Source: Verrucomicrobiota bacterium
GTDB lineage: Bacteria > Verrucomicrobiota > Verrucomicrobiia > Opitutales > Opitutaceae
NCBI GenBank assembly: GCA_014584295.1
Contig: JACTNC010000058.1
Location: forward strand, 148,669 to 212,668
Direction of reading: 5' to 3'
Length of the DNA stretch: 64,000 nt
Below the pieces are notes generated by a model. It was not told the origin of the DNA. It saw nothing but the letters and a program-made list of their open reading frames with translations, and did no database searches. Below are positions 1 to 64,000 of this stretch, piece after piece (the first letter of the stretch is position 1; the number at the start of each line of letters is the position of its first letter). The translations under genes and the position numbers were made by a program.

Positions 1-32
1 TGCGGAATTCGGAGAAATGCACTTCTCTGCTG

Positions 33-2831
33 TCAGAGAGCAGCGAGCAGGCGTTCGATCTCTGCATATTTTGCCTTTTGATCGGCGAGCTGCTTGCGTG
101 CCCCTTCCAGGACTGCGGGCGGTGCCTTGCTCACGAATGCCTGGTTGGCGAGACGCGCCTCTGTGCCTGCGACATGTTTGCGAAGCTGATCGAGCTCCTT
201 GCCGAGACGGATCTTTTCAGCCGCGGCGTCGACTTTGATGCCGGTATCGAGGAAAAGCGTGCCAAGCGGTGTCACGATTGCCGGCAATGCCGGCTTGTCC
301 GTAGTCCGCGTTATCGCGACGGCACCCAGCAGGCGAATGAGCTTGCCCGAGGCTGCGGCTAGGTCCGCCCAATCTGCATCGCTCGCAAGCGCATGGAATG
401 TGACATCCCGCTTCTGCGCCACGGCCTGGTCCGCCTTCAACTGGCGCGCCAGCGTCGTAAGCTGTTTCAACTTCTCCACCCGGCCGCTCGCCGCTGCGTC
501 AACCACCAGCCCGTGCGCGGAAAGCGCAGCAGTCAACTGTCCCGCGGTCTGGATACGCGCGTCCTGAAGGAAACCGCCCTCGGCCCCGTAGCCGAGCAGG
601 TGCCAGAGTTCCTCGGTGATGAACGGTGCAAATGGCGCGAACATCAGGAGGAATTCGCGTATCACCAGATCCTGAATCGCGAGCACATGCGGCTGGGCCA
701 CCGGATCCTGGATCCGCGACTTCGCCACCTCCACGTACCAGTCACAAAAGTCGTTCCAGAAAAAGCCGTACAAACGCTGCGTTGCCCCGGCGAATTCGAA
801 GTCGGCAAAACCGCGCCCGACCGTGCTCATGGTCTCGAGCAGCGCCGACAGCAATGCATGGTCGTCATCGTCGAACTGCGCTGATTTCAGGCGCGACAGG
901 ATCGCCTCGAGCGAGCGGTTGTCTGCCATGGGGCCGCTCATCTGGCGAAAGCGACACGCATTCCAGAGCTTGTTGGCAAAATTCTTTCCGCCCTCGATGC
1001 GATCCTCGTCGAACTTCACATCCTGCCCCAATGGGGCGATCTGCAGGAGTCCGAAGCGCAGCCCATCCGCGCCGTACTTCGCAATCAGATCCAGCGGATC
1101 AGGCGAATTTCCAAGCGTCTTCGACATCTTCCGCCCCTGCTTGTCGCGAACGATACCGTTGAAATACACATGCCGAAACGGCACACGGCGCCGCAGTTCC
1201 TCGGGTGAAAGCGGTTCATCCTTCGCGCGCCCGCGACGTGATGCCTCCAGGGGCTTGTTCAGGTCCGACCCCGTAAACTCCAATCCGGCCATGATCATGC
1301 GGGCGACCCAGAAAAAGATGATGTCCGCGCCCGTTGCCAGCGTGGTCGTCGGATAGAATGCGGCGTAGTCTGCCGCCTTCATTTCCCGCTCATTCGGCCA
1401 TCCCAGCGTCGCAAACGGCCACAGCCACGAGGACGCCCAGGTATCAAGCACGTCCTCTTCCTGATCCCAGTTTGCCGGATCGGCAGGTCCTTCCAGCGAC
1501 ACATGCACCTTCGTCGGATCCGCGAGGTCCGCCTCTGAAAGCCTCTCGCGGTCGATTCCCTTCCGGTACCAGACCGGAATGCGATGTCCCCACCACAGTT
1601 GGCGGCTGATGCACCAATCCTGAATGTTGTCGAGCCAGTTGAGGTAGACCTTGCTCCAGCGCTCCGGATGAAACTGTATCAGGCCGTCCCTTACAACCTG
1701 CTTCGCCTCCTCGACGCGGGGATAGCGCAGCCACCATTGCTGGGTGAGACGGGGCTCGATCGGAACTCCGGCGCGCTGCGAGTAGCCGACATTGTTCTCG
1801 TAAGGTTTCTCCTCAAGCAGCGAACCCCGCTCGCGAAGGAGCTCCGTGGCCTTCTTGCGGGCCGCGAATCGATCCAAACCCGCCAGCTCCGGCCCTGCCT
1901 CGGCGTTCATTGAGCCATCGGGATTGAGGGCGTCGATCACCGGCAGGCGGTGACGCTGCCCGATTTCAAAGTCCACCTTGTCATGCGCAGGGGTCACCTT
2001 CAGCACGCCCGCCGCGAATGCGGGATCAACCGCGGCGTCCGCCACGATCGGGAGCGCCACCCGCTCGCCGAGGGGACGCCAGACCTTCTTTCCAACAAGT
2101 GCCTTGTACCTCTCGTCGTCAGGATGAACCGCCAGCGCAACATCCGCCGGGATCGTCTCGGGTCGGGTCGTCTCAACGACGAGATGCGTGATCTCGCCCT
2201 CCGGCTCGACCAGATCGTATTTGAGCTTGGTGATGAAACCCTTCGTCGGACGCATCTCCACTTCCTCGTCCGAGAGCGCCGTGAGCGACACCGGGCACCA
2301 GTTGACCATGCGTTTGCCGCGATAAATGTTGCCCTTGTTGAAGAGGTGCACGAACGCTGTCAGCACCGCGCGGCTGTAGCCGGGGTCCATCGTGAAATGC
2401 GTGCGATCCCAATCGCAGGAGCAACCAAGCTGCCGCAACTGCTTGAGGATCATGTCGCCCTTTTCCTCCCGCCACGACCATACCCGTTCAAGAAACGCCT
2501 CGCGGCCAAGATCCCGCCGCCCCTTGCCCTCGCTCTTCTTCAGGTGCTTTTCAACCATCGTCTGCGTGGCGATGCCCGCATGGTCCGTCCCCGGAATCCA
2601 GCAGGCGGCCTTCCCCTCAAGCCGGGCACGCCGGATCAGCGCGTCCTGAAGCGTATTGTTGAGCACATGCCCCATGTGCAGGATGCCTGTGACATTCGGC
2701 GGCGGAATGACGATCGTGTAGGTCTCCTGCCCGGGTTCCGCCTTGCCCGCAAAGCACCGGGCGGCCTGCCAGGCGGCGTACCACTTCTTTTCAACCTCAT
2801 GCGGTTCGTAGCTCTTGGTGATCTCGGGCAT
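33..2831 (-). CDS. valS: valine--tRNA ligase (class I aminoacyl-tRNA synthetase)
   Basis: Long ORF 33..2978. HIGH-type motif PPPNVTGILHMGH and KMSKS motif KMSKTLGN. The conserved N-terminus MPEITKSYEPHEVEKKWY begins at an internal ATG (cat at 2829-2831); the 49 upstream codons look like read-through. Confidence 0.95.
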   Translation of the reverse strand: MPEITKSYEPHEVEKKWYAAWQAARCFAGKAEPGQETYTIVIPPPNVTGILHMGHVLNNTLQDALIRRARLEGKAACWIPGTDHAGIATQTMVEKHLKKSEGKGRRDLGREAFLERVWSWREEKGDMILKQLRQLGCSCDWDRTHFTMDPGYSRAVLTAFVHLFNKGNIYRGKRMVNWCPVSLTALSDEEVEMRPTKGFITKLKYDLVEPEGEITHLVVETTRPETIPADVALAVHPDDERYKALVGKKVWRPLGERVALPIVADAAVDPAFAAGVLKVTPAHDKVDFEIGQRHRLPVIDALNPDGSMNAEAGPELAGLDRFAARKKATELLRERGSLLEEKPYENNVGYSQRAGVPIEPRLTQQWWLRYPRVEEAKQVVRDGLIQFHPERWSKVYLNWLDNIQDWCISRQLWWGHRIPVWYRKGIDRERLSEADLADPTKVHVSLEGPADPANWDQEEDVLDTWASSWLWPFATLGWPNEREMKAADYAAFYPTTTLATGADIIFFWVARMIMAGLEFTGSDLNKPLEASRRGRAKDEPLSPEELRRRVPFRHVYFNGIVRDKQGRKMSKTLGNSPDPLDLIAKYGADGLRFGLLQIAPLGQDVKFDEDRIEGGKNFANKLWNACRFRQMSGPMADNRSLEAILSRLKSAQFDDDDHALLSALLETMSTVGRGFADFEFAGATQRLYGFFWNDFCDWYVEVAKSRIQDPVAQPHVLAIQDLVIREFLLMFAPFAPFITEELWHLLGYGAEGGFLQDARIQTAGQLTAALSAHGLVVDAAASGRVEKLKQLTTLARQLKADQAVAQKRDVTFHALASDADWADLAAASGKLIRLLGAVAITRTTDKPALPAIVTPLGTLFLDTGIKVDAAAEKIRLGKELDQLRKHVAGTEARLANQAFVSKAPPAVLEGARKQLADQKAKYAEIERLLAAL

Positions 2832-3143
2832 AGCTTTTAAGTTGAACCAAAAATCCAACCGCCGCCCGCAACCTGAGGCAAGCAGTCCTTCAAACGCCAA
2901 ATCCATCGAGGTCGTTCCCGGAAAACGCGCATCCGATGCCACAGCGGCTTTGCATTTGAATCGCGAATTCCAGTTCATCCCAGACTGAAAATGCGAATCG
3001 GGCCCCCTGGTTGGTCACTGATCATCAATTTTTTGCACTAGCCGGGTGCGCTCGAGCCTATCGATGCGCAACAAAGAATTCGCGCCTGACGGGCTTTGCT
3101 GCGTTGTTCTGAACTTCCTCTCTCCACTCCACGCCGCCACCCG

Positions 3144-5975
3144 ATGATCGGTCGCATCCAGAAGCACGCACGCGAACGCCTCAATTTCACAGGCGAGGTC
3201 CCTGCCGCCCAGCGGCTCGCCGCCTGCAAGACCTTCCTGCGTCTCGAAAGCGCGATGATCCGCATGCATCACGACGCCGGTGCCAACGGACTCGAAACCG
3301 CGCACGCGCGGGCCGCCATGGTCGACATCCTGCTCGGGCACCTGTTCGACTACGCGATGGGCACCTACGTGATGAAGCACGGCGAGGCGCCCTCCCCTGT
3401 CGCCCTGATCGCCCTCGGCGGATACGGGCGGAATGAGCTCAGTCCGCTGAGCGACATCGATGTCCTGTTCCTGTTTCCCTCGAAGGTAAAGGCCGGCACA
3501 ATCAAGCCGCTCCAGGAACACCTCAGCAATGAGATCCTCTACATCCTGTGGGACTGCGGCTTGAAAGTCGGCCACGCCACACGAACCGTCGATGAGACTT
3601 TTGCCGAGGCCCGCGCTGACATTCAGACAAAGACGGCGCTACTGGAGGCGCGCCTGGTCGCCGGCTCAGCGGCGCTCTTCGAGTCTTTCTCTTCGGCCTA
3701 CCGCGCTTTTTACACGGAGGAAAACCCACGTGGCTACATCGCCGCACGCCTCGCCGACCAAGTGGCGCGTCGGGCAAAATATGGTGACACCGTTTTCCTG
3801 CAGGAGCCCGATATCAAGAACGGTGTGGGCGGGCTGCGCGACTACCAAAACACGCTCTGGATGGCGCGGGTGAAGCTCGGCATCACGTCGCTCGACGAAC
3901 TCGCCACGCAAGCCTACCTGCGACCGAATGATGTCCGCGATTTTCAACGCGCGTACACGTTCCTGCATCGCGTCCGCAATGAACTGCATTTCCAGAGCAA
4001 GCGACCGACTGACGTACTGGCACTTGATGTCCAGCCGAAGATCGCACTCGGCCTCGGCTACACGAACCGCGACCTGCTTGGGCGGGTTGAACAGTTCATG
4101 CGCGACTACTACCGGTCAGCGCAGACGATCTATCGCATCTCCCGCCTGATCGAAAGCAGGCTCGCACTGACCCTGGAAACTCCGAACGGCGCTCTCATGT
4201 CCTTTCGCGAGGCGATCCGCGCCAAGCGATTCGAGAAAACCAAGCGCATCGACGGCTTCATTCTTCGCGGTGGCGAACTCGCGGCGGAATCCCCCGAGGT
4301 CTTCAAGGCCGATCCGGCACGCATCATCCGCGTGTTCCGCCACTGCCAGCAACTGAATGCCAAGCCCGATTTCGCGCTGCAGGGATTGATTCGCGACGCA
4401 CTTCCGCTGTTGACGCGCCATGTCCAGCAGTCACGCGACGCAAACATCTCGTTCCGCTCGATTCTCCAACAGTCCGGGGCCGTGTATCCCACCCTCTCGC
4501 TGATGCATGAGCTGGGTGTGCTCGGGCGCTTCATTCCCGAATTCGATGCGCTGACGTGTCTCGTCCAGCACGAGTTCTATCACCGCTACACCGCGGACAT
4601 CCACACGCTGCACGCGATCCGCGAACTCGATTTCATTTTTACGGATGCGGAGCCCGTAAGCCTCAAGTACCGGACCACCCTCCACGAAACTCCGGAGCCC
4701 ACGCTGCTTTATCTCATCCTGTTGCTTCACGACATCGGCAAGGCCCGAGGCATAAAGGGACACGCCGAAAGCGGTGTGGCCATCGCCGCGCCGCTGCTTG
4801 ATCGCATGGAAATCGACGCGACAAGCCGCGAGTTTGTGGTCTTCGTGATCAAGAATCACCTCGTGATGACGCGCTTCTGGCAAAAACGCGACGTCGATGA
4901 TCCGAGCACTGCAGCCGCGTTTGCGGAGGTCGTGGGCGACGCCGACCGGCTCCGTTACCTCTACGTCCACACGTTCTGCGATGCGCGCGGGACAGCGGCA
5001 GGACTCTGGAACGGCTACAAGGACACACTCCACACGGCGCTCTACCGCGCCACGCTTGAGCGACTGCTCCACGGCGAGGAGCTTGCCACGCGCAACTCGC
5101 AGCGACTCGAGGCCACCTTTCAGGAACTCGTCAAAAGAAACATCCCAGGGATCAGCCAAGACGAGATCTCCGCGCATTTTCACCTGCTGCCCGAGCGGTA
5201 TTTCATGCACACGGAGACAAGCAAGGTCGCGCTTCACATCCAGATGGTGAACCGCCTGCTTCATTCCATCGCCGACGTCGAATCCACCGGCACCCTCCGA
5301 CCGGTGATCGACTGGAAGGACGATCTCAATCGATCCTTCACGGTCGTCAATGTGGTGACCTGGGACCGTGCCGGGCTCTTCTACAAACTCGCGGGCGCAT
5401 TCAGTGTCGCCGGCCTTTCGATTCTTGGCGCGAAGGTCATTTCACGAAGCGACAACATTGCAATCGATACATTCTTCGTAGTGGAGCCCGGGCGCGGCGT
5501 TGTGCAGAACGCCGGCGCCCAGGAGATATTTGCCCAGACGGTCGAAGCGGCTCTTGTGAGGGACAAGGATCTCCTGCCCGACATCGAGGCGCAGGCGCGG
5601 AAGCTGGCGGCGACCACGCGTTATCTCTCCAGCGCCAAGAAGGGAAATGATGCAATGCAGAACTCGTTTCCCCCCATTGCTGAGGTGTACCACGAGGCAT
5701 CCATGCAGCGCACCATCGTGGAAATCCAGGCACGCGACGAGATCGGCCTCCTCTTCCGCCTCGGGAAAGCCATCAGCGACCACGGATTTGACATCACGTT
5801 TGCGCGCGTCGGCACGGAGCAGGGCGTGGCCATCGATACGTTCTACATCGAAAACGCCGATCACAGTCCGGCCACCGATCCCGTGCGGCTTGCTTCCCTG
5901 CAGGAAGCGCTTGCCCTGGTCATCGCGCCCCGCGTGGTGGAGACGAGCGCAACGCCCGCGCTTCAATCCCGGTAA
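3144..5975 (+). CDS. glnD: [protein-PII] uridylyltransferase / uridylyl-removing enzyme
   Basis: ORF 3096..5975 opens with TTG; the ATG at 3144 gives MIGRIQKH. Nucleotidyltransferase motif GGYGRNELSPLSDIDVLFLF, HD motif LLLHDIGK, and two ACT-like C-terminal repeats. This is the GlnD architecture. Confidence 0.9.
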   Translation: MIGRIQKHARERLNFTGEVPAAQRLAACKTFLRLESAMIRMHHDAGANGLETAHARAAMVDILLGHLFDYAMGTYVMKHGEAPSPVALIALGGYGRNELSPLSDIDVLFLFPSKVKAGTIKPLQEHLSNEILYILWDCGLKVGHATRTVDETFAEARADIQTKTALLEARLVAGSAALFESFSSAYRAFYTEENPRGYIAARLADQVARRAKYGDTVFLQEPDIKNGVGGLRDYQNTLWMARVKLGITSLDELATQAYLRPNDVRDFQRAYTFLHRVRNELHFQSKRPTDVLALDVQPKIALGLGYTNRDLLGRVEQFMRDYYRSAQTIYRISRLIESRLALTLETPNGALMSFREAIRAKRFEKTKRIDGFILRGGELAAESPEVFKADPARIIRVFRHCQQLNAKPDFALQGLIRDALPLLTRHVQQSRDANISFRSILQQSGAVYPTLSLMHELGVLGRFIPEFDALTCLVQHEFYHRYTADIHTLHAIRELDFIFTDAEPVSLKYRTTLHETPEPTLLYLILLLHDIGKARGIKGHAESGVAIAAPLLDRMEIDATSREFVVFVIKNHLVMTRFWQKRDVDDPSTAAAFAEVVGDADRLRYLYVHTFCDARGTAAGLWNGYKDTLHTALYRATLERLLHGEELATRNSQRLEATFQELVKRNIPGISQDEISAHFHLLPERYFMHTETSKVALHIQMVNRLLHSIADVESTGTLRPVIDWKDDLNRSFTVVNVVTWDRAGLFYKLAGAFSVAGLSILGAKVISRSDNIAIDTFFVVEPGRGVVQNAGAQEIFAQTVEAALVRDKDLLPDIEAQARKLAATTRYLSSAKKGNDAMQNSFPPIAEVYHEASMQRTIVEIQARDEIGLLFRLGKAISDHGFDITFARVGTEQGVAIDTFYIENADHSPATDPVRLASLQEALALVIAPRVVETSATPALQSR

Positions 5976-7408
5976 TTCAGCGCGGGTGCGCGATCGCCAA
6001 GCAGCGGCTCGTACCTGAAATCCTCGCCGCGCCGACGGATCAGCTCCGCCTTTGCCTCGGCAACGATCCTCGGATCGGAAAACAGATCCAGCGCCGTCAA
6101 TGCCAGCGCCTTTGACGCCATGAGGCGCCCCTTGACGCAAATCGTGGTGGCACCGCAGGCGGCAGCCTGCCAGCTATGCGCGGGGGTGCCGGGGACCCAT
6201 GTGGCCGTGCGCACGCCAACCGTCGGCACGGCATAACTCACATCACCCACATCGGTCGACCCGCCCCCCATCCCGTTGGGATTTATCCTAAGGGGCTGCA
6301 CGGTCCGGGCCAGTTCGACTGCCGCCGCGCGGCCGCCGATGAAGGTCTTGCCCAGTTCGGCAGCGAAGCGCTTCTCCGATTCGTCGTAGCTGAAACCGCC
6401 TATCCGCTCGAGATTTGCCTGTGCCACCTTCGCGAGCGCCTCGTTTGGCAGCAGATCATGCACGCCACCGGTGATCTCCCACTCCACACTCGTCCCTGTT
6501 CCCATTGCCGCACCCTTGGCAGCCTGGGTGACACGTTCGAACACCTCCCTGACGATGCGCCGGTCCTGATGGCGGACGTAGTAGTAGGACTCCGCGAAAG
6601 CCGGAACCACATTCGGCGCCTCGCCGCCACGTGTAATGACATAGTGAATACGCACATCCTGGGGCACGTGCTCGCGCATCATGTTGACCATGTAGTCCAT
6701 TGATTCCACCCCATCGAGCGCGGATCTGCCACGATCGGGAGCGGAGGAGGCGTGGGCTGCGACGCCCGTGAAACGAAACTTTGCAGAGATGTTCGCCTTG
6801 CTCGGACCGGTGATGGCGCTGTTGCCATCGGAGGGATGCCAGTGAAGCACCGCATCGACATCGTTGAAGAGGCCCGCACGCACCAGGTAAACCTTGCCGG
6901 ACCCACCCTCTTCCGCGGGGCAGCCGTAAACGCGCAGCGTTCCCTTCCGGCCGGTGGCCTTCAGCCATGCCGCAGTCGCTGCCGCCGCCTCGATCGATCC
7001 GGCACCGAAGGCGTGGTGACCGCAGGCGTGGGCTGCGGTCGAGCCGGGACGAGCCTTCTTCTCCGGCACACCTTCCTGGGAGATTCCGGGAAGAGCGTCG
7101 TATTCGGCGAGAATGCCGATCACCGGTTTGCCGGATCCGAAGGACGCCACAAACGCCGTCGGCATGCCCGCCACCCCCGCCTCCACCTTGAACCCGTCGG
7201 CCCTGAGTCGCTCCTGCAGCAGAGCCGAACTCCGCGTCTCCTTGAAGCCAACCTCCGCGAGATCCCAGATCTTGTTCATGATCTCGGTATAGGGCGCCTG
7301 GTCCCGATCAATGCGGGCGATAACCGCATCCTTGGAGGTCTGCGCCGACACCAGCAGCGCGGAGGCCAGATAGAAACCGGACAAGAGCAATCGACTACCC
7401 GTTCTCAT
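5963..7408 (-). CDS. secreted M20-family amidohydrolase/peptidase (AbgB-like)
   Basis: 481-aa ORF with ATG at 7406-7408. Signal-like N-terminus MRTGSRLLLSGFYLASALLVSAQ and an M20D-type motif AHACGHHAFG. Its 3' end overlaps the glnD 3' end convergently by 13 nt. Confidence 0.75.
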   Translation of the reverse strand: MRTGSRLLLSGFYLASALLVSAQTSKDAVIARIDRDQAPYTEIMNKIWDLAEVGFKETRSSALLQERLRADGFKVEAGVAGMPTAFVASFGSGKPVIGILAEYDALPGISQEGVPEKKARPGSTAAHACGHHAFGAGSIEAAAATAAWLKATGRKGTLRVYGCPAEEGGSGKVYLVRAGLFNDVDAVLHWHPSDGNSAITGPSKANISAKFRFTGVAAHASSAPDRGRSALDGVESMDYMVNMMREHVPQDVRIHYVITRGGEAPNVVPAFAESYYYVRHQDRRIVREVFERVTQAAKGAAMGTGTSVEWEITGGVHDLLPNEALAKVAQANLERIGGFSYDESEKRFAAELGKTFIGGRAAAVELARTVQPLRINPNGMGGGSTDVGDVSYAVPTVGVRTATWVPGTPAHSWQAAACGATTICVKGRLMASKALALTALDLFSDPRIVAEAKAELIRRRGEDFRYEPLLGDRAPALNYRD

Positions 7409-7517
7409 GATCGCCTATCGCCACAGAAAGCTCCGAAAATCTCAAGCATGCGTTCCACTGAAAGCGACTGGCCATACAGCATGTCCCCCCGATGCGATTC
7501 CGGCGCGGCAGTCGCCT

Positions 7518-8417
7518 TCAAGCCGGGCGCACGCGCCTCGATCCGCGGAGGCGGGCGCGCAGCCGCGAGATCCGCTTCCAGGCACCAAAGGCTAGGCGGT
7601 ATTTCCACTCCACCCAGCGTGAACCTTTGGGATTAAAATGCTTCAGGTAGACGTCGCGATTGGCGTCAAAGATGGCCTCGGACATGCGGTCAAAGTCCTT
7701 TCCCACGCTGAGCCCCTTCAGGTGCACAATCGAGTGACGCCCATCATAAACGATCCGATAACCTGCCTTGCGAACGCGGATACAGAGATCCAGGTCGTCG
7801 CCATACATGAAAAACGACTCATCGAACCCGCCGATCTTTTCGAGCACCTCGCGACGCCCCATCATGAACGCGCCATTGATCGCCGCCACGTCGTACGTGC
7901 CCTCCTTCGGAAGATAGGTCAGGTTGTAGCCCGCGAATAGCTTCCTGTCCGGAAACGCCGCCGCCAGTCCGGTAGCCCTGCAAAATCCATCCCACATCGT
8001 GGGAATCGACCGGCGACAAGCGAGGTCCATCGACCCATCCGCCAGTTCAAGACGCGGGGAAATGAGCCCGATATCCCGTTCGAGCCGGATACGCTCCACG
8101 CAGTGTTCCAAGGCTTGAGCGTTACAAACCGTGTCCGGATTCAAATATAGCAGACATTCGCCACGAACCCTGGAGGCGCCGAGATTGTTTGCCCGGCCAA
8201 AACCCAGATTCTCACCCGGATTAATGTAGGTCATGCTGGGATGCTCGCTTCGCATCCAGGCACCCGTCCCATCGGCGTCGAGAGAATTGTCGACCACCAC
8301 CACCTCGATCGCGCGATCATGCAGTGTCGACGGAATGGAACCGAGGCAGCCAGGAAGCTCATTGCGCGATTTATAAGCGACAATGACGATGCCCAGAATG
8401 GAAGACGTTTCCGCCAT
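7518..8417 (-). CDS. family-2 glycosyltransferase
   Basis: GT-A N-terminus ILGIVIVAYKSRNEL..VVVVDNSLD and a YGDDLDLC motif typical of GT2. The ORF-track start is GTG at 8423; an ATG lies at 8415-8417. Confidence 0.75.
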   Translation of the reverse strand: MAETSSILGIVIVAYKSRNELPGCLGSIPSTLHDRAIEVVVVDNSLDADGTGAWMRSEHPSMTYINPGENLGFGRANNLGASRVRGECLLYLNPDTVCNAQALEHCVERIRLERDIGLISPRLELADGSMDLACRRSIPTMWDGFCRATGLAAAFPDRKLFAGYNLTYLPKEGTYDVAAINGAFMMGRREVLEKIGGFDESFFMYGDDLDLCIRVRKAGYRIVYDGRHSIVHLKGLSVGKDFDRMSEAIFDANRDVYLKHFNPKGSRWVEWKYRLAFGAWKRISRLRARLRGSRRVRPA

Positions 8418-8476
8418 GCACACTCAGTCTTGTGACGTTCCCCCGCTCGCGCAACCCTTGGTGCGGGCGACAGGCT

Positions 8477-9592
8477 TCAGTTTGAGTTCAACAACTCCAG
8501 TATCCTCTCATACCTCTGTTCCCATGTGTTTGCCCGAGCCAGAGCAATCCGGGCAGCGCGGGCACTTTCGTTGTCCAAGCGGACTTGATTCTCAATGGCG
8601 GGAACCCAGTCCTCGGTGGTGCCGGGGAAAGCAATTACATCCTGGAATTCTGAAATCAATTCCGGAAGCCGCGCCGCCACCACCGGCCGACCTGTGGCCA
8701 GGCATTCGTAGGTCTTTGCTGGCATCACGGCTTCCGTGTAGCGATTGATCGCGTACGGGAGCAAAATGACATCTGCCCGGCTGACTTCGTGCCGCAGGTT
8801 GGCGTGCGGCACTTGGCCGACAAGCGTCACATTCGCGGGAAACACATGCGGCGTCTTGACTGGACCTACCAGGCGCAGGCGCCATCCCGGGCGCAGCCGG
8901 GCTATGGTTTCAATCAATTCAAAATCGAGATGTTGCCGGTGCAGGTGCCCGTAGTAGAGCAAGACCAGGTCTTCCAAACCATGAAGCGGTCGCATCGGCA
9001 CCAGAAAACGCTCGACCAGTGCCCCATGCGGCAACCGCACACAACGTTTGGCTTGTGATTGCTTCCGCTCCAGGAGCGTTCGACTCGGCACAAGCGTGAG
9101 ATCCGCCCGAAGGAGAATCTGCTGTTCGTCTTTCGGCAGAAATTTGGGGATCCCGCTGACCGCCAGCCAATCGTCAGTGCAGTCGTAAATCAATTTCTTA
9201 TGAGGCACCCGATCAATCAACTGGAGAGCCGTGCGAGCCGCAGAATAGTTGACGATCAAATCGACGCCCTCGCGCAAGCGCGCTTCATGCTGAAGCCATC
9301 GTTCCAATCGCAAGGCGTTCAATCGGCATAGGGAGGTGTAGGCAGCCGGCAGCACGGGGGGACGCACCACGCGCATGCCGCTGGGAGCTGGATCACCTGG
9401 CACAGGCCCACTGCGGAAACGACGCAGCTTGTCCCATACGCACGCCAAGTCACGCAATCGGGGTCGGCGGGTACCGGGGATCTCGCAGAAAACGACATCG
9501 TAGTCCCGTGCAAACAGCGATGCCAGCGTCTGATGCCGTTGCCAGACAAAATCCCAGCGGATGTTGGATATGAAGAGTGCGGTGGGACGCAT
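8477..9592 (-). CDS. glycosyltransferase (GT-B/GT1-GT4-like)
   Basis: 371-aa ORF with ATG at 9590-9592. The C-terminal half resembles a GT-B nucleotide-sugar binding region (..ECLATGRPVVAARLPEL..). Family assigned by eye only. Confidence 0.5.
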   Translation of the reverse strand: MRPTALFISNIRWDFVWQRHQTLASLFARDYDVVFCEIPGTRRPRLRDLACVWDKLRRFRSGPVPGDPAPSGMRVVRPPVLPAAYTSLCRLNALRLERWLQHEARLREGVDLIVNYSAARTALQLIDRVPHKKLIYDCTDDWLAVSGIPKFLPKDEQQILLRADLTLVPSRTLLERKQSQAKRCVRLPHGALVERFLVPMRPLHGLEDLVLLYYGHLHRQHLDFELIETIARLRPGWRLRLVGPVKTPHVFPANVTLVGQVPHANLRHEVSRADVILLPYAINRYTEAVMPAKTYECLATGRPVVAARLPELISEFQDVIAFPGTTEDWVPAIENQVRLDNESARAARIALARANTWEQRYERILELLNSN

Positions 9593-9606
9593 GACTCGGG
9601 CAGCCT

Positions 9607-10392
9607 CTATCCCTGCCGATAGAGCCTGCGCATGGAAACGAATCCATGCCGACGAATCCTATCCAGATAAACCCCAATATTGTCGCGCCTGAATCGGAGC
9701 AATGCCCCTGCAGATCCGGTCGCGCCTACCCAGGGTCGAAGTGCCCGCGCCTTCTCCTCGCCGCCAATCGCTTCATCCTTTGAAAGCTGCCCCGAATGCA
9801 ACCGGAATCCAGCTACCACCTTGGGCACAAACTTGAACTTCGCCCCGATTGCCAGTGCCCGGCTGAAAAAATCCAAATCACCCGCCAACCGGAAACTCTC
9901 ATCCAATCCGCCAAGACGTTCGAACAAGCGCATGCGGAACCACGTACCGGGTTGCGCCAAAGGTACAATGCCACGGGCCAACAAAGCCCGAATATCCTGA
10001 CAGCACCGCGCAACCGGTATTTCGCCCAGTGGATCTCCCTTGGCGTCCATCATCCTCACACGACCATATACAACATCACAATCCGACATTCCCTCGAACT
10101 CCAACAATGCATCCAACGCTCCAGGCATCAGAAAGATATCATCATCATTTAGCCAAGTCACCACCTCGGCGTCACGAAACCGCCTAATAGCGGCGTTCAA
10201 TACCCCATACAAACCTCTACCCTCATCCGCAATCACACGTAGAGCCGGCCATGAAGACAGTAATGTTTCCCTGACCCTCACAGGGCAGGTCACAACAATT
10301 ACCACACGCCTATTGAGATTCTCAATCGAAGCGATTGTTTCATGCAACCACGCGCTCTCGCCCCTGGTCGGAATAATCACAATCCTATTCAA
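9607..10392 (-). CDS. family-2 glycosyltransferase
   Basis: N-terminus NRIVIIPTRGES and DxD-type LNDDDIF. The start codon in the track is TTG (caa at 10390-10392), so the exact start is uncertain. Confidence 0.65.
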   Translation of the reverse strand: MNRIVIIPTRGESAWLHETIASIENLNRRVVIVVTCPVRVRETLLSSWPALRVIADEGRGLYGVLNAAIRRFRDAEVVTWLNDDDIFLMPGALDALLEFEGMSDCDVVYGRVRMMDAKGDPLGEIPVARCCQDIRALLARGIVPLAQPGTWFRMRLFERLGGLDESFRLAGDLDFFSRALAIGAKFKFVPKVVAGFRLHSGQLSKDEAIGGEEKARALRPWVGATGSAGALLRFRRDNIGVYLDRIRRHGFVSMRRLYRQG

Positions 10393-10639
10393 GTCCTATT
10401 GCATCCTCCCGCACCGATACTGGATAAGTTCAGTGCCTTGCTATTCGCGGTTATTGACAGTTCAATCAAGCGTGATAAGAGTCCATATTGGAACGAACAT
10501 CTCGCACGCACACCATCGATTCCTTGATACTCAAGTTCATTAGAAAGCACATCCAATGCATTTAACATTACCTCACTCATTAGATACTAGAATCAAACAG
10601 CGCAAACCCTAAAACTTCCCCCATTTCTCAAAAACCCAA

Positions 10640-11668
10640 TCAGTGCTCTCTTGATTTCCCCTCGTCCATTGAATACCGGGTCAATCGCCCACGCGCCAGC
10701 AACCAGTATGGCAACAGTCGTTTCATTACCTCTCTTCTTATCCTAGCAAATCTCGATCCTCCCCTAACATCAAACCTAGGAAATCCAACCTGAGAAGCAA
10801 TGTCAAACCTCCTCTTCAGCATCCAGCTATTGTAGACATAGGCATCCATGTAAGGCTTATATATGAGATCCAGCATGGCTACCGAAAGTTTGACTCCATA
10901 ACTATTAATCCCCAGATCGAACCAACTAGGAATCACCTCCCGAAATCCTTGAAAATGATAACATAGAAGTGGAACCTCATCTACAAGAATTCTAATTCCA
11001 TCTCGTCTGATGGACACATCTTCCACATTCCACGGCGCCAGATTGACTCCGCGATGCGAAACTATGGCGACACTCCCAAATTGTCTGGGCATTGCATCTA
11101 AGTAGCCCTGGTCAGCGTAATTCCCTCCCTCGACACGGTCATAGCACCATTCCAGACAGCGTTCCTTCCACCACTCAACGCAATCCAGACCTACCTGGCT
11201 CCTTCGAAACGACACCCAACCAACGTTGTAGATCCCACACTTTTCAAGATGCCTTAACCTTCCAGGAAAACGGTGCGGAACGATTGCGATATCAGCAGCA
11301 GCCTGCGCCTCAAAAACAAGAGACGCCGCTCCAAAAAAATAGAGGTCCGAATCGACGTAGGCAATTGCATCTGCCTCAACAAAGAGATCGAAGCAATGAC
11401 AAATCAAGACGGGCGTAGCAGTAAAATACCTTTCTACCCTAGATCTTCCCTCACAACTTGAGGCATATTCCGGATGGCATGAAAGGAACTCATCCAAAGC
11501 AATTCCGCACAGTTCATCGCCCTCTAATGATCTTACAACAAGCAACGTTGCCTCGTCGAAACATAGAACAGCCAATCTGAATGGCTCTTTCTGATCTATC
11601 AGAGATTGTCTAAGGCATAAGAGCCGAGCGACATAGCCCTGATCACAATATGTGCAGAAGTAATGCAT
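10640..11668 (-). CDS. putative nucleotide-diphospho-sugar transferase (GT8-like)
   Basis: 342-aa ORF with an ATG start. N-terminus MHYFCTYCDQGY and DxD motif YVDSDLYFF. Lies in the AT-richer island. Confidence 0.45.
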   Translation of the reverse strand: MHYFCTYCDQGYVARLLCLRQSLIDQKEPFRLAVLCFDEATLLVVRSLEGDELCGIALDEFLSCHPEYASSCEGRSRVERYFTATPVLICHCFDLFVEADAIAYVDSDLYFFGAASLVFEAQAAADIAIVPHRFPGRLRHLEKCGIYNVGWVSFRRSQVGLDCVEWWKERCLEWCYDRVEGGNYADQGYLDAMPRQFGSVAIVSHRGVNLAPWNVEDVSIRRDGIRILVDEVPLLCYHFQGFREVIPSWFDLGINSYGVKLSVAMLDLIYKPYMDAYVYNSWMLKRRFDIASQVGFPRFDVRGGSRFARIRREVMKRLLPYWLLARGRLTRYSMDEGKSREH

Positions 11669-11706
11669 GTCACATTATAGAGAATCTCTGATGGTTCATG
11701 TGTCGT

Positions 11707-12501
11707 CTACCGCCTGCGAAAGAGCATCCCACTGTATTGCACCACGTCCGGATCAATCCGATCGAAACCCTGCCATTCGTTGACCAGATCGAATCGCTCC
11801 TTTATAACATCAAGCAGGTGCTGCCGACTCATTAGCCAGCACGGGTAGCTTCCTCCACCAAGCATAGCCGGTGTATGTTGGACGGTGATACGTTCGCATC
11901 CATCCAGAGACAATGGAATTCGGTCTATGATGATATACTCTACCACACTGTTCATCGCCATGGACAATACGATATAGGGATCTTCCAAATATTGTAAGAC
12001 TCCCGAGAACAAGATGGCGTTGCAATCCCCACTGTCGAGGGCTACTTCCAACTCACCATGGAATTGAAGCGTCCCTGATGAGAATTCCTCGCCGGCCTTT
12101 ACGAAGTGAGCTTGTTCGACAATCCGCCAGCGTTTCACTCCCATACTTCCAAGTATCTCTTGGTGCTGCCGCCAGGTACTTCCAAGGCCACCTCCAAAAT
12201 CGACCACTCCAAAAGGGATACCACTCCAGGTCGCCACCTTCTGAAAGGCGGCCATCAACGGAGTATGTACCTCCAACTCTTGAAATGCATGACCATCACG
12301 TTCCCATAATGCCCGACCCTGCAAGACCTCTCGCGTCGCCTGCACAGCGCGGTCGAGTACTGCAAGATCATCATAACCCACCGAACTAGCCGCCGCCTCC
12401 TCCCAAGACTGGAAAGTTCCCCGGAACCATCTCCTCTGGAATCTCATGCGAAGCTTGCGTCGGAGGCTTGATGGAATGAGCACTTTCAAAAGGCTGCGCA
12501 T
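11707..12501 (-). CDS. SAM-dependent methyltransferase (TIGR04325/LIC12133-like, polysaccharide-cluster type)
   Basis: N-terminal FRGTFQSWEEAAASSVGYDD and SAM motif-I-like VVDFGGGLG. The ORF-track start is TTG at 12534; ATG at 12499-12501 gives MRSLLKV. Confidence 0.55.
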   Translation of the reverse strand: MRSLLKVLIPSSLRRKLRMRFQRRWFRGTFQSWEEAAASSVGYDDLAVLDRAVQATREVLQGRALWERDGHAFQELEVHTPLMAAFQKVATWSGIPFGVVDFGGGLGSTWRQHQEILGSMGVKRWRIVEQAHFVKAGEEFSSGTLQFHGELEVALDSGDCNAILFSGVLQYLEDPYIVLSMAMNSVVEYIIIDRIPLSLDGCERITVQHTPAMLGGGSYPCWLMSRQHLLDVIKERFDLVNEWQGFDRIDPDVVQYSGMLFRRR

Positions 12502-12514
12502 GTATTGCAGGAGC

Positions 12515-12805
12515 TTAATAAACAGAACAGCCAATGCTTCTATTCTCTAGTACCAAATCCCATACAAACTGCCTGTATCGGCAAGCCAGGCAACTGTACA
12601 TGGGAATCCAAGTTTGTTGGCATCGTCGCCTACAAAACATTGCAGCCCGTGGGACTTCTATAATCCGCGATCGGCGTAAGCAGGACTTTCCTGCTTGGAC
12701 GACCAATATTTCAGCCGCGGTCGCTCCGCAATTCTCTCCAACCCTCATCAATTCAGCCTCAAGACTAAGGAAATTGCACCCACGGAATAAATGACGTATA
12801 TTCAT
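12515..12805 (-). CDS. hypothetical small Cys/Arg-rich protein (96 aa)
   Basis: This ORF exactly fills the 300-nt gap between two genes. Its ATG (12803-12805) overlaps the upstream gene's TGA (12802-12804) as ATGA, and it ends 13 nt before the next ATG. No recognisable motif. Confidence 0.3.
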   Translation of the reverse strand: MNIRHLFRGCNFLSLEAELMRVGENCGATAAEILVVQAGKSCLRRSRIIEVPRAAMFCRRRCQQTWIPMYSCLACRYRQFVWDLVLENRSIGCSVY

Positions 12806-14433
12806 GCGGGATGTGGCACTGAATCGATAGATCCACAGTTCTCACGATTATGTCTAACAATAGCCTCATTATACTCCCTTAGAAACTTTTGTCGGAGGCA
12901 ATCGGTTTCGAGGCTCAGCAGAATTGTATTCAATTCCGTTGCTGTTGTCACTAGCGGAAAACCGATCCGGACATAATCACCAAAGTATGGAGCATGCTTT
13001 GAAACGTTGACGCCCGCAATCAATTTTCCCCTACGAGCCGCAACCAAGAGCATCTGGGAGTGCTCACCCAGAACCATATCCGCCCAAGCTATGTCTTCTT
13101 CAACCGTCGACGAAACAAGAGATAGATTTCCCATCCGGGAGAAACTAGAACCATCCGCTTGCGCCCCTTGCGACACGATAAGGTTTGCTAACCCCGTGTC
13201 CGCGATGCAATCGATGGCACGCTTTATCGAGATCAACCCTTGATGTTGCGGATGCAGCCACAATGGATGTGGCCGATAACAAATTGTGATATCGGGCCTT
13301 TGCCTGGCTACGCTCATCAGCAGCGCTAGTGTAAGATCCTCGTCGGATCGATTCTTTAGTGCCGTCCAATCTCCTGCCCCGCTTGATATATACAGTATCC
13401 GACGCAGACCACCCCTTCCATCCGAAATATCGATTGTTGGCAGTTTCCATTCTTGAAAGCCACTCCAAACCACACTCTTCAAGCCATGATTACTAAAGAT
13501 GCCCTGCGAGAATCTATCCCATACATAATATCGCGCGACGCGAGGTCTATAAAGAAGATATCGGCTTGGGTAGTAACTCGGCAAGAAACTATCCTGCAAA
13601 TTTACATACTCCAATCCACGAGCGACGGCAAATTTCGCGATCCGCGGATTGTGCGCATGGCTGGCAGCAGCCACGCAGGTAACAGCTCGATCTAACAGCC
13701 GCCATGGCCAATTCACAAGCCGCAGGAGCAACCTCCAGATATATAAATCCCAATTCATCTTTAGCAAGACGCGGAATTGAAATGAAATCCAGCAACGGGT
13801 AGTCCAGCCTACGACCTCCAATCTAACCTTCTTCCAATCAAGAAACTGGCTCACCCGCTCAGGGCGCCCGACCAGTAACCACCTCTCCCCATCACAAAGC
13901 AAATAGTGCAACGGGATCGGCTCACGGATTTTTTCACGCAACCACTGGAGCAAATTCCTCTTCGGTGCTACTGCACTTGGTGTCCTATCAATCAAACCTA
14001 TGCTGCACCATACTTCAGCGACAATCCCGAGATCATTACAAAAGACAGCCCCTCCTTGCACATCAAATTGCGCACCAAGCCGCCTTGCGGCCGTTTCATT
14101 CTTAAGCCGAGTCAGCAAAGAGTAGTACTCTGCCACCTGTTCGCTCTTATATTTCAGCTCAAACCCAAGAATTCTATCCGCCTCTTCATCACAGGACTCC
14201 ATATCCCGCTCATCCATCAAATCATGAAAGGTCCTAAAATGGCATGCACCTGGCCCACAAAGTTCTACCCGGAGCCTTTCACACGGAAACATGTGTTGCG
14301 ATGTCAGGATGCAAATATCCTCTCCACGTCGCAGGTTCAACTCAACCTCAAGAGACGACCAATCGACACTGATCGAAAATATATATAGCCATACTCGAGG
14401 ACGAGCCTCCCGACTTTCCTTCTCAAAGGGCAT
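12802..14433 (-). CDS. large polysaccharide-biosynthesis protein; C-terminal half possibly TagB/TagF- or KpsS-like glycerophosphotransferase, N-terminal half unassigned
   Basis: The long ORF is clearly coding-sized. ATG at 14431-14433 (the track start is GTG at 14454). The C-terminal region RILYISSGAGDW...ICYRPHPLW loosely recalls the ILYAPT...HP pattern of CDP-glycerol glycerophosphotransferases. It sits directly downstream of a TagD-like gene. Confidence 0.4.
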   Translation of the reverse strand: MPFEKESREARPRVWLYIFSISVDWSSLEVELNLRRGEDICILTSQHMFPCERLRVELCGPGACHFRTFHDLMDERDMESCDEEADRILGFELKYKSEQVAEYYSLLTRLKNETAARRLGAQFDVQGGAVFCNDLGIVAEVWCSIGLIDRTPSAVAPKRNLLQWLREKIREPIPLHYLLCDGERWLLVGRPERVSQFLDWKKVRLEVVGWTTRCWISFQFRVLLKMNWDLYIWRLLLRLVNWPWRLLDRAVTCVAAASHAHNPRIAKFAVARGLEYVNLQDSFLPSYYPSRYLLYRPRVARYYVWDRFSQGIFSNHGLKSVVWSGFQEWKLPTIDISDGRGGLRRILYISSGAGDWTALKNRSDEDLTLALLMSVARQRPDITICYRPHPLWLHPQHQGLISIKRAIDCIADTGLANLIVSQGAQADGSSFSRMGNLSLVSSTVEEDIAWADMVLGEHSQMLLVAARRGKLIAGVNVSKHAPYFGDYVRIGFPLVTTATELNTILLSLETDCLRQKFLREYNEAIVRHNRENCGSIDSVPHPA

Positions 14434-14833
14434 CTCTTGCGTCCAACCCTTCACGAATCATTGATGAACTGATACCATCAGTATAGTCGAAGTATATAAC
14501 TTCACAGGTAACCGTCGGATAGCGTCCACGCCAGTCCGAACCCACCACGATCGCATCGATACCAAATTCATCAACTACACGCTGTTTATTCTTATCAACT
14601 TGCGCTACTACTTTATCCACACACCGAAGTTCCGAAATTATCTCCATTCGATGCTCTAGGCTCATAAAGGGTTCGCGACCTTTAACTTGTCTGATCAGTT
14701 CATCCGTTGAGACGCCAACAATAAGCGTTCCGGCAATCTTGCGAGCCCGTCGAAGAATATTTAAATGGCCAAAGTGGAAGGGATCAAACGCTCCAGTTGT
14801 ATAAACCGTACGATAGCGATGTAACATATTCAT
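14423..14833 (-). CDS. tagD: glycerol-3-phosphate cytidylyltransferase-like (cytidylyltransferase family)
   Basis: HxGH nucleotidyltransferase motif in TTGAFDPFHFGHLNILRRA, and about 136 aa, the usual TagD size. ATG at 14831-14833 overlaps the wzx TGA (14830-14832) as ATGA. Confidence 0.8.
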   Translation of the reverse strand: MNMLHRYRTVYTTGAFDPFHFGHLNILRRARKIAGTLIVGVSTDELIRQVKGREPFMSLEHRMEIISELRCVDKVVAQVDKNKQRVVDEFGIDAIVVGSDWRGRYPTVTCEVIYFDYTDGISSSMIREGLDARDAL

Positions 14834-16140
14834 GATAGCCCTACCCTCCACAGCGCGAATGCCCGGAGCTTTAGGCCAAGCTGTGGTCTTACACGAGAAT
14901 CCATCAGATCATAAAGAATATTGGCGGCAAAGTGGCCAGAGGCTGCACCGATCGCAGCACCGCTAATGCCCAGGCGGGGGATAAGAAGTGTGTTGAGCAG
15001 CAGATTTGTTGCAAGACCTAGGATCGCCTTACGCATAACACCTATGGTATGCTCTTCTGCAACATACCATTTTCCGGCTGCAATGCCAATAGTGAGGAAA
15101 ACTCCGCCCATCAAGTGTATCCGCAATGGGGTCGTAGCACGCAGATAGTCTTCTCCGAAGAGCTGGTTCACTAGGAGGGGTGCGGCTATCCACAATATAC
15201 CTGCTAACAATACAGCGGACCACAGCATGTAGGCATAGAACCTGGTCAGACGCTGTCGATATGTTTCCGCTCCAAGCGCGCGACCTTGCAATATCCAAGG
15301 ATTTAGTACCGTACCAAGAAACATTGGGACAAAATACCATGCCTCCGCCAGGCGAATTGCGGCCGAATATACGCCAACTGACTCTTCGTCCGTAAATACT
15401 CTTAGCATTACTTGATCAAGCCTCATGCAACCAGCAATAGCCGCCGCCGAAACAACCATCGGCCAACTCTTTGAAATCAATGCACATGCTCGACGCGCAC
15501 AAAAGCGCCAGCGTATGCGCCGGAGATTTCTTCGAGCATAAAATATGGCCAGAAACAGCGCCCAAAGTGCCATCTCAAGCAAGACGGCTCCAGCAAAGTA
15601 TTCTAACGATGCACCCTGGGCGATTAGCAGAACCCGCATACTGGAAGCAATCGTTAGCGAAATAATGCCTGCGAGTACTGTCCAGGCATTCTGCGATTGA
15701 GACTGGAAGTACAGGTCAAAAACATTGGCGCACTGCAGAATGAGATCAAATCCGAGAAGCGCAATCATCCAAAGTTCTCTCCCATTGCCAAATTTAAGCC
15801 ACCAGACAGTTAGCAATGTAAAATATAATACGCTCCCAGCCACCAACCTCAGCCAGAACACGGTTCCTAGCGTCTCACCGACATCTTCCCGAGATTCGAT
15901 AATCTCTCGCACAACCAATCCATCGAGTCCAACTGCGGCAAACGGTCCTATAATCGCTGTCAGCGACATCATATAGTTCAGCTCGCCAAACGCTTCGGGA
16001 GCAAGATGGCGAGCCATCCAAACACTGACGGTCAAACCCACAGTCAATCTAAAGAATCGTCCAGCCAACAACCATCCAAAATTTCTAACATATGATACTG
16101 GCATGAAATGATATAGTGATGATGACGCATGGTACGGCAT
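14830..16140 (-). CDS. wzx: polysaccharide flippase (Wzx/MOP family)
   Basis: Multi-helix hydrophobic protein throughout, with a MOP/Wzx-like N-terminus VRNFGWLLAGRFFRL. Candidate starts are ATG 16140 and ATG 16104 (the track start is GTG at 16161). Confidence 0.7.
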   Translation of the reverse strand: MPYHASSSLYHFMPVSYVRNFGWLLAGRFFRLTVGLTVSVWMARHLAPEAFGELNYMMSLTAIIGPFAAVGLDGLVVREIIESREDVGETLGTVFWLRLVAGSVLYFTLLTVWWLKFGNGRELWMIALLGFDLILQCANVFDLYFQSQSQNAWTVLAGIISLTIASSMRVLLIAQGASLEYFAGAVLLEMALWALFLAIFYARRNLRRIRWRFCARRACALISKSWPMVVSAAAIAGCMRLDQVMLRVFTDEESVGVYSAAIRLAEAWYFVPMFLGTVLNPWILQGRALGAETYRQRLTRFYAYMLWSAVLLAGILWIAAPLLVNQLFGEDYLRATTPLRIHLMGGVFLTIGIAAGKWYVAEEHTIGVMRKAILGLATNLLLNTLLIPRLGISGAAIGAASGHFAANILYDLMDSRVRPQLGLKLRAFALWRVGLS

Positions 16141-16209
16141 GTGGCTATTATACCTGCCCACAATGATGCGTTGGATTTTCGCTCGAAATCATTTCCCAAA
16201 TTGGCTTTA

Positions 16210-17085
16210 TTATCCCTCCAGCAGCCGCAGCACTGACTTTGGTGACTGGTTGGCTTGGGACAGCATCGCGGTGCCGGTCTCGTTGAGGAGCTTGAGCTTG
16301 GTCATCTGGGTGGTCTCGCTGGCGACGTCGACATCGCGGATCCGCGACAGCGCCGCGCCGAGGTTCTCGCCTTCAACCGCCAGGGTCTGCCCGAGGATTT
16401 CCAGGCGACTCTGAACGGCACCGACCTTGGCCCGTTCGGCGGAAATCGCGTCGAGCGCACTTTCCAGCGCCGCAACGGCATTCGGATCCTGGACAGAAAG
16501 CAGGAAATTGCCGGAGGCATCCTGCGTGATCACGGACGCTACGGCGCCTGTCCGCAGATTGTTTGGCGCAACATTGACCACTTCATCGGAATTGGCGCCG
16601 ACATCAAGGCTCATCCCTCCATCCGCCCCAAACAATTGCCGGCCATTGAACACGCCAATCGGATCACTGACATCCGTCGTGCCGCCGATCTGTGCAGTCG
16701 TGCCACCAACGGTGTCGCGCACCTGTTGAAGCAGCGTCTTAAACTCTTCCTGATACAACGCGATATCACCCGCACTTTGAATCGGGTCGCGCGCACGCGT
16801 CGCCAATTCGGAGAGTCGCGTCAGGGCAGACCCCATTTTCGCCAGCATGCCATCCGCCGTCTGCACGTGGGAAATGGCATTCTGGACATTCGTGGCCGCC
16901 GCACCAATCCGCCGGGTCTGCGACTCAAATCTTGCGGTCACACCGACACCCACCGGGTCATCGGATGGACGGAGGATCCGGTTTCCTGAACCGAGCCGGG
17001 AAATCGACCTGCCCAGGAATTCCTGGGTGCGGCCGAGGCCTTCTGCGAGGGCATACGAGGTGACGCTGAACGAAGAACTGCTCAT
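16210..17085 (-). CDS. fliC: flagellin
   Basis: Flagellin N-domain RLGSGNRILRPSDDPVGVGVTARF and C-domain ..TQMTKLKLLNETGTAMLSQANQSPKSVLRLL. ATG at 17083-17085. Short (291 aa) flagellin. Confidence 0.9.
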   Translation of the reverse strand: MSSSSFSVTSYALAEGLGRTQEFLGRSISRLGSGNRILRPSDDPVGVGVTARFESQTRRIGAAATNVQNAISHVQTADGMLAKMGSALTRLSELATRARDPIQSAGDIALYQEEFKTLLQQVRDTVGGTTAQIGGTTDVSDPIGVFNGRQLFGADGGMSLDVGANSDEVVNVAPNNLRTGAVASVITQDASGNFLLSVQDPNAVAALESALDAISAERAKVGAVQSRLEILGQTLAVEGENLGAALSRIRDVDVASETTQMTKLKLLNETGTAMLSQANQSPKSVLRLLEG

Positions 17086-17161
17086 CGATGGATGGAAAAA
17101 TCAGGGTTGTTGAAAGTCGTGGGTGCGGACAGGAGGTCGCGCATCGGATTCGCGCACCAAC

Positions 17162-17422
17162 TCAGCCGGCAGCGGGTGGTTTCGGAGCAACAGGCGGCAG
17201 TTTGGGCAGCGTCAGCTTCGGCAACGATGCCGTGCTGGAGGCAACTGCCGCAGCCTGGTTGGACGCTGCAATGTCCGTCAGGACTTCCTTGCGGAAGATC
17301 GGGACCTCGCGGGGGGCGGCGATGCCGATCTTCACGGTGTCGCCGTCGATCCGGGTGATGCGGATCTCAATGTTGCCACCGATGACGATGGCTTCGTTCA
17401 CTCGACGTGTCAGGACTAGCAT
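17162..17422 (-). CDS. csrA: carbon storage regulator / flagellin translational repressor CsrA
   Basis: [47 protein letters not shown] is a canonical CsrA core. ATG at 17420-17422. Carries a Pro/Ala-rich C-terminal tail (..[20 protein letters not shown]). Confidence 0.9.
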
Positions 17423-17438
17423 GGGTGAACGGAGTTTG

Positions 17439-17867
17439 TCAGTTGGTGACCAAGGGGTGGCGTGCGCTGTAGCGGCCGTGATTCGCAATCACAACCTGCT
17501 TCGCAACTCCAGTCCGGCGATTGACGACGACTGGCCCGACGAGATTCACCGTCGCGGTGGGCGGGACGGAACGACTCACCGTGACGATGTTCAGGATGAG
17601 TGCATCCGCCGCATCGCTGATGCCCAGGAAGGACGCATCTTCGTCAAACAGCTCGATTTCGTAGTCCGCCACGATTCCGGCGGGCTCGATCACCACAAAA
17701 TCAACCGGCTCCCCTCCCAGCAGCCGCATCCAGCGGAACGGCAATTGCTCCGGATTGTAGAGCAATTCGAAACCTGTGTGGTCGGGAAATCCCACCAGCC
17801 CCTCCGGCAGCCGGACTTGCTGGGGTGGTGATTCAGGAAGCACGGGGGCTTCTGTGCTGACTTTCAT
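17439..17867 (-). CDS. fliW: flagellar assembly factor FliW
   Basis: [17 protein letters not shown]...PFRWMRLL...FVVIEP matches the FliW family pattern. Sits 16 nt upstream of csrA, as in fliW-csrA-flagellin modules. Confidence 0.85.
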
Positions 17868-18056
17868 GGTTTGGGAAGAGAAACGAAATCAGGGATTTGG
17901 TCGAGCGGGAGAATGCACGAATCAAAAACAAAGTCTATCGAAGGCATTGGCAGTTCAACGGATGAAACACTACGTCGTAACGTCTGGGAATCGGGTTGGT
18001 TGATTGGAAGAATTGAATTGTGGCAGAGAAGACAGTCCTGCACTCAGCCGCATGAC

Positions 18057-18953
18057 TTAGCGTAGGTAATCCAGCAGCGACATCTGGAGGATCCTCGTCG
18101 CTGAAGAGAGGGCAGCTTCATACGCATTGGTGGTCTGCCCGAGCCGAACCACCGTCTCAGGGATGTCGGCATCGACCTCGCCTGAAACCAAGTTTTCCAG
18201 ATTGTCCAACCGCGCCTTCTGCTGCGCCTGACTGATTTCAATTCGAAGCTCGACGGCGCCATGGCTGCTGAGGGCATTCACCAGCATATCCTCAGTCTGC
18301 TCAAGCGCGGGCCGCGTAGCGGTCACCGCAGCCGTGTTGCCACTCGCGAGCGCGTCGCGGAGCGTCACAAGGCGGTTGATCATGTCGCGCACACCGAGAT
18401 TGGTGGCCGAATCCGTTCCAGGGGCAATGGCCGTGGATTCCGAAAGCGGCACCGAGACCTGCGATGAATTCCCCGCATAGGTCACGGCTGTGATCTGGCC
18501 GGCGACATTGCGCGTCGCGGTAAACGGCTCGGTATCCAGCGCGGTGCCGGCAAAAAGATAGTCGCCCCCAAACCGCGAATTACCCGTCTGGAGGGTCTGT
18601 TCAATCAACTGGTCGACTTCCGCCGCATAGGCGCGCAAGGCATCGGGACTCGCCGTGCCCGTGCCCAACGTGGCGATTTCCCCGGCGCGGTCGGAAATGG
18701 TTTTCAGGCTCTTCAGTCCGGCAAACGATGCCTGCGAAATCTCCAGCGCCTTGCTCGCGTTCTTGGTGAACTGTGTCAATTGCCCGCGTTCATGCTCCAT
18801 GTTGAGCACACGCCCCACAGCCGCAGGATCATCACTCGGAAGGAAGATCCGTTGATTCGTGGCCAACTGGTTTTGCAGTTGCGACTGCCTGGAAGCCAGC
18901 TTCTGGATCTGAACAATGACCGCCTCGGCGGAACTGTTGGTCGGGACGCGCAT
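18057..18953 (-). CDS. flgL: flagellar hook-associated protein 3 (hook-filament junction)
   Basis: Flagellin-like N-terminus MRVPTNSS...LPSDDPAA. Located after flgK. Confidence 0.8.
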   Translation of the reverse strand: MRVPTNSSAEAVIVQIQKLASRQSQLQNQLATNQRIFLPSDDPAAVGRVLNMEHERGQLTQFTKNASKALEISQASFAGLKSLKTISDRAGEIATLGTGTASPDALRAYAAEVDQLIEQTLQTGNSRFGGDYLFAGTALDTEPFTATRNVAGQITAVTYAGNSSQVSVPLSESTAIAPGTDSATNLGVRDMINRLVTLRDALASGNTAAVTATRPALEQTEDMLVNALSSHGAVELRIEISQAQQKARLDNLENLVSGEVDADIPETVVRLGQTTNAYEAALSSATRILQMSLLDYLR

Positions 18954-18986
18954 GGGATGAAAGAGGAGATTCGGTCAGGGGGAGGC

Positions 18987-20411
18987 TCAGGTGAGGCCGG
19001 TGCGATTGATCAGGGTGTCGAGGAGATCGTCGATCACGGTGATCACACGCGACGACGCCTGGTAGGAACGTTGGTACTTCAGCAGATCCGCCATCTCCTC
19101 GTCCATCGAAACGCCGCTGACGGCATCGCGCTGGCCGCGCACCATCGTTTCAACATTCTGCTGATCGAGAAGCCTGGAGTTGGTGCTTGAAAGCTGCTGA
19201 CCAAGGCTTGTGACCGATCGCGCATAAAACTGGGTGAATGTCCCATCGATCGAGTCGCCACCCGAGACGGAGAAGGATTGACCGGCAAGGGCTGCCACGG
19301 CCGTCGCGATCGTGTTGTCCCCGGCGGCACCGCCATCCGATGCCTTGAGCGTCACGGCTGTCACTCCGGACGCCACTGCCATGCTTCCCGCGGTCGTGCC
19401 GCTCGCGAGAAAGAAGTCACCCGTTGAATTTGTCGGGTTGTAGGCCGCGTTGACAGAGGTGACGAGTTGGTTCGCCAGGGCGTCGATTTGGTCGCGCAGA
19501 TCCTGCACGGCGACGTCACGCACATCCCGCGCGCCCATGATTGATCCTCCGGTAAGAGCCACCGCTGTTGGCGTTGCACCCGCGGTGAGTGTCGATCCCG
19601 AAAAGGCGACCGTGCCGTAAACAACGGCCCGGTTGACCAATTGAATTTCTCCGCCCACGCCATCACTGGTGTACACCTCGATCTGGCCAGGTGAGTTCGT
19701 CGAGGGGCGCGTCTCAAAGGACATCTTGCCCGCGAGTTCCTCAAGAAGCGCCTGGCGCTTGTCCCGAAGATCCACTGCTGCATTGGGGTGGTTGATTTCC
19801 AAGCTGCCGATTTCTCCATTCAACTGGGCAATCGAGGCCAGGATCCTGTTCACCGATGCGACATCCTCGTTGATCTGGCTTGTGAGGTCGCCCTGAAGCT
19901 GCGCCAGCCGCTCATCCGTCACATTGAACCGATCGGCAAGGATGCCTGCTTTTTGGACGAGCGTCTGCCGTTCACCCATGTCCGTGGGGCTCGCTGCGAA
20001 GCTCTGGAAGGCATTGAAGAAGTCGGTGAGCGATTCGGAAATGCCGTAGCCACCACTTGAAGAATTGATCGAAGCGGAGTCCTGGGCGCGATTGATCGTT
20101 TGTCCAAGAGCCGCCTGGGCCCTCTCGTAGCCGGACTGCTGCGCCTTGAGCAGGGCCGTATTGGAGACCTCGCGCACCGTCTGCTGATCAAGCAGGCTGT
20201 CACGAAGATGCTCGAGGTAGCGGGCCTCCATGCCGAGAGACTGCGGACCCATCGGTGTCATCACGGTCCCACGGTCCCCCATGACGACGCGCTGGCGCGC
20301 ATAGGTGGGGTTGTTGGCATTGGCGAGATTCCGACCCGCGGTATCGATCGCGCGCGAGTGGGCATTGAGGGCTTTGACGCTGACCGACAGGCTGCCAAGG
20401 AGTCCGGACAT
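18987..20411 (-). CDS. flgK: flagellar hook-associated protein 1
   Basis: N-terminus LNAHSRAIDTAGRNLANANNPTYARQ and C-terminus MDEEMADLLKYQRSYQASSRVITVIDDLLDTLIN. Confidence 0.9.
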   Translation of the reverse strand: MSGLLGSLSVSVKALNAHSRAIDTAGRNLANANNPTYARQRVVMGDRGTVMTPMGPQSLGMEARYLEHLRDSLLDQQTVREVSNTALLKAQQSGYERAQAALGQTINRAQDSASINSSSGGYGISESLTDFFNAFQSFAASPTDMGERQTLVQKAGILADRFNVTDERLAQLQGDLTSQINEDVASVNRILASIAQLNGEIGSLEINHPNAAVDLRDKRQALLEELAGKMSFETRPSTNSPGQIEVYTSDGVGGEIQLVNRAVVYGTVAFSGSTLTAGATPTAVALTGGSIMGARDVRDVAVQDLRDQIDALANQLVTSVNAAYNPTNSTGDFFLASGTTAGSMAVASGVTAVTLKASDGGAAGDNTIATAVAALAGQSFSVSGGDSIDGTFTQFYARSVTSLGQQLSSTNSRLLDQQNVETMVRGQRDAVSGVSMDEEMADLLKYQRSYQASSRVITVIDDLLDTLINRTGLT

Positions 20412-20485
20412 GGGAAGGATGGAAAAATAGTTAGCTCGTCGTGCGCACGAATCCGCTGGTGAGGATCAACCCGGTTTCAGCGGAT

Positions 20486-20977
20486 CTAGCCGGCGGCCTG
20501 CCATGCGGCATCGCCGGTCGATACGCTGACTTCTCCGCGCGGGGAGTAGGTTTTGACGAAGGTGGCAGGCCGCAACGCCGAAAGCATCTGCTGCCGCATC
20601 TCGACAGCGCGACCGAGCAGCAACTGATTCTGACGCGCTCCGCGGCGGACCCGGTGGATCAGGTGATTGATTTCATCGGCAAGGGCATCCAGCATCGGTT
20701 GGACCTCGGCCGGGAAGAGGGGAAGCAGTTCGCGGAGCGGTGTGTCCGCGGGATAACCGCAGCTTTCAGCAATCTCGCGCACAGCCATTTCGCGCTTGAG
20801 ACGTTGCTCCGCGGTGGAGCGCGCCTGCGTTTCGATGGTGCCTGCGAGTTCAAGAACGGCGTCGGGATTACGACGAAGCAACTGGGCCTGCTGCTCCTCG
20901 AAAAGAGCCAGCAGTCCGCCATACCCCTGCAGTTCATTCCGCAGGTGCTCCGCGATGGGTAGCCATGAGTGGGTCAT
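20486..20977 (-). CDS. flgN: FlgN-like flagellar export chaperone
   Basis: 163-aa helical protein with LLALFEEQQAQLLRRNPDAVLEL, resembling the FlgN family. Sits immediately upstream of flgK. Confidence 0.55.
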   Translation of the reverse strand: MTHSWLPIAEHLRNELQGYGGLLALFEEQQAQLLRRNPDAVLELAGTIETQARSTAEQRLKREMAVREIAESCGYPADTPLRELLPLFPAEVQPMLDALADEINHLIHRVRRGARQNQLLLGRAVEMRQQMLSALRPATFVKTYSPRGEVSVSTGDAAWQAAG

Positions 20978-20989
20978 AGAGAAGAAGGT

Positions 20990-21406
20990 TTAGAAATTGG
21001 ATTCCGAGGAGGCAGCACGCGCAGCAGGTGCCTCGGATTGAGGTGATACCTCCACAGTGGGCGTACCGCGTGGAGTGAGTTGACGCGTCAGCATTTTCGA
21101 GAGACCGAGTCCACCGCCCTTGCTGAGCGAATCCGCCAGCACATCGGTGAGCATGTAGCCATAGACCCCGCCGCCGCCAGCACCCGCGCCTCCGAGCCCG
21201 CCGCTCATGAGGGGTTCAATCGTGGGGGCGAGCAATTGACGCAGGATGATCGCCTCAAACTGCGAGGCGGCACGTTTGATTTCAGACGGAGATGCCGCAC
21301 CGGAAGCTTTGGCTTTGGCGGCAATATCGGGAGACACTGCTTTCGCTGCATCAAGAGCCTTGTTCCAGATGCCGGAGGTCGTTGAAGGGACCGCTGAAAC
21401 GTTCAT
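20990..21406 (-). CDS. rod-binding protein (FlgJ N-terminal-domain-only, no muramidase domain)
   Basis: Rod-binding motif ASQFEAIILRQLLAP and a Gly-rich middle region. Canonical position after flgI. Confidence 0.65.
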   Translation of the reverse strand: MNVSAVPSTTSGIWNKALDAAKAVSPDIAAKAKASGAASPSEIKRAASQFEAIILRQLLAPTIEPLMSGGLGGAGAGGGGVYGYMLTDVLADSLSKGGGLGLSKMLTRQLTPRGTPTVEVSPQSEAPAARAASSESNF

Positions 21407-21428
21407 GGTGGAAGGGGCTTCGAAGTGG

Positions 21429-22604
21429 TCAGTTGATCACGAGTTCGGCCTGCAAAGCGCCCGACCGCTTGAGGGTTTGAAAAATCGCCATCATCTCGCG
21501 CGTGGAAACTCCCAGGGCATTCAGCGCGGAAGCGAGCCGCTCGATTGACGGCGCCTCGTTCACCACACTGAAACTCCCCTTGTGTTCCTCCACATCCGTC
21601 TGCGTGCTCGGCACAACCGTCGTCTGTCCGGAGTTGTTGAACGAGTTTGGCTGGGAAACACCGACATTGGACGCGACGGTGATCGTCAGGGATCCAAGGC
21701 TGATTGCGACCTGCGAGAGGCGCACCGTGGAAGTCGCCACAATCGTGCCGGTGCGCTCGTTGATTACGACACGCGCCAGGGTGTCGGGAATCACTTCAAT
21801 CTGCCCGAGATCCGCCAGAAAAGCGACTTCACGTCCGCGGTAGGATTCAGGCAACTGGACAGTCACGCTCGCCGCATCGGCCGCGGAGGCGGCGCCACGG
21901 AAGACATCATTGATCGCATCGGCCATCCGCGCCGCGGAGGTAAAATCGGGATTGTGCAGCTGCAGCGATATGGATCCGTCCGTGACAAACTTTGCGGGGA
22001 TTTCACGCTCAACGATTGCTCCGTTGCTGATGAGGCCGACCGTGGGATGATTCTTTTGGACGGTTGCGCCACCCGCACCTCCTGTCCCGCCGAGGAAGCC
22101 CCCAACGGCCACCGCACCCTGGGCGACGGCGTAGACACGTCCGTCCGCACCGAGCAGCGGTGTCTGCAGAAGCACGCCGCCCTGAAGCGTCTTGGCGTCG
22201 CCCATCGAGGCAACAGTGACGTCGATGCGCGATCCATTCTTCAGGAACGCTCCGATGTCAGCGGTCACCATGACTGCGGCAACGTTCTTTGCCTTGATTT
22301 GATTGGAATCGACCGTGATCCCAAAACGCTGCAGCGAATTGCCCACCGCTTTGAGTGTGCCCTGGGAATTGGAATCACCGTCTCCCGCGAGACCCACCAC
22401 CAGGCCGTAGCCGACCAGTTGGTTCTCACGGCCGCCGCCCACGAGCGTCAGGTCCTTGACGCGCGAGGCGCTCAGCGGCGCTGCTGCCAAAAAGAACATC
22501 AGTATCGTCAGACCGCCAAACGGCACTCCAACCCTGGAGGGGCACGCTTCGTCGTGCCCTGCCTTGCGTGATCCGGTATCCCGCGAAAAGATTCTGCGGG
22601 CCAT
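21429..22604 (-). CDS. flgI: flagellar P-ring protein
   Basis: RVKDLTLVGGGRENQLVGYGLVVGLAGDGD and the C-terminus ..MMAIFQTLKRSGALQAELVI are typical FlgI. The start is uncertain (ATGs at 22697, 22613 and 22604; GTG at 22526) because a 114-bp repeat lies in frame in the 5' region. Confidence 0.9.
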   Translation of the reverse strand: MARRIFSRDTGSRKAGHDEACPSRVGVPFGGLTILMFFLAAAPLSASRVKDLTLVGGGRENQLVGYGLVVGLAGDGDSNSQGTLKAVGNSLQRFGITVDSNQIKAKNVAAVMVTADIGAFLKNGSRIDVTVASMGDAKTLQGGVLLQTPLLGADGRVYAVAQGAVAVGGFLGGTGGAGGATVQKNHPTVGLISNGAIVEREIPAKFVTDGSISLQLHNPDFTSAARMADAINDVFRGAASAADAASVTVQLPESYRGREVAFLADLGQIEVIPDTLARVVINERTGTIVATSTVRLSQVAISLGSLTITVASNVGVSQPNSFNNSGQTTVVPSTQTDVEEHKGSFSVVNEAPSIERLASALNALGVSTREMMAIFQTLKRSGALQAELVIN

Positions 22605-22649
22605 TTTGATCATCGGACACCAGAAGGGCACGACGAAGCGTGCCCCTCC
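22536..22649. repeat. REPIN-like doublet A (two inverted 24-nt units, 66-nt spacer)
   Basis: GGAGGGGCACGCTTCGTCGTGCCC (22536-22559) and its exact reverse complement GGGCACGACGAAGCGTGCCCCTCC (22626-22649). Each unit is itself a hairpin (GGGCACG / CGTGCCC). Confidence 0.85.
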
Positions 22650-22707
22650 AAAGGTATGCGCAAGATGACGGAATAACGGGAAAGTCAGGAGCGACATGGA
22701 AATGGTC

Positions 22708-23325
22708 TCAATAGGGACGGAGTTTCTCGTAGAGCTTTGCCAGCCAGCCCTTTTTCTGCGCGTCGGTCAGGCTCCCCTCGTTGATGAACTCCACCTTGGC
22801 ATCGGCGATGTTGCTGGAAAATACGGTGTTCCCGCTGGAGACGTCATCCGCGCGAATGACGCCATGAAGAACCACGTGCTGGGTCTCCCCGGCTGACACA
22901 ACCCTCCGCACGCCCTGGATGACAAGGTTTCCATTCGGAAGGACATCGGTCACCATGACCGCAGCCCGCGCATTGAGGCTCTGAGTGTTATTCACTTCAC
23001 CACCTCCATTGAAGTCGTTTGATCCGCCCAGTTTGATCGCCGGAAGCGCTCCCTTGTGCGTGCCGAAACGGCTGATGCCAGCTGGGAACAGGAATTGCTC
23101 GACACCCGCATCCACATTCGCCGCGGAGTTCGTCTTCTTGCTCTGCGAAGACTGCGTGGCAGCAGATTCCTGAACAATGACGGTGAGAATATCACCCACG
23201 CGGGAGGCCTTGCGGTCCGAGTACATCGACCGCTCCCCGCTGCCGGGAGCCGTCCAGAGTGAGTCGGCCGAGGCCGTCAGAGCGATGACGGAGAAGAGAC
23301 CGAGGTGAATGAGTAAACGTGGCAT
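22708..23325 (-). CDS. flgH: flagellar L-ring protein
   Basis: SLWT...SMYSDRKASRVGDILTVIVQE and ..NGNLVIQG..V.. are FlgH family patterns. Has a signal/lipoprotein-like N-terminus. Confidence 0.9.
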   Translation of the reverse strand: MPRLLIHLGLFSVIALTASADSLWTAPGSGERSMYSDRKASRVGDILTVIVQESAATQSSQSKKTNSAANVDAGVEQFLFPAGISRFGTHKGALPAIKLGGSNDFNGGGEVNNTQSLNARAAVMVTDVLPNGNLVIQGVRRVVSAGETQHVVLHGVIRADDVSSGNTVFSSNIADAKVEFINEGSLTDAQKKGWLAKLYEKLRPY

Positions 23326-23334
23326 GGGAAGATC

Positions 23335-24087
23335 CTAAAAGTTCACCTGGGCACGATTCTCACCGACAACCAAGGCGGCGAATTCGCGTCGCGATTCGAT
23401 ATTACGGACACGGACGGTCTCGCCCTTTCCGCCATCCTGCATGGCAAGCGCCTTCATATTGATCTGCAGGAATCCGTCGAGCGCACTCACATCGATCACC
23501 TGGCCCTTGCGCACCAGGGCACGCCGGGAGAGGTCGCGCCAGGTCAGCAACCGGCCTGCCGGGACGGGGCGCAGATAGGACCAGTCGGTGGAGTTGATGA
23601 ACGACGCAGGGATGGCATCGCGCTCACGCAATGCATCAATGCGGCGGACATCGCACACGGCTGGATCAAAGAAATCGCCGCGATCGGCGGGAGTCTGGGC
23701 GACCCAGGCATCGCGCCAAAGCTGTGCGCGGCAGAGCACGGATTCCTCGCGCGGCAGTTGCGATCCCTCCGTGACACGCACACGAAGCAGCAGGGTTGAT
23801 GAAAGGGCTGCTGGAAATTCGATCAATCTGGCCGTCACGCCAGCATTCGCGTCGCCAGGCTTGGTCGTTACGGGCTGCCAGGGCCGGGCAAGTTCAAGCT
23901 GAAGCTCGCCCTCGGCGTTGAAGTGAGTTGTGAGCTCTTGCGCAAGCGAAGTCAGTAGTCCTGTGCGAAGCTCGGCGATCGGATCGGCGACGTTTTCGCT
24001 CTGCACCTGCGCACACGCGTCACTCGAAGCGAGTACCACACCAGCGGTCAGCAGAATGCAGCGGAAAAAGTGAGCGGGGAGTATCAT
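23335..24087 (-). CDS. flgA: flagellar P-ring assembly chaperone FlgA
   Basis: C-terminal SAF/FlgA pattern VRKGQVIDV...INMKALAMQDGGKGETVRVRN. ATG at 24085-24087 gives a signal peptide MILPAHFFRCILLTAGVVLASSDACA. The longer ORF runs into a repeat unit. Confidence 0.7.
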   Translation of the reverse strand: MILPAHFFRCILLTAGVVLASSDACAQVQSENVADPIAELRTGLLTSLAQELTTHFNAEGELQLELARPWQPVTTKPGDANAGVTARLIEFPAALSSTLLLRVRVTEGSQLPREESVLCRAQLWRDAWVAQTPADRGDFFDPAVCDVRRIDALRERDAIPASFINSTDWSYLRPVPAGRLLTWRDLSRRALVRKGQVIDVSALDGFLQINMKALAMQDGGKGETVRVRNIESRREFAALVVGENRAQVNF

Positions 24088-24121
24088 GAAATTTCGTGGG
24101 GAAGTGAGGGTGCCAACTGCA

Positions 24122-24144
24122 GTCACGACGAAGCGTGCCCCTCC
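24122..24144. repeat. solo REP-like unit
   Basis: GTCACGACGAAGCGTGCCCCTCC, between flgG and flgA. Confidence 0.8.
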
Positions 24145-24196
24145 ATTGTGCTGGGCAGGTTGTCTGGAACTCTACTTGCAGAGTGACTCATGATCA

Positions 24197-24979
24197 TCAG
24201 CGCTTCATCTGGGCGACGCTCTGGAGCATCTCGTCCGAGGTTTGGATGGACTTGCTGTTGATCTCGTAGGCGCGCTGGGCAACGATGAGGTTCACCATCT
24301 CCTCGACGATGTTGACGTTCGACATCTCGATGTACCCCTGAAGCACGTGGCCGAATCCCTGCTCGCCCGGCTGCCCCGTCTCAGGCGTACCACTCGCGCT
24401 TGTCTCCTCGAACAGATTGCCTCCGAGGCTGCGCAGCCCTGAGGGATTCGCGAACCGCGTCAGGGTGACGCGAAATGTCTGGCTCCCGGTGGCGCTTTGC
24501 ACGGTCACTTCGCCGCTCTCCGAAATGTTCACGGAAGTCGCGCCCGGAGGAATCGGCTGGAAGCCGCTGAGGATCGGCAGACCATCGTTGTTCGTAACCT
24601 GACCTGTGGGGGAGAGCTTGAATGATCCATCGCGGGTGTAGGCGATGGTCCCATCGGGACGCTGTACCTCGAAAAATCCATCGCCCTGGATCGCGACATC
24701 CAGTTTTTCACCGGTCGCGTTCACCTGTCCCTGCGTGAAGACCTTGGCCGTGGCTGCGACGCGTGAGCCGTTGCCGACCTCGACTCCTGTCGGCACAAGA
24801 TTGCCGCCGCCGGTCTCGGTGCCGACTCCTCGCGGGCGCTGGTAGAGCAGGTCCTGAAACTCGATCTTGCTGCGCTTGAAGCCGGGGGTGTTCACGTTCG
24901 CGAGGTTGTTCGCGATCGTATTGAGGTTGAGCTGCTGGGCCTCCATGCCGGTGGCGGCGCTGTAGAGTGAGAGGTTCAT
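24197..24979 (-). CDS. flgG: flagellar distal rod protein
   Basis: MNLSLYSAATGMEAQQLNLNTIANNLANVNTPGFK and the C-terminus GYIEMSNVNIVEEMVNLIVAQRAYEINSK. Confidence 0.9.
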   Translation of the reverse strand: MNLSLYSAATGMEAQQLNLNTIANNLANVNTPGFKRSKIEFQDLLYQRPRGVGTETGGGNLVPTGVEVGNGSRVAATAKVFTQGQVNATGEKLDVAIQGDGFFEVQRPDGTIAYTRDGSFKLSPTGQVTNNDGLPILSGFQPIPPGATSVNISESGEVTVQSATGSQTFRVTLTRFANPSGLRSLGGNLFEETSASGTPETGQPGEQGFGHVLQGYIEMSNVNIVEEMVNLIVAQRAYEINSKSIQTSDEMLQSVAQMKR

Positions 24980-25038
24980 GACGGATGTTCAGTTCGGGTG
25001 CAGGAGGTTGTCCTTGAAATCTGGATATGCGGGTAGAA

Positions 25039-25782
25039 TCAGCCGAGGTTCTGAAGGGTCTTGGCCATGGCATCGTCGCGGGCCTGAATCAGCTTCTGGT
25101 TGGCCTCATAGGCGCGGGCGATATTGACAAGGTCCACCATCTCCCGGAGCGGCGCAGTGTTGGCCCCCTCGAGGTAGCCTTGAAGAATCTCGGGGTGCTC
25201 CACCGGCTGCGAAGCCTGACCGCCGCTGAGAAAGACACCGGCCGACATCGGACGAAGCTGTTGGTTGTCGGCAAATTTCACTACGCTCAGGCGGCCGAGT
25301 TGTGTGTTGTTCTGTACAATGGAGCCATCGGCGTTGATCACGACCGGGCCACCGCCAGGCAGCAATTGAATGGGGGTACCCGCATCGCTCAGGATCGGGA
25401 CATCCTGTGACGTGACCAGCGTGCGATCCGGGCGGATTCGAAGCTCGCCAGCACGCGTGTAGCCGCGCTGCCCATCCTCAAGCTGGACTTCGAAGAAACC
25501 TTCGCTCTGCAGGGCAACATCCAGTTCGCGCCGCGTCGGCTGTGTTTCGCCCATTGCAAAATTGATCCCATACGCCGCACGCGGGAAGTACATCGGCATC
25601 CCGCGATTGTCCCCGACCTTCCCATCCGACCTCGCAAGTTCACCCGCAGATACCGTTGAGAAATTGACCGTGCGCTTTTTGTACCCGGAGACTTGGTTCG
25701 ATGTGATGTTCTGGGTAACAGCGTCCTGCCAGCGTTCGAGGGCAGAAAGGGACGCCGCGCTTTGGTACATGCCTACATTCAT
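25039..25782 (-). CDS. flgF: flagellar proximal rod protein
   Basis: ATG at 25780-25782 gives MNVGMYQSAASLSALERW. C-terminus GYLEGANTAPLREMVDLVNIARAYEANQK. The track start (25791) is a GTG three codons upstream. Confidence 0.85.
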   Translation of the reverse strand: MNVGMYQSAASLSALERWQDAVTQNITSNQVSGYKKRTVNFSTVSAGELARSDGKVGDNRGMPMYFPRAAYGINFAMGETQPTRRELDVALQSEGFFEVQLEDGQRGYTRAGELRIRPDRTLVTSQDVPILSDAGTPIQLLPGGGPVVINADGSIVQNNTQLGRLSVVKFADNQQLRPMSAGVFLSGGQASQPVEHPEILQGYLEGANTAPLREMVDLVNIARAYEANQKLIQARDDAMAKTLQNLG

Positions 25783-25797
25783 GGGTGGCACCCAGTA

Positions 25798-25813
25798 AGC
25801 AGCAGGAGTGCCA
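25798..25813 (-). promoter_or_regulatory. sigma54-type promoter upstream of flgF
   Basis: The minus strand reads TGGCACTCCTGCTGCT. The -12 C (25799) is 17 nt from the flgF ATG (25782). Confidence 0.6.
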
Positions 25814-25887
25814 GAACCGTAACTTATTGCATGGCCGATTTTTGTAAAACATTCCTAGTATATCAAGGATCGGGAAATGCTGGGAAG

Positions 25888-25902
25888 CGGCAGGTTTTGC
25901 CG
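25888..25902. promoter_or_regulatory. palindromic upstream element, flgF
   Basis: CGGCAGGTTTTGCCG. Its centre is 83 bp upstream of the -24 GG of the flgF promoter. Confidence 0.55.
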
Positions 25903-25964
25903 GGGGCAACCCAATGGCAGGCGACATGCGCGGATTGGCACATAGTATCAATCTTCTCTCACCG

Positions 25965-26130
25965 GGAGGGGCACGCTTCGTCGTGACCTGTATTGGATCG
26001 ACGCGTAGGGGGTGCTTCGAGCTCCGACTTTGATTGCAGCGGACCAATCGATCTCGAATCGGATTTCGATCCTTGGGACCTGGAACGTGCCGCTACTTTT
26101 CGATCCGGGCACGACGAAGCGTGCCCCTCC
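25965..26130. repeat. 166-bp MITE/REPIN-like element B
   Basis: Terminal inverted units at 25965-25988 and 26107-26130. The structured interior (..GACCAATCGATCTCGAATCGGATTTCGATCC..GGGACCTGGAACGTGCC..) is shared with element C. Confidence 0.85.
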
Positions 26131-26198
26131 AGGTCGCGATCAGAACCAACCACCCATCCTCAAACCCGGGTATACTTCGATCCCGTCCTGCCAATCGG

Positions 26199-26453
26199 TC
26201 AGCCTGCGGCTGGATAGAGGCACTCCACTTCGATCTTTTCACCGCAGGTGCACGTGATGAGCAGGCGCACCACCTTGTCCCCTTGCTTGATGCACTCGAT
26301 ATTGGGACCGTGCTTGTGGTCGGACCCGGATGACTTCAAGCCGGGCTGCGAGGCGAGAGAAGGTATTCCGGCAAGGCCGGTATCGGTTCCCTCTACAGTT
26401 GGGCGAAGCGCGGGCGTGCCGCTCGAAGGTCTTCCGCTGAGAAAGGGTTTCAT
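26199..26453 (-). CDS. hypothetical 84-aa protein translationally coupled to motB
   Basis: ATG at 26451-26453 overlaps the motB TGA (26450-26452) as ATGA. Cys-containing C-terminus IECIKQGDKVVRLLITCTCGEKIEVEC. No family recognised. Confidence 0.45.
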   Translation of the reverse strand: MKPFLSGRPSSGTPALRPTVEGTDTGLAGIPSLASQPGLKSSGSDHKHGPNIECIKQGDKVVRLLITCTCGEKIEVECLYPAAG

Positions 26454-27232
26454 GGAGTGAGAGTCGCTACGGGCTGCGCTTGCGGGCGGTTTTCACGTTT
26501 CAACACGGAAAGGCTGATCGTGACACGCTGGTTTGTTTCAGATTCCGGCGGCTCCAGAGGCATCGGCCGGGTGTCTGAAAACCCGGTTACCCGCGCTATC
26601 AATCCCGGGTCAACCGCGTAATAGGTCAGGCTGCGCCGCGCGGCGTTTGCCCGGTCCGCCGACAGTTCCCACGCCGTGTAATCCGGCTTCTTGAGTTCGA
26701 GCCCCTTGCGCGTGTGCCCTTCAATCACCACGGAAAATTTGTGCCGGTCGATCATCCACGCGAGGTTCTGCATGATGAACCGGCCCCACTCCGTGAACTC
26801 GGCGGTATTCTCGACGAAGAGCGGTTTGCGCGCACGATCGAAAAGCGAGATGCGCAGCCCGTCACTTGTCACCTGGATGTCAATGGGCTTGTCCTTCAAA
26901 TCCTGATCCATGTGGAGCAGCCGATAGAAGTCCTTGGCGAGTGAGTTGAGAAACTGGAGATCGACCGTGCGCGGGTCTGTCTGAGGTTCGCCACCCTTGG
27001 TGGCATCATCCGTTTTCCCCGAACTCGATTCGGACTTTGTCGCTGTCTTGCCGTCGAGATTGAGGACACCTGCGCTCGCAGTGAGCGGCGACTTGAACGG
27101 CTGCTGGAAATAGCGGGAGGTGGCCACAAGCACCTCCTTGTCCTGGGAGCAGATCCACAGCACCATAAACAAGGCCATCATCGCGGTGACGAAGTCCGCA
27201 TAGGCCACTTTCCATGCACCTCCTTTTGCCAT
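26450..27232 (-). CDS. motB: flagellar motor stator protein MotB (OmpA-like)
   Basis: N-terminus GAWKVAYADFVTAMMALFMVLW (plug/TM with conserved Asp) and an OmpA-like C-terminus VIEGHTR...SADRANAARRSL. Confidence 0.85.
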   Translation of the reverse strand: MAKGGAWKVAYADFVTAMMALFMVLWICSQDKEVLVATSRYFQQPFKSPLTASAGVLNLDGKTATKSESSSGKTDDATKGGEPQTDPRTVDLQFLNSLAKDFYRLLHMDQDLKDKPIDIQVTSDGLRISLFDRARKPLFVENTAEFTEWGRFIMQNLAWMIDRHKFSVVIEGHTRKGLELKKPDYTAWELSADRANAARRSLTYYAVDPGLIARVTGFSDTRPMPLEPPESETNQRVTISLSVLKRENRPQAQPVATLTP

Positions 27233-27258
27233 GATCGTATGGGTGATAGGCCTGCCAA

Positions 27259-28122
27259 CTACCGGCCTGCAGGCATTCCCTTGAGTGTGGTTTCCATTTC
27301 CTCGCCGCCAGGCTGGACAGAGCTGTCAAGCGAACGCCGGGCGATCTCGACCGCGGTGAGCGGCGCCAGCCCCTTCGCAAAACTTGAGACGGCCACAAGA
27401 ATGCAGCGCAGGTACTGACCGTCGCTCTGATTCATGAACCGGATGCGGTTCGAGAGCGGCAGCACAAAACCATATGCCACAAAAATTCCTAACAGCGTGC
27501 CAGTGAGCGCAGCGGCAACCTTTTCACCCACGGCCTCGGGTCCGTCGGCAATCGCGCTCATCGTGTTGATGATGCCCAGCACCGCTGCGACAATTCCGAT
27601 CGCGGGGAGGGAGTCGCCGACCATCTGGAGTACGTGCACAGGATGATCGCTCTCCTCGGCCTTGGCGTTCATTTCCGCCGACATGAGCTCCTCGAGCTGG
27701 TCGGGTTTGATCTTACCGTCGATCACCGGCTTGATTCCATTGACCAGAAATTCCATGCGCTCCTTGTTTGCGGTGATGGAGGGATACTTTTTGAATATCG
27801 CACTTTGTGACGGATTCATCACGTGCTCCTCCAATGCAATGAGGCCGTTCCGGCGGCCAACCATGAAGATCTCGTAAAGCATCTTCAGAAGATCGAAGTA
27901 CTCCGTCTTGCCCACACCCTTACCGAAGGCGGCAAGTTTGATCTTGTGGATCATCTCCTTGATGACATTGGCCGGACTCGCAATCACAAGCACACCCATG
28001 CCAACCCCGAGAATCACAACGAACTCCGATACATGCAGCAGCACCAGCGGATTGCCGCCCGCAAGCATGAAACCGCCCAGTGTCGAGGCGACAACGATGA
28101 AACTGCCGATTAAAATGAGCAT
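27259..28122 (-). CDS. motA: flagellar motor stator protein MotA
   Basis: Four-TM MotA/TolQ/ExbB pattern, with C-terminal LPAIGIVAAVLGIINTM...ALTGTLLGIFVAYG. ATG at 28120-28122. Confidence 0.9.
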   Translation of the reverse strand: MLILIGSFIVVASTLGGFMLAGGNPLVLLHVSEFVVILGVGMGVLVIASPANVIKEMIHKIKLAAFGKGVGKTEYFDLLKMLYEIFMVGRRNGLIALEEHVMNPSQSAIFKKYPSITANKERMEFLVNGIKPVIDGKIKPDQLEELMSAEMNAKAEESDHPVHVLQMVGDSLPAIGIVAAVLGIINTMSAIADGPEAVGEKVAAALTGTLLGIFVAYGFVLPLSNRIRFMNQSDGQYLRCILVAVSSFAKGLAPLTAVEIARRSLDSSVQPGGEEMETTLKGMPAGR

Positions 28123-28136
28123 GTATCTGGGTGAGG

Positions 28137-28164
28137 TTAACGGCCCGATGGGGAGGACTCTTTA
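28137..28164 (-). promoter_or_regulatory. sigma28 (FliA)-type promoter upstream of motA
   Basis: The minus strand reads TAAA-GAGTCCTCCCCATCGG-GCCGTTAA (TAAA-N16-GCCGTTAA against the consensus TAAA-N15-GCCGATAA). The -10 ends 14 nt before the motA ATG (28122). Confidence 0.6.
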
Positions 28165-28373
28165 GTGAGGCATGGGAATCACCCCTCGAAACGCGGATTT
28201 CGTTCCCTCGGAAGAAGGCAAAAAAAGTCCTCAAGTTTTCGGAGTATCGTTCCCAAACACCCCAGGACATTCCCCAACTCCGGCAAGCCCCGCAACCAAG
28301 GCTACCGCATCAATCGCAGACCAAAGGCCATGCAGGCGCCTTCCTTCCGCGGGATCCCATCGGATCCACGCGC

Positions 28374-29162
28374 TCACCTGTCGCGCACGCGCTTCAGATA
28401 TGCACGCAGCCCGAGGACGGTCTGCGCGTGAATCTGGCAGATTCTCGATTCCGTGAGATTGAACACCGCGGCAATTTCAGCGAGGCGCATGTTCTGGTGA
28501 TAGTACATCGCGATGATCTTCTTCGGAATCTCTGGAAGCTCGGCAATCCGCTGCGCCATGAGCTGCATCAACTCCTCCTTCTCCATGCGATCACGGACCG
28601 AGACATCGCTCTCGTCGGCAATCAGCTCATGAAGCGATGTGCCATCACTGTCCTCGTTCTCAGTCGTCTGATCAATCGCCACAAAGCACACCGGACGGGC
28701 CTCCTCCATCCACTTGGCATATTCCTTCGGAGTGAGTCCCAGATGCTCGCGAACCTCCTCCTCACTCGCGGCGCGTCCGAGCTTCTGCTCAAGTTCGTTG
28801 ATGGACTCCTTGAGTTTCTTTGCCTTCGCGCGTGCGCGTCGCGGACACCAGTCAAGCCGGCGAAGCTCATCCAGCACGGCGCCACGGATGCGTGTGCTGG
28901 CATAGCCGGCAAAAGTGTGACCCTGCTCGGGGTCATACTTGCGGACCGCGGCGATGAGCCCGGTGACACCGACGCTGTAGAGGTCGTCGACATCGACATG
29001 AGCGGGCAGGTTGATCTTGATGCGGTCGACGACGTTTCGAACGAGTGGGAGGTAACGTTCGATCAGGTCTTTTTCGTCAATGGAACCCGTGGAGGATTGA
29101 TAGGCCCGCCAGGCATTGGCGGCGGCTGCGGGTTGGGCATAGGCGAGTGCGGCGTGTTTCAT
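28374..29162 (-). CDS. fliA: flagellar sigma factor sigma28
   Basis: Sigma70-family regions 2-4: YLPLVRNVV.., DLYSVGVTGLIAAVRKYDPEQGHTFAGYASTRIRGAVLDELR, and region 4 HTH MRLAEIAAVFNLTESRICQIH. About 260 aa, as for FliA. Confidence 0.9.
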   Translation of the reverse strand: MKHAALAYAQPAAAANAWRAYQSSTGSIDEKDLIERYLPLVRNVVDRIKINLPAHVDVDDLYSVGVTGLIAAVRKYDPEQGHTFAGYASTRIRGAVLDELRRLDWCPRRARAKAKKLKESINELEQKLGRAASEEEVREHLGLTPKEYAKWMEEARPVCFVAIDQTTENEDSDGTSLHELIADESDVSVRDRMEKEELMQLMAQRIAELPEIPKKIIAMYYHQNMRLAEIAAVFNLTESRICQIHAQTVLGLRAYLKRVRDR

Positions 29163-29213
29163 TGGGGGCTGGATTTCAGGATGTGGATTGAGTGTGGAAA
29201 TTGAATGGACTCA

Positions 29214-29489
29214 TCAGCGCGTCTTCGCGGGCGCGGCCGCTGCGACGGGCACTGCCTTTTCCGCTGCTTGGGCCTCTGCCTCGGCGCTTGCGGCAATGCG
29301 GTTCAATGCGATGGCCTCGCCAAAAACCTTGATCACGACCGACCAGAACCAGCGGAAGAGCAGGGCGCCCGCCAGACAGCCGATTGCGGCATCGCGAAGG
29401 ACGAGATCAGGGGCGCGATCGGCAAGGAATCCCGCGGCGGCGGTGAGGGAGAATCCGGCGAACCCGCCGGTGAGAAAAATGAATTTCAT
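29214..29489 (-). CDS. hypothetical small membrane protein (91 aa) at the position usually occupied by flhG
   Basis: ATG start. Two hydrophobic helices (FIFLTGGFAGFSLTAAAGFL; IGCLAGALLFRWFWSVVI) and an Ala/Glu-rich tail. Lies 12 nt after flhF. Confidence 0.5.
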   Translation of the reverse strand: MKFIFLTGGFAGFSLTAAAGFLADRAPDLVLRDAAIGCLAGALLFRWFWSVVIKVFGEAIALNRIAASAEAEAQAAEKAVPVAAAAPAKTR

Positions 29490-29501
29490 GATGTGCGTGA
29501 A

Positions 29502-30623
29502 TCAGGATCCGGGTAGTGTCTTGCGAAGGACGGCATTGATCGCGTCCGTCTCGATATCGCCCGTCAGGCTCGGCCCGGTTGCGAGAAACAGGGGCGTCAC
29601 GTCGCCATCGACGAGGAAGTCGAGGAGTCTTCCCCAATGCCCAAGTTCGTCGAGATGCGTGAAGACGAGATGCGTCGCACCCGCGGAGCGGCCCGCATTG
29701 TACGCAGCGCGCAGGCTGGCGAGATCGTGCAGCGCGTTCAGGACGAGCACTCTTCCATCGATGCGTTCGGTATCCAGAAAGCGAACGATGCTGGCATTGG
29801 CCGCGGCTTGCAGCGAAAGAGCCGGAAGATCCACGAGAACGAAGTCCTCTGCCGAGGCATCCTCGATCCTACGCACGCCGGGTTCTCCTGGTATGTAGTG
29901 TTCCAGCGTCAGGCCGACCGCCTCACAAAAAACTGAAAGTCCTTCGGTCAGATTGGGTCGGTCAAACTCTGCCTTGATCACCCTGCCCTTGCGTCCACGA
30001 ACGAAAACGGACTGGGAAAGCCATTTGGAAAGCGCGGTGGTTCGACCCGAGCCCGCAGTGCCCATGAAGGCCGCGCGCAACGGGAACGCACGTGCTGCCC
30101 TCGAAGCGGATCCCGATCGCAACGCCTGCCCAAAGTCGGCAAGTGCACGATAGAGCGGAGCATCCGCACCAAGACTCGGCAGGGTCTGGAATCGCGAGAC
30201 AAGCGCCTCGGAGAAGCCAGAGCGCCTAAGCAGATCCGGGAGCCGCGGAGCGGATTCCGCCACACGCGCCGGCGTCTCGGAATTCAATCGCTCACGAACG
30301 GGTTGTTCGTGAGCACCACGCTCCGCCGTCGCTCCAGCTTCAAGCGTCCCCGGAACCGGTGCATTCTCGACGGAGCGTCCGGAAATCGCGACCGTCTCCT
30401 CGGCTTCTCCGGAATCGAGCTGTGCAATCACCTCCAGGCGCGGACGCCCAAAAAGGCCGGAGAGCCCCTGACCCGGAAGCTGCCGCACGGAAAGAACCTT
30501 TGCTTTCTCTCCCAGTTGCGTGCGAATCGCCTGAACCGCCTCTTCCGCAGACCGCACGACGAGCTTGTAGATCGCATTGGCCGGGGAACGATTTTCAGCG
30601 GTGGCGAAAGCGGAGGGGGACAT
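29502..30623 (-). CDS. flhF: flagellar biosynthesis protein FlhF (SRP-type GTPase fold, degenerate motifs)
   Basis: N-terminus YKLVVRSAEEAVQAIRTQLGEKAKVLSV and a C-terminal NG-like domain, located after flhA. The G boxes read GTAGSGRTT, VLVDLPALS and FTHLDEL instead of GxxGxGKT, DTAG and TKLDE. Confidence 0.75.
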   Translation of the reverse strand: MSPSAFATAENRSPANAIYKLVVRSAEEAVQAIRTQLGEKAKVLSVRQLPGQGLSGLFGRPRLEVIAQLDSGEAEETVAISGRSVENAPVPGTLEAGATAERGAHEQPVRERLNSETPARVAESAPRLPDLLRRSGFSEALVSRFQTLPSLGADAPLYRALADFGQALRSGSASRAARAFPLRAAFMGTAGSGRTTALSKWLSQSVFVRGRKGRVIKAEFDRPNLTEGLSVFCEAVGLTLEHYIPGEPGVRRIEDASAEDFVLVDLPALSLQAAANASIVRFLDTERIDGRVLVLNALHDLASLRAAYNAGRSAGATHLVFTHLDELGHWGRLLDFLVDGDVTPLFLATGPSLTGDIETDAINAVLRKTLPGS

Positions 30624-30637
30624 TCGGCATCGCCTGA

Positions 30638-30653
30638 TGCTAGGCTCGTGCCA
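30638..30653 (-). promoter_or_regulatory. sigma54-type promoter upstream of flhF
   Basis: The minus strand reads TGGCACGAGCCTAGCA. The -12 C (30639) is 16 nt from the flhF ATG (30623). Confidence 0.6.
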
Positions 30654-30759
30654 ACGAAATCATGTGTATCGTATAATACTGTTTATTCGTGAGTTAAACA
30701 ATTTTATCTAGGGCTCATTACCTAGATACGCCGGTCTGAGATGGCACCTGATTGTCCAG

Positions 30760-30774
30760 CGGCAGAAATTGCCG
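30760..30774. promoter_or_regulatory. palindromic upstream element, flhF
   Basis: CGGCAGAAATTGCCG. Its centre is 115 bp upstream of the -24 GG of the flhF promoter. Confidence 0.55.
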
Positions 30775-30925
30775 GAAAACATTGCCTGATACCCATTATC
30801 GGCCGAATCCGCAGCGGACTTCACTCCAATCCTATGAAGGTCCATCTGCAGATTGGAGTATGGACGCAGATTTCAGAGACAATCCACTCAGTCCGAGCAG
30901 GGTGGATCACGATCCTCCGTCACCG

Positions 30926-31092
30926 GGAGGGGCCCGCTTCGTCGTGACCGGATTGGTATCGAAATGTGGCTGGAGCTTCCAGCTCCCGATCTTGATCCGA
31001 GCAGACCAATCGATCTCAAATCGGATTTCGATCCACGGGACCTGGAAGGTCCCGCTACCAGCCAAACCGGTCACGACGATGCGTGACCCTCC
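30926..31092. repeat. 167-bp MITE/REPIN-like element C
   Basis: Terminal units at 30926-30949 (GGAGGGGCCCGCTTCGTCGTGACC) and 31069-31092. The interior has hairpins GGAGCTTCCAGCTCC and GGGACCTGGAAGGTCCC and aligns with element B. Confidence 0.85.
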
Positions 31093-31130
31093 AATGACAC
31101 GAGCAGATTCAAGCGCGAGAGACCAAATCC

Positions 31131-33344
31131 CTACGCTGCGCGAAGTGCAGGTGCTGCTGCCTCAAGCCGAGCGACGAGGTGCGGAGGAATCGTCACGATC
31201 GCCGTGTTCTCAATCTCCGTGCTCGGCGGCAGTTCCTGAAATGCCAGAACAACAAGTCTCGGGAATGACGGTTCAAAGAAGCGTTTCAACGCAAGTCTGA
31301 GCTCGGTGCTCACAACAAGAACCGGAGTCAGGTTCTGCTGCGTGAACTCCGCCACACGTGCGTTCACCTCGGTCAGCAGATGTCGGCCAAGCATCGGATC
31401 CAGGGCAAGGCCCACTTCACTCGGCGTGCGATGGATGCGTGCAATCAGCACCTGCTCGAGTCGCGGATCAAACGTCGCTGCCTTGAGCAAGCCCGGGCGG
31501 TATTCCAGCTCAGGCACAAAATAGAGCCCAAGGCGGCGGCGTGCGAGTTCGCTGAGATCGTCCGGGTTCTTCGTGACGCTCGCGAAATCGCCGATGCACT
31601 CGAGGATGAGCGGCAGATTGAGAATCGAGAGATTTTCCCGCAGTAGGTTCTGCAGCACGCGCTGGATGATTCCGAGATTGACGAGGTCCGGCAGCAGCTC
31701 CGAAACCAGCGCGGGGTGCGATTCCTTGAGATGATCGATCAGCGTCTGCACGTCCTGCCGGCCTAGGAGGAGATGGGCGACACTCTTCAGCGTTTCCGAC
31801 ACATGCGTGATCATCACCGACGACGGATCCACGACGGTATAGCCGTTGAGCTCTGCCGTCTTTCGCTCGGTCTCGTCGATCCACACGGCCTCAAGGCCGA
31901 ACACCGGCTCGCGCGTGGGCAGGCCGCGAAGCGCAACCGTGCTGTTGGAAACATTCATGGCCATGCTGCGGCCGGGTTGAACCTGCCCCTTGGCCACCGT
32001 CTTCCCACGCAGGAGGAAGCGGTACTCATTTGCCTCGAGTTCGAGGTTGTCGCGCACCGATACGGGCGGAACAAGTATGCCCTTTTCGCGCGCGAGTGTC
32101 TTGCGCACGCCGGTTACGCGCGACAGGAGATCCCCTCCCTGCTTGGCATCGGCCAGCGGAAGCAAGCCGTATCCAATCTCGATCGCAAACACATCGAGGT
32201 CCACAAGCTTACGAAGATCCTCGGAAATCGCGCCTTTGCCGGAGGACGAAGCGCCTTCCTTTCCACCGGCGGCCGACTTGCCGGACCCAGCGGCTTTGGC
32301 CGTCACCGCGGCAATCTCCGCCGAGGCCTCGTCGACACGCTGCTGCTGCTTGAGAATGCGGGCAATGTATCCTCCGACAAGCGCCAGGCTCAGGAACGGC
32401 AGTGCGGGCATGCCAGGCATCAGGCCAAACACTCCCAGCATCGCCGCCGAAATTCCGATGGCGCGGGGATACCGGACCAGTTGTCCCCCGATCTGCTGTC
32501 CGAGGTTTCCAGTGCCTGCCGCACGCGTTACCAAAATGCCCGCGCCAACCGAAACGATGAGCGCCGGAATCTGCGAAACCAGGCCGTCACCGATCGACAA
32601 CAGCGTGAATTTCGTCGCGGCCTCCGAAAGCGTCATGTCCATCTGCAGCACGCCAATCGCGAAACCGCCGATGACGTTGACGAGCGTGATAAGGATGCCA
32701 GCAATTGCGTCGCCTCGAACAAACTTGGAGGCACCATCCATCGCACCGTAGAAATCAGCTTCCTTCTGGACCTTTTGGCGTCGGGCGGTGGCGGTGGCCT
32801 CGTCAATGATGCCCGCGTTGAGTTCGGCATCGATCGCCATTTGCTTGCCGGGCAGGGCGTCCAGCGTAAAACGCGCGCTCACCTCCGCTATGCGGCCAGC
32901 ACCCTTCGTGATGACCACGAAATTGATGACGACGAGAATGAGGAAAACCACAAAACCTACGATGTAGTTGCCCTGGATGACAAAGTGACCAAACGACTCG
33001 ATCACATGGCCCGCCTCGCCCTTGGTGAGAATCAGCCGCGTCGAGCAGATGTTGAGCGCGAGGCGGAAGAGCGTTAGCGCAAGCAGCAGGGTGGGAAATC
33101 CGGCAAATTCGGGCGGATCCTTCACGTAGATCACGATCAGCAGCATCAGCAGCGAAACCCCCATCTGGAGCGCGAGCATGACATCCAGCGCCAGTGCCGG
33201 CAGCGGCACCAGGAGCATGAGCACCGTCATGAAAAGCGCTCCCGTAAAGATCAGGTCGGCGCGCTTGAGCAGATCGACACGCGCCCCCTTCGCGGGCAGT
33301 GACTGAGGAACGACAGAGGGATCGGTTGCAGCAGCGGAAGCCAT
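31131..33344 (-). CDS. flhA: flagellar type III export gate protein FlhA
   Basis: 737 aa. FHIPEP-type region FVRGDAIAGILITLVNVIGGF and a typical cytoplasmic domain. Confidence 0.95.
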   Translation of the reverse strand: MASAAATDPSVVPQSLPAKGARVDLLKRADLIFTGALFMTVLMLLVPLPALALDVMLALQMGVSLLMLLIVIYVKDPPEFAGFPTLLLALTLFRLALNICSTRLILTKGEAGHVIESFGHFVIQGNYIVGFVVFLILVVINFVVITKGAGRIAEVSARFTLDALPGKQMAIDAELNAGIIDEATATARRQKVQKEADFYGAMDGASKFVRGDAIAGILITLVNVIGGFAIGVLQMDMTLSEAATKFTLLSIGDGLVSQIPALIVSVGAGILVTRAAGTGNLGQQIGGQLVRYPRAIGISAAMLGVFGLMPGMPALPFLSLALVGGYIARILKQQQRVDEASAEIAAVTAKAAGSGKSAAGGKEGASSSGKGAISEDLRKLVDLDVFAIEIGYGLLPLADAKQGGDLLSRVTGVRKTLAREKGILVPPVSVRDNLELEANEYRFLLRGKTVAKGQVQPGRSMAMNVSNSTVALRGLPTREPVFGLEAVWIDETERKTAELNGYTVVDPSSVMITHVSETLKSVAHLLLGRQDVQTLIDHLKESHPALVSELLPDLVNLGIIQRVLQNLLRENLSILNLPLILECIGDFASVTKNPDDLSELARRRLGLYFVPELEYRPGLLKAATFDPRLEQVLIARIHRTPSEVGLALDPMLGRHLLTEVNARVAEFTQQNLTPVLVVSTELRLALKRFFEPSFPRLVVLAFQELPPSTEIENTAIVTIPPHLVARLEAAAPALRAA

Positions 33345-33380
33345 GGGAAATTCGACGAGTGAGAAATTCAGCGATCAGAT

Positions 33381-34505
33381 TCAGGCGACGCCTCGCAGCG
33401 CCTGACTTTCAGCAGCGGTTCGGCGCATCTTCAGTTCGTGGAAGTACAGGCGGTGGGTCTTGTACACGAACGCAAGGATGCCTGCGACCGCCTGATAGAG
33501 CTCGTTGGGAATCGGCTGCCCCACGATCCCCATGCTGAAGAGCATACGCGCCACCGGCCGGTTTTCGACCATGGGCACCCCGTGTTCGGCCGCGAGAGCC
33601 TTGATGCGCATCGCAAACCGGTTGTCGCCCTTCGCGAGCACAATGGGAGCATTGTCCTTGCCGCGCTCATACTTCAGCGCGACCGCATAGTGGGTGGGAT
33701 TCGTGACCACGACGTCCGCCGTCGCGACGGCGCTGAGCATCTGTTTCTGCATCAGGCGTCGTCCCATGCGACGCATGGCACTCTTGGTGTTTGCGTCGCC
33801 TTCCGACTGCTTGTGCTCATCCTTCACCTCTTGCCGCGTCATGCGCATCTCCTTGAAGGTCTTGAATCGCTCGTATGAATAGCTGAGTGCAGCGATGATA
33901 CCTAGGGCAACGAGCAGTTTGCCGAAGAACTCAACGGTGGCTCGATGTAAGAAGCCCCCGAGGTAGGCGCTTTCGACGGGAGCGCTGAACAACGGATCCG
34001 CGAGCAGGTTCTTAGCTGCCATCCAGAGGACGAAGCCAATGCCCAGCATCTTCAGAAAATCGATCAGGCCATGCACCGCCGTGGTTTTTGAAAACAGGCG
34101 CTGAAGCCCCTGCACCACATCAAGCCGCTCCATCTTGAAGCCAAGAGCCTTGGGCGAAATCCGAAAACCGGTCTGGAAACCACCGGCGAGCAAGGTGGCC
34201 GTTGTCGTTGCCAGCAACACGGGCAGGAGCACGCGTGCAATGACGAGCCCGACTTCGTCCATCTGCCCGGGGAGCGTCGCGATTTCCAAACGCGCCGCGC
34301 CAAGGTCCCGCCAGAACAAGGTCGCGAGTGCTGCGACCTCATGCATGCCACCGGAAAGGCTCATCGAAAAAATCCCCAATGCCGCGGCCAGCATCGCAAC
34401 GACCTGAAGCTCGGGCGTCTTGGCGAACTGGCCGCGATCCATCGCGTCCGCTTTCCGCTTGTCTGTCGGCAGCTCGGTTTTTGAGTCGTCGTCGTGTTCA
34501 GCCAT
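33381..34505 (-). CDS. flhB: flagellar export switch protein FlhB
   Basis: N-terminus MAEHDDDSKTELPTDKRKADAMDRGQFAK and an NPTH autocleavage motif in VVVTNPTHYAVAL. Confidence 0.95.
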   Translation of the reverse strand: MAEHDDDSKTELPTDKRKADAMDRGQFAKTPELQVVAMLAAALGIFSMSLSGGMHEVAALATLFWRDLGAARLEIATLPGQMDEVGLVIARVLLPVLLATTTATLLAGGFQTGFRISPKALGFKMERLDVVQGLQRLFSKTTAVHGLIDFLKMLGIGFVLWMAAKNLLADPLFSAPVESAYLGGFLHRATVEFFGKLLVALGIIAALSYSYERFKTFKEMRMTRQEVKDEHKQSEGDANTKSAMRRMGRRLMQKQMLSAVATADVVVTNPTHYAVALKYERGKDNAPIVLAKGDNRFAMRIKALAAEHGVPMVENRPVARMLFSMGIVGQPIPNELYQAVAGILAFVYKTHRLYFHELKMRRTAAESQALRGVA

Positions 34506-34522
34506 GGCCTCCCGTCGGGGAA

Positions 34523-34538
34523 TGCAAGGACAGTGCCA
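34523..34538 (-). promoter_or_regulatory. sigma54-type promoter upstream of flhB
   Basis: The minus strand reads TGGCACTGTCCTTGCA (perfect consensus). The -12 C (34524) is 19 nt from the flhB ATG (34505). Confidence 0.7.
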
Positions 34539-34611
34539 CGATGCACGGGTGTTATGTGTCTATTATGCTATCAACATCTTACGAGATTCTCATCGGATAC
34601 AAAACGGCACC

Positions 34612-34626
34612 CGGCAAAATCTGCAG
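34612..34626. promoter_or_regulatory. palindromic upstream element, flhB
   Basis: CGGCAAAATCTGCAG (one arm mismatch). Its centre is 82 bp upstream of the -24 GG of the flhB promoter. Confidence 0.45.
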
Positions 34627-34658
34627 TATCCGCTATCGGGCGTTCAGGAAATGCAGCC

Positions 34659-34752
34659 GGAGCTTCCAGCTCCCGCTCTCGTCCCCGTCAGACCGGCCGA
34701 TTTCAAACCGAATTTCGATCGTCGCACAGCCAATTGACATTGTTCCCAACCT
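34659..34752. repeat. partial copy of the B/C-type element interior
   Basis: Starts with GGAGCTTCCAGCTCCCG, identical to element C, followed by a diverged ..CCGATTTCAAACCGAATTTCGATCG.. Lacks a left terminal unit. Confidence 0.5.
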
Positions 34753-35009
34753 GGACGGGCAAGCATCGTCGTGCCCGGGATCGCTCCGCGCATTCCAACG
34801 CCAGCAAATTCGCCAATTCATCGGAATCGTGTTCTCTTGTAACAATGCCCCGGAGTAAAATCCTGGACACATCCCAGACCAAACCGGGCACGACGAAGCG
34901 TGCCCCTCCAAATTCACAGGAAGATCAATCTTCTCCTCAGCAAGTGCGCAGATTCCCAATCCATCTGATCCGCAGATTTCGCGGACGGACGCAGATTCTG
35001 GCATCGATC
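34753..35009. repeat. left about 257-bp direct repeat (second-type REPIN of 157 bp plus about 100-bp tail) flanking the TA cassette
   Basis: Units at 34753-34776 (degenerate GGACGGGCAAGCATCGTCGTGCCC) and 34886-34909. The tail AAATTCACAGGAAGATCAATCTTCTCCTCAGCA..GGCATCGATC is nearly identical to 36297-36395. Confidence 0.8.
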
Positions 35010-35024
35010 AGAGTCAAACTGTGG

Positions 35025-35191
35025 TCATGTCTTACGCTTTAACCGAGTCAGCAAATCCTCGTCTGCATCGCTCAGCAATCGGCGCCTCACCACTTCGGCT
35101 TGCTTGCTGACACGTGTCCGCGAGGTCATGTCCAACGCTTTGGCAATGCCCCCAGTTGCTCATAGGAAACTGTGCTTGCTCTCTTCATCAT
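35025..35191 (-). pseudogene. frameshifted small helix-turn-helix ORF (about 55 aa if repaired)
   Basis: The minus strand reads ATGATGAAGAGAGCAAGCACAGTTTCCTATGAGCAACTGGGGG.. (MMKRASTVSYEQLG). After a G5 run (C5 on the plus strand, 35149-35153) it continues in another frame as IAKALDMTSRTRVSKQAEVVRRRLLSDADEDLLTRLKRKT*. The 167-nt span needs +1 nt to be in frame. Confidence 0.3.
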
Positions 35192-35242
35192 CAAGTCAAT
35201 CGATAAGACCTGACGCTACGGATGGCCCTCCAATCCCGCGCT

Positions 35243-35668
35243 TTATTCGATCCTATCCAAAACCAGCCGAAAACGGCGCGAACCATGGCGCCGGTAAGTC
35301 CGGAAGCCACGCTCATCCAGCGTCAGAATTTTATCCAGGCCGGTTTCCTCAGCAAGCAACACCAATGTGGCATCGGCAAAGTCCATCGGCGTGTCTGTAT
35401 ATTTACCCATCAGTCGGGCGGCCGCGCGAAGTTGCTCCGGGGCAAAGCAATCCCGAATGACAATCTGGGCGTCATCGAGAAACTCCACCAATACCTCTGC
35501 GCCCCTCGCCTGCCCGCCGATGAAATGCATGGCTTCGGTCACCACAGCTCCCGTGGTCAGCAAGGTTCCGGAAAATGCGGACAAGACCCTGGCACAACGT
35601 TCATGCTGAGGGTCGCCCCGGTTAAGGGCCGCCACCAAGGGGCCGGTATCGAGCAACCAAGAAGTCAC
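35243..35668 (-). CDS. vapC: PIN-domain toxin (VapC-like)
   Basis: PIN acidic residues in WLLDTGPL, VVTEAMHF, MDFADATL and ILTLDERGF. GTG at 35666-35668 overlaps the antitoxin TGA (35665-35667) as GTGA. An alternative ATG at 35704 would overlap by 40 nt. Confidence 0.75.
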   Translation of the reverse strand: MTSWLLDTGPLVAALNRGDPQHERCARVLSAFSGTLLTTGAVVTEAMHFIGGQARGAEVLVEFLDDAQIVIRDCFAPEQLRAAARLMGKYTDTPMDFADATLVLLAEETGLDKILTLDERGFRTYRRHGSRRFRLVLDRIE

Positions 35669-35925
35669 GACCGGGTGTTCATCCGCAGCAGGTGCTCCCG
35701 CCATGGATCCTTGCCTTGGGGCACCGGTGAAAAATCAAGGCGACCCAAGTGGCGTCCGGCCCGCTCGCCCACTGTACCCGGTCGCAGCAGCTGCCCGGCA
35801 ATCAACTCACGCACCAGTTCGGATTCGGTCCGTCCCGAGGCGGCTGCACGCGCACGCAACGCCTTCCGATGGGCTGCCGGCAAACGAATGGTGAGTGTTT
35901 CGGACATGTCGGAAACGTTATCCAT
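35665..35925 (-). CDS. vapB: ribbon-helix-helix (CopG/RHH) antitoxin (VapB-like)
   Basis: RHH pattern ETLTIRLPAAHRKALRARAAASGRTESELVRELI. Candidate ATG starts at 35925 or 35907; the track ORF extends to 36051. Confidence 0.65.
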   Translation of the reverse strand: MDNVSDMSETLTIRLPAAHRKALRARAAASGRTESELVRELIAGQLLRPGTVGERAGRHLGRLDFSPVPQGKDPWREHLLRMNTRS

Positions 35926-36134
35926 CGTAAGACACTCCGCAAGACATAATGGTTCTCGCAACAGCTCCCGGGGTATTTGCCCAAGACATGCCCTGCCAAG
36001 AGAAGTCCGATCGATCTCTCCTTCGCGTCTTCTCGGCTTCGCGTGAGTCATTCACGCTCATGCTTGGCGATGGCAAGATGGGTTCACATGAAGTCACGAA
36101 GACACGAAGGGCTGATGAAATACCGGACAGCTGA

Positions 36135-36395
36135 GGAGGGGCACGCTTCGTCGTGACCGGGATCGCTCAGCGTACTTCAACGCCAGCAAATTCGCCCATT
36201 CATCGACCTCGTGTTCCCTTGTGACAATGCCCCTGCCCTGAATAGGATCCTGGCCGCATCCCAAACCGATCTGGGCACGACGACGCGTGCCCCTCCAAAT
36301 TCACAGGAAGATCAATCTTCTCCTCAGCAGGTGCGCAGATTCCCAATCCATCTGATCCGCAGATTTCGGGACGGACGCAGATTCCGGCATCGATC
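36135..36395. repeat. right about 261-bp direct repeat (second-type REPIN plus tail)
   Basis: Units at 36135-36158 and 36273-36296. By eye, the tail differs from the left copy at only a few positions. The interior GGGATCGCTCAGCG..CAACGCCAGCAAATTCGCC.. aligns with the left copy. Confidence 0.8.
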
Positions 36396-36544
36396 CGCCT
36401 GGAGCCAATCTGCGTAAATCGGAGCCATCTGCGGATTTTATCTTCCGAGATGCTTTGCATTCTTCTATCTGGGCACAACGAAAGGGATCCGTACTGGGCT
36501 CAAGAAACATCGTAAGGCTTACAAGTCGGCGTTGGTCGAAATTG

Positions 36545-36605
36545 GGAGCTGGAAGCTCCCGCTACGCTCTGACGCCAAGCCGGGCACGACGAAGCGTGCC
36601 CCTCC
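36545..36605. repeat. partial element (inner hairpin plus one terminal unit)
   Basis: GGAGCTGGAAGCTCCC (36545-36560), then GGGCACGACGAAGCGTGCCCCTCC (36582-36605). Confidence 0.7.
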
Positions 36606-36723
36606 AAGGTTTGTTGTGTTGTTTTGGGCAAAACGATGCGCGATCCACCAGGGTACCAAGGCACCTCGTACTTCGCCAGAGCTTCCACGACGAAGCGCTT
36701 TTCGCCGTGGTGGACGATTCTGG

Positions 36724-37473
36724 TCAATGTGGCAGGATTTCCAGGATCCTGAATGGCATGGCATCGAACTCGGTCCAGAGGTATCGCGCAATCAATCCTC
36801 CTGCTCCGGCCAGCAGGCTGAATCCGGCAAGCGTACGGAGCGGGTAGCTGAGGACAAAGACACCCATCTTCGGCACCGCGCGGCCGAGAACGGAGAACGC
36901 GAGGTTGACGAGGAAATTCAACGCGATGAAGGGCGCCGCGATGCGAAATCCGAGGCTGATGACATGGCCCGTTTGCACGATGAGCGAAAGCGTTGTGCCG
37001 TCGCTGAACCCTGGGGCCCCTGCAGGCGCGAGATCGAAACTTCGCATGAACGCAGTGAGCACCGTCAGGTGCGCGCCGAAGAGGAAGAACAGCACGCCCG
37101 CAAACATCGAAAGAAACGCCGGCAGCGGCTCCTGCGCCGGCTGGGGCACATCGAATCCGGGCGCCGCCATGAGTCCGATTTCATTCGCAATCAGCCGGCC
37201 CGCCAGTTCCACCGCGGCGAACGCCAGTCGCCCAATGAAACCAAATACGAGCCCGAGGATCACCTCCCCCCCGGCGGCGAAGATCAGTCCACCAATGCCG
37301 GACGGGAACGGGCTTCCGCGAACAATCCCATAAAGAATCGATGCCAGGCACGCCGCCATTGCCACCCGCAGCATGACGGGAAGCGGGCGACCCGCCAGGG
37401 TTGGAAACAGCAGGACGACCCCGAGGCTTCGGAGGAAAACCATCAACCAGGCAAATACCAGGTCGATCGGCAT
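36724..37473 (-). CDS. fliR: flagellar export apparatus protein FliR
   Basis: Polytopic membrane protein in the fliPQR position. ATG at 37471-37473 gives MPIDLVFAWLMVFLRSLGVVLLFP (the track start is TTG at 37515). Confidence 0.9.
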   Translation of the reverse strand: MPIDLVFAWLMVFLRSLGVVLLFPTLAGRPLPVMLRVAMAACLASILYGIVRGSPFPSGIGGLIFAAGGEVILGLVFGFIGRLAFAAVELAGRLIANEIGLMAAPGFDVPQPAQEPLPAFLSMFAGVLFFLFGAHLTVLTAFMRSFDLAPAGAPGFSDGTTLSLIVQTGHVISLGFRIAAPFIALNFLVNLAFSVLGRAVPKMGVFVLSYPLRTLAGFSLLAGAGGLIARYLWTEFDAMPFRILEILPH

Positions 37474-37495
37474 GGACGAACTCCTCCGGTTGTTG

Positions 37496-37765
37496 TCAGC
37501 TTCCGAGCGTGGCAATCCGCGTGATCATCGTTGTCGCGAATTCCGAGACCGACCGAAGCAGCCAGGGCGCAAGCAGGATCAGCAGACCGGCCAGCGCGAG
37601 GAGCTTCGGCGCGAAGGTCAGCGTCTGCTCCTGAATGCTTGTCACCGACTGAAACAGGCTCATCGCAAATCCGATGATCAGCATCACTCCAAGAAACGGG
37701 GCGACAGTGTAGATCGCGAACGTAATCACGTTCTTGAAGATATCGATGGCAAGTTCCGGGTTCAC
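37496..37765 (-). CDS. fliQ: flagellar export apparatus protein FliQ
   Basis: A GTG at 37763-37765 gives an 89-aa product (canonical FliQ length) starting VNPELAIDIFKNV..; it also has the ..SIQEQTLTFAPKLLA.. pattern. There is no internal ATG, and the longer track ORF overlaps fliP. Confidence 0.85.
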   Translation of the reverse strand: MNPELAIDIFKNVITFAIYTVAPFLGVMLIIGFAMSLFQSVTSIQEQTLTFAPKLLALAGLLILLAPWLLRSVSEFATTMITRIATLGS

Positions 37766-37800
37766 GATGGGAAGGATGAAAAGTTTGGAGATTGGGAACG

Positions 37801-38703
37801 TCAGGTATGGAAGCTGTCCACGAGGCTCTTCACCACGAGGTGCCATCCATCCACGAGGACGAACAGCAACAGCTTGAACGGCAGCGATACGATTGCTGGC
37901 GGCATCATCATCATGCCAAGCGCCATGAGCACCGAGGACACGAGGAAGTCCACGACAAGAAAGGGCAGAAAAAGCATGAAGCCCATCTGGAAGGCGGTCT
38001 GGAGTTCGCTGATGACAAAAGCAGGAATCACCACACGCATCGGCAACTGATCGACGCGCGTCGGAGGGAATCGTCCGAGCTGCAGAAAGAACTCGAGATC
38101 ACGCGTGCGCGTCTGCTTGAGCATAAAGTCGCGGAGCGGAACCGTCGCCTTCTCAAACGCAGCCCCCGAGGCCGCCTGCCCTGCGAGATAAGGCTGCAAG
38201 GCCTCATTGTTGATGCGCTCGAAGACGGGTCCCATCAGAAAAAACGTCAGGAAAAGCGACAACCCAACCACGATCTGATTCGAAGGCGCTGAGGCCACGC
38301 CTAGCGCCGTGCGCACAAAACCCAGCACAATCACGATACGCGTAAAACTTGTCATCAGGATAACCAGCGACGGCGCAAGCGTGAGAAGGGTCATTACGAC
38401 CACGAGTTGGATTGCGACACCGACGTCACCCGGTTTGCCGGTTCCCTCGAGTCCGATGTTCAACCGGAGCGGACTCGACCCTGTGCCCGAGTTCGGCGGC
38501 GGCAGCGCGATCGACGCTCCCGACTGTGCCTGCACGGAAGGAACGGCACCGGCGGTGGACGTGCCACCAGCAGCAGGTGCCGGTTCAACAACCGGCGTCT
38601 GAGCGGACAGCGGGGCAATCGCCAGCATCAGCGCGAGCAGGCCCGCGAAGAGTGTGAACTTGAAACCTCCAGACATGAGGCAAACGGCGGGCGCGTTCTT
38701 CAC
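37801..38703 (-). CDS. fliP: flagellar export apparatus protein FliP
   Basis: Signal peptide plus FliP patterns SLVILMTSFTRIVIVLGFVRTALG and MLFLPFLVVDFLVSSVLMALGMMM. GTG at 38701-38703 overlaps the fliO TGA as GTGA. An alternative ATG lies at 38676. Confidence 0.9.
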   Translation of the reverse strand: MKNAPAVCLMSGGFKFTLFAGLLALMLAIAPLSAQTPVVEPAPAAGGTSTAGAVPSVQAQSGASIALPPPNSGTGSSPLRLNIGLEGTGKPGDVGVAIQLVVVMTLLTLAPSLVILMTSFTRIVIVLGFVRTALGVASAPSNQIVVGLSLFLTFFLMGPVFERINNEALQPYLAGQAASGAAFEKATVPLRDFMLKQTRTRDLEFFLQLGRFPPTRVDQLPMRVVIPAFVISELQTAFQMGFMLFLPFLVVDFLVSSVLMALGMMMMPPAIVSLPFKLLLFVLVDGWHLVVKSLVDSFHT

Positions 38704-39158
38704 GAGGATTTCTGGGAGGACTTCAGAGGGGCGAGCATCTGAATCTGTCCTGGGGTGACGCCGATCAGGAACTTGCTGCCTTCATAGTCGGCCACGACAA
38801 GGTACTGTCGGTTTCCGAGCGAACGCGTTTCCTCAATCTGGATTTTTCGATCACCCTTCGCGCTGCCAAGCGGCCCGGCGGCGCGGCGTTTGACCAGAAA
38901 CCATGCGCCTGCGCTTCCCAGCAGCAGAGCTGCAATCAGCACGCCCCAGGAACGGCCGCTTCGACGGTCAGCAGGAGGCGGCGTGGCCGGATCCGCCGAC
39001 GAACCTTGTGGAAATATCACCGTCTCAGGTGCACGGGCAGGGACCGGAGCATCCGGTGCCTCAGCCCTCATCAGCTGCGCCGTCTCCAAAACGGCGCAGC
39101 CGACTACCACTATCAGCCAGCGGGTGACGCTGGTAAAGGGATGGGAGGAAAACCTCAT
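38700..39158 (-). CDS. fliO: flagellar biosynthesis protein FliO
   Basis: Single-TM protein (GVLIAALLLGSAGAWFLV) with a FliO C-terminal pattern IQIEETRSLGNRQYLVVADYEGSKFLIGVTPGQIQML. Upstream of fliP. Confidence 0.65.
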   Translation of the reverse strand: MRFSSHPFTSVTRWLIVVVGCAVLETAQLMRAEAPDAPVPARAPETVIFPQGSSADPATPPPADRRSGRSWGVLIAALLLGSAGAWFLVKRRAAGPLGSAKGDRKIQIEETRSLGNRQYLVVADYEGSKFLIGVTPGQIQMLAPLKSSQKSS

Positions 39159-39173
39159 GCGCTCCCTCCCCTA

Positions 39174-39189
39174 AGCGAGATGCGTGCCA
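39174..39189 (-). promoter_or_regulatory. sigma54-type promoter upstream of fliO
   Basis: The minus strand reads TGGCACGCATCTCGCT (GG-N10-GC spacing kept). The -12 C (39175) is 17 nt from the fliO ATG (39158). Confidence 0.55.
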
Positions 39190-39296
39190 GTGCTATCTTT
39201 GTAGTCATACTTGGTTGACGTTCAAAATGTTACGATATTCTATCACTCACCGTGAGCATGCCCCTCCCTACCCCGGGCAGCGCCCCCAAGGGATTG

Positions 39297-39311
39297 CGGC
39301 AGGATTTGCCG
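39297..39311. promoter_or_regulatory. palindromic upstream element, fliO
   Basis: CGGCAGGATTTGCCG. Its centre is 116 bp upstream of the -24 GG of the fliO promoter. Confidence 0.55.
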
Positions 39312-39324
39312 AGAGGGAGTTGGC

Positions 39325-39645
39325 CTACAGCGCAGCGGCTGCCCAAGCGGGCAATTCCAAGGGGCGTCCCTCAACCAGATTCTTCAGGAGAGCCTGGGCC
39401 CACGCCCGGCTGCAGGTGCACTCCACGACGCGCAGGATCCGCTTTGATCCATCGACCTCGATCAAATAGCTCCCCACGATGATCGTGATGGGTGTACTCT
39501 CGCCATGGAGAAGGCAGACACCCTCGATGGACCTCACCTTTGAGTTGATTCGCAGCTCGGTCAGCTCGCCGTACGGAGCAAGAATCGAGTTCAGGTACAC
39601 CTTCACCCCACGACTCGCCAGGGCATCTTTCGCTTCTGATAACAT
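39325..39645 (-). CDS. hypothetical 106-aa protein between fliN and fliO
   Basis: ATG at 39643-39645 (the track ORF starts at TTG 39696). Same strand as the flagellar genes. No recognisable motif (MLSEAKDALASRGVKVYLNSILAPYGELTELRINSK...). Confidence 0.4.
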   Translation of the reverse strand: MLSEAKDALASRGVKVYLNSILAPYGELTELRINSKVRSIEGVCLLHGESTPITIIVGSYLIEVDGSKRILRVVECTCSRAWAQALLKNLVEGRPLELPAWAAAAL

Positions 39646-39816
39646 GTTTGAGCGTCGATCGACTTTCACAGAAGCCGCAGCATCTTCGCGACGCAAGTGC
39701 GCGGACGCATTGTTCCAGGCCTACGATCAATCCCAATCGCGGCCCGTCTCAAAGCCGCCAAAATCGCGGCGCTCCTTTTTTGAGCGGCTCGGAAAACGAC
39801 GATAAAGATCAGCGAC

Positions 39817-40083
39817 CTATCTTCCGCCTACGAGCTCCGTGATCTTGATGCCAAAGCTGTCCTCCACCACGACGACCTCACCGTACGCCACGAGCTTGTC
39901 GTTGACGAAGAGTCCCACCGGATCACTGGCCTGCTGGTTCAACTGGATGACGGTACCAGGGGCGAGTTCGAGCACCTCGCGCATGGGGAGGTGGCAGGAG
40001 CCGAGTTGGACGGTGACCTTGACTTTGACGTCGAGCACGACGTCGAGTGTTTTATCTTCCATGGTGCTTGGAATCGGGAGCAT
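39817..40083 (-). CDS. fliN: flagellar motor switch protein FliN (SpoA domain only)
   Basis: SpoA/FliN pattern VKVTVQLGSCHLPMREVLELAPGTVIQLNQQASDPVGLFVNDKLVAYGEVVVVEDSFGIKITE. Candidate starts at ATG 40083 or 40062. Confidence 0.85.
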   Translation of the reverse strand: MLPIPSTMEDKTLDVVLDVKVKVTVQLGSCHLPMREVLELAPGTVIQLNQQASDPVGLFVNDKLVAYGEVVVVEDSFGIKITELVGGR

Positions 40084-41101
40084 GCTCCGGCGAAATTTTC
40101 TGGGTGAGCTTCACGACAACCGTTTCACCGTCGAGTCCGACAGTGCCGGCAAATTTGGGTGAGCCGTTGAGCTTGACGGTCGTGCGATCGACAATGTCCG
40201 GTGGCAGTTCGATGATGTCGCCCACCCGCAGCTCAGTGACCTCCCGGAGGGAAAGCTCAAAGGCATCCCACTCCGCCCGGACCGGGAGCGAAATGTGTTC
40301 ATAGACCGGTTTCCATTCGGCCTTCTGCGCCTTGACGGAAGGAGTTCCCTCCTTCTGGCGACCTGCCTGCAGGCTCCTCACCAAGGGTTCAATTGTGAAA
40401 TAGGGGATGCCGAACTGTATCTGCTCGGAGCACTCTCCGAAGGTGGCCTCCATCGTGAGCGCCAGCACGACTGCATCCTTTGTGGAAGTCTGAAGGAAGC
40501 GGCCGTTGCTCTCATGTCCGATGACCGTAGGATGGAGCTCTTTCGCGTCCTTCCACTGGGAGCACCACTCCTCGAGGATCATGATGATGATGTCCTCCAG
40601 CAATGTGACCTCAATCTCTGTGAGAAACCGTTCTATCGATGCAGACTTCCCGGTGCCACCCAGCATCCGGTCGACTAGTGCGAGCGCCAGGCGCGGATTG
40701 ACATCGAGAATGCCGATTCCCGGCAAGGGGTCGGTCTTGAAAAGGCAGATGTGCGTCGGACTCGGCAGGGTTTCCGTGAACTTTCCGTAGGAAACGGTCG
40801 TAAGTTTTGCCATCTTCAGTCCCAACTCCATTCGCAAAAATAGAGACAGCCTGGCTGAGAGATAGCGGATGAAATCCTCGTGCAGCAGACGAAGGCGCCG
40901 CATATCCGCTTCTGCCAGGAAAACCGGATTTCGGAAATCATAGGTTTCAATCTTTGGAAGGTCCGCCGACTGAAGTCGCCTTCCGTCGGCGCGAAACACG
41001 ACCGGCTTCGGAGCCTCGGTCGATGCCGCCAGCAGACGGTCGATGTCACCTTGATCCAGGACCTCAGGCACGGGATTGCTTGTTTCGTCCGCCATAGACA
41101 T
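40052..41101 (-). CDS. fliM: flagellar motor switch protein FliM
   Basis: N-terminal LDQGDIDRLL (CheY-P binding-type LSQxEIDxLL motif), the middle FliM domain and a C-terminal SpoA-like domain. Confidence 0.9.
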   Translation of the reverse strand: MSMADETSNPVPEVLDQGDIDRLLAASTEAPKPVVFRADGRRLQSADLPKIETYDFRNPVFLAEADMRRLRLLHEDFIRYLSARLSLFLRMELGLKMAKLTTVSYGKFTETLPSPTHICLFKTDPLPGIGILDVNPRLALALVDRMLGGTGKSASIERFLTEIEVTLLEDIIIMILEEWCSQWKDAKELHPTVIGHESNGRFLQTSTKDAVVLALTMEATFGECSEQIQFGIPYFTIEPLVRSLQAGRQKEGTPSVKAQKAEWKPVYEHISLPVRAEWDAFELSLREVTELRVGDIIELPPDIVDRTTVKLNGSPKFAGTVGLDGETVVVKLTQKISPEHAPDSKHHGR

Positions 41102-41109
41102 TCAGCAGT

Positions 41110-41709
41110 TCACTGCACCACGAAGTCGGAAAAGTAGATTTGCTCCGCGACCTTCTTTCCGAGCGCCTGATTGAATGCGCCCATGAGCTTCTCACGGATG
41201 ATGTTCTTGGATCCGGGCTCTTCAAGGTCGGTGAGCGTGAGGGCCGACAGGACGTTCAGGGCAACATCCACCATCTTCGGCTTGTTGGATTCAAACTGGG
41301 ATCGAAGCCCTGCATCTGAACCGGAGACCATGAACGTTGCCTTGAGATAGCGCGTACCCATCGTGCCGGCCAGGTTCACAACAACATTTTCGAAGGTGTA
41401 GCTGTTTCCCTCACCGGGCGCGCCTTCCTGCTTCTTGCCATGCCCACCCGATTCCTTTTCCGGCTTGCCGTGAGCGGGCGCGCTGGCATGTGAGTCGGCA
41501 GCCGCATCTGAAGGGGAGAGAGAGGACAGCTCGTGCTTCAATTGCGGAATGATCACGAATTTCGCAACAGCCCACGACGCCACCGGCGCCAGAACAATGA
41601 CGGCAATGATGGGAACCAGTCTGGCAAGCATGCCGGGTGATTTCTTGTCAGGCGATTCGGCGTCACCCGCGGGTGCGGCGGCAGGAGGAGCTTCAGTCTT
41701 GGCGGCCAT
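41110..41709 (-). CDS. fliL: flagellar basal-body-associated protein FliL
   Basis: Single N-terminal TM and FliL pattern YTFENVVVNLAGTMGTRYLKATFMV...IYFSDFVVQ. Confidence 0.8.
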   Translation of the reverse strand: MAAKTEAPPAAAPAGDAESPDKKSPGMLARLVPIIAVIVLAPVASWAVAKFVIIPQLKHELSSLSPSDAAADSHASAPAHGKPEKESGGHGKKQEGAPGEGNSYTFENVVVNLAGTMGTRYLKATFMVSGSDAGLRSQFESNKPKMVDVALNVLSALTLTDLEEPGSKNIIREKLMGAFNQALGKKVAEQIYFSDFVVQ

Positions 41710-41800
41710 GTGGCGGAGAGGTTGAGTTCGATCAGGACGTGTGATTCAGCGCGGACCCGGGAAAACTGGCTCGGATCCGGGCGAGAACCATGAATTCAAA

Positions 41801-42673
41801 TCAGCGCTTCAGATTGACGATGTCTTCGAGTACGGAGTCCGACACGGTCACGAGGCGGGAACTCGCCTGGAACGAACGCTGGGTCGTGATCATGTTCGCG
41901 AACTCCTCGGTGAGGTCGACATTCGACAGTTCCAGTGCGCCCGACTCGATGCTTCCCAGTCCGTTGGAACTGGGCGTATTGTTTGCCGCTGTCATTGTGG
42001 CACCCCCGATGGGGCCTGCCGTAACCATGCCCGAGAAAAGGTTGTCGGCCTCCCTGACCAGCGATGAAGGATCCGCGAAATTCTGGAGGAGAACCTGGTT
42101 CGTAGTTACGGACGTGCCGTCGGCGTAGAATTCGATGAGATTGCCCGTCCGGTCGATTGAGATCTCCTTCCGCTGGGGATCGGTCGGCGCCAGGGTGGCA
42201 AGGCGGATCGGTCCAAGCGTCGCGGGCGGGGTGCCAGCAACTCCGCCCGTCAGACCGAGGACCCGGTAGCCCAGGGAAGTGACCAGATAGCCCGAATCGT
42301 CAATGCGGAATGCGCCCGCCCGCGTGACATATTCCTGGCCGTCCACGGGATTCTGAACGCGGAAATAGCCATTGCCGGAAATTCCCAGATCGGTGGCGAC
42401 GCCGGTCGTGTTGAGTGAACCCTGGGAGTAGCGTGTCACCACTGATGAAAGCTTGACGCCCGAGCCTATCTGGAGGGCGGACTGGTTGGATGTCGTTGCG
42501 GTCGAGGGCGCGGGGCCGCGCAACGTGTCACTGAAGCTGTCGGCATAAACTGCGCGCGAGCTCTTGTAGCCGACTGTGTTGACGTTGGCGATGTTGTTGC
42601 CGATGACCTCGAGGCCCTTGGTGAAAGTTCTCATGGCGCTGACGCCTGAGGTGAGTGTACCGATGAGTGACAT
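41801..42673 (-). CDS. flgE: flagellar hook protein (short form)
   Basis: N-terminus SGVSAMRTFTKGLEVIGNNIANVNTVGYK and C-terminus LELSNVDLTEEFANMITTQRSFQASSRLVTVSDSVLEDIVNL. Follows flgD. Only 290 aa. Confidence 0.8.
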   Translation of the reverse strand: MSLIGTLTSGVSAMRTFTKGLEVIGNNIANVNTVGYKSSRAVYADSFSDTLRGPAPSTATTSNQSALQIGSGVKLSSVVTRYSQGSLNTTGVATDLGISGNGYFRVQNPVDGQEYVTRAGAFRIDDSGYLVTSLGYRVLGLTGGVAGTPPATLGPIRLATLAPTDPQRKEISIDRTGNLIEFYADGTSVTTNQVLLQNFADPSSLVREADNLFSGMVTAGPIGGATMTAANNTPSSNGLGSIESGALELSNVDLTEEFANMITTQRSFQASSRLVTVSDSVLEDIVNLKR

Positions 42674-42729
42674 GATGAATGGAGTGAAGTCTGACGTTTA
42701 GGATTACAGGGAGGTTTTCTTTGGAAAAA

Positions 42730-43197
42730 TCAGGGTGTCGGAACAGGGTCTTCGGAGGAATCCGGCACGATCGTGGGCTCGACGGGTGCTGCCTCGACGC
42801 GAACGACACTCGCGTAGGGGTAGAGCACATCATCGATGACCAAACGCGGCGTGCTCGTCGTGTTGTCGACGGCGGAAACGATGCCGGTGACTGGAAAATT
42901 GTCGGAGTCAAGGACGGTGACCTGTCGGCCGATAAGGCCACCCGCCGAACTCAGCTCGCTCGATGCGCGCAGTGAGGCAAACTCCCGGTTCAGTTGAGTG
43001 GTCTGCTCGAGGCTCGTAAACTGGGCCATCTGGGCGATGAAGGCGGTATCCTCCATCGGTTTCATCGGATCCTGGTGTGCCAGTTGGACTGTGATGAGCT
43101 TCAGGAAGTCCTCCTGTCCCAGCGTTTGTTTGGGAGTCCTGGCCTGTACCTGTTCAGCAAAATTGCTGGAGATCGCGGATTGAGATTCTATCTGCAT
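42730..43197 (-). CDS. flgD: flagellar hook capping/assembly protein FlgD
   Basis: LGQEDFLKLITVQLAHQDPMKPMEDTAFIAQMAQFTSLEQ is the canonical FlgD N-domain. Confidence 0.85.
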   Translation of the reverse strand: MQIESQSAISSNFAEQVQARTPKQTLGQEDFLKLITVQLAHQDPMKPMEDTAFIAQMAQFTSLEQTTQLNREFASLRASSELSSAGGLIGRQVTVLDSDNFPVTGIVSAVDNTTSTPRLVIDDVLYPYASVVRVEAAPVEPTIVPDSSEDPVPTP

Positions 43198-43211
43198 GGT
43201 GGGATGGTATG

Positions 43212-45092
43212 TCAGGCGAAGGCTTGGAGCCGGGATGAGTTTTCGGACGCCTGAGTAGTCTGCGAAGGTGCGACAGGTGCTCCGACTGAGGAGATGCCGC
43301 GGCGGCTGCGCCGAATCACATCAGGGTTGCCGCGTTGGGCCTGCTGAGAGGATTGCCGGGAGGAGTCTCCTCCCATCGAGTAGCCCTGTGCGAAGGCTCC
43401 CTGCTCACTGTTTGACGACGTGTTCGAACTTGAGAACACAGGTTCGGCAAACCGGTAGGGTTTCTGATCGGAAAGGGAGAAGACGTGTTTTTCCCACGCC
43501 GTGCTCAGCGCATTGCGCAGTTCCGGCGAATCGGCATGAAACGTCGCGCGAATTTCGCCATCGCGATAGGACACGCTTACGGCAACACCGACATCATCGA
43601 GCTTCAGCTTGAGATTCACGCCAGAGCGCTCGGTTGCCCACAACACATCCGCGGCATCGGTGATCTGGCGGATCGCTTCCACAGCAGCAACCGCTCCTTT
43701 GCTGTTTGGTACCGCTGCCTCCGAGGCTGCTCGACCCAGAGACCCTTGTTCGGCGGAATGACCGACACCCGATGCGATAGGCTCGCCCTGCAGCGCAGCA
43801 TAACGGGGATGACGGCTATCATGAGGCATGGGAGTCACGAGGGCTGCAGTTTCAGTGCCAACCCGAGAACCGTGATCCATAAGTGACTCATCTAACGAAT
43901 CTAATGATTCCTTTTTATTGATGCCCGTGCTGAGGTTGGCGTCTGTTTTCCGCGTCGATTGGATCTGTGCCGCGCTGCCGGCATATTTTTCCGACGTGAC
44001 CGTTGAGACCCGAATTCCGGCGGCCAGGGAACGGTCCCCAACGACCGCGGCAGGCAGAATTTTGCCGGGTAGGTCTTCGCCTGATTTCAGGGTGTTCCCC
44101 TCAGGAAGTGGGCTTTCGCCCGCGATGTCGGGCTTACCGCCTGAAGCACCTGACAAGGATTTCGAAAGGACATCCGCTGGGTTGGTTTCAGAACTGGCTG
44201 AGGCGGGAATCGTGGAATTTTCGGTGGTTGCAAAGTTGCCCGCGCCCTCACTGCCGGCAAGAAGGGTCATACGAGTTGCAGACATTTGCGGCGCGGGGGC
44301 GGCAACCGAGTCGGCACTAGAGAAGGAGTTCGTTGGAAACGACCCGACGCCTAGACTCCTCCCTAAATGCAGTGCTGAGAGAGATTCGATGCGGTCAACT
44401 ATTCCGGCTCCGGTCGTTTGCGGCATTTCACCCGGCAATTCCGAGTCAGAAAAACTGAGCCATCGCGAACCGAGCGCCTGGCTTGCGAGCACAGGCGAAG
44501 TTTTCATCTCCGACAATAAACGGGGCTCTTTTGCCCGCGCGTCGCACAACGTTAAGTTTAAAGCTGAAGCTGCGTTCGTCTCTTCGGGTTCAACAGGAAA
44601 ATTGGCGGGATTTGCAGTCGCGACCATACTTTTCACCAACGCAAGCGGGGCAGAGACCGTCAGTGAGCCGTCATCCTTTAGCCGCGAATCGGACACGCTT
44701 TGGCCGTCCTCGCCATCAGTTTCTTCGACGCTCTCGTTGTCGTCTGAAACGACTTCGTCCGACACCGCATCCGTGACCGAACCATCGGCATCATCCGGTA
44801 CAGCCTCGGCAGGAGCAATTCCGGGCGTCAGCCCGCATGTCTTTGCCATTGCCAGGTGCATGGGAATGGGTGTGCCTACCGGGGTCATCGCCAAGCCCGC
44901 TACGACAGCCGCATCGATTGCCGGGCTGCCCACCGGTTTGTCGTTACCGACATCAGCGGTTTTCTCAAAAATGTCCGCAAAGGCGCCTGCACAGGCGTCA
45001 CCCTCCATCACATCATCAGGCAGACCCGAATCGGATGCAGGGGAATTCTTAGTTGTCGGTTCGAAGGGAAGGACGGAAGTGGATGGTGACAT
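43212..45092 (-). CDS. fliK: flagellar hook-length control protein FliK
   Basis: Long low-complexity Ser/Ala/Pro-rich protein with a C-terminal Flg_hook-like segment VNLKLKLDDVGVAVSVSYRDGEIRATFHADSPELRNAL. Upstream of flgD. Confidence 0.7.
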   Translation of the reverse strand: MSPSTSVLPFEPTTKNSPASDSGLPDDVMEGDACAGAFADIFEKTADVGNDKPVGSPAIDAAVVAGLAMTPVGTPIPMHLAMAKTCGLTPGIAPAEAVPDDADGSVTDAVSDEVVSDDNESVEETDGEDGQSVSDSRLKDDGSLTVSAPLALVKSMVATANPANFPVEPEETNAASALNLTLCDARAKEPRLLSEMKTSPVLASQALGSRWLSFSDSELPGEMPQTTGAGIVDRIESLSALHLGRSLGVGSFPTNSFSSADSVAAPAPQMSATRMTLLAGSEGAGNFATTENSTIPASASSETNPADVLSKSLSGASGGKPDIAGESPLPEGNTLKSGEDLPGKILPAAVVGDRSLAAGIRVSTVTSEKYAGSAAQIQSTRKTDANLSTGINKKESLDSLDESLMDHGSRVGTETAALVTPMPHDSRHPRYAALQGEPIASGVGHSAEQGSLGRAASEAAVPNSKGAVAAVEAIRQITDAADVLWATERSGVNLKLKLDDVGVAVSVSYRDGEIRATFHADSPELRNALSTAWEKHVFSLSDQKPYRFAEPVFSSSNTSSNSEQGAFAQGYSMGGDSSRQSSQQAQRGNPDVIRRSRRGISSVGAPVAPSQTTQASENSSRLQAFA

Positions 45093-45161
45093 GGGGGCGA
45101 TCCATCCATGGCCGCAAAACGCACCGTCCTTGGCGCGCCAGAGTTGAAATGAAAGGGAGAG

Positions 45162-45782
45162 TTACGGGGATGTGCTTGCTGTCGTTGTCGAACGCGCGGC
45201 CTTCAGGAGCCGAATACGTTCCGAAAGATGGGCGGCCCGCTTGATGAGCGCGGGATCACCCGACTTGCCCATCTCCTCGAAGAGGGCACTGACTTCATCG
45301 GTCTTCATCAGCGAGAGCACCTTGACGACGGTCAGCTCGTCCATCTCGCGAAGGATGGCCACGGCTGTCTTCGGGGAAAGGTTGCGGTAGGTTGCGGCGA
45401 GCGTCTTGAGATTCTTCGCCTCGTCGGCCTGCACCTCGATCATCTTTGTCGCGATCTCGCTTCGCAGCGCCTCGATCTGCTTTCGGGTCTTTTCAAGTTC
45501 CTGCTGCTCGGACCTGAGGCGCGATTCCCGCGCGGCAATGCCCTCCTCACGCTGCTTCAGCACGGCCTTCTGCTCCTTCAGTTCCTTGGCGAGGGATTCC
45601 ACTTCAATCGTCCAGAAATCCCACGGAGGTTCCGGGCGCGCGGGCTTGCTCTCCGAAGCAAAGGATTCGGCGATCTGCCGCACCAGCGGTTTCGCGGTGG
45701 TCCATATCACCGCGGTGCTGGTGCCTACTCCCAGAATCAGACCGAGGACGACGATGACGATGGGATTTGATAGAAGTTTCAT
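45162..45782 (-). CDS. flagellar-operon protein with MgtE-N-like domain (YlxF/FlbB-like)
   Basis: N-terminal TM, a coiled coil, and a C-terminal AILREMDELTVVKVLSLMKTDEVSALFEEM (MgtE intracellular N-domain-like). ATG at 45780-45782 overlaps the fliJ TGA as ATGA. Same position as ylxF in Bacillus fla/che. Confidence 0.55.
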   Translation of the reverse strand: MKLLSNPIVIVVLGLILGVGTSTAVIWTTAKPLVRQIAESFASESKPARPEPPWDFWTIEVESLAKELKEQKAVLKQREEGIAARESRLRSEQQELEKTRKQIEALRSEIATKMIEVQADEAKNLKTLAATYRNLSPKTAVAILREMDELTVVKVLSLMKTDEVSALFEEMGKSGDPALIKRAAHLSERIRLLKAARSTTTASTSP

Positions 45783-46255
45783 GTCGGGCAAGTTTCGTTC
45801 CTGGCGAGCGCCCCCGCTTCACGGGCGGCCGCGGCACTCGTATGGTCGTCGAGAAATTTCTGCGCCTCTCGCTCGCAATCGCGGCGGTGTTCACCGAGAG
45901 CGGAGCTCCTTAGCTTTTCAATCAGGCGCACGTCGCGCCGCGTTTCCATCCACTCCTGCCGGCGCTGCTCACGCACCTGCTCCGCCCTGCCGACCGCATC
46001 ACGCGCTTCGGTTTCACGGGACACCAGATGCTGATGGGACCGAATGAACGCAGCTTGCTCGCCGGCATGAAATGCGAGTTGGCGCTCATCGAGCAGGACT
46101 TTTTCCATCGCGGTCTTTTCCGCCACAATACGCTCAACCTCACTCTCAGCCAAAATTACAGCGCGAACCGCCGAAATGAACGCATCCCGTGCACGGGCCT
46201 CGCGAGCCTCGCGCACGACGACCACTGACTTGAGGGGAAATTGAAAACGTTTCAT
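45779..46255 (-). CDS. fliJ: flagellar export chaperone/stalk protein FliJ
   Basis: 158-aa Arg/Glu-rich coiled-coil protein (MKRFQFPLKSVVVVRE..) directly after fliI. Confidence 0.65.
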   Translation of the reverse strand: MKRFQFPLKSVVVVREAREARARDAFISAVRAVILAESEVERIVAEKTAMEKVLLDERQLAFHAGEQAAFIRSHQHLVSRETEARDAVGRAEQVREQRRQEWMETRRDVRLIEKLRSSALGEHRRDCEREAQKFLDDHTSAAAAREAGALARNETCPT

Positions 46256-46266
46256 GGCGGTAACAT

Positions 46267-47589
46267 TCAGCCGACGATGCGTTTCAACTCTCCAAAGGTT
46301 GCTGCACGATCTGCCCGTTCATCGATTGCCTGTCGGAGGAACCCCCGCAGTGGCTCATGCAGGCTGACAGCCTGATCGAGCGCTGGGTTTGTGCCTTTTT
46401 GATAGGCGCCAATCGTGATCAGATCCTCGTTCTTGCGGTACAGGGCGAGATGCTCGCGCCCGCGACCGCTCGACGCAATTTCACCAGCGGAACAGATGTC
46501 GCGCGAGAGACGCGACACGCTCTCCAGCACGTCAATCGCGGGATAATGGCTGGCCTGTGCAAGGGAACGTGAAAGGACGATGTGTCCGTCGAGGATGCCT
46601 CGCACCGCATCGGCAACCGGTTCATTCATGTCATCGCCTTCAACAAGCACCGTGTAGAGCGCGGTGATCGTTCCGGTTTCTCCCGCACCCGCACGCTCAA
46701 GCAGACGAGGCAGAAGTGCAAAGACACTCGGTGTGTAGCCGCGCGTCGCCGGCGGCTCGCCAACTGCAAGGCCGATCTCGCGCTGGGCCATTGCAAAACG
46801 GGTCACGCTGTCCATCAACAGCAGCACATTCGCCCCGGCGTCGCGATAGGACTCGGCAACGGCCGTAGCGGTATAGGCCGCGCGCATACGGAGCGGAGCA
46901 GGAGTATCGCTCGTCGAGCAGACGATGACGGAGCGGGCGAGCCCTTCCTCACCCAGGTCCTTTTCAATGAATTCGCGCAATTCGCGGCCGCGTTCACCGA
47001 TCAGCCCCACCACGACGACATCGGCGTCGGCACCGCGGGCGATCATCGACAGCAGCGTGGACTTGCCCACTCCGGAGCCCGCAAAGAGCCCTACCCGCTG
47101 TCCGCGCCCGAGCGGCACAAAGGCATCGATCGCCCGGACGCCCGTGACAAACGGTTCATGAATGCGCCGACGCCGCAGGGGATGCGGAGGTTTCGACGCC
47201 GTGACATCACCCCGCTGCGTGCGGATCGGACCCATTCCGTCGATGGGGCGGCCGAGCGCATCCAGCACTCGACCCAGGAGCTGGGGTCCACGCGCCGGCA
47301 ACGGCGGGAAATCACAGGCCATCACTTCCGCACCCGCGTGCAACCCGGTCATTTCCCCGAGCGGCATCAACAGAACATGCTGGCCACGAAACCCGACGAC
47401 TTCGGCCAGGAAATCAAATTCACCACGATCGGAACGCAGTTTGCAGAGTTCCCCGAGACCGACGTTCGGTCCCTCACTCTCGACGATCAAGCCGGTGACA
47501 CTCGTGACGCGACCGAGCCGGCGCACGGCCGGCATGGCGCGCAACTGAACGCGGAGGTCGTCGAAGATCGGAGTGATGTCGGCAGCCAT
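46267..47589 (-). CDS. fliI: flagellum-specific ATPase FliI
   Basis: Walker A GLFAGSGVGKSTLL and Walker B VLLLMDSVTR; F1/T3SS ATPase fold. Confidence 0.95.
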   Translation of the reverse strand: MAADITPIFDDLRVQLRAMPAVRRLGRVTSVTGLIVESEGPNVGLGELCKLRSDRGEFDFLAEVVGFRGQHVLLMPLGEMTGLHAGAEVMACDFPPLPARGPQLLGRVLDALGRPIDGMGPIRTQRGDVTASKPPHPLRRRRIHEPFVTGVRAIDAFVPLGRGQRVGLFAGSGVGKSTLLSMIARGADADVVVVGLIGERGRELREFIEKDLGEEGLARSVIVCSTSDTPAPLRMRAAYTATAVAESYRDAGANVLLLMDSVTRFAMAQREIGLAVGEPPATRGYTPSVFALLPRLLERAGAGETGTITALYTVLVEGDDMNEPVADAVRGILDGHIVLSRSLAQASHYPAIDVLESVSRLSRDICSAGEIASSGRGREHLALYRKNEDLITIGAYQKGTNPALDQAVSLHEPLRGFLRQAIDERADRAATFGELKRIVG

Positions 47590-47599
47590 GATTCAGTGG

Positions 47600-48190
47600 T
47601 CAACCCGTGGCGAGGAACTCCCGACCAAGGGTATCGAGCTTGGATGCAAGCCGCGCATCCGTCAGACCGAAACGGCTGCGCACCTGGCAGTCTCCGGGGG
47701 CCAGCGACGGCGTAGCCGTTATCCGCAATCCCGGATAGCGGCTACTCCAGGCAGGGGAGATTTTTTCAAGGATAACGGCATCATGTGGGCTCACCAGGAG
47801 TTCGAGATTCTCTGTCTCTGGGTATAGCTGGCTGAGCGCCTCGGAGCAGATCTTTTCAATCGCCTCCGCAGGAGGTTCATAGCCCGCAAGCAGGCGTCGC
47901 ACAATTTCCATGACGAGATTAGGAAGGGCTGCGTGCACCTGTCGGACGATCGCGGCATCGGACTCGGCAAGTCTGCTGAATACGCCATCCTGAAGCGCTT
48001 GGACCTCGGCGCGAAATTCAACGAGTTGCTGACTCGCGAACGCCCGGGCAGAGTCCGCGCCCTCCTGAAAGCCGGCGACGCGGGCAGCGGCGACCTCGCT
48101 CTCGCTGAACTGCCGCGCAGACAACCCGGGAATCGTGGCCGATGCGAGCGGTCGATCGAAGGCGATGAGTTTGCGGAAAGGGATGGCCAT
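47600..48190 (-). CDS. fliH: flagellar assembly protein FliH
   Basis: 196-aa protein between fliG and fliI, with a FliH-like central/C-terminal region (..GFQEGADSARAF..). Confidence 0.75.
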   Translation of the reverse strand: MAIPFRKLIAFDRPLASATIPGLSARQFSESEVAAARVAGFQEGADSARAFASQQLVEFRAEVQALQDGVFSRLAESDAAIVRQVHAALPNLVMEIVRRLLAGYEPPAEAIEKICSEALSQLYPETENLELLVSPHDAVILEKISPAWSSRYPGLRITATPSLAPGDCQVRSRFGLTDARLASKLDTLGREFLATG

Positions 48191-48210
48191 GGTTGCAGGG
48201 GTGTGGTGTC

Positions 48211-49266
48211 TCAGGCGACGACTGCGGCCTCTGCTCCATCGAGGGAAATCGCACCCTCTTCCTCCAGCCGTCGAACGACCTGGATGATCGCTTCCTGCGC
48301 GATCTCCACGTCCTTCAGGCGCACGGCTCCGAGCATCGAAATCTCGTCGCGCAGGCTTTCCGCCGCGCGTTTCGAAATGGATCCATAGATCCTTTCCTTG
48401 AGCGACTCGCTCGCCGATTTCATCGAGGTCGCCAGATTCTGCGAATCGACTTCGCGCAGTACGCGCTGGAGATCCGCGGCCTGGAGGCGGCTGAGGTCCT
48501 CGAAGCTGAACATCTTTTTCCGGATCGCTGAACCGAGCGCACTGTTGCGCTCCTCGACACGGGCGAGCAGCCCTTTCGAAGTTTCCTTGTCGATGCTGTT
48601 GAGCAGGTCCGCCACCGCACGCACACCGCCGCTGCGGTGGAATGTGGGACGTGCCTTCGTATCAAAATGCTTTCCGAGGCTGCGCACGATCTTGCCAACG
48701 AGGTCAAGTGAAGTGCTGTCGATCGTGCCGAGGCGTTCGACCACCTCCTCACGAATCTCGGGGCTGAGCAACATGAAGATCTCCTTCGATTTTTCAGCAT
48801 TCAGGTACGAGAGCACAAAGGAGATGGTCTGCGGCTGCTCGTTCTTGATGAGGTTGAAAATCTGCCGACCTTCCATTTCAGCGATGTCCTGGATCACGTC
48901 CAGAGATGTGCCGCCAGGTGCGCAGCCCACGCGGCTTAGGATCGAGTTCGCCTTGTAGTCGCCCCGTACACGCTCGATGGCCTGGCGGGCATAATCAAGC
49001 CCACCGAGGGAGGACTCCATGCTCTCACCAATTATCGGCGCAAATTCGTCGAGCACCTGCCTGCGAAGGGCTTCTGGCACCATGGGAAACTGGCTCATCT
49101 CCCTGCAGACCTGCTCAATCTCGGCATCATCAAACATCTTCAGCACCTGCGCGGCAGAATCCGTGCCGACAACAATGAGGAACACCGCCAGCTTCTGAAT
49201 TCGGGTCAGCTTGCCGTAGTCGATTGCGGCGGGTGCGGATGATTCTGTCGCGGTGCTTGTTGCCAT
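48211..49266 (-). CDS. fliG: flagellar motor switch protein FliG
   Basis: LTRIQKLAVFLIVVG, the ..EVLREVDSQNLATSMK.. pattern and a C-terminal torque-helix region. Confidence 0.95.
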   Translation of the reverse strand: MATSTATESSAPAAIDYGKLTRIQKLAVFLIVVGTDSAAQVLKMFDDAEIEQVCREMSQFPMVPEALRRQVLDEFAPIIGESMESSLGGLDYARQAIERVRGDYKANSILSRVGCAPGGTSLDVIQDIAEMEGRQIFNLIKNEQPQTISFVLSYLNAEKSKEIFMLLSPEIREEVVERLGTIDSTSLDLVGKIVRSLGKHFDTKARPTFHRSGGVRAVADLLNSIDKETSKGLLARVEERNSALGSAIRKKMFSFEDLSRLQAADLQRVLREVDSQNLATSMKSASESLKERIYGSISKRAAESLRDEISMLGAVRLKDVEIAQEAIIQVVRRLEEEGAISLDGAEAAVVA

Positions 49267-49289
49267 GAGAAAAGCGTCCGATTTCGCGT

Positions 49290-50885
49290 CTAGGATTTCT
49301 TCACCGCAACCCAGTCACGCAGCGCAGTGCCAATGTTCGCGGGCTTCTGCTTGATGAGTTCGTTGAGCAGTTCAGGCGTCAGCGCGCCGCCACCCTGTAT
49401 CTGTCGCTGGGCATCGCGCGGATCCACGGTGAGCAATTCGACGGGGACGGATTCCGGCTTCTGGCGTCCCAGCATGCGCCAGAAGATCACGAGTACACCT
49501 ATTGCGACCGCAACGGCCACATACCGGCTGGCACCATCAATCCACCCCTGGACGCGCGTTGCCGATTCGATGCGCTCGATGCCGGCCGAAACGGTTTCCG
49601 ACTGGAAAGGAATTTCCTGCAGGGTCACGACGGAGTCGATCGACTGGCCGGCCGCGGGCTTCACCCCAAGGGCGTTGAGCACGATTTGACGGAGCGCCTG
49701 AAGCTCCTCTGGCGTGCGAGGCTGCGGGGTTGGTGCCGCGGATTCAGCACCCGGCGCGGCCGGAGCAGCAACCATGCGCTGAGCGACAAACACCGATGCG
49801 GTTATGTTCTTCAATGAACCCGGCTGGCGGGTGATGTTGGTCACGGACCGGTTGATCTCGTAAGTGGTTGTGCGATTCTTGCGATTGGACTCCGTCACGT
49901 TTGTCGGATGAGCCGCCTCGGCGGAAGGTATGCCCGGCTTGTCAGGCGTGTTCGCGGTGACACCAACCACGCCGACGTTGTGCCGTTCTGTGGAGTTGGA
50001 AATGTCATCAGTGGTTGTCTGCGTGCGCACCACCTGTCCGTCCGGGTCAAATTTCTCCTGCATCATGGTTGTGGATTCGGTATCGATCTCAGCCGACACT
50101 CGGACCACTGCGTTGCCGCTTCCGAGCACGGGGATCAGCATGCTCTCCACCTTTTTCGCCAGGTAGTCCTCGATCTGCTGGCGATAGCGCATCTGTGAGG
50201 AAGCGCTGCTGAGAAGCGGGTCCTGGCGCAAGTCCTCTGAAAGCACTCTGCCCTTCTGATCCACGACCGCCACCTGGTCTGGATTGAGTCCCTGGACTGC
50301 ATTGGCCACGAGGTGTCGTATGCTGTTCACCGCCTCCACTTCCAGTCGAGAGCCAGCAAGCTCCACAAAAACCGATGCGGTGGGCTTCACTCCCTGATCG
50401 GTCAGAAGCAGCCGGTTCTCCGGCTGCACGATCATGACACGCGCACTGCGTACGCCATCAAGCTGGCTGATGGTGCGTCCGAGTTCGCCCTGGAGAGCAC
50501 GCAAATAATTCGTGCGCTGTACAAAATCAGAAAGGCCGAACTGTCCCTTGTCGAAGATCTCGAATCCAACGCCATCACCGGTCGGCACTCCCTTGCCCGC
50601 GAGGTCCATGCGCAGGCGGTGCACCTGATCGGCGGGCACGTAGATCGTGCTGCCACCATTCGTCACCCGATGCGGGACGTTCTGGGACTGAAGCGTGCTC
50701 ACAATCTGGGCGGCGTCCTTTTCTGAAAGCCGTCCGTACAGGAGCTGGTAATCCGGCTGTCGCGACCAGATCACCAGGCCGATCAAGCCAGCGACGAGAG
50801 CTGCTGTGGCAATGGAGAGCGTGACGCGCTGATTGAGGCCAAGTTGTTTCCAGAGTCCGAGGAGGGAGGTGGCAAAGGATTTCAT
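49290..50885 (-). CDS. fliF: flagellar MS-ring protein FliF
   Basis: N-terminal TM, then YQLLYGRLSEKDAAQIVSTLQSQNVPHRV and LPxGxGVGFEIFD-type motifs, and a C-terminal TM. Confidence 0.95.
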   Translation of the reverse strand: MKSFATSLLGLWKQLGLNQRVTLSIATAALVAGLIGLVIWSRQPDYQLLYGRLSEKDAAQIVSTLQSQNVPHRVTNGGSTIYVPADQVHRLRMDLAGKGVPTGDGVGFEIFDKGQFGLSDFVQRTNYLRALQGELGRTISQLDGVRSARVMIVQPENRLLLTDQGVKPTASVFVELAGSRLEVEAVNSIRHLVANAVQGLNPDQVAVVDQKGRVLSEDLRQDPLLSSASSQMRYRQQIEDYLAKKVESMLIPVLGSGNAVVRVSAEIDTESTTMMQEKFDPDGQVVRTQTTTDDISNSTERHNVGVVGVTANTPDKPGIPSAEAAHPTNVTESNRKNRTTTYEINRSVTNITRQPGSLKNITASVFVAQRMVAAPAAPGAESAAPTPQPRTPEELQALRQIVLNALGVKPAAGQSIDSVVTLQEIPFQSETVSAGIERIESATRVQGWIDGASRYVAVAVAIGVLVIFWRMLGRQKPESVPVELLTVDPRDAQRQIQGGGALTPELLNELIKQKPANIGTALRDWVAVKKS

Positions 50886-50940
50886 GCGCCAGTCGCAGCG
50901 ATGGTTGGGAGAAGGATCAGGGTATGCGGCATGGGCTCAG

Positions 50941-51297
50941 CTATACAGGCATGCGCATCAGTTCCTGGTAGGAGTCGACCAGCTTGTTGCGCACCTCGAC
51001 CATCAATTGGAAGGCAACGCCGGCTTCCTGCATGGCGATGACACTCGTATGAAGCTGATCATTCTGACCCAGCAGAACCTGTCGCGTCAGCGCCTGCGCC
51101 TCGGCCTGCTTTCCGTCCACCGCTGCCACCATCTGCTCAAACACCGAACTGAAGCTCGCGGGTTTGGAGTCCGTCAACGGAATCGGTGTTCCGATCTTCG
51201 GCGCTGTCGGCGAAAACGGGCCTTCGACAGAGCTCGTGCCGGAAAGTCGCATGGGGAGGGATTGCTGAACACCGCCAATGGAACCAATGAGGGACAT
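50941..51297 (-). CDS. fliE: flagellar hook-basal body protein FliE
   Basis: C-terminus VIAMQEAGVAFQLMVEVRNKLVDSYQELMRM is typical of FliE. Confidence 0.85.
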   Translation of the reverse strand: MSLIGSIGGVQQSLPMRLSGTSSVEGPFSPTAPKIGTPIPLTDSKPASFSSVFEQMVAAVDGKQAEAQALTRQVLLGQNDQLHTSVIAMQEAGVAFQLMVEVRNKLVDSYQELMRMPV

Positions 51298-51330
51298 GAG
51301 AAATAGGAAGAGGGAAATGGGGTGCGGCGC

Positions 51331-51750
51331 CTATCGGCCGATTTCGAGTGCCTTCATGGCCATCTGCCGGGCGTTCTTCGCGACGGAGAGATTTGCCTCG
51401 TAGGCCCGCGTCGCCGTGATCAGATCAACCATTTCATAGGCAAGATTCACGTTGGGAAGCTGGACCATGCCGTCGGCGCCCGCATCGGGATGCTGAGGAT
51501 CGTAGACGCGCTGACCGGGTGACTTGTCGGTCGTGATTTCGCCGACCCTGACGGACTGAAGTGCCTCACCGGACATGCCCTGCTTGCGGAGGAGTTCGGT
51601 CTCAAACGACACCATTCTGCGCTGGTAGGGAGCTCCATCGGAGCCGCGCGTTGTCTGAGCATTTGCAATGTTCTGCGCAACCACGTCGAGGCGTGTGCGC
51701 TGCGCATTGAGGGCGCTGGAGGTTACATCAATTGCACCGATGAGATTCAT
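51331..51750 (-). CDS. flgC: flagellar proximal rod protein FlgC
   Basis: SALNAQRTRLDVVAQNIANAQTT and the C-terminus LPNVNLAYEMVDLITATRAYEANLSV. Confidence 0.9.
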   Translation of the reverse strand: MNLIGAIDVTSSALNAQRTRLDVVAQNIANAQTTRGSDGAPYQRRMVSFETELLRKQGMSGEALQSVRVGEITTDKSPGQRVYDPQHPDAGADGMVQLPNVNLAYEMVDLITATRAYEANLSVAKNARQMAMKALEIGR

Positions 51751-51806
51751 GTTTGGAGCGCAGAAAACGGTTCAGCAGGTCAAAATTTCCTGGGGTGGAA
51801 ACCTCA

Positions 51807-52187
51807 TCACACCGCACGTCCCGTGATCGCGAGGCGAAGCTGCTTTATGTTCTTGCTGATGAGATCCGTCAGAAATTCGTATTCGACCGTATTGCGGTTC
51901 ATTTCGAGAAGCTCCTTCTCCATTTCGACCGAGTTGCCATCGGGACGCACCGCGCGCGCCTTCGCATCTTCAGCGAGCACCGGTGTTACCCCTGAAAAGT
52001 CACTGCTTCCACCGGCCATGCGCGACTTGAGCTGTGCGGCAAAATCAGGCGAAAGGTCCAGCCGCCTGAAACCAGGCGTTTCCGCATTGGCGATGTTCGA
52101 CGCAATGGCGCTCTGTCTCAGGACCGACGCGTCTAGCAACTTGCGGGCGAGTTGGTAGTTGGCGGACTGAAAGATGGGATCGACCAT
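51807..52187 (-). CDS. flgB: flagellar proximal rod protein FlgB
   Basis: ATG at 52185-52187 gives MVDPIFQSANYQLARKLLDASVLRQSAIASNIANAETPGF, which aligns with FlgB N-termini. The 48 upstream codons of the track ORF cover the promoter. Confidence 0.85.
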   Translation of the reverse strand: MVDPIFQSANYQLARKLLDASVLRQSAIASNIANAETPGFRRLDLSPDFAAQLKSRMAGGSSDFSGVTPVLAEDAKARAVRPDGNSVEMEKELLEMNRNTVEYEFLTDLISKNIKQLRLAITGRAV

Positions 52188-52201
52188 GACCTCACCACCA
52201 T

Positions 52202-52217
52202 TGCAATGCCTGTGCCA
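52202..52217 (-). promoter_or_regulatory. sigma54-type promoter upstream of flgB
   Basis: The minus strand reads TGGCACAGGCATTGCA, a perfect TGGCAC-N5-TTGCA. The -12 C (52203) is 16 nt from the A of the flgB ATG (52187). Confidence 0.7.
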
Positions 52218-52325
52218 TGCCCATGATGAATGATTCAAGATCCTGTAAACCAGCAGGATAAAATCCATTGATCCTCCGCCAGCATCAATCTCCACCGTAC
52301 AAGCCGTGCCCTCGGCGACTTCCAA

Positions 52326-52340
52326 CGGCAAATATTGCCG
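52326..52340. promoter_or_regulatory. palindromic upstream element (candidate sigma54-activator binding site), flgB
   Basis: CGGCAAATATTGCCG. Its centre is 117 bp upstream of the -24 GG of the flgB promoter. Confidence 0.55.
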
Positions 52341-52406
52341 CCTTCAAAACCACCCCGGGTAAAATCCCTGATTTCCGGGGGGGAATCTTTATTGGAATTC
52401 GATCAC

Positions 52407-52414
52407 GCCGATAT
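52407..52414 (+). promoter_or_regulatory. sigma28-like -10 element upstream of cheR (no convincing -35)
   Basis: GCCGATAT on the plus strand, ending 14 nt before the cheR ATG (52429). The expected -35 position reads TTTA rather than TAAA. Confidence 0.3.
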
Positions 52415-52428
52415 GCGTTCAGATACGC

Positions 52429-53256
52429 ATGCTCGACCGCGACTATCAGTTTATCCGGGAATTGGTATACAGCCATAGCCGGATTCATCTTGGGCCGGCA
52501 AAACGGGAACTCGTGTCCGCGCGGCTCGGTCGACGTCTACGTGCCACCAACCTGACCTCCATTGGAGAATACTGCCGGTTTCTACAGTGCAAGAAGGGTG
52601 AGGAAGAAATCTCGCACCTGATCGATGCAATTTCGACGCATCACACGTCCTTTTTTCGCGAGCCCGCCCATTTCGATTTCCTCTCGAAGACAGCGGTCCC
52701 CGATATGATCGCGCGCCGGGAAGGCCAGTCGTGGCCAACCTTCAAGGTCTGGTGCGCGGCGTGTTCCACGGGAGAGGAGCCCTATTCCATCGCGATGACG
52801 CTGATGCGAGCCTTGGAGCCCGTCAGACCCGCGTGGCCTGTTCATATCGAGGCCACGGACATTTCCCATCGCGTCCTTCAGCGCGCTCGGATCGGTGTCT
52901 ACTCGAAGGAGGCACTGAAAGACCTGCCTGCGCCACTGGTGAGGCGCTGCTTCCAAAAGGGATTCGGCCCCCAGAACGGCAACTATCGCGTGAAGCAGTT
53001 TCTCCAGGATGCGGTCACGTTCCGTCAGATGAACCTCCTCGAGGGTTCACCTCCCTTCAGCGACCGCTACCATGTGATCTTCTGTCGGAACGTCATGATC
53101 TACTTTGACCGTCCGACGCGCCATGAACTCGTGCGGAGGCTCAGCTCCCTGCTCGTGCCGGGCGGCTACCTCATGGTGGGACACTCTGAGAGCCTCACCG
53201 GAATCCATCAGGGACTTGAGCGCGTGGAGTCTGCAACCTACCGGGCACCCCTCTAG
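52429..53256 (+). CDS. cheR: chemotaxis protein methyltransferase CheR
   Basis: CheR N-domain, then ETSFFRE-type THHTSFFREPAHF and SAM motif VWCAACSTGEEPYSIAM. Confidence 0.9.
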   Translation: MLDRDYQFIRELVYSHSRIHLGPAKRELVSARLGRRLRATNLTSIGEYCRFLQCKKGEEEISHLIDAISTHHTSFFREPAHFDFLSKTAVPDMIARREGQSWPTFKVWCAACSTGEEPYSIAMTLMRALEPVRPAWPVHIEATDISHRVLQRARIGVYSKEALKDLPAPLVRRCFQKGFGPQNGNYRVKQFLQDAVTFRQMNLLEGSPPFSDRYHVIFCRNVMIYFDRPTRHELVRRLSSLLVPGGYLMVGHSESLTGIHQGLERVESATYRAPL

Positions 53257-53269
53257 CCCAGCCAAGTCC

Positions 53270-54448
53270 ATGAACGCTCGCAGAATCCGCGTGTTGATTG
53301 TCGATGACTCCGCCGTCACCCGCCTGGCTGTCAACGACGCGCTTGCGGGAGATCCTGAGATCGAGGTTGTAGGAACCGCGATCGATCCCTATGTCGCGCG
53401 TGAAAAGATCGTCGCCCTTAAACCCGACGTTCTGACGCTGGATCTTGAAATGCCGCGAATGGACGGCCTCACCTTCCTTCGCATCCTGATGGCGGAACGA
53501 CCGATGCCCGTTGTAATCCTCAGTTCGCTCACGCCAACGGGATCGCAGCAGGCGCTGGAGGCTCTGCGACTTGGCGCGATCGATGTTCTTGGAAAACCCG
53601 ACTCCACGCAAGTGATGGCAGAGCTCGCTCCTCAGCTTCGTGCAAAGATCAAGATCGCAGCTTCTGCCCGACTGGCCTCGTTTGCCGCCAAGGCATCCCG
53701 CCGGACGCACTCATCCAGTATCGAAAATCCCGATTCATGTTCCGATGCGGGCGTCGGCTCGATCACGCCATCAATCAATCTCCATCCGGCAAACCTCGCG
53801 CGCTCCCATGATCCCCGCCGCCTCATCCTGCTTGGCGCCTCCACTGGAGGAACAGAGGCGTTGCGCGAGATCCTCACCCGGCTGCCGGAAGATTTTCCTC
53901 CGATTTTGATCGTGCAACATATTCCTCCCGTCTTTTCGAAGGCGTTCGCTGAACGGCTTGATGCTCAATGCCGGCTCGAGGTGCGTGAAGCCACCGATGG
54001 CGACCGACTCTCCCAGGGCGTCGCCCTGATCGCACCCGGCGACCGCCACATGCTCGTCGACTGGGAATCAGACGGCTACCGTGTGCGCGTGGTCGGCGGA
54101 CCTCAGGTCTGGTTCCAGCGTCCCGCTGTGGATCTCCTGTTTCGATCGGCCGCAACGACTGCAGGAGAGCACGCCATTGGGGGTGTGCTCACGGGAATGG
54201 GCAAGGATGGCGCAGAGGGCCTTCTGCGATTGCGCGAACACGGAGCCCTCACGTTCTCCCAGGACGAGGAAAGTTCCGCAGTCTACGGAATGCCGAAGGC
54301 CGCATGGGATCTCGGAGGATCGCAGCATCAGATCGCGCTTGCAGATATCGCGTCACATCTCGTTTCCCTCGTGAACTCGGAAGCGGCCGTGCAGGCATGC
54401 TCCCCGTTCAGCAGAACCTCACCCCTTCCCGCACATGCCTCTGGTTGA
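53270..54448 (+). CDS. cheB: chemotaxis response regulator protein-glutamate methylesterase CheB
   Basis: ATG at 53270 gives MNARRIRVLIVDDSAV (REC, phospho-Asp in VLTLDLEMPRMDG). Long linker. Esterase domain LLGASTGGTEAL...GMGKDGAEG. Confidence 0.9.
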   Translation: MNARRIRVLIVDDSAVTRLAVNDALAGDPEIEVVGTAIDPYVAREKIVALKPDVLTLDLEMPRMDGLTFLRILMAERPMPVVILSSLTPTGSQQALEALRLGAIDVLGKPDSTQVMAELAPQLRAKIKIAASARLASFAAKASRRTHSSSIENPDSCSDAGVGSITPSINLHPANLARSHDPRRLILLGASTGGTEALREILTRLPEDFPPILIVQHIPPVFSKAFAERLDAQCRLEVREATDGDRLSQGVALIAPGDRHMLVDWESDGYRVRVVGGPQVWFQRPAVDLLFRSAATTAGEHAIGGVLTGMGKDGAEGLLRLREHGALTFSQDEESSAVYGMPKAAWDLGGSQHQIALADIASHLVSLVNSEAAVQACSPFSRTSPLPAHASG

Positions 54449-56453
54449 ATCCCCTCTCCCCATCCTCGCGGACGCTCCATCTGCCGGACCCGCACTACCG
54501 GTGCGAAATCCCATGCCTTCGCCCTGGGCCTCAGAGTCACCACGCACGACTCCGCGCGGTCCACTGACGTGCGCGCAGTTTGTGATTGATGCTCAGGATC
54601 GAATCAAGGCCCGGCGAATCTCGCAGGAGGACTCCCATTTTGCCCGAGCATGCGAGGGAGCCTCCCTTCGCCAGTTGCTCGCTGAACTCTCCCCGTCTTG
54701 GGACCGCATTCTGCCGGCCTCACTCTTCGAGGCGGAGCATTCACTCTTTCTACCCGAACTGACACCCGGCATGCCCGGCGTGGGACTCGGTTTGCACCGT
54801 CTCCGTTTTGGCGAAGTCATGACCGTGACGCTCGCACCGGAGCTCGCACCGCCCGTCGAACTGAAAAAACTCGGCCTGGCAGACCTGTCCGCAGACCCCG
54901 CATCGTTTGCGCGACTCTTCCTCCGCCTGCGGACAATCGAGGCCAGGCTCGATCAAACGCTCACTCTCCTGCCAGGAGTCGTCTTTCATCAACGCTCGGA
55001 CTTCTCGTTTGCAAGCATCGGGCCTGGTTTTGAGGCCCTTCTTGGAATTTCACCCCAGCCACTCACGAAGAACGGGCAGCCGTTTCTTCGACTCATTCAC
55101 GAAGCCGACGAGCGCGCCTTCCACGCCGAACTTGAGCGAAACCGGATGAACGACCGTCCGTGTTCCCAGGTCTACCGGATCCTGAATCCCCAGTCGGGCG
55201 CCTATCTCTACCTCCTCGACATCCGCACGGCGGTGCGCACTTCCGGCGGACTCGTTCTCGGATACGAAGGCATCTGGCTCGACATCACACGGCAAAAGAT
55301 CGCCGAGCACCGACTCAGCAGCCGGGCATGGCGGGAATCGCTTTCGACGCTCACATCCGGCCTGCTTCAGGACTTCAGCAATGTGATGACCGGCATCTAT
55401 TCGCTGAGTGAACTGTACCACAATACGCTCCCGAACCGGCATCCGCTTCGGGATGGCCTGGGCCTGATCAAGGACAACGCCGGCCAGGCTCAGCGCCTCC
55501 TCCGGAAGATCCTCGATCTGAATCGAGAGGCTTCCGGCGAAAAGACGTACCTCAATCTCGGCCGCATCGTGCGCGAGCAGCTTGACCTGCTGAAGATCAT
55601 CCTGCCCCGCGGCACCCAACTTGCCGGTCCGCTCGAGGACGGGGAGTGGCCTGTGTTCATCGACGAGACGGCGTTCAGGCAGACGCTGGTGAATCTAGCT
55701 ATGAATGCCCGGGACGCACTGCGCGGTCCGGGTGAGATCCGGCTATCGCTCAATCCGGTGGTCGCCGGGCAGATCCCCGCGCCCGGCTCAAGACCGCCTT
55801 TGCCGCCGCAGCGTGCAACATCCGTGGAGCTGATCTTCTCAGACAATGGCACAGGCATCACGCCCGCCCACCTCGATCGCATCTTCGATCCTTTCTTCAC
55901 GACCAAGGATGCCTCACGCGGTGCCGGGCTCGGGCTCTATCACGCCCGTCTTTTTGCAGAGTCCTGCGGAGGTGCCATCGCGGCACGAAGCACGCCTGGA
56001 CGCGGCACCGAAATTGTCCTCGTTCTCCCGCTCGTCGATCTCGACCACTCCCAGCCGCCCATTCCCGGCGAGGCCGCAATACCGCGCACGATTCGCGGAT
56101 TGTACCTCGAACGTGACATGACCGATGAAGGCCCCATCGTGGAATCCCTGCGCTCACGCGAATGGTCCGTCCGCACGATCGCAACGTTTGAACATGCACG
56201 GCGCTACCTGCGCGAGGAGGGCTCACGCCTCGATTTTGTTTTTGTGCGTCAGGACGAACCGGATACGTCGCTGCGCGTATTCCTGGCGGAACTTCGGCGT
56301 GATCATCCCGGTCTCCGTCTGGCGTTGAACATCGCAAATTCCTCTGATGAACAGGCGGGGGCGCTGCGCGCGCAGGTTGACCTCTTCCTCCCGACCGGCA
56401 TCACTGAGTCCGATGCAGTCGACGCCCTCGCGAAGCTGCTTCGCCTTCCATGA
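54435..56453 (+). CDS. soluble PAS-containing histidine-kinase-like protein with Gln at the H-box and a degenerate receiver-like C-terminus
   Basis: PAS-like region, then a DHp helix LSTLTSGLLQDFSNVMTGI (canonical ..GGvAHDFNNLLtvI). N box LVNLAMNARDAL, G1 SDNGTGI, F FDPFFTTK, G2 GAGLGL. C-terminal REC-like fold with LDFVFVRQDEPD. Overlaps the cheB stop by 14 nt. Confidence 0.8.
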   Translation: MPLVESPLPILADAPSAGPALPVRNPMPSPWASESPRTTPRGPLTCAQFVIDAQDRIKARRISQEDSHFARACEGASLRQLLAELSPSWDRILPASLFEAEHSLFLPELTPGMPGVGLGLHRLRFGEVMTVTLAPELAPPVELKKLGLADLSADPASFARLFLRLRTIEARLDQTLTLLPGVVFHQRSDFSFASIGPGFEALLGISPQPLTKNGQPFLRLIHEADERAFHAELERNRMNDRPCSQVYRILNPQSGAYLYLLDIRTAVRTSGGLVLGYEGIWLDITRQKIAEHRLSSRAWRESLSTLTSGLLQDFSNVMTGIYSLSELYHNTLPNRHPLRDGLGLIKDNAGQAQRLLRKILDLNREASGEKTYLNLGRIVREQLDLLKIILPRGTQLAGPLEDGEWPVFIDETAFRQTLVNLAMNARDALRGPGEIRLSLNPVVAGQIPAPGSRPPLPPQRATSVELIFSDNGTGITPAHLDRIFDPFFTTKDASRGAGLGLYHARLFAESCGGAIAARSTPGRGTEIVLVLPLVDLDHSQPPIPGEAAIPRTIRGLYLERDMTDEGPIVESLRSREWSVRTIATFEHARRYLREEGSRLDFVFVRQDEPDTSLRVFLAELRRDHPGLRLALNIANSSDEQAGALRAQVDLFLPTGITESDAVDALAKLLRLP

Positions 56454-57724
56454 CGCCAGGATCCATACCGCCTGCCACCAACTCCATTCTCATCGTCGAC
56501 GATGAGCCGGTCGTGCTCGCCGCGCTAAGGGACACCCTCGAGCGCGAAAAGCACCATGTTGTCGCATGCGACAATCCGCTCAAGGCCTTGGAGGTTCTCC
56601 GCACGCGGCAATTTGCGGTCATTATTTCCGATCAACGCATGCCAGAGATGATGGGGCTGGATTTCCTGATCGAGTCGAAAAAGTTCAATCCGCTCGCCTC
56701 GCGCATCCTCATCACGGCCGTCCTTCTGCTGCCGACGATCATCGACGCCATCAACAAGGGCGAAATCTTTCGGTTTGTTGCGAAACCCTGGCTCCGTGAG
56801 GAACTGTCGGCAACCGTCAAGAATGCCATTTCGCGCTACCAGCTTGTCACCGAGAACGAACGGCTGAACACGGAGACCCGTCGCCTCAACGAACAGCTCA
56901 TCATCGCCAACGCCGCCCTTTCAAGCCAGGTACGAAATCTTGAGGAGCAGAAGGCCGCCCTGGCTGTCGCCAATCGCGGACTCTCCACAAGCTACGATCG
57001 CTCGCTCGAACTTTGCAGCCGAATCCTCAGCACCTACGATCCGTACCTCGCCGGGCGAACCAAGGCGATGGTCGAGATCGCGCAGAAGATGGCCGACACC
57101 GACCATTTCAACGAGAAGGAAAAGCATGTGCTGAAGGCAAGTGCGTGGCTGTGCGACCTCGGACTGATCGGCATCCCAAGGGACATGCTCCGCCTGTACC
57201 GCTCCCAGCCGGAAAAATTGAGCGACGCCGACAAGCTCACCATCAACAGCCATCCGGTTTACAGCCAGACGCTGGCATCCTACGTCGACAGCCAGCCGGA
57301 GGTCGGCGAGACGATTCGCGCCCATCATGAGCGTTTCGACGGCGGCGGGTATCCCGACCGCCTCTCGCGAGAATCCATTCCGTGGGCAGCGCGCTGCCTT
57401 GCTGTCGCCGTCTGGTTTGTCGAAACCGGCCTCCCCAAGGACCAGGCGATCGAAGCCGTGCTCGCAGAATCAGGAACCGCCTTGGATCCCGAGGCCGTGA
57501 GGTTGTTTCTGAAGGTCAGCCATCTGCTGCAACTGCCCCGCAAAGTCAGCGAAATCATGCTCGATGAACTGCAGCCCGGCATGGTCCTTGCCAATGGGCT
57601 GTACAGCCCTCACGGCCTGTTGTTGGTGGGTGAGGGACAGACCCTCAACGCTGGCACAATTTCAAAGATCCGAAACCATAACCTGATGACGCCCATAAGC
57701 CAGCGACTCCTGGTCTACAGTTGA
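56450..57724 (+). CDS. response regulator with HD-GYP domain (putative c-di-GMP phosphodiesterase)
   Basis: REC domain ILIVDDEPVV..AVIISDQRMPEMMG, a coiled-coil linker, and HD-GYP motifs ..HHERFDGGGYPDRL. The ATG overlaps the upstream TGA as ATGA (56450-56453). Confidence 0.9.
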   Translation: MTPGSIPPATNSILIVDDEPVVLAALRDTLEREKHHVVACDNPLKALEVLRTRQFAVIISDQRMPEMMGLDFLIESKKFNPLASRILITAVLLLPTIIDAINKGEIFRFVAKPWLREELSATVKNAISRYQLVTENERLNTETRRLNEQLIIANAALSSQVRNLEEQKAALAVANRGLSTSYDRSLELCSRILSTYDPYLAGRTKAMVEIAQKMADTDHFNEKEKHVLKASAWLCDLGLIGIPRDMLRLYRSQPEKLSDADKLTINSHPVYSQTLASYVDSQPEVGETIRAHHERFDGGGYPDRLSRESIPWAARCLAVAVWFVETGLPKDQAIEAVLAESGTALDPEAVRLFLKVSHLLQLPRKVSEIMLDELQPGMVLANGLYSPHGLLLVGEGQTLNAGTISKIRNHNLMTPISQRLLVYS

Positions 57725-57942
57725 TCTCAAAGAAACGGCGTATACGCCACGGATGCGCAAATTGCGCGCATTGCCCAGGCCAATCACCCGTCCCGGGTGC
57801 GGTGTATTCCTTGTGGATTACTCAAGTTTACCCCTAGGGAACCGAAGTTATCGAGATGGACGATTCCGTCCCTAATTTTCTCGTGGCCCCTGCCATTGCC
57901 TCGGGGCGAAATGACCCGAGGTGACGGGAGGGGAAAATATTC

Positions 57943-58464
57943 ATGTCCGGATCCCCCGTCATCCCTGCACTCTTTGCACAACGCGTCGTCATAGGCGTGG
58001 GCGATCTCGCGGTTTCCAATAATCCGCAAGTCACGCTGAGCACTTACGCGCTGGGTTCCTGTGTCGGTGTCATCGCCTATGATCCTGTCGTGAAGGCCGG
58101 CGGCATTCTGCACATCATGCTGCCTGACTCCCTCATCTCCCCCGACAAGGCCGCGAAACAGCCCGCGATGTTCGCCGACACCGGACTGCCAATCTTCTTC
58201 CGTTCGCTATCGGGCATGAAGGTCGAACGCAGCCGGATGAGGGTCTTCCTGGCGGGCGGAGCAAGCGTGCTCAATGGAACCGATCCCTTCAAGATCGGCG
58301 AACGCAATGCTGCTTCCGTCCGGAAGATCCTCGACGTCTATCAGATCGCAATCTGTGGCGAGGACATCGGAGGAAACGTGAATCGTACGGTTCACCTGGA
58401 ACTCGCGTCCGGCTCCCTCATCTTGAAAACGCCGGACCGGACCGAGCAATATTCCCTGGCGTAG
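57943..58464 (+). CDS. cheD: chemoreceptor glutamine deamidase CheD
   Basis: LGSCVGVIAYDPVVKAGGILHIMLP is the CheD catalytic Cys/His region. 173 aa. GGGAGGGG lies 8 nt upstream of the ATG. Confidence 0.85.
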   Translation: MSGSPVIPALFAQRVVIGVGDLAVSNNPQVTLSTYALGSCVGVIAYDPVVKAGGILHIMLPDSLISPDKAAKQPAMFADTGLPIFFRSLSGMKVERSRMRVFLAGGASVLNGTDPFKIGERNAASVRKILDVYQIAICGEDIGGNVNRTVHLELASGSLILKTPDRTEQYSLA

Positions 58465-58473
58465 GAAACAGCC

Positions 58474-60528
58474 ATGCCCGCCTCCGCATACATCCTCGTT
58501 TCACTGATCGTGATCGCTCTCTTGGCCGGTGCAGGCATGTGGCTGCGCGCGGCCCTCGCGCGACACTCCACGGCTGTTCGAAAAGCCGCCCTGCTTTCAA
58601 GTCAGCTCCAGTTCCAGAACTACCTCGACGATCTTCCCTGCGAATGCTGGGCAATCGACGAATCCGGCCGCTTCTGCCTCTTCAACCGGCTCGCAAGGAC
58701 CCGGCGCGGTGACGGATGCCTCGGAAAGACACCCGCGGAATGTGAGCATCTGCGTACCCCTGAAACGCATCCAATCTGGGAAACAGCAATTCATCGTGCC
58801 TTCGCCGGCGAACGTGTCACCTACCGATATGTCGCCCCGGAGACAGCCGGAACGCGCCACTACGAAGCAGTGATCACGCCAATGCGCTCCGGCGAGAAGA
58901 TCATCGGTGTCATCGGCCACCATGTCGACATCACCGCCGAAGTCGCTGCTGAAACCGCCCGATGCGCGGCGGAAAAAAATCTTGCCGTGCTGACTTCACA
59001 GTCACCGTCAGGATTCATCGACTGGGATGGGGATTTCCGAATACGCTCATGGAATCCGGCCGCCGAGGCGATCTTCGGCATTTCTGCTTCGGAAGCGATC
59101 GGTCAAAATGGCATCGATCTGCTGTTTCCTGTCAACGAACGCACCGCAGTGGAGGCTGCATGGCGCGAGGCTCAGCTCGACAGAAGCGCCCACCGCATAC
59201 ATCACACGCACAACCGGCGCGACGGCAGCCGCAGGATGTGCGAATGGGTCCACACCGCATCAGTCGATTCCAAGGGAGCGCTCACGGGCATGACCTCCTT
59301 CGTCGAGGATATCACGGTACGCGGCGATCTCGAGGCCCAGTTGAGAAACATCCAGCGACTCGATTCGATGGGACAGCTTGCCTGCGGTCTCGCCCAGGAG
59401 TTGAATCATCTTTTCACACCAGCGATCATCCATCTCGATCTTCTTGAAAACGCCCATCGCGAATTCCCCGGGCTCAGGGATCAGGTCAAGCCTGTGAGGG
59501 AAGCGGTCACGCAGGCCATCGCTCTCGGTCAGCGAATCCTCGCGCTGGGTCGCAACAGCGAATCCGAACCCACGGTCTGGCAGCCGCTCAACCCGCATGT
59601 GCGGGACACGGTCGAACTTCTTCGTCGCACGCTGGATTCCCGCCTTCGAGTCATCGTCCTGCTCTCTCCCGATCTCCCTCCGCTGCCCTTGCAGCCGGCC
59701 CTGATCACCCAGATCGTGATCAACCTGCTTTGCAATGCCCGCGACGCCTTGCTCGAAAGGCTCGGCCAGACTCCCTCTCGCGACTGGAAGCCCATCATAC
59801 GCGTCAGCACCTCGACCCTCATGGCGACGGATCGGAGCGCCATGTGTGGGCAATCGCAGGGACTGCCCCGCCTCTGTCAGTGTATTGAGATCAGCGATAC
59901 AGGCTCAGGCATGTCCGAGGAGGTACAGCAGCGGATCTTTGAACCCTTCTTCACCACAAAGGCACCTGGCCGCGGCACCGGTCTCGGACTGCCGATCACC
60001 CGCAAGGGTGTACAGGCTCTGGGAGGCTGGATCGAGTTTGAAAGCACGCCCGGTGAAGGCACGACATTCCGCGTGTATCTCCCGAGCCCCAGGCCCATGG
60101 CCGCACCCCAGTTGAATTCACCCGCACCTGCAACGGAGTCCGCGGGCCCAGGTCGACATATTCTGCTCGCCGAAGACGACGAGATGGTGGCAAGCGCATT
60201 GACGATCGGACTCCAACGCTCAGGGCATCGTGTGACCGCTGCGGCCGACGGCGCCGCCGCTCTCGCATTGATTCGCCTCGAACCCACCGGATACGACCTC
60301 GTCGTCACGGACCTGAACATGCCCAACCTCGGCGGCCGCGATCTGCTTGCCGCCCTTGCACGTGACGGCATAGCCGTGCCTGTCGTGGTGCTCAGCGGCT
60401 ACATCACCACCGCCATTCTCGAAGAACTCCGAAGCCTCGGTGCGGCCGAAGTCCTGCGCAAACCGATACGTGTCTGCGAACTTCTCACCGCCATCCGGCG
60501 CAACAGCACGCCTCTGGCCACGACGTGA
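58474..60528 (+). CDS. membrane-anchored PAS/PAS hybrid histidine-kinase-like protein with Gln at the H-box and a canonical C-terminal receiver
   Basis: N-terminal TM ILVSLIVIALLAGAGMWL and two PAS-like segments. DHp helix MGQLACGLAQELNHLFTPA. N box VINLLCNARDAL, G1 ISDTGSGM, F FEPFFTTK, G2 GTGLGL. REC domain ILLAEDDE..DLVVTDLNMPNLGG. Confidence 0.85.
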   Translation: MPASAYILVSLIVIALLAGAGMWLRAALARHSTAVRKAALLSSQLQFQNYLDDLPCECWAIDESGRFCLFNRLARTRRGDGCLGKTPAECEHLRTPETHPIWETAIHRAFAGERVTYRYVAPETAGTRHYEAVITPMRSGEKIIGVIGHHVDITAEVAAETARCAAEKNLAVLTSQSPSGFIDWDGDFRIRSWNPAAEAIFGISASEAIGQNGIDLLFPVNERTAVEAAWREAQLDRSAHRIHHTHNRRDGSRRMCEWVHTASVDSKGALTGMTSFVEDITVRGDLEAQLRNIQRLDSMGQLACGLAQELNHLFTPAIIHLDLLENAHREFPGLRDQVKPVREAVTQAIALGQRILALGRNSESEPTVWQPLNPHVRDTVELLRRTLDSRLRVIVLLSPDLPPLPLQPALITQIVINLLCNARDALLERLGQTPSRDWKPIIRVSTSTLMATDRSAMCGQSQGLPRLCQCIEISDTGSGMSEEVQQRIFEPFFTTKAPGRGTGLGLPITRKGVQALGGWIEFESTPGEGTTFRVYLPSPRPMAAPQLNSPAPATESAGPGRHILLAEDDEMVASALTIGLQRSGHRVTAAADGAAALALIRLEPTGYDLVVTDLNMPNLGGRDLLAALARDGIAVPVVVLSGYITTAILEELRSLGAAEVLRKPIRVCELLTAIRRNSTPLATT

Positions 60529-60682
60529 ACCGGACCTGCCAAAGGTGAATCGCTCCCTGAGGCTTGCCGTCTGGCGCGATGCCGACGTGTGCAACCTCTT
60601 GCGCCAGCGTTCGGGTGCGAACCATGGAATTGTGAGCGCCTGTCCGCAAGCATGAGGCATCGACCCTACGGCACCGGCATGC

Positions 60683-60717
60683 AAAAAAACCGGCCGGATG
60701 CGGACACCCGGCCGGTT
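60683..60717 (-). terminator. rho-independent terminator downstream of the cheA-HDOD unit
   Basis: 10-bp stem AACCGGCCGG/CCGGCCGGTT with a 10-nt loop. On the minus strand it is followed by T7 (A7 on the plus strand at 60683-60689). Lies about 130 nt after the HDOD stop. Confidence 0.7.
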
Positions 60718-60845
60718 AGCCACACAAACACACACTATGAAACAACCTGCAGGGATGATCCGGGTCCTGAACCGGAGTCCCGTGGGTTATCCCTTTGATC
60801 GACCAAAGCCCCCCGTACTTGAGCTGGGCTCTTCCGTTTCGAGCA

Positions 60846-61715
60846 TCAAAACTTGAGCATGCCGTGAAGCAGATTCTCACGGAGCAGCCTGCTTGAGCGT
60901 GCAAGCACATCAGGCAGCGCGGACTCCAGCACGGCTGCGCTGTATCCCCACTCGATCAGCAATCCCGAATGCAGCTCAAACAGGAACCCATCCTCGGCCA
61001 CACCCGCACCCAGTGAGGCCGCGAGGTACTTGGCCGCATGGACATTCACGAGCAGCGGCATCATCTCCGCAGGAGCCGAGTGTGTCGGAGGGTTGAAGGA
61101 GGCCACGGCGACCAGGCATTCCGGGAAGTTCCATTTTCTGAGGAGCGTTGATCCCACCTCGGCGTGGTTGAATCCGAGGATCGCCTTCTCCGAGGCCAGC
61201 CAGACACAGCGGTTCGCCTGCTGATGCGCACGGATCCGCGCGAAGTGATCACTGCACGAATACGCCACTGCCAGTTTGCCCACTTCGTGGACAAGTCCGG
61301 CAGTGTAGGCGGTGCGTGGCTCCACACCGCCGACTTTCTCCGCGAGACACTCCGCGGCGACCGCCGTCACAAGGGCCAAGCGGCAGAAGTCCCCCGCTTC
61401 CCAGCGATAACCATCCGTATCCAGGGTCATCCAACGGCCGGCGAGTGACAGCGCCGCCAGCCTGAAAATCTCCTTCAATCCCAATCGCTGGAGCGCCTCC
61501 TCCAGGCTCTCCACGCGATTGCTGCCCGCTGCAAAGTAGGCTGAATTCGCCAGCCGCAGCGTCGAACTCGCCAGGACGGGATCCAGGCGGATGACCTTCT
61601 CGAGCTCCTCGATGGATACATCCTCCTTTTCGATCACCTCAATGATGCGGGGAAGCAGCACCGGTGAACACGGCAGCCGGAGCGCCTTTTGACAGACTTC
61701 ATCAATGGTGATCAT
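60846..61715 (-). CDS. HDOD-domain signalling protein
   Basis: LPCSPVLLPRIIEVIEKEDVSIEELEKVIRLDPVLASSTLRLANSAYF is the HDOD signature region. Lies 23 nt downstream of cheA. Confidence 0.8.
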   Translation of the reverse strand: MITIDEVCQKALRLPCSPVLLPRIIEVIEKEDVSIEELEKVIRLDPVLASSTLRLANSAYFAAGSNRVESLEEALQRLGLKEIFRLAALSLAGRWMTLDTDGYRWEAGDFCRLALVTAVAAECLAEKVGGVEPRTAYTAGLVHEVGKLAVAYSCSDHFARIRAHQQANRCVWLASEKAILGFNHAEVGSTLLRKWNFPECLVAVASFNPPTHSAPAEMMPLLVNVHAAKYLAASLGAGVAEDGFLFELHSGLLIEWGYSAAVLESALPDVLARSSRLLRENLLHGMLKF

Positions 61716-61738
61716 GGGTATGTATTTGGGAAATTGAC

Positions 61739-63802
61739 TCAGGCAGCAATAAGAGCGTCCGGGTTCAGGATAAGCGCAACCTGTCCATCACCCAGGATTG
61801 CTCCCCCGGTGATTCCAGGCAGACGCGACATGTATCCTCCGAGGTCCTTGATCACCACTTCCTGCTTGCTGACCATTTCATCCACGAGCAACGCCATGAC
61901 CCGGTCCGAAGTTTTCACGAGGAGGAGGATGCCCTTCGTCGGATCCTCAATCGCCCCTGGTATTTGGAAGGTTCGGTGGAGCCGATGCACCGGAAGGATT
62001 CGTCCGCGATTGTCGAGCACCTCACCACGCCCCTGAACGGTCGAGATCACACCGGCATCCGGGCGGACCGCCATCTGCACATTTGCACTGGGAAGAATAA
62101 ACCGATCTGCGCCAACACGGACCACCACTCCGTCGATGATGGCCATGGTCAAGGGAAGCGTGATCCTGAAGGTCGTGCCCATTCCGGGTGAAGTCTCGAT
62201 TCTCACGGAACCGCGCAGGTTGATGATATTGCGACGGACAACGTCCATGCCTACACCGCGGCCCGAAAGCGATGTGACCGCCTCGGTAGTCGAGAACCCC
62301 GATGCAAAGATCAAATTGAGCTTCTCTTCGCGGGACAGCACCGCATTCGACGGGATGATGCCCTTTTCCACCGCCTTCGCAAAGACAACCTCTGGATCAA
62401 TACCCCTGCCGTCGTCGCTGAGATCGATCCGCACGTGTGAACCTTCCTGCGATGCCCTAAGAACAATCATTCCACTCTCCGGCTTGCCCGATGCAACGCG
62501 CTCTTCCGGCGATTCAATCCCATGATCCATGGCATTCCTGATCATGTGCACGAGCGGATCCGCCATATCCTCCACCACCGTCCGGTCGATCTCAATGTCC
62601 GCGCCAATGGCCTGAAACGAACACTTCCTGTTCCCCTGCCTCGTCAGATCCCGCACGAGGCGTCCCATTTTCTGGAACAACGGCCTGATGGGAACCATCC
62701 GAAGCGCCATCGCGTGATTCTGAAGCCCGCGGGTAATGCGGCTGAGCCGGGCAATCGTCTGCTGAAGATCCGGGCACTCTCCGATCATCGCGCGCGACGC
62801 CTCCACCACCTGCGTCTGCGCAATCACCAGTTCCCCCACCGCCTCCATCATTGTATCCAGCTTTTCAGTACTGATACGAATCGTGCGTGATGTGCCTTGA
62901 TCACCGTCGGCGCCGGTCACTTTATCAGCATTCCCCGGACGAGCGACCAAGTCCTTCTGGCACAAAACCGCATCCTCCTGGCGTCGCTCAGCGAGCTGCC
63001 TTACCGATGCGATCAGGTGTTCGACGGGAACAATCTCCTCAGGTGGATCACCCTTTTCGAGCGCGACTCCGACCTGCCTCACCAGGCGCTGCATGGCATC
63101 GCGACAATGGAGGATTGTCGTTATGATTTCCGGCGTAAGCATCAGCGAACCGGCTCTCGCGCTGTCGAGAAGCGACTCAACCTCGTGGGAAAGACCCTGC
63201 AGCGGAGCAAGGTGAAGAAAACCCGAAACACCCTTGAGGGTATGGAACGAACGGAACATCCGGTCGAGCGCCTCGCGGTTCCTCGGTTCCTCATCCAGCT
63301 TCAGCAAAGATGACTCAATCTGATGCAGGTGGTCGAGCGCCTCGGCGTGAAATTCCTCAAGAAGATCGCGATTCTCGGCGAGATCAAGGACGAGCAGGCG
63401 ATCCAAGGTCACGGGCTCTGCTCGGCTTTCTCCACCGAAACTCAGGCTTCCGGACTTCTCCCTGGTGCCGCGGGTCTGGCCGCCTCCCAGCACCGGAACC
63501 TCCGCGCCTGCGCGCACCGCCGCCATCGCACCCGGCAGCCATTCGATCAGGTTTCCCAGCGCGGTGAGCGATACCTCGTCGAACGGCCTCGCGCCATCGA
63601 TCAGGTGGTCCAATGTCGCACGCATCTGCAGAACCTGCTGCGCAACGGAAGGAACGGGACCGAGTACATCCGCGATTTCTGAAAGCAGGCTGTACGACGG
63701 GATCAATCCGTCATCGCGGCCCGGCCGCGCGAGCACGAATTCGCTCGCGAGGCGGTTGACCGCCTCGTCAACGGTTGCGTAGATGGAGGAAGAGAGCGAC
63801 AT
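61739..63802 (-). CDS. cheA: chemotaxis histidine kinase CheA
   Basis: Hpt motif FRSFHTLKGVSGFL, a dimerisation region, HATPase boxes (HMIRNAMDHG; DDGRGID; GRGVGMDVV) and a C-terminal CheW-like domain. Confidence 0.95.
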   Translation of the reverse strand: MSLSSSIYATVDEAVNRLASEFVLARPGRDDGLIPSYSLLSEIADVLGPVPSVAQQVLQMRATLDHLIDGARPFDEVSLTALGNLIEWLPGAMAAVRAGAEVPVLGGGQTRGTREKSGSLSFGGESRAEPVTLDRLLVLDLAENRDLLEEFHAEALDHLHQIESSLLKLDEEPRNREALDRMFRSFHTLKGVSGFLHLAPLQGLSHEVESLLDSARAGSLMLTPEIITTILHCRDAMQRLVRQVGVALEKGDPPEEIVPVEHLIASVRQLAERRQEDAVLCQKDLVARPGNADKVTGADGDQGTSRTIRISTEKLDTMMEAVGELVIAQTQVVEASRAMIGECPDLQQTIARLSRITRGLQNHAMALRMVPIRPLFQKMGRLVRDLTRQGNRKCSFQAIGADIEIDRTVVEDMADPLVHMIRNAMDHGIESPEERVASGKPESGMIVLRASQEGSHVRIDLSDDGRGIDPEVVFAKAVEKGIIPSNAVLSREEKLNLIFASGFSTTEAVTSLSGRGVGMDVVRRNIINLRGSVRIETSPGMGTTFRITLPLTMAIIDGVVVRVGADRFILPSANVQMAVRPDAGVISTVQGRGEVLDNRGRILPVHRLHRTFQIPGAIEDPTKGILLLVKTSDRVMALLVDEMVSKQEVVIKDLGGYMSRLPGITGGAILGDGQVALILNPDALIAA

Positions 63803-64000
63803 GGCCCGGCGAGGTGGCGGGAAGCCCCTTACCCATGATCGGATCCGAAACGGTCGAACCTAAGCGCTATCCTTGCACGCTTTCCGCTAAAGAAAGCCTC
63901 CCCGCGCGCCGAAACGATGGATTGGGCAATTCCGCCCAACCGACCCGATGCATTTCCCGTCCGGATGAGCACGCATTCTCCCATCACCCGCGCTCCTTCA

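Follow-up and report, generated by a model that had tools for sequence, protein, structure and literature searches.

The gap between the flagellar genes fliR and flhB is short in six relatives of the same genus (142-182 bp), whereas it reaches 2.2 kb in the Opitutaceae-like Verrucomicrobiota genome studied here (G000), where it lies within the window, that is the whole stretch of 64,000 nucleotides that was analysed. The gap holds a VapBC-type gene pair on the strand of the flagellar genes, bracketed by two direct repeats of about 260 bp. How did the pair come to lie there, and did the repeats bring it? An initial, sequence-only reading had seen in the repeats the mark or the cause of the insertion. 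The explanation that we favour, with good confidence, is that this is an ordinary VapBC-type pair at a flagellar operon boundary, and that the bracketing repeats are members of a REP/REPIN family and not its vehicle.

Gene content of the fliR-flhB gap

Gene calls and Pfam matches confirmed that an RHH-like gene and a PIN gene split fliR from flhB (Table 1). An assembly artefact can be discarded as the source of this layout, as the PIN sequence was found identical in 24 unitigs from other sequencing runs, all of which group as one arrangement, and both unitigs that were read (2 of 24) show the order B′-E-RHH-PIN-D-C, the same as in G000. Across the gap, everything is multi-copy in the genome except 35230-36010 and the sequence adjoining the two flagellar genes. 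An Rfam scan of 34300-36900 returned no RNA families.

Table 1. Genes, regulatory motifs and repeat modules at the fliR-flhB locus (positions in the window)
Feature	Position	Strand	Remarks
flhB, flagellar export gate/switch protein	33381-34505	-	Pfam Bac_export_2, E 9e-101
Putative sigma54 -24/-12 promoter of flhB, TGGCACTGTCCTTGCA	34523-34538	-	pattern scan
Upstream box TGCAGATTTTGCCGG, putative enhancer-binding site (UAS) for the flhB promoter	34611-34625	-	
Module A, low-copy repeat with second hairpin type GGAGCTTCCAGCTCC	34646-34745		3 genome copies
Module B, left REPIN-like doublet	34753-34911		REP hairpins 34757-34776, 34886-34905
Module C, left tail	34912-35009		97% identical to 36299-36395
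Module D, relic of an internally deleted Y1_Tnp (IS200-like) + HTH gene	35010-35228	-	
PIN toxin, VapC-like	35243-35668 from GTG; 35243-35704 from alternative in-frame ATG	-	PF01850, E 2e-12
RHH-type antitoxin, VapB-like, 80-aa ORF	35665-35907	-	RHH_1 20.1 bits, cut-off 20.5
Direct repeat TGTCTTGCG-N4-TGTCTTACG upstream of the antitoxin gene	35926-35946	-	kept while flanks diverge
Module E, dispersed repeat with CACGAAG-type short repeats	36018-36134		7-8 copies
Right direct repeat, REPIN B′ + tail C′	36135-36395		REP hairpins 36139-36158, 36273-36292
Module F, inverted partner of the tail; C-F forms a hairpin	36396-36451		about 10 copies
Module G, second hairpin type + single REP hairpin (36582-36601) near the fliR stop	36526-36610		
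fliR	36724-37515	-	Pfam Bac_export_1, E 6e-43

The PIN protein scores 26.9 bits against TIGR00028, the VapC subfamily model, which is under the cut-off of that model. Its closest solved structure by sequence match is VapC26 of M. tuberculosis (5x3t, E 3e-10), with which four acidic residues align: D (LLDTG), E (VTEAM), D (FADAT) and D (LTLDE). The PIN domain thus has the acidic active-site residues that are conserved in VapBC toxins. The antitoxin ORF gave weak matches to other RHH models (FitA-like, NikA-like), below their cut-offs. The GTGA at 35668-35665, which combines the stop of the RHH gene with the GTG of the PIN gene, had been noticed in the sequence-only reading and is kept in G008 and G009, two relatives in which the antitoxin start ATG is also conserved. 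In the alignment the TGTCTTGCG-N4-TGTCTTACG repeat is conserved in G000, in G008 and on contig C16 of G009, and it likely marks the operator/promoter region of the pair; the RHH antitoxin would then probably repress its own promoter. No PADLOC defence-system model matched the PIN or the RHH protein, and the pair is 50-61% identical to other Verrucomicrobiota homologues. Taken together, its features are those of an ordinary type II VapBC-like module with a predicted toxin activity, that of a PIN ribonuclease.

On the flhB side, the pattern scan for sigma54 promoters gave 4 sites in the window for 0.36 expected, and rpoN was found in the G000 genome. The motif upstream of flhB is conserved in G009, G011, G012, G013, G015 and G017. 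The box TGCAGATTTTGCCGG lies about 100 nt upstream of the -24 element and is conserved in the alignment of the short-gap relatives; it may serve in enhancer binding. It had been left undecided whether flhB retained or acquired these elements. Both are conserved in relatives with a short gap and are therefore ancestral and retained, not acquired. We propose that the pair became lodged in the spacer, of about 47 nt, that leads from the fliR stop to the upstream box of flhB, whose operon is sigma54-driven.

Structure and dispersal of the flanking repeats

Aligned end to end, 34753-35009 and 36135-36395 are direct repeats with 87% identity, the longest perfect runs being 45 and 38 nt. Their composition, a REPIN-like element followed by a nearly identical tail, is as first described, with about 82% identity in the REPIN parts and only 3 differences (97% identity) in the 98-bp tails. 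Each REPIN part folds as a long hairpin (z of -4.3 and -3.8) closed by two REP units that are inverted around a short spacer. The partial copies reported outside the repeats are also present, at 34659-34677/36545-36563 and 36575-36607, and module A has an inverted partner at 36534-36563.

These repeats are not peculiar to the locus. The genome carries 180 REP hairpins in 4.07 Mb, on many contigs and mostly in intergenic DNA, of which 43 form inverted REPIN-like pairs (modal spacing 129 nt). The right repeat belongs to a canonical mosaic E-B-C-F, further copies of which lie at C63:10014-10453, C28:158488-158839 and C17:17983-18364; there are at least four full composite copies elsewhere in G000, these three sites included. 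Module E is usually joined to a REPIN and adjoins B at C17, C20 and C63, while module C has about 10 genome copies, all of which, apart from the two tails discussed here, are at most 84% identical to it. The family would have spread via transposition or recombination. The REP clusters that we inspected by eye (C47, C33, C27, C55 and C63) showed no special link to toxin-antitoxin genes; they lie mostly among polysaccharide-synthesis-like, restriction-like and other ordinary genes.

Could the two direct repeats nevertheless be the footprint of the insertion, left by Campbell-type integration of a circle or by a duplication at insertion, so that the cassette could be excised again as a circle? 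Their direct orientation, their spacing of 1.38 kb and a 133-nt tract at 91-97% identity would allow RecA-type recombination, which makes excision between them possible, and neither tail has a closer relative in the genome than the other. However, the REPIN parts, at 82%, are at least as close to copies on other contigs as to each other, and neither repeat abuts the pair, from which they are separated by module D on the left and module E on the right. Moreover, the 24 independent unitigs all group as a single arrangement, which is the integrated order in the two that were read. A scan of metagenome contigs for a 23-mer specific to the left repeat gave no match, hence no positive control, and does not weigh either way. 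We consider this explanation improbable, and the related genomes discussed below weigh further against it.

The segments 35191-35218 and 35012-35134 of module D match C41:146601-146628 and C41:147522-147644, which are the two ends of a 335-aa PF01797 gene; the module keeps the 5′ leader and the last ~45 codons of this Y1_Tnp+HTH gene. The same deletion form recurs at C55:1345-1477 and C28:190508-190638. A frameshifted HTH or excisionase gene, considered for 35025-35191, was rejected, the stretch being the two ends of the internally deleted gene.

The presence of this relic directly downstream of the toxin gene, of five PF01797 matches in the genome and of REP hairpins on both sides of the pair in G000 speaks for a passenger transposition, in which REP hairpins would be recognised by a Y1 (HUH) transposase of the IS200/IS605-RAYT kind and the pair, lying between two of them, would have travelled as single-stranded DNA. 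However, none of the five PF01797 matches is a convincing RAYT with this REP family at its flanks. On C41, which has the best candidate, the hairpin 500 nt upstream is degenerate and the intact one lies only beyond an intervening gene; the 146-aa IS200-like gene on C62 has another repeat, of 110 bp, on its flanks. In addition, module D is absent from G008, and the unit common to the three genomes that carry the pair is devoid of hairpins. Such a transposition is, in our opinion, very improbable.

We give even less credit to a cassette of the integron type, in which the REPIN elements would serve as attC sites, clustered without an integrase. It is true that a toxin-antitoxin cassette with its own promoter, framed by imperfect inverted repeats of ~130-160 bp, is reminiscent of chromosomal integron arrays. 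However, the arms are REP palindromes in their own right, their ends do not match, by eye, the attC core sites RYYYAAC/GTTRRRY, and the copies are single or paired and scattered over many contigs in the intergenic DNA of ordinary gene clusters. Furthermore, we found no tyrosine recombinase gene (PF00589) on the 224-kb contig C5.

The fliR-flhB site in related genomes

G008, the nearest relative, carries the same pair at the same site with 93-94% nucleotide identity, the neighbouring genes being 92-94% identical. This genome is without module D, the full C tail and the E-B′-C′-F-G block. Homology with G000 ends exactly at 36017/36018, only ~38 nt separate the pair from fliR, and a single REP hairpin follows the pair. 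Module C is represented in G008 by no more than the ~45 nt next to the hairpin, and these are of a divergent type, unlike the left C of G000. In G009 the pair lies at another locus, between other genes, and what it has in common with G000 is limited to 35230-35958 (729 bp), with neither repeat; the fliR-flhB slot of G009 contains repeats only. In a third relative, G010, the gap is occupied by HipA, Phd/ParE and YCII genes.

These layouts do not agree with the repeats being the boundaries of a cassette. Indeed, the unit shared with G008 is 35230-36017 and that shared with G009 is 35230-35958, and from these limits it is a further 220 bp to the left and 118 bp to the right direct repeat. The repeats are unlikely to be the cause of the insertion either, as the pair sits at the same site in G008, where the right repeat is missing and the left one incomplete, as both repeats belong to the family of 180 hairpins, and as modules D and E intervene. 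The sequence-only reading had itself named relatives with the pair in place and without the repeats as evidence against it, and G008 is largely such a relative.

The age of the tails points in the same direction. Between G000 and G008, identity is 79-84% in an intergenic stretch ahead of flhB, compared to 97% between the tails within G000, which indicates that the near-identical tails are younger than the split of the two genomes, and younger than the residence of the pair at the site; gene conversion of ancient repeats would fit too. This order speaks against the circle explanation, as does the G009 copy, which shares neither repeat.

We thus return to the explanation that we favour, a resident pair among members of a dispersed family. 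The insertion would have taken place in or before the common ancestor of G000 and G008, at an operon boundary that would be a permissive hot spot in one sub-clade of the genus, colonised repeatedly by the REP/REPIN-type mosaic family and by other toxin-antitoxin cargo. The different toxin-antitoxin cargo of the G010 gap is the reason for describing the site as a repeat-colonised hot spot with cargo turnover. High copy numbers of the REP family are confined to G000, G008 and G010, G009 having a few copies, and these four genomes are exactly those with an enlarged fliR-flhB gap. According to this scheme, the right repeat would belong to a complete E-B-C-F mosaic. The left one would be a REPIN that had been resident for longer and that recently received its tail from the right one, by copying or gene conversion, and neither would be the end of an inserted cassette. 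The left half of module B is orthologous in G010 and reduced to a single hairpin in G008. Deletions have occurred in G008 itself, this reduction being one and the loss of the fliR-side REP common to G000 and G010 another, and the right repeat block may be ancestral and secondarily lost there. The REP content downstream of flhA also differs between G000 and G008.

The history of the pair itself may be more complex. Synonymous differences between G000 and G008 affect 19 of 235 codons in the pair and 321 of 1678 in the flagellar genes, being about half as frequent in the former (Fisher p 1e-5), so that simple vertical inheritance along with the flanks does not explain everything. An exchange of cassettes would account for this lower divergence: REP/REPIN elements at the gap edges would serve as portable homology arms, through which DNA of a related strain replaces the cargo by homologous recombination. 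Alignments show that G000 and G010 share the REPIN half by flhB and the REP singlet by fliR, around unrelated cargo. The G009 copy of the pair is 86.7% identical to that of G000, compared to 80% for flhB, which suggests transfer within the genus; it has a REP hairpin ~90 nt upstream, and the G000 locus that matches its site (C18) has two inverted REPIN halves around a different cargo of 950 bp. However, sliding-window identity between G000 and G008 revealed no clear recombination tract around the pair (the most similar fliR window is the last 99 nt, with 97/99 identities), G008 is devoid of a REP on the fliR side, and independent insertions and deletions explain the cargo differences equally well in a sample of four genomes. 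We regard cassette exchange as unlikely, and as more doubtful still the broader proposal that REP/REPIN mosaics, either as homology arms or as substrates of a Y1 transposase, swap toxin-antitoxin cassettes in one intergenic slot. If true, such swapping would be an integrase-free, repeat-based route for toxin-antitoxin mobility.

Comparison with known systems

In themselves, neither the gene pair nor the repeats that flank it are out of the ordinary, and the main value of the analysis is that the direct repeats are not the insertion vehicle. As in VapBC26 of M. tuberculosis (PDB 5x3t), a small putative RHH antitoxin gene lies upstream of a PIN gene and overlaps it, and the PIN domain has four conserved acidic residues. 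However, the G000 pair is only distant kin of the VapBC systems, with a PIN protein below the TIGR00028 cut-off and a location at a flagellar operon boundary.

The closest counterparts of the repeats differ from them in several respects. In the BIMEs of enterobacteria, REP units alternate in orientation and are linked by a few conserved motifs; these mosaics pile up between operons in combinations that differ from site to site. The G000 repeats are likewise REP mosaics with linker modules, located between operons in variable combinations. However, the sequences are unrelated, and the G000 modules are longer (about 100 nt) and include the relic of a transposase-like gene. REPINs, defined in Pseudomonas, are REP doublets that form hairpins and are associated with RAYT transposases (Bertels and Rainey 2011, PMC3116915; PMC5581495). 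The G000 family shares with them a palindromic REP of ~20 nt, its 180 copies, inverted pairs ~129 nt apart that form long hairpins, an intergenic location and inheritance within the clade. It departs from them in that no single-copy RAYT flanked by these REPs was identified among the five PF01797 matches examined, in that the doublets are joined to modules E, C and F, and in that the host belongs to the Verrucomicrobiota and not to the proteobacteria. A REPIN-like mosaic family is thereby documented in a phylum where such elements have been little described.

The movement of chromosomal toxin-antitoxin modules without an obvious mobile-element signature is poorly understood. Unlike classical islands, the fliR-flhB site has no integrase, tRNA gene or other island marker, and its borders are REP-type repeats. 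It rather resembles the hot spots or islets of chromosomal toxin-antitoxin genes: a single position, here one flagellar operon boundary, holds VapBC in G000 and G008 and HipA with Phd/ParE in G010, so that sister genomes carry different toxin-antitoxin cargo, always beside REP-type repeats.

The toxin-antitoxin pair and its flagellar setting

All flagellar genes in the window lie on the minus strand, with fliQ, fliP and fliO farther upstream of fliR, and in the genome that holds the window (G000) the flhB-fliR gap of 2,218-2,221 bp contains two genes. Gene calls and Pfam give a PIN-domain ORF and, just under the Pfam cut-off, an RHH-like ORF, in line with the proposed RHH antitoxin and PIN toxin. 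They overlap by GTGA, in which the stop codon of the RHH-like frame runs into the GTG of the PIN frame, and two relatives, G008 and G009, keep this motif. The solved protein nearest to the PIN product is M. tuberculosis VapC26 (5x3t, E 3e-10), with four acidic residues aligned. A conserved direct repeat, TGTCTTGCG-N4-TGTCTTACG, located 20-40 nt ahead of the antitoxin start codon (ATG), is the probable operator. Transcripts from fliR reaching the pair would cross 810 nt with three REP hairpins (~20-nt palindromes), and past the end of the toxin gene a single site, a REP hairpin, scored as terminator-like. The pair would most likely act on its own, as a VapBC-like module for addiction or stress.

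The sigma54 motif of flhB lies ~20 nt upstream of its ATG, and the box TGCAGATTTTGCCGG is found ~100 nt farther upstream. G009, G011, G012, G013, G015 and G017, short-gap genomes included, have both elements in front of flhB, and rpoN is present in G000. This conservation indicates that flhB ancestrally starts its own sigma54 unit; the promoter and putative UAS, taken beforehand as "retained or acquired", were retained and not acquired. From the fliR stop to the box there are ~47 nt, and it is this spacer, a neutral landing place, that has taken up the insertions.

Features of the locus and related sequences (window positions unless a contig, C, is named)
Feature	Position	Strand	Remarks
flhA	31131-33344	minus	
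flhB	33381-34505	minus	
sigma54 motif	34523-34538	minus	TGGCAC-N5-TTGCA
Module A	34646-34745		
Left repeat, modules B and C	34753-35009		B, about 20 long copies in genome; C, about 10
Terminator-like REP hairpin	34905-34886		
Module D	35010-35228		3-4 copies
Single-copy stretch with pair	35230-36010		
PIN-domain ORF	35243-35704		PF01850, E 2e-12; in-frame GTG at 35668
RHH-like ORF	35665-35907		80 aa; RHH_1 20.1 bits, cut-off 20.5
Module E	36018-36134		7-8 copies
Right repeat, modules B' and C'	36135-36395		
Module F	36396-36451		
Module G	36526-36610		
fliR	36724-37515	minus	
E-B-C-F order again	C63:10014-10453		75% across all 434 nt
E-B-C-F order again	C28:158488-158839		83%
E-B-C-F order again	C17		
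E-B-C-F order, partial	C20		
Module D, deletion form	C55:1345-1477		
Module D, deletion form	C28:190508-190638		
Y1_Tnp gene	C41:146624-147631		335 aa, PF01797
G010 fliR-flhB gap	C3:16000-26000, locus 3136-8965		same REP anchors at borders

A mosaic of genome-wide repeats

The G000 assembly comprises 4.07 Mb in 63 contigs at 59% G+C (the window is C5:148669-212668) and carries 180 REP hairpins at up to 3 mismatches, 12 of them in the window; 43 occurrences form inverted pairs, or REPINs, with a modal spacing of 129 nt. On the small contigs C11, C47, C33, C55 and C45 there are 5-12 hairpins in every 10 kb. With 28 of the 180 hairpins lying within 500 nt of contig ends, the family is apparently one of the main reasons why the assembly breaks. 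By BLAST against the genome, the gap has only three single-copy parts, namely the stretch with the pair, the flhB promoter region and ~100 nt beside fliR, and all the rest consists of repeat modules. Their layout is not an assembly artefact: the identical PIN is encoded by 24 unitigs from other public runs, and the two that were read both give the same order, B'-E-RHH-PIN-D-C, at ~99.5% identity. An 8-nt indel in TTCGTG-type short repeats of module E (~36095-36110) separates the assembly from an otherwise ~99.5% identical unitig from another run (L061).

The ~260-bp direct repeats noticed around the pair are real. Each consists of an inverted REP hairpin pair (GGGCACG-N6-CGTGCCC) and a 98-nt tail; overall identity is 87%, and the REPIN parts fold as long hairpins (z -3.8 and -4.3). 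The two REPINs are only 82% identical, and copies on C28, C20 and C43 are at least as close to each. Only the tails, which differ at 3 of 98 nt (97% identity), mark the two repeats as mutual nearest relatives. The right repeat is the core of one complete E-B-C-F mosaic, and the left one consists of B and C, with both E and F lacking. In principle the repeats, which match perfectly over stretches of 45 and 38 nt, could delete the pair by homologous recombination, as any direct repeats close to one another could.

An HTH-like frame downstream of the toxin gene was considered as a frameshifted excisionase gene and rejected, since both ends of a Y1_Tnp+HTH gene were found. The frame corresponds to the final ~45 codons of a gene paralogous to that of the C41 protein (C-termini ...ALDMTSRTRVSKQAEVVRRRLLSDADEDLLTRLKRKT* against ...VLDMGSATFVSKQAGLARRRLLGDAVEEMLTKLKRET*), and 35191-35218 is a 28-nt match to the 5' leader of the C41 gene. 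Module D is thus an internally deleted copy keeping both ends, present in this form in at least three places, and resembles a miniature non-autonomous element. Elsewhere in G000, a direct repeat of 110 bp (84% identity), of a family different from the REP of the gap, lies on either side of a 146-aa IS200-like Y1 transposase gene (C62:125740-126645, 82 bits).

The site in relatives and the order of events

The fliR-flhB distance is 142-182 bp in G011, G012, G003, G002, G013 and G007, 315 bp in G004, 367 bp in G015, 989 bp in G009, 1,116 bp in G008 and 5,830 bp in G010. Enlarged gaps coincide exactly with the genomes holding the repeat family (G000, G008, G010 and G009); E-B-C-F matches number 51 in G000, 49 in G008, 29 in G010 and 6 in G009, against 1 in G011 and 0 in G012 and G003.

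In the nearest relative, G008 (FlhB protein 99% identical), the same pair occupies the same site, its PIN frame bearing a premature in-frame TGA at codon 39, but the full flanking repeats are not there. Homology with G000 ends exactly at 36017/36018; upstream, the promoter region of the pair comes within ~38 nt of the fliR stop, and none of E, B', C', F and G is present. The PIN stop is followed by ~45 nt of a different-type C module and a single REP hairpin, without D, the full tail or the second hairpin. Two elements are common to G000 and G010, an orthologous left half of REPIN B beside the region upstream of flhB and a REP singlet near the fliR stop, so the REP anchors at both edges are older than the G000/G008/G010 split, and G008 itself lost sequence, its REPIN collapsing to a singlet and its fliR-side REP disappearing. 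The right repeat block may likewise be ancestral and then lost in G008.

The cargo also differs. In the G010 gap lie genes for a HipA_C protein of 466 aa, a Phd/YefM-ParE pair and a YCII protein, together with an unknown ORF of 124 aa; the G009 gap has repeats only. The G009 PIN (93% identical) and RHH genes are on a different contig, where their neighbours are an epimerase-like gene and a secreted-protein gene, and share with G000 only 35230-35958 (729 bp, 86.7%). The fliR-flhB site is a hot spot with turnover of toxin-antitoxin cargo. One in-frame TAG interrupts the G010 fliR (C3:24965-25750), which may be a pseudogene or a sequencing error. The G000 segment corresponding to the G009 locus with the VapBC copy, beside the epimerase-like gene (C18:72672-73792), has two truncated inverted REPIN left halves around ~950 bp with a gene for a small secreted protein; this, too, is a variable slot with repeats at its borders.

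Between G000 and G008, nucleotide identities of PIN (93.3%), RHH (94.3%) and the pair's upstream region (93.3%) are like those of flhA (92.5%), flhB (92.4%) and fliR (93.7%), so the pair was at the site before, or not long after, the split. Synonymous changes are about half as frequent in the pair (19/235 codons) as in flhA, flhB, fliR and fliP together (321/1678; p 1e-5), and non-synonymous changes about five times commoner (22/235 against 31/1678). This pattern suggests relaxed constraint and that the two copies of the pair share a somewhat more recent ancestor, which transfer between lineages might explain; the G009 copy, closer to G000 than is flhB (86.7% against 80%), would point the same way.

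In an intergenic stretch upstream of flhB, G000 and G008 are only 79-84% identical. At 97%, the tails must therefore be much younger than the arrival of the pair at the site, and the orthologous C fragment of G008 is of another sequence type. Judged from these comparisons, the tail similarity fits one side having recently been copied from, or gene-converted by, the other within the G000 lineage, and does not fit a scar left by the first insertion. Downstream of flhA, too, the two genomes differ in their REP elements, which indicates fast turnover of these. Of the REP pair at 30930-31088 there, G008 keeps one degenerate hairpin and lacks the second; a second hairpin type (GGACCTTCCAGGTCC) between the two is conserved.

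A setting of known elements

The sequence-only reading, whose observations are confirmed, had joined these features into a repeat-mediated insertion or circle-excisable cassette. As the origin of the locus this mechanism is unsupported, and repeat-mediated insertion was not borne out, since G008 has the pair at the same site without the right repeat and the tails are younger. The setting is of mild interest, as a repeat-colonised operon boundary with different toxin-antitoxin cargo in sister genomes. The locus itself combines a VapBC-type module with REPIN/BIME-like repeats, both of known kinds.

Follow-up and report, generated by a model that had tools for sequence, protein, structure and literature searches.

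Two histidine kinase (HK) homologs of an Opitutaceae bacterium, HK1 and HK2, carry glutamine in place of the phospho-acceptor histidine while their ATP sites are intact and their genes are under strong selection, and they therefore probably serve as phosphatases or as regulators devoid of kinase activity, and not as kinases. The explanation that best fits the data, held here with moderate confidence, is that both are histidine pseudokinases, HK1 being a putative phosphatase or binder and HK2 a putative receiver-driven module. With Gln at the acceptor position, neither protein is expected to autophosphorylate at the canonical site.

Genomic setting, domain organization, and acceptor site

The analysis covered 64,000 nt (the window) of Verrucomicrobiota bacterium (Opitutaceae) assembly GCA_014584295.1, contig JACTNC010000058.1, positions 148,669 to 212,668 of the forward strand. 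The genes for HK1 and HK2 are set in a flagellar/chemotaxis cluster (Table 1). The start of HK1 overlaps the cheB stop, and the upstream cheR/cheB order is repeated in loci L001, L003, L004, and L005. The 64-kb window encodes three receivers only, those of CheB, the REC-HD-GYP regulator, and HK2, and no CheY; among the kinases encoded there, CheA alone retains an acceptor His, which lies in its HPt domain.

Table 1. Features of the HK1-HK2 region (positions within the window)
Feature	Position	Strand	Remarks
cheR	52429-53256	+	Upstream of HK1, in an operon-like array with cheB
cheB	53270 (probable start)-54448	+	REC plus methylesterase; upstream, operon-like array
HK1, 672 aa	54435-56453	+	ORF; Pfam PAS_3, HATPase_c
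HK1 acceptor codon CAG (Gln312)	55368-55370	+	H-box LTSGLLQDFSNVMTGI; Asp313 at +1, Asn316 at +4
HK1 catalytic ATP-binding (CA) domain	55542-56030	+	N424, D470xGxG, FDPFFTTK, GAGLGL
HK1 C-terminal pseudo-receiver	56094-56441	+	Arg605 at phospho-Asp position; conserved Lys absent
Response regulator REC-HD-GYP	56450-57724	+	ATGA overlap with HK1
cheD	57943-58464	+	Pfam CheD, E 1e-26
HK2, 684 aa	58474-60528	+	ORF, Pfam, CckA alignment
HK2 acceptor codon CAG (Gln308)	59395-59397	+	H-box LACGLAQELNHLFTPA; Glu309 at +1, His312 at +4
HK2 His312 codon	59407-59409	+	Acceptor +4 position
HK2 receiver	60160-60498	+	Pfam Response_reg E 1e-19; D613 codon 60310-60312
HDOD protein	60846-61715	-	Convergent with HK2; ortholog domain calls in L001/L005
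CheA	61739-63802	-	Convergent with HK2; acceptor His187 of the HPt domain (FHTLKG); ortholog domain calls in L001/L005

HK1 comprises a disordered N terminus, a PAS-like domain (about aa 45 to 145), a PAS domain (182 to 283), DHp (297 to 362), CA (370 to 532), and a pseudo-receiver (554 to 669). In the AF2 model (pLDDT 79), the DHp helices span residues 297 to 331 and 337 to 362 and are followed by the CA domain at 370 to 532, which superposes on the CA domain of CckA (5idm) with a TM score of 0.78; Foldseek matches this model to PAS-containing HKs and to CckA, HK853, ZraS, and CpxA. A helical DHp hairpin with a CA domain of Bergerat fold after it is supported by the model and by Foldseek and, for both HK1 and HK2, by phmmer alignment to CckA 5idj. 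HK2 consists of a hydrophobic N-terminal segment, two PAS domains, DHp, CA, and a canonical receiver.

A preliminary description of this DNA had noted both kinase ORFs, with Gln where the acceptor His is expected; the ORFs are present as described, and alignments to CckA 5idj and to orthologs place Gln312 of HK1 and Gln308 of HK2 at that position. For HK1 (E 1e-23), the CckA segment 'gqlaggvaHdfnnll' pairs with 'lstltsgllQdfsnvm', and for HK2 (E 2e-28) with 'mgqlacglaQelnhlf'; both alignments are gapless around the site. Furthermore, 58 HK1 orthologs have His in the same gapless column as Gln312, and His-bearing relatives of HK2 carry 'GLAHEFNNLF'. The register check that had been proposed yielded no alternative alignment with His at the acceptor position. 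The Pfam HisKA model (PF00512) scores 15.8 bits on HK1, below its cut-off of 26.9, and has no match on HK2.

The C-terminal domains likewise agree with that description, which assigned HK1 a receiver-like fold lacking the phospho-Asp, and HK2 a canonical receiver together with a His one helical turn downstream of the acceptor site. Residues 554 to 669 of HK1 give no Pfam Response_reg match, but in the AF2 model they adopt a (beta-alpha)5 fold, with five beta-alpha units, and they align to a REC profile in hhalign with a probability of 96.9% (E 1.4e-10), Arg605 being paired with the Asp. The phospho-Asp column holds Arg in 62 of the 63 His-less HK1 family members and is variable in the others; the pseudo-receiver is ancestral to the whole HK1 family. 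Conversely, the HK2 receiver has EDD at 567 to 569, the phospho-Asp D613, S641, and K663, all of which are canonical in every ortholog, and the downstream His is His312, at +4.

Turnover and independent loss of the acceptor histidine

The HK1 ortholog family comprises 121 Opitutales sequences, 63 His-less and 58 His-bearing. The survey of homologs for Q versus H that the preliminary description had suggested gives H58/Q25/D24/N12/E2 for the column of Gln312, and shows the HK2 Gln to be fixed in its own clade, which reaches down to 59% identity. By Fitch parsimony, at least 11 acceptor changes occurred inside one Opitutaceae subclade and none in the outgroups; for example, the His-bearing P0002 shares 93% identity with P0003, which has Asn. 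A genetic-code calculation indicates that no more than half of the single-nucleotide non-synonymous changes from H, Q, N, D, or E stay within this set, so the chance that 11 neutral changes would all fall inside it is below about 0.5^11. The restriction of the HK1 acceptor to these five residues points to a side chain that keeps a polar role.

Losing the acceptor His is rare elsewhere. The published base rate for HisKA domains without the His is 0.9% (PMC12632262), and all 141 other CckA-like representatives retrieved with HK2 whose H-box could be aligned have His; Gln in both HK1 and HK2 thus exceeds chance. The preliminary description had drawn an argument from the same substitution occurring in two paralogs, and this argument is not supported. 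HK1 and HK2 are 30% identical over PAS-DHp-CA, and both are more closely related to proteins with the His than to one another (P0002, P0004, and P0006-12 for HK1; P0130 and deeper relatives for HK2), so that, judging from these comparisons, the two Gln are convergent, independent events and not one inherited state.

That the missing His is an artefact or a sign of decay, whether through sequencing error, a wrong register, or incipient pseudogenization, is exceedingly improbable. The weak or absent HisKA matches would fit such an origin, as would further lesions in the sister lineages of HK2, in which P0259 combines Ala at the acceptor with a decayed F box and P0130 keeps the acceptor His with a decayed F box. 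However, the same Gln occurs in independent assemblies (P0001, 99% identical, and P0121, 96%), the alignments both to CckA and to His-bearing orthologs are gapless, and the Gln of HK2 is fixed across its clade. This origin was tested and rejected on the basis of the intact ORFs, the dN/dS of 0.09 to 0.15, and the recurrence of the same Gln in independent assemblies.

ATP-binding boxes, selection, and candidate functions

The N, G1, F, and G2 boxes, which the preliminary description had called canonical, are intact in both proteins: NLAMNARDA, DNGTGI, FDPFFTTK, and GAGLGL in HK1; NLLCNARDA, DTGSGM, FEPFFTTK, and GTGLGL in HK2. All HK1 members, 63/63 without and 58/58 with the acceptor His, have N424, D470, G474, G498, G500, and L501, while G472 is found in 63/63 and 56/58, respectively, and the other box residues are nearly invariant; the boxes are also conserved throughout the HK2 Gln clade. 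Neither protein has a degenerate or occluded ATP site of the DivL or PsmA kind. The estimated dN/dS is 0.09 to 0.12 for HK1 (0.04 to 0.05 in DHp, the most constrained part of the gene) and 0.15 for HK2 (0.06 in DHp), comparable to cheR, cheD, and the REC-HD-GYP regulator, all figures being approximate because dS is saturated (above 1). Both proteins combine a retained HK fold, a replaced acceptor His, and purifying selection, a combination expected of a histidine pseudokinase.

The conservation of the ATP boxes is stricter than a passive nucleotide cofactor obviously requires, which leaves room for real ATP-dependent chemistry. The CA domains might, for instance, still pass the ATP phosphate elsewhere, to the His of a partner kinase in a heterodimer or split kinase or to a Ser, Thr, Tyr, or Asp. 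Rhodobacter CheA4 phosphorylates CheA3 in trans. Split histidine kinases are an established concept (PMC3591291), and the strictness of the four boxes in all His-less HK1 orthologs and the whole HK2 Gln clade is in keeping with this idea. We nevertheless consider it quite unlikely: no candidate acceptor was found, both HKs of the cluster lack the His, neither Q nor N can take up phosphate, D has not become fixed in the column, and the His-less HK1 members share no conserved residue that sets them apart.

A shifted acceptor, namely His312 in HK2 or His329 or His336 in HK1, is very unlikely. In the HK2 clade, the change of His to Gln at the acceptor is accompanied by Asn to His at +4 (HEFNN to QELNH), and His329 and His336 are invariant in the very clade in which the canonical position varies. 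However, the +4 residue of HK2 is Arg in the relatives P0128 and P0259, which argues against such a shift there, and His312 is followed by Leu instead of the acidic residue that HisKA autophosphorylation requires at acceptor +1 (PMC3510030). As for HK1, the end of helix 1 holds His329 and the hairpin loop His336. These residues are 17 and 24 positions away from the acceptor site, are remote in the AF2 model from where the CA domain docks, and are equally conserved in relatives that retain the canonical His. Thus, among the interpretations listed in the preliminary description, that of pseudokinases or phosphatases gained from the repeated Q/N/D/E replacements, the constrained DHp, CA, and regulator, and the D-x-x-N motif, whereas that of a shifted acceptor is not supported for HK2, given the Arg in P0128 and P0259 and the lack of an acidic neighbor of His312.

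The partner of HK1 is the REC-HD-GYP regulator, to which it is translationally coupled throughout the Opitutales, with overlap and gene order conserved across 41% to 82% identity. The receiver of the regulator, which best matches those of the REC-HD proteins 2rjn and 3hv2, is canonical (D17, D18, D61, T89, K112), and these residues are invariant whatever the HK1 acceptor state. The HD-GYP domain (Pfam HD_5, E 2e-26) has an intact HHERFDGGGYP, but its HD dyad is Cys235-Asp236, Leu replaces the Lys after the dyad, and Arg replaces the first metal-binding His. Because of the Cys-Asp dyad and this missing His, hydrolysis of c-di-GMP by the regulator is uncertain. The presence of cheA or cheW beside the module does not correlate with His loss in the loci compared: L005 has cheA and His, whereas L003 has Asp and no cheA nearby.

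As histidine pseudokinases, the two proteins would act differently. HK1 would dock its partner regulator via the conserved DHp surface and act on the phosphorylated form, most likely as a nucleotide-assisted phosphatase using Asn316 or at least as a phospho-form-specific binder, with the PAS domains and the pseudo-receiver as inputs. The phosphoryl groups of the regulator would come from another donor, the neighboring CheA being the obvious candidate given that the 64-kb window has no CheY. HK1 retains the D-x-x-N phosphatase motif (Asp313, Asn316), and in HisKA proteins a His-to-Ala change abolishes kinase activity and largely spares phosphatase activity, for which the +4 Asn is essential (PMC3510030); HisKA phosphatase activity can do without the conserved His (PMC12632262). 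A published survey argues that such activity is not a general explanation of pseudo-histidine kinases (PMC12632262). In the orthologs, the +4 position is N58/58 among the His-bearing members versus N31/S23/T6/D3 among the His-less ones, and with this relaxation phosphatase activity may not be the conserved function clade-wide. In HK2, the usual place of the phosphatase Asn or Thr is taken by His312. With the acceptor His and the +4 Asn/Thr missing and the receiver perfect, HK2 most likely works in reverse: its own receiver would be phosphorylated by CheA or another kinase, and this phosphorylation would control the conformation or interactions of the dead kinase core. In favor of this reading, the receiver residues stay canonical in all HK2 orthologs, while the kinase parts of sister lineages (P0259, P0130) carry other lesions.

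An unlikely alternative is that HK1 and HK2 are sensors or scaffolds with no catalysis at all, whose dead cores bind a regulator, phosphorylated or not, or CheA or a CckA-like HK, and signal allosterically. DivL, which has Tyr for His, sets the precedent: it is neither kinase nor phosphatase and binds DivK~P via its DHp docking surface (PMC4211667). The relaxation of the +4 Asn in many His-less HK1 orthologs, its absence from HK2, and the status of DHp as the most conserved domain are consistent with such a role. However, DivL is a weak binder of ATP and the ATP boxes are gone from PsmA, whereas the ATP-box residues here are invariant despite saturated synonymous sites, for which a pure scaffold has no need; moreover, HK1 of the window retains D313 and N316. 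More speculatively, and with low confidence, the acceptor position of the HK1 family could be, in this Opitutaceae lineage, an evolutionary toggle among closely related strains between His (bifunctional kinase/phosphatase) and Q/N/D/E (no kinase) with the ATP site intact. Either the His-less alleles would run an ATP-dependent reaction that bypasses phospho-His, or selection would repeatedly switch the REC-HD-GYP pathway linked to che from a kinase-driven to a phosphatase-only logic and back.

Significance and comparison with known systems

Few His-less HK homologs have been studied, DivL and PsmA among them, and in these normal ATP binding is lost as well. The HK1 family is a natural mutagenesis series at the acceptor (H, Q, N, D, E), sometimes between 93%-identical proteins, in which the ATP-binding residues and the regulator-docking helix are frozen and a fixed partner regulator adjoins. 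These natural alleles make testable the role of an ATP-competent kinase core once phosphorylation is lost and show how two-component pathways tied to chemotaxis/flagellar clusters can undergo rewiring. The findings are limited in scope: the verrucomicrobial lineage is uncultured, and a phosphatase or binder, which is the likeliest answer, is conceptually already known.

In both proteins, the DHp-CA core is matched best, by sequence and by structure, by the bifunctional HisKA kinase/phosphatase CckA of Caulobacter (5idj/5idm), which they resemble in the H-box context (xDFxN / xELNx) and in the N, G1, F, and G2 boxes; the hybrid PAS-DHp-CA-REC layout of CckA is also that of HK2. However, the acceptor H322 of CckA is Gln in both, and both score far under the NCBIfam CckA equivalog cut-offs. 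In the alignments, the c-di-GMP-binding positions Y514/K518/W523 of CckA are occupied by R505/E509/A514 in HK1 and by R510/Q514/W519 in HK2, and CckA-type regulation by c-di-GMP is therefore not evidently conserved. ShkA of Caulobacter (6qrj, among the structural matches of HK1) likewise has DHp-CA followed by a pseudo-receiver, which gates its kinase core and binds c-di-GMP through R324/Y338/R344/S347 on the alpha4-beta5-alpha5 face (PMC6969517), but it retains its own His plus a second, canonical receiver. The strict linkage and translational coupling of HK1 to a REC-HD-GYP regulator recall RpfC/RpfG, except that the kinase partner in this lineage lacks the acceptor His and the HD-GYP domain has Cys-Asp for His-Asp and lacks the first metal-binding His.

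The H-box His is also absent from PsmA of Streptomyces, which has a hybrid PAS-DHp-CA...REC architecture, and its orthologs differ in the acceptor residue (E, D, Q, V, Y), as do the members of the HK1 family (PMC12963549). However, key ATP-binding residues are missing from PsmA, as is the D/ExxT/N motif, and the Asp of its receiver is dispensable, whereas HK1 keeps D-x-x-N and all ATP boxes and HK2 all ATP boxes and a canonical receiver. DivL, too, is a PAS-containing HK homolog maintained by selection after replacement of the acceptor His, and its DHp reads a response regulator (PMC4211667). It differs in its Tyr, poor ATP binding, and occluded nucleotide site, against Gln and canonical ATP boxes in HK1 and HK2, in having no fused receiver or pseudo-receiver, and in regulating CckA in the cell cycle, whereas HK1 and HK2 sit in a che/HD-GYP module. 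HK1 and HK2 are thus of a known kind, that of DivL and PsmA, and their unusual feature is the fully preserved ATP site.

Gene setting of the two His-less kinases

The two kinase-like genes, HK1 and HK2, belong to a chemotaxis-type array that borders a large flagellar gene cluster and takes up the final 14 kb of the window. Their closest public relatives all come from metagenome-assembled Opitutaceae/Opitutales (Verrucomicrobiota), and the exact HK1 sequence of the window is absent from the protein collection. The cheR-cheB-HK1-regulator module, in which the regulator is a REC-HD-GYP protein, adjoins flgB at all loci inspected, the most distant at 41% identity, and the regulator start is overlapped by the HK1 stop in all of these loci; HK1 and the regulator are an ancestral cognate pair. 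Only three receivers could be detected in the whole 64-kb window (those of CheB, the regulator and HK2); a stand-alone CheY was not found, despite the presence of cheA, cheR, cheB, cheD and fliM. The gene after cheA in relatives is cheW, just past the position matching the window end.

Features of the window (nucleotide positions)
Feature	Position	Strand	Remark
Low-GC island	10000-16000
Long ORFs in low-GC island	10640-11668, 11707-12534, 12802-14454		no Pfam match
Polysacc_synt flippase	14830-16161		in low-GC island
Flagellin gene	16210-17085
Long ORF in flagellar cluster	17088-17831	+	no Pfam match at E 0.001 or better
Long ORF in flagellar cluster	35222-36046	+	no Pfam match at E 0.001 or better
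Long ORF in flagellar cluster	43212-45092	-	no Pfam match at E 0.001 or better
fliF, fliE, flgC, flgB		-	flagellar side of array
cheR	52429-53256	+
cheB	53270-54448	+	start probable
HK1	54435-56453	+	aa 1-145, 54435-54869; acceptor codon, 55368-55370
REC-HD-GYP response regulator	56450-57724	+
HD-GYP motifs of regulator	57038-57067, 57140-57169, 57323-57358	+
cheD	57943-58464	+
HK2	58474-60528	+	acceptor codon, 59395-59397
HDOD protein and cheA		-	downstream of HK2, convergent

Loss of the phospho-acceptor His could not be tied to gene content: across the window and four loci of relatives (L001, L003, L004 and L005), there is no consistent pattern with the presence of cheA, cheW or HK2 or with the CheB receiver. 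A REC-CheB is encoded in the window, L003, L004 and L005. One close relative, whose HK1 is 82% identical and likewise carries Gln, has CheB called as 237 aa comprising the methylesterase domain only (L001 9301-10014, L002 200-913), which leaves two explanations, a CheB that lacks its receiver or a difference in gene calling. Elsewhere, the 626-aa Pfam-negative ORF at 43212-45092 in the flagellar cluster lies between flagellar genes, and its relatives in L001 and L003-L005 likewise lack Pfam matches. The low-GC island (0.47-0.50 versus ∼0.60 elsewhere), located between glycosyltransferase genes and the flagellin gene, may be a flagellin-glycosylation or polysaccharide locus gained by horizontal transfer.

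Register and origin of the acceptor glutamines

The preliminary description placed Gln exactly where the phospho-acceptor His is expected in both proteins, and this register proved correct. In phmmer alignments against the CckA DHp-CA structure 5idj, which are gap-free near the site, CckA “gqlaggvaHdfnnll” pairs with “lstltsgllQdfsnvm” in HK1 (Gln312) and with “mgqlacglaQelnhlf” in HK2 (Gln308). When HK1 and 120 orthologs were aligned with MAFFT, 58 sequences had His in exactly the Gln column, and distant HK2 relatives read “GLAHEFNNLF” or “GVAHEFNNLL” at the H-box. The acceptor codon is CAG in both genes, one transversion from CAY. Sequencing error, already doubted, is excluded by the same Gln in homologs from independent assemblies, P0001 (99%) and P0121 (96%). 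Also confirmed were the canonical N, G1, F and G2 boxes of both proteins, the canonical receiver at the HK2 C terminus (D613), and the receiver-like HK1 C terminus, with Arg605 at the phospho-Asp position. The HK1 fold assignment rests on hhalign against a REC profile (probability 96.9%, E 1.4e-10) and on the AF2 model, a (beta-alpha)5 fold, because a PDB-sequence profile search with this domain gave only weak receiver matches (CpxR, E 0.0015) alongside designed proteins. Given that the published base rate of HisKA domains without His is 0.9% (PMC12632262) and that 141/141 further CckA-like representatives whose H-box could be aligned in an exhaustive HK2 search carry His, two His-less kinases within 6 kb are not a chance occurrence. 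Artefact and gene decay were both rejected as explanations of the missing His.

The earlier argument that the same substitution in two paralogs is telling gives way to one from convergence. HK1 and HK2 are 30% identical over PAS-DHp-CA, and each has much closer His-bearing relatives: P0002, P0004 and P0006-P0012 for HK1 (70-81% identical), and P0130 (43%) followed by P0260-P0268 (34-41%) for HK2. As judged from contigs of equal length, an HK1 with His and an HK2 with Gln share one contig in two cases (P0002 with P0126; P0007 with P0128), and both proteins carry His on one contig at L005 (P0011 with P0130). Judged from these relationships, the two glutamines are convergent.

Constraint in the HK1 and HK2 families

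The HK1 acceptor column comprises H58, Q25, D24, N12 and E2. On a neighbour-joining tree built with this column masked, all outgroups carry His, and Fitch parsimony places at least 11 acceptor changes within one Opitutaceae subclade. Ten further HK1 outgroup genes from GTDB Opitutales/Verrucomicrobiota all read HDFxN; the contig scan that yielded them, whose matches were swamped by the generic N-box pattern, recovered only distant relatives (≤41% identity) and unrelated kinases, with no close relatives. Acceptor changes can be recent, because P0002 (His) and P0003 (Asn) differ at this position at 93% identity. No residue other than H, Q, N, D or E occurs there. Of the single-nucleotide non-synonymous changes that the genetic code allows for any one of these residues, no more than half stay within the set, so that the chance of 11 neutral changes all doing so would be roughly <0.5^11 by our calculation, which assumes uniform mutation. 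Since such an outcome is unlikely under neutrality, the side chain at this position seems to have retained a polar function other than that of acceptor.

The key ATP-box residues are kept with or without the His. All 63 His-less and all 58 His-bearing members have N424, D470, G474, G498, G500 and L501, and G472 is invariant in the former and present in 56/58 of the latter. Relative to L001 and L005, HK1 dN/dS is 0.09-0.12 overall, on par with cheR, cheD and the regulator, and is lowest in DHp (0.04-0.05), compared with 0.10-0.13 in CA and 0.07-0.08 in the pseudo-receiver; dS is saturated, making these values approximate. The phospho-Asp is missing from the pseudo-receiver across the whole family, so this degenerate domain predates the loss of His. 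The +4 position, counted from the acceptor, loosens together with the His: it is Asn in 58/58 His-bearing members and N31/S23/T6/D3 in the His-less ones. The HK1 of the window retains Asp313 and Asn316. In an abundant metagenomic subclade (P0015-P0059), which comprises ∼25 clusters at the 90% identity level, the proteins are 498-566 aa long, are missing approximately the first 100 residues and have the H-box QDFGS, with Gln at the acceptor and Ser for Asn at +4. In the window's HK1, the first 39 residues are disordered and Pro-rich; residues ∼45-145 are confidently modelled as a beta-rich PAS-like domain with no Pfam match and a family-conserved motif, LFLPE...G.GL.LHRLR. This domain may be an uncharacterised sensor domain.

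In HK2, the nine nearest clusters (90% identity; 59-96% identical to HK2) all carry Gln, and their N, G1, F and G2 boxes and receiver signatures are all retained; +4 is His in 8/9 and Arg in P0128. More distantly, P0259 (45% identical) combines Ala at the acceptor and Arg at +4 with a decayed F box, “FEPMIKAGA”, and an N box whose first Asn is replaced by Gln; P0130 keeps the His with an F box decayed to “FEPFAKRRG”. The canonical receiver is preserved across the orthogroup, P0130 and P0259 included. The whole orthogroup looks released from kinase constraint, with lesions that differ by lineage.

Possible mechanisms and known pseudo-histidine kinases

It is firmly supported that HK1 and HK2 are both functional genes whose products are not phosphorylatable at the canonical site. 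The interpretations offered in the preliminary description are borne out in part. The pseudokinase or phosphatase branch is favoured by the conserved DHp surface and the retained Asn316 of HK1. A shifted acceptor is disfavoured: the +4 His of HK2 is replaced by Arg in P0128 and P0259, and the candidate compensatory residues of HK1, His329 and His336, lie at the hairpin end of DHp and are equally conserved in His-bearing close relatives.

Most likely, HK1 would dock its co-translated regulator via the conserved DHp surface and act on the phosphorylated form. [quoted passage not shown] Asn316 of HK1 is the counterpart of the CrdS phosphatase Asn. The EnvZ phosphatase is stimulated by ADP/ATP, and nucleotide-assisted phosphatase activity would give HK1 a reason to retain its ATP site. 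The regulator would then have to receive its phosphate from a different protein; in CheA, encoded nearby, HPt His187 is intact. Regulator residues D17, D18, D61, T89 and K112 are invariant whether the adjoining HK1 carries His, Gln or Asp. The HD-GYP centre of the regulator is degenerate, making its enzymatic output uncertain: it reads “PYLAGRTKA” where HD-GYP enzymes show ..GHS.., with Arg for the first metal-binding His, and “WLCDLGLI” versus “LLHDIGKL”, with Cys235-Asp236 for His-Asp and Leu for Lys, while HHERFDGGGYP is intact. The Cys-Asp dyad is invariant in five species; Tyr-Asp or His-Asp occupies the same site in related Verrucomicrobiota (L009, L010, L012 and L013).

In HK2, the His and the +4 Asn/Thr are both missing and the receiver is perfect. 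By analogy, HK2 is best read as a receiver-controlled pseudokinase in which information flow would be reversed as in DivL (PMC4211667). A catalysis-free, DivL-like sensor would fit the relaxed +4 position but not the strict conservation of the ATP boxes. That conservation would be explained if phosphate passed from ATP to a partner kinase or a non-canonical acceptor, but no candidate for such an acceptor was found, and a search for residues conserved solely in the His-less HK1 members returned none.

HK1 and HK2 belong to a known category, the pseudo-histidine kinases, and a literature search found nothing on this kinase family or on Opitutaceae chemotaxis kinases. The system is unusual and useful in that nature supplies a well-sampled series of alleles at the acceptor, with the ATP site intact and the partner fixed. 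Both cores resemble CckA in sequence and structure but lack the defining acceptor His and fall short of the Pfam threshold of HisKA. CckA-like control by c-di-GMP is unsupported, the site Y514/K518/W523 being R/E/A in HK1 and R/Q/W in HK2 in the alignments to 5idj. The DHp-CA-pseudo-receiver layout of HK1 recalls ShkA, whose pseudo-receiver binds c-di-GMP (PMC6969517); similar binding by the HK1 pseudo-receiver is a lead suggested by this analogy. The HK1-regulator pair is similar to RpfC/RpfG-type systems, except for the Cys-Asp dyad and the Arg in the HD-GYP domain. DivL binds ATP poorly, whereas the ATP boxes of HK1 and HK2 are canonical. PsmA, in contrast to both proteins, has lost its ATP boxes; it has also lost the D/ExxT/N motif, but its acceptor residue varies among orthologs, as in the HK1 family.
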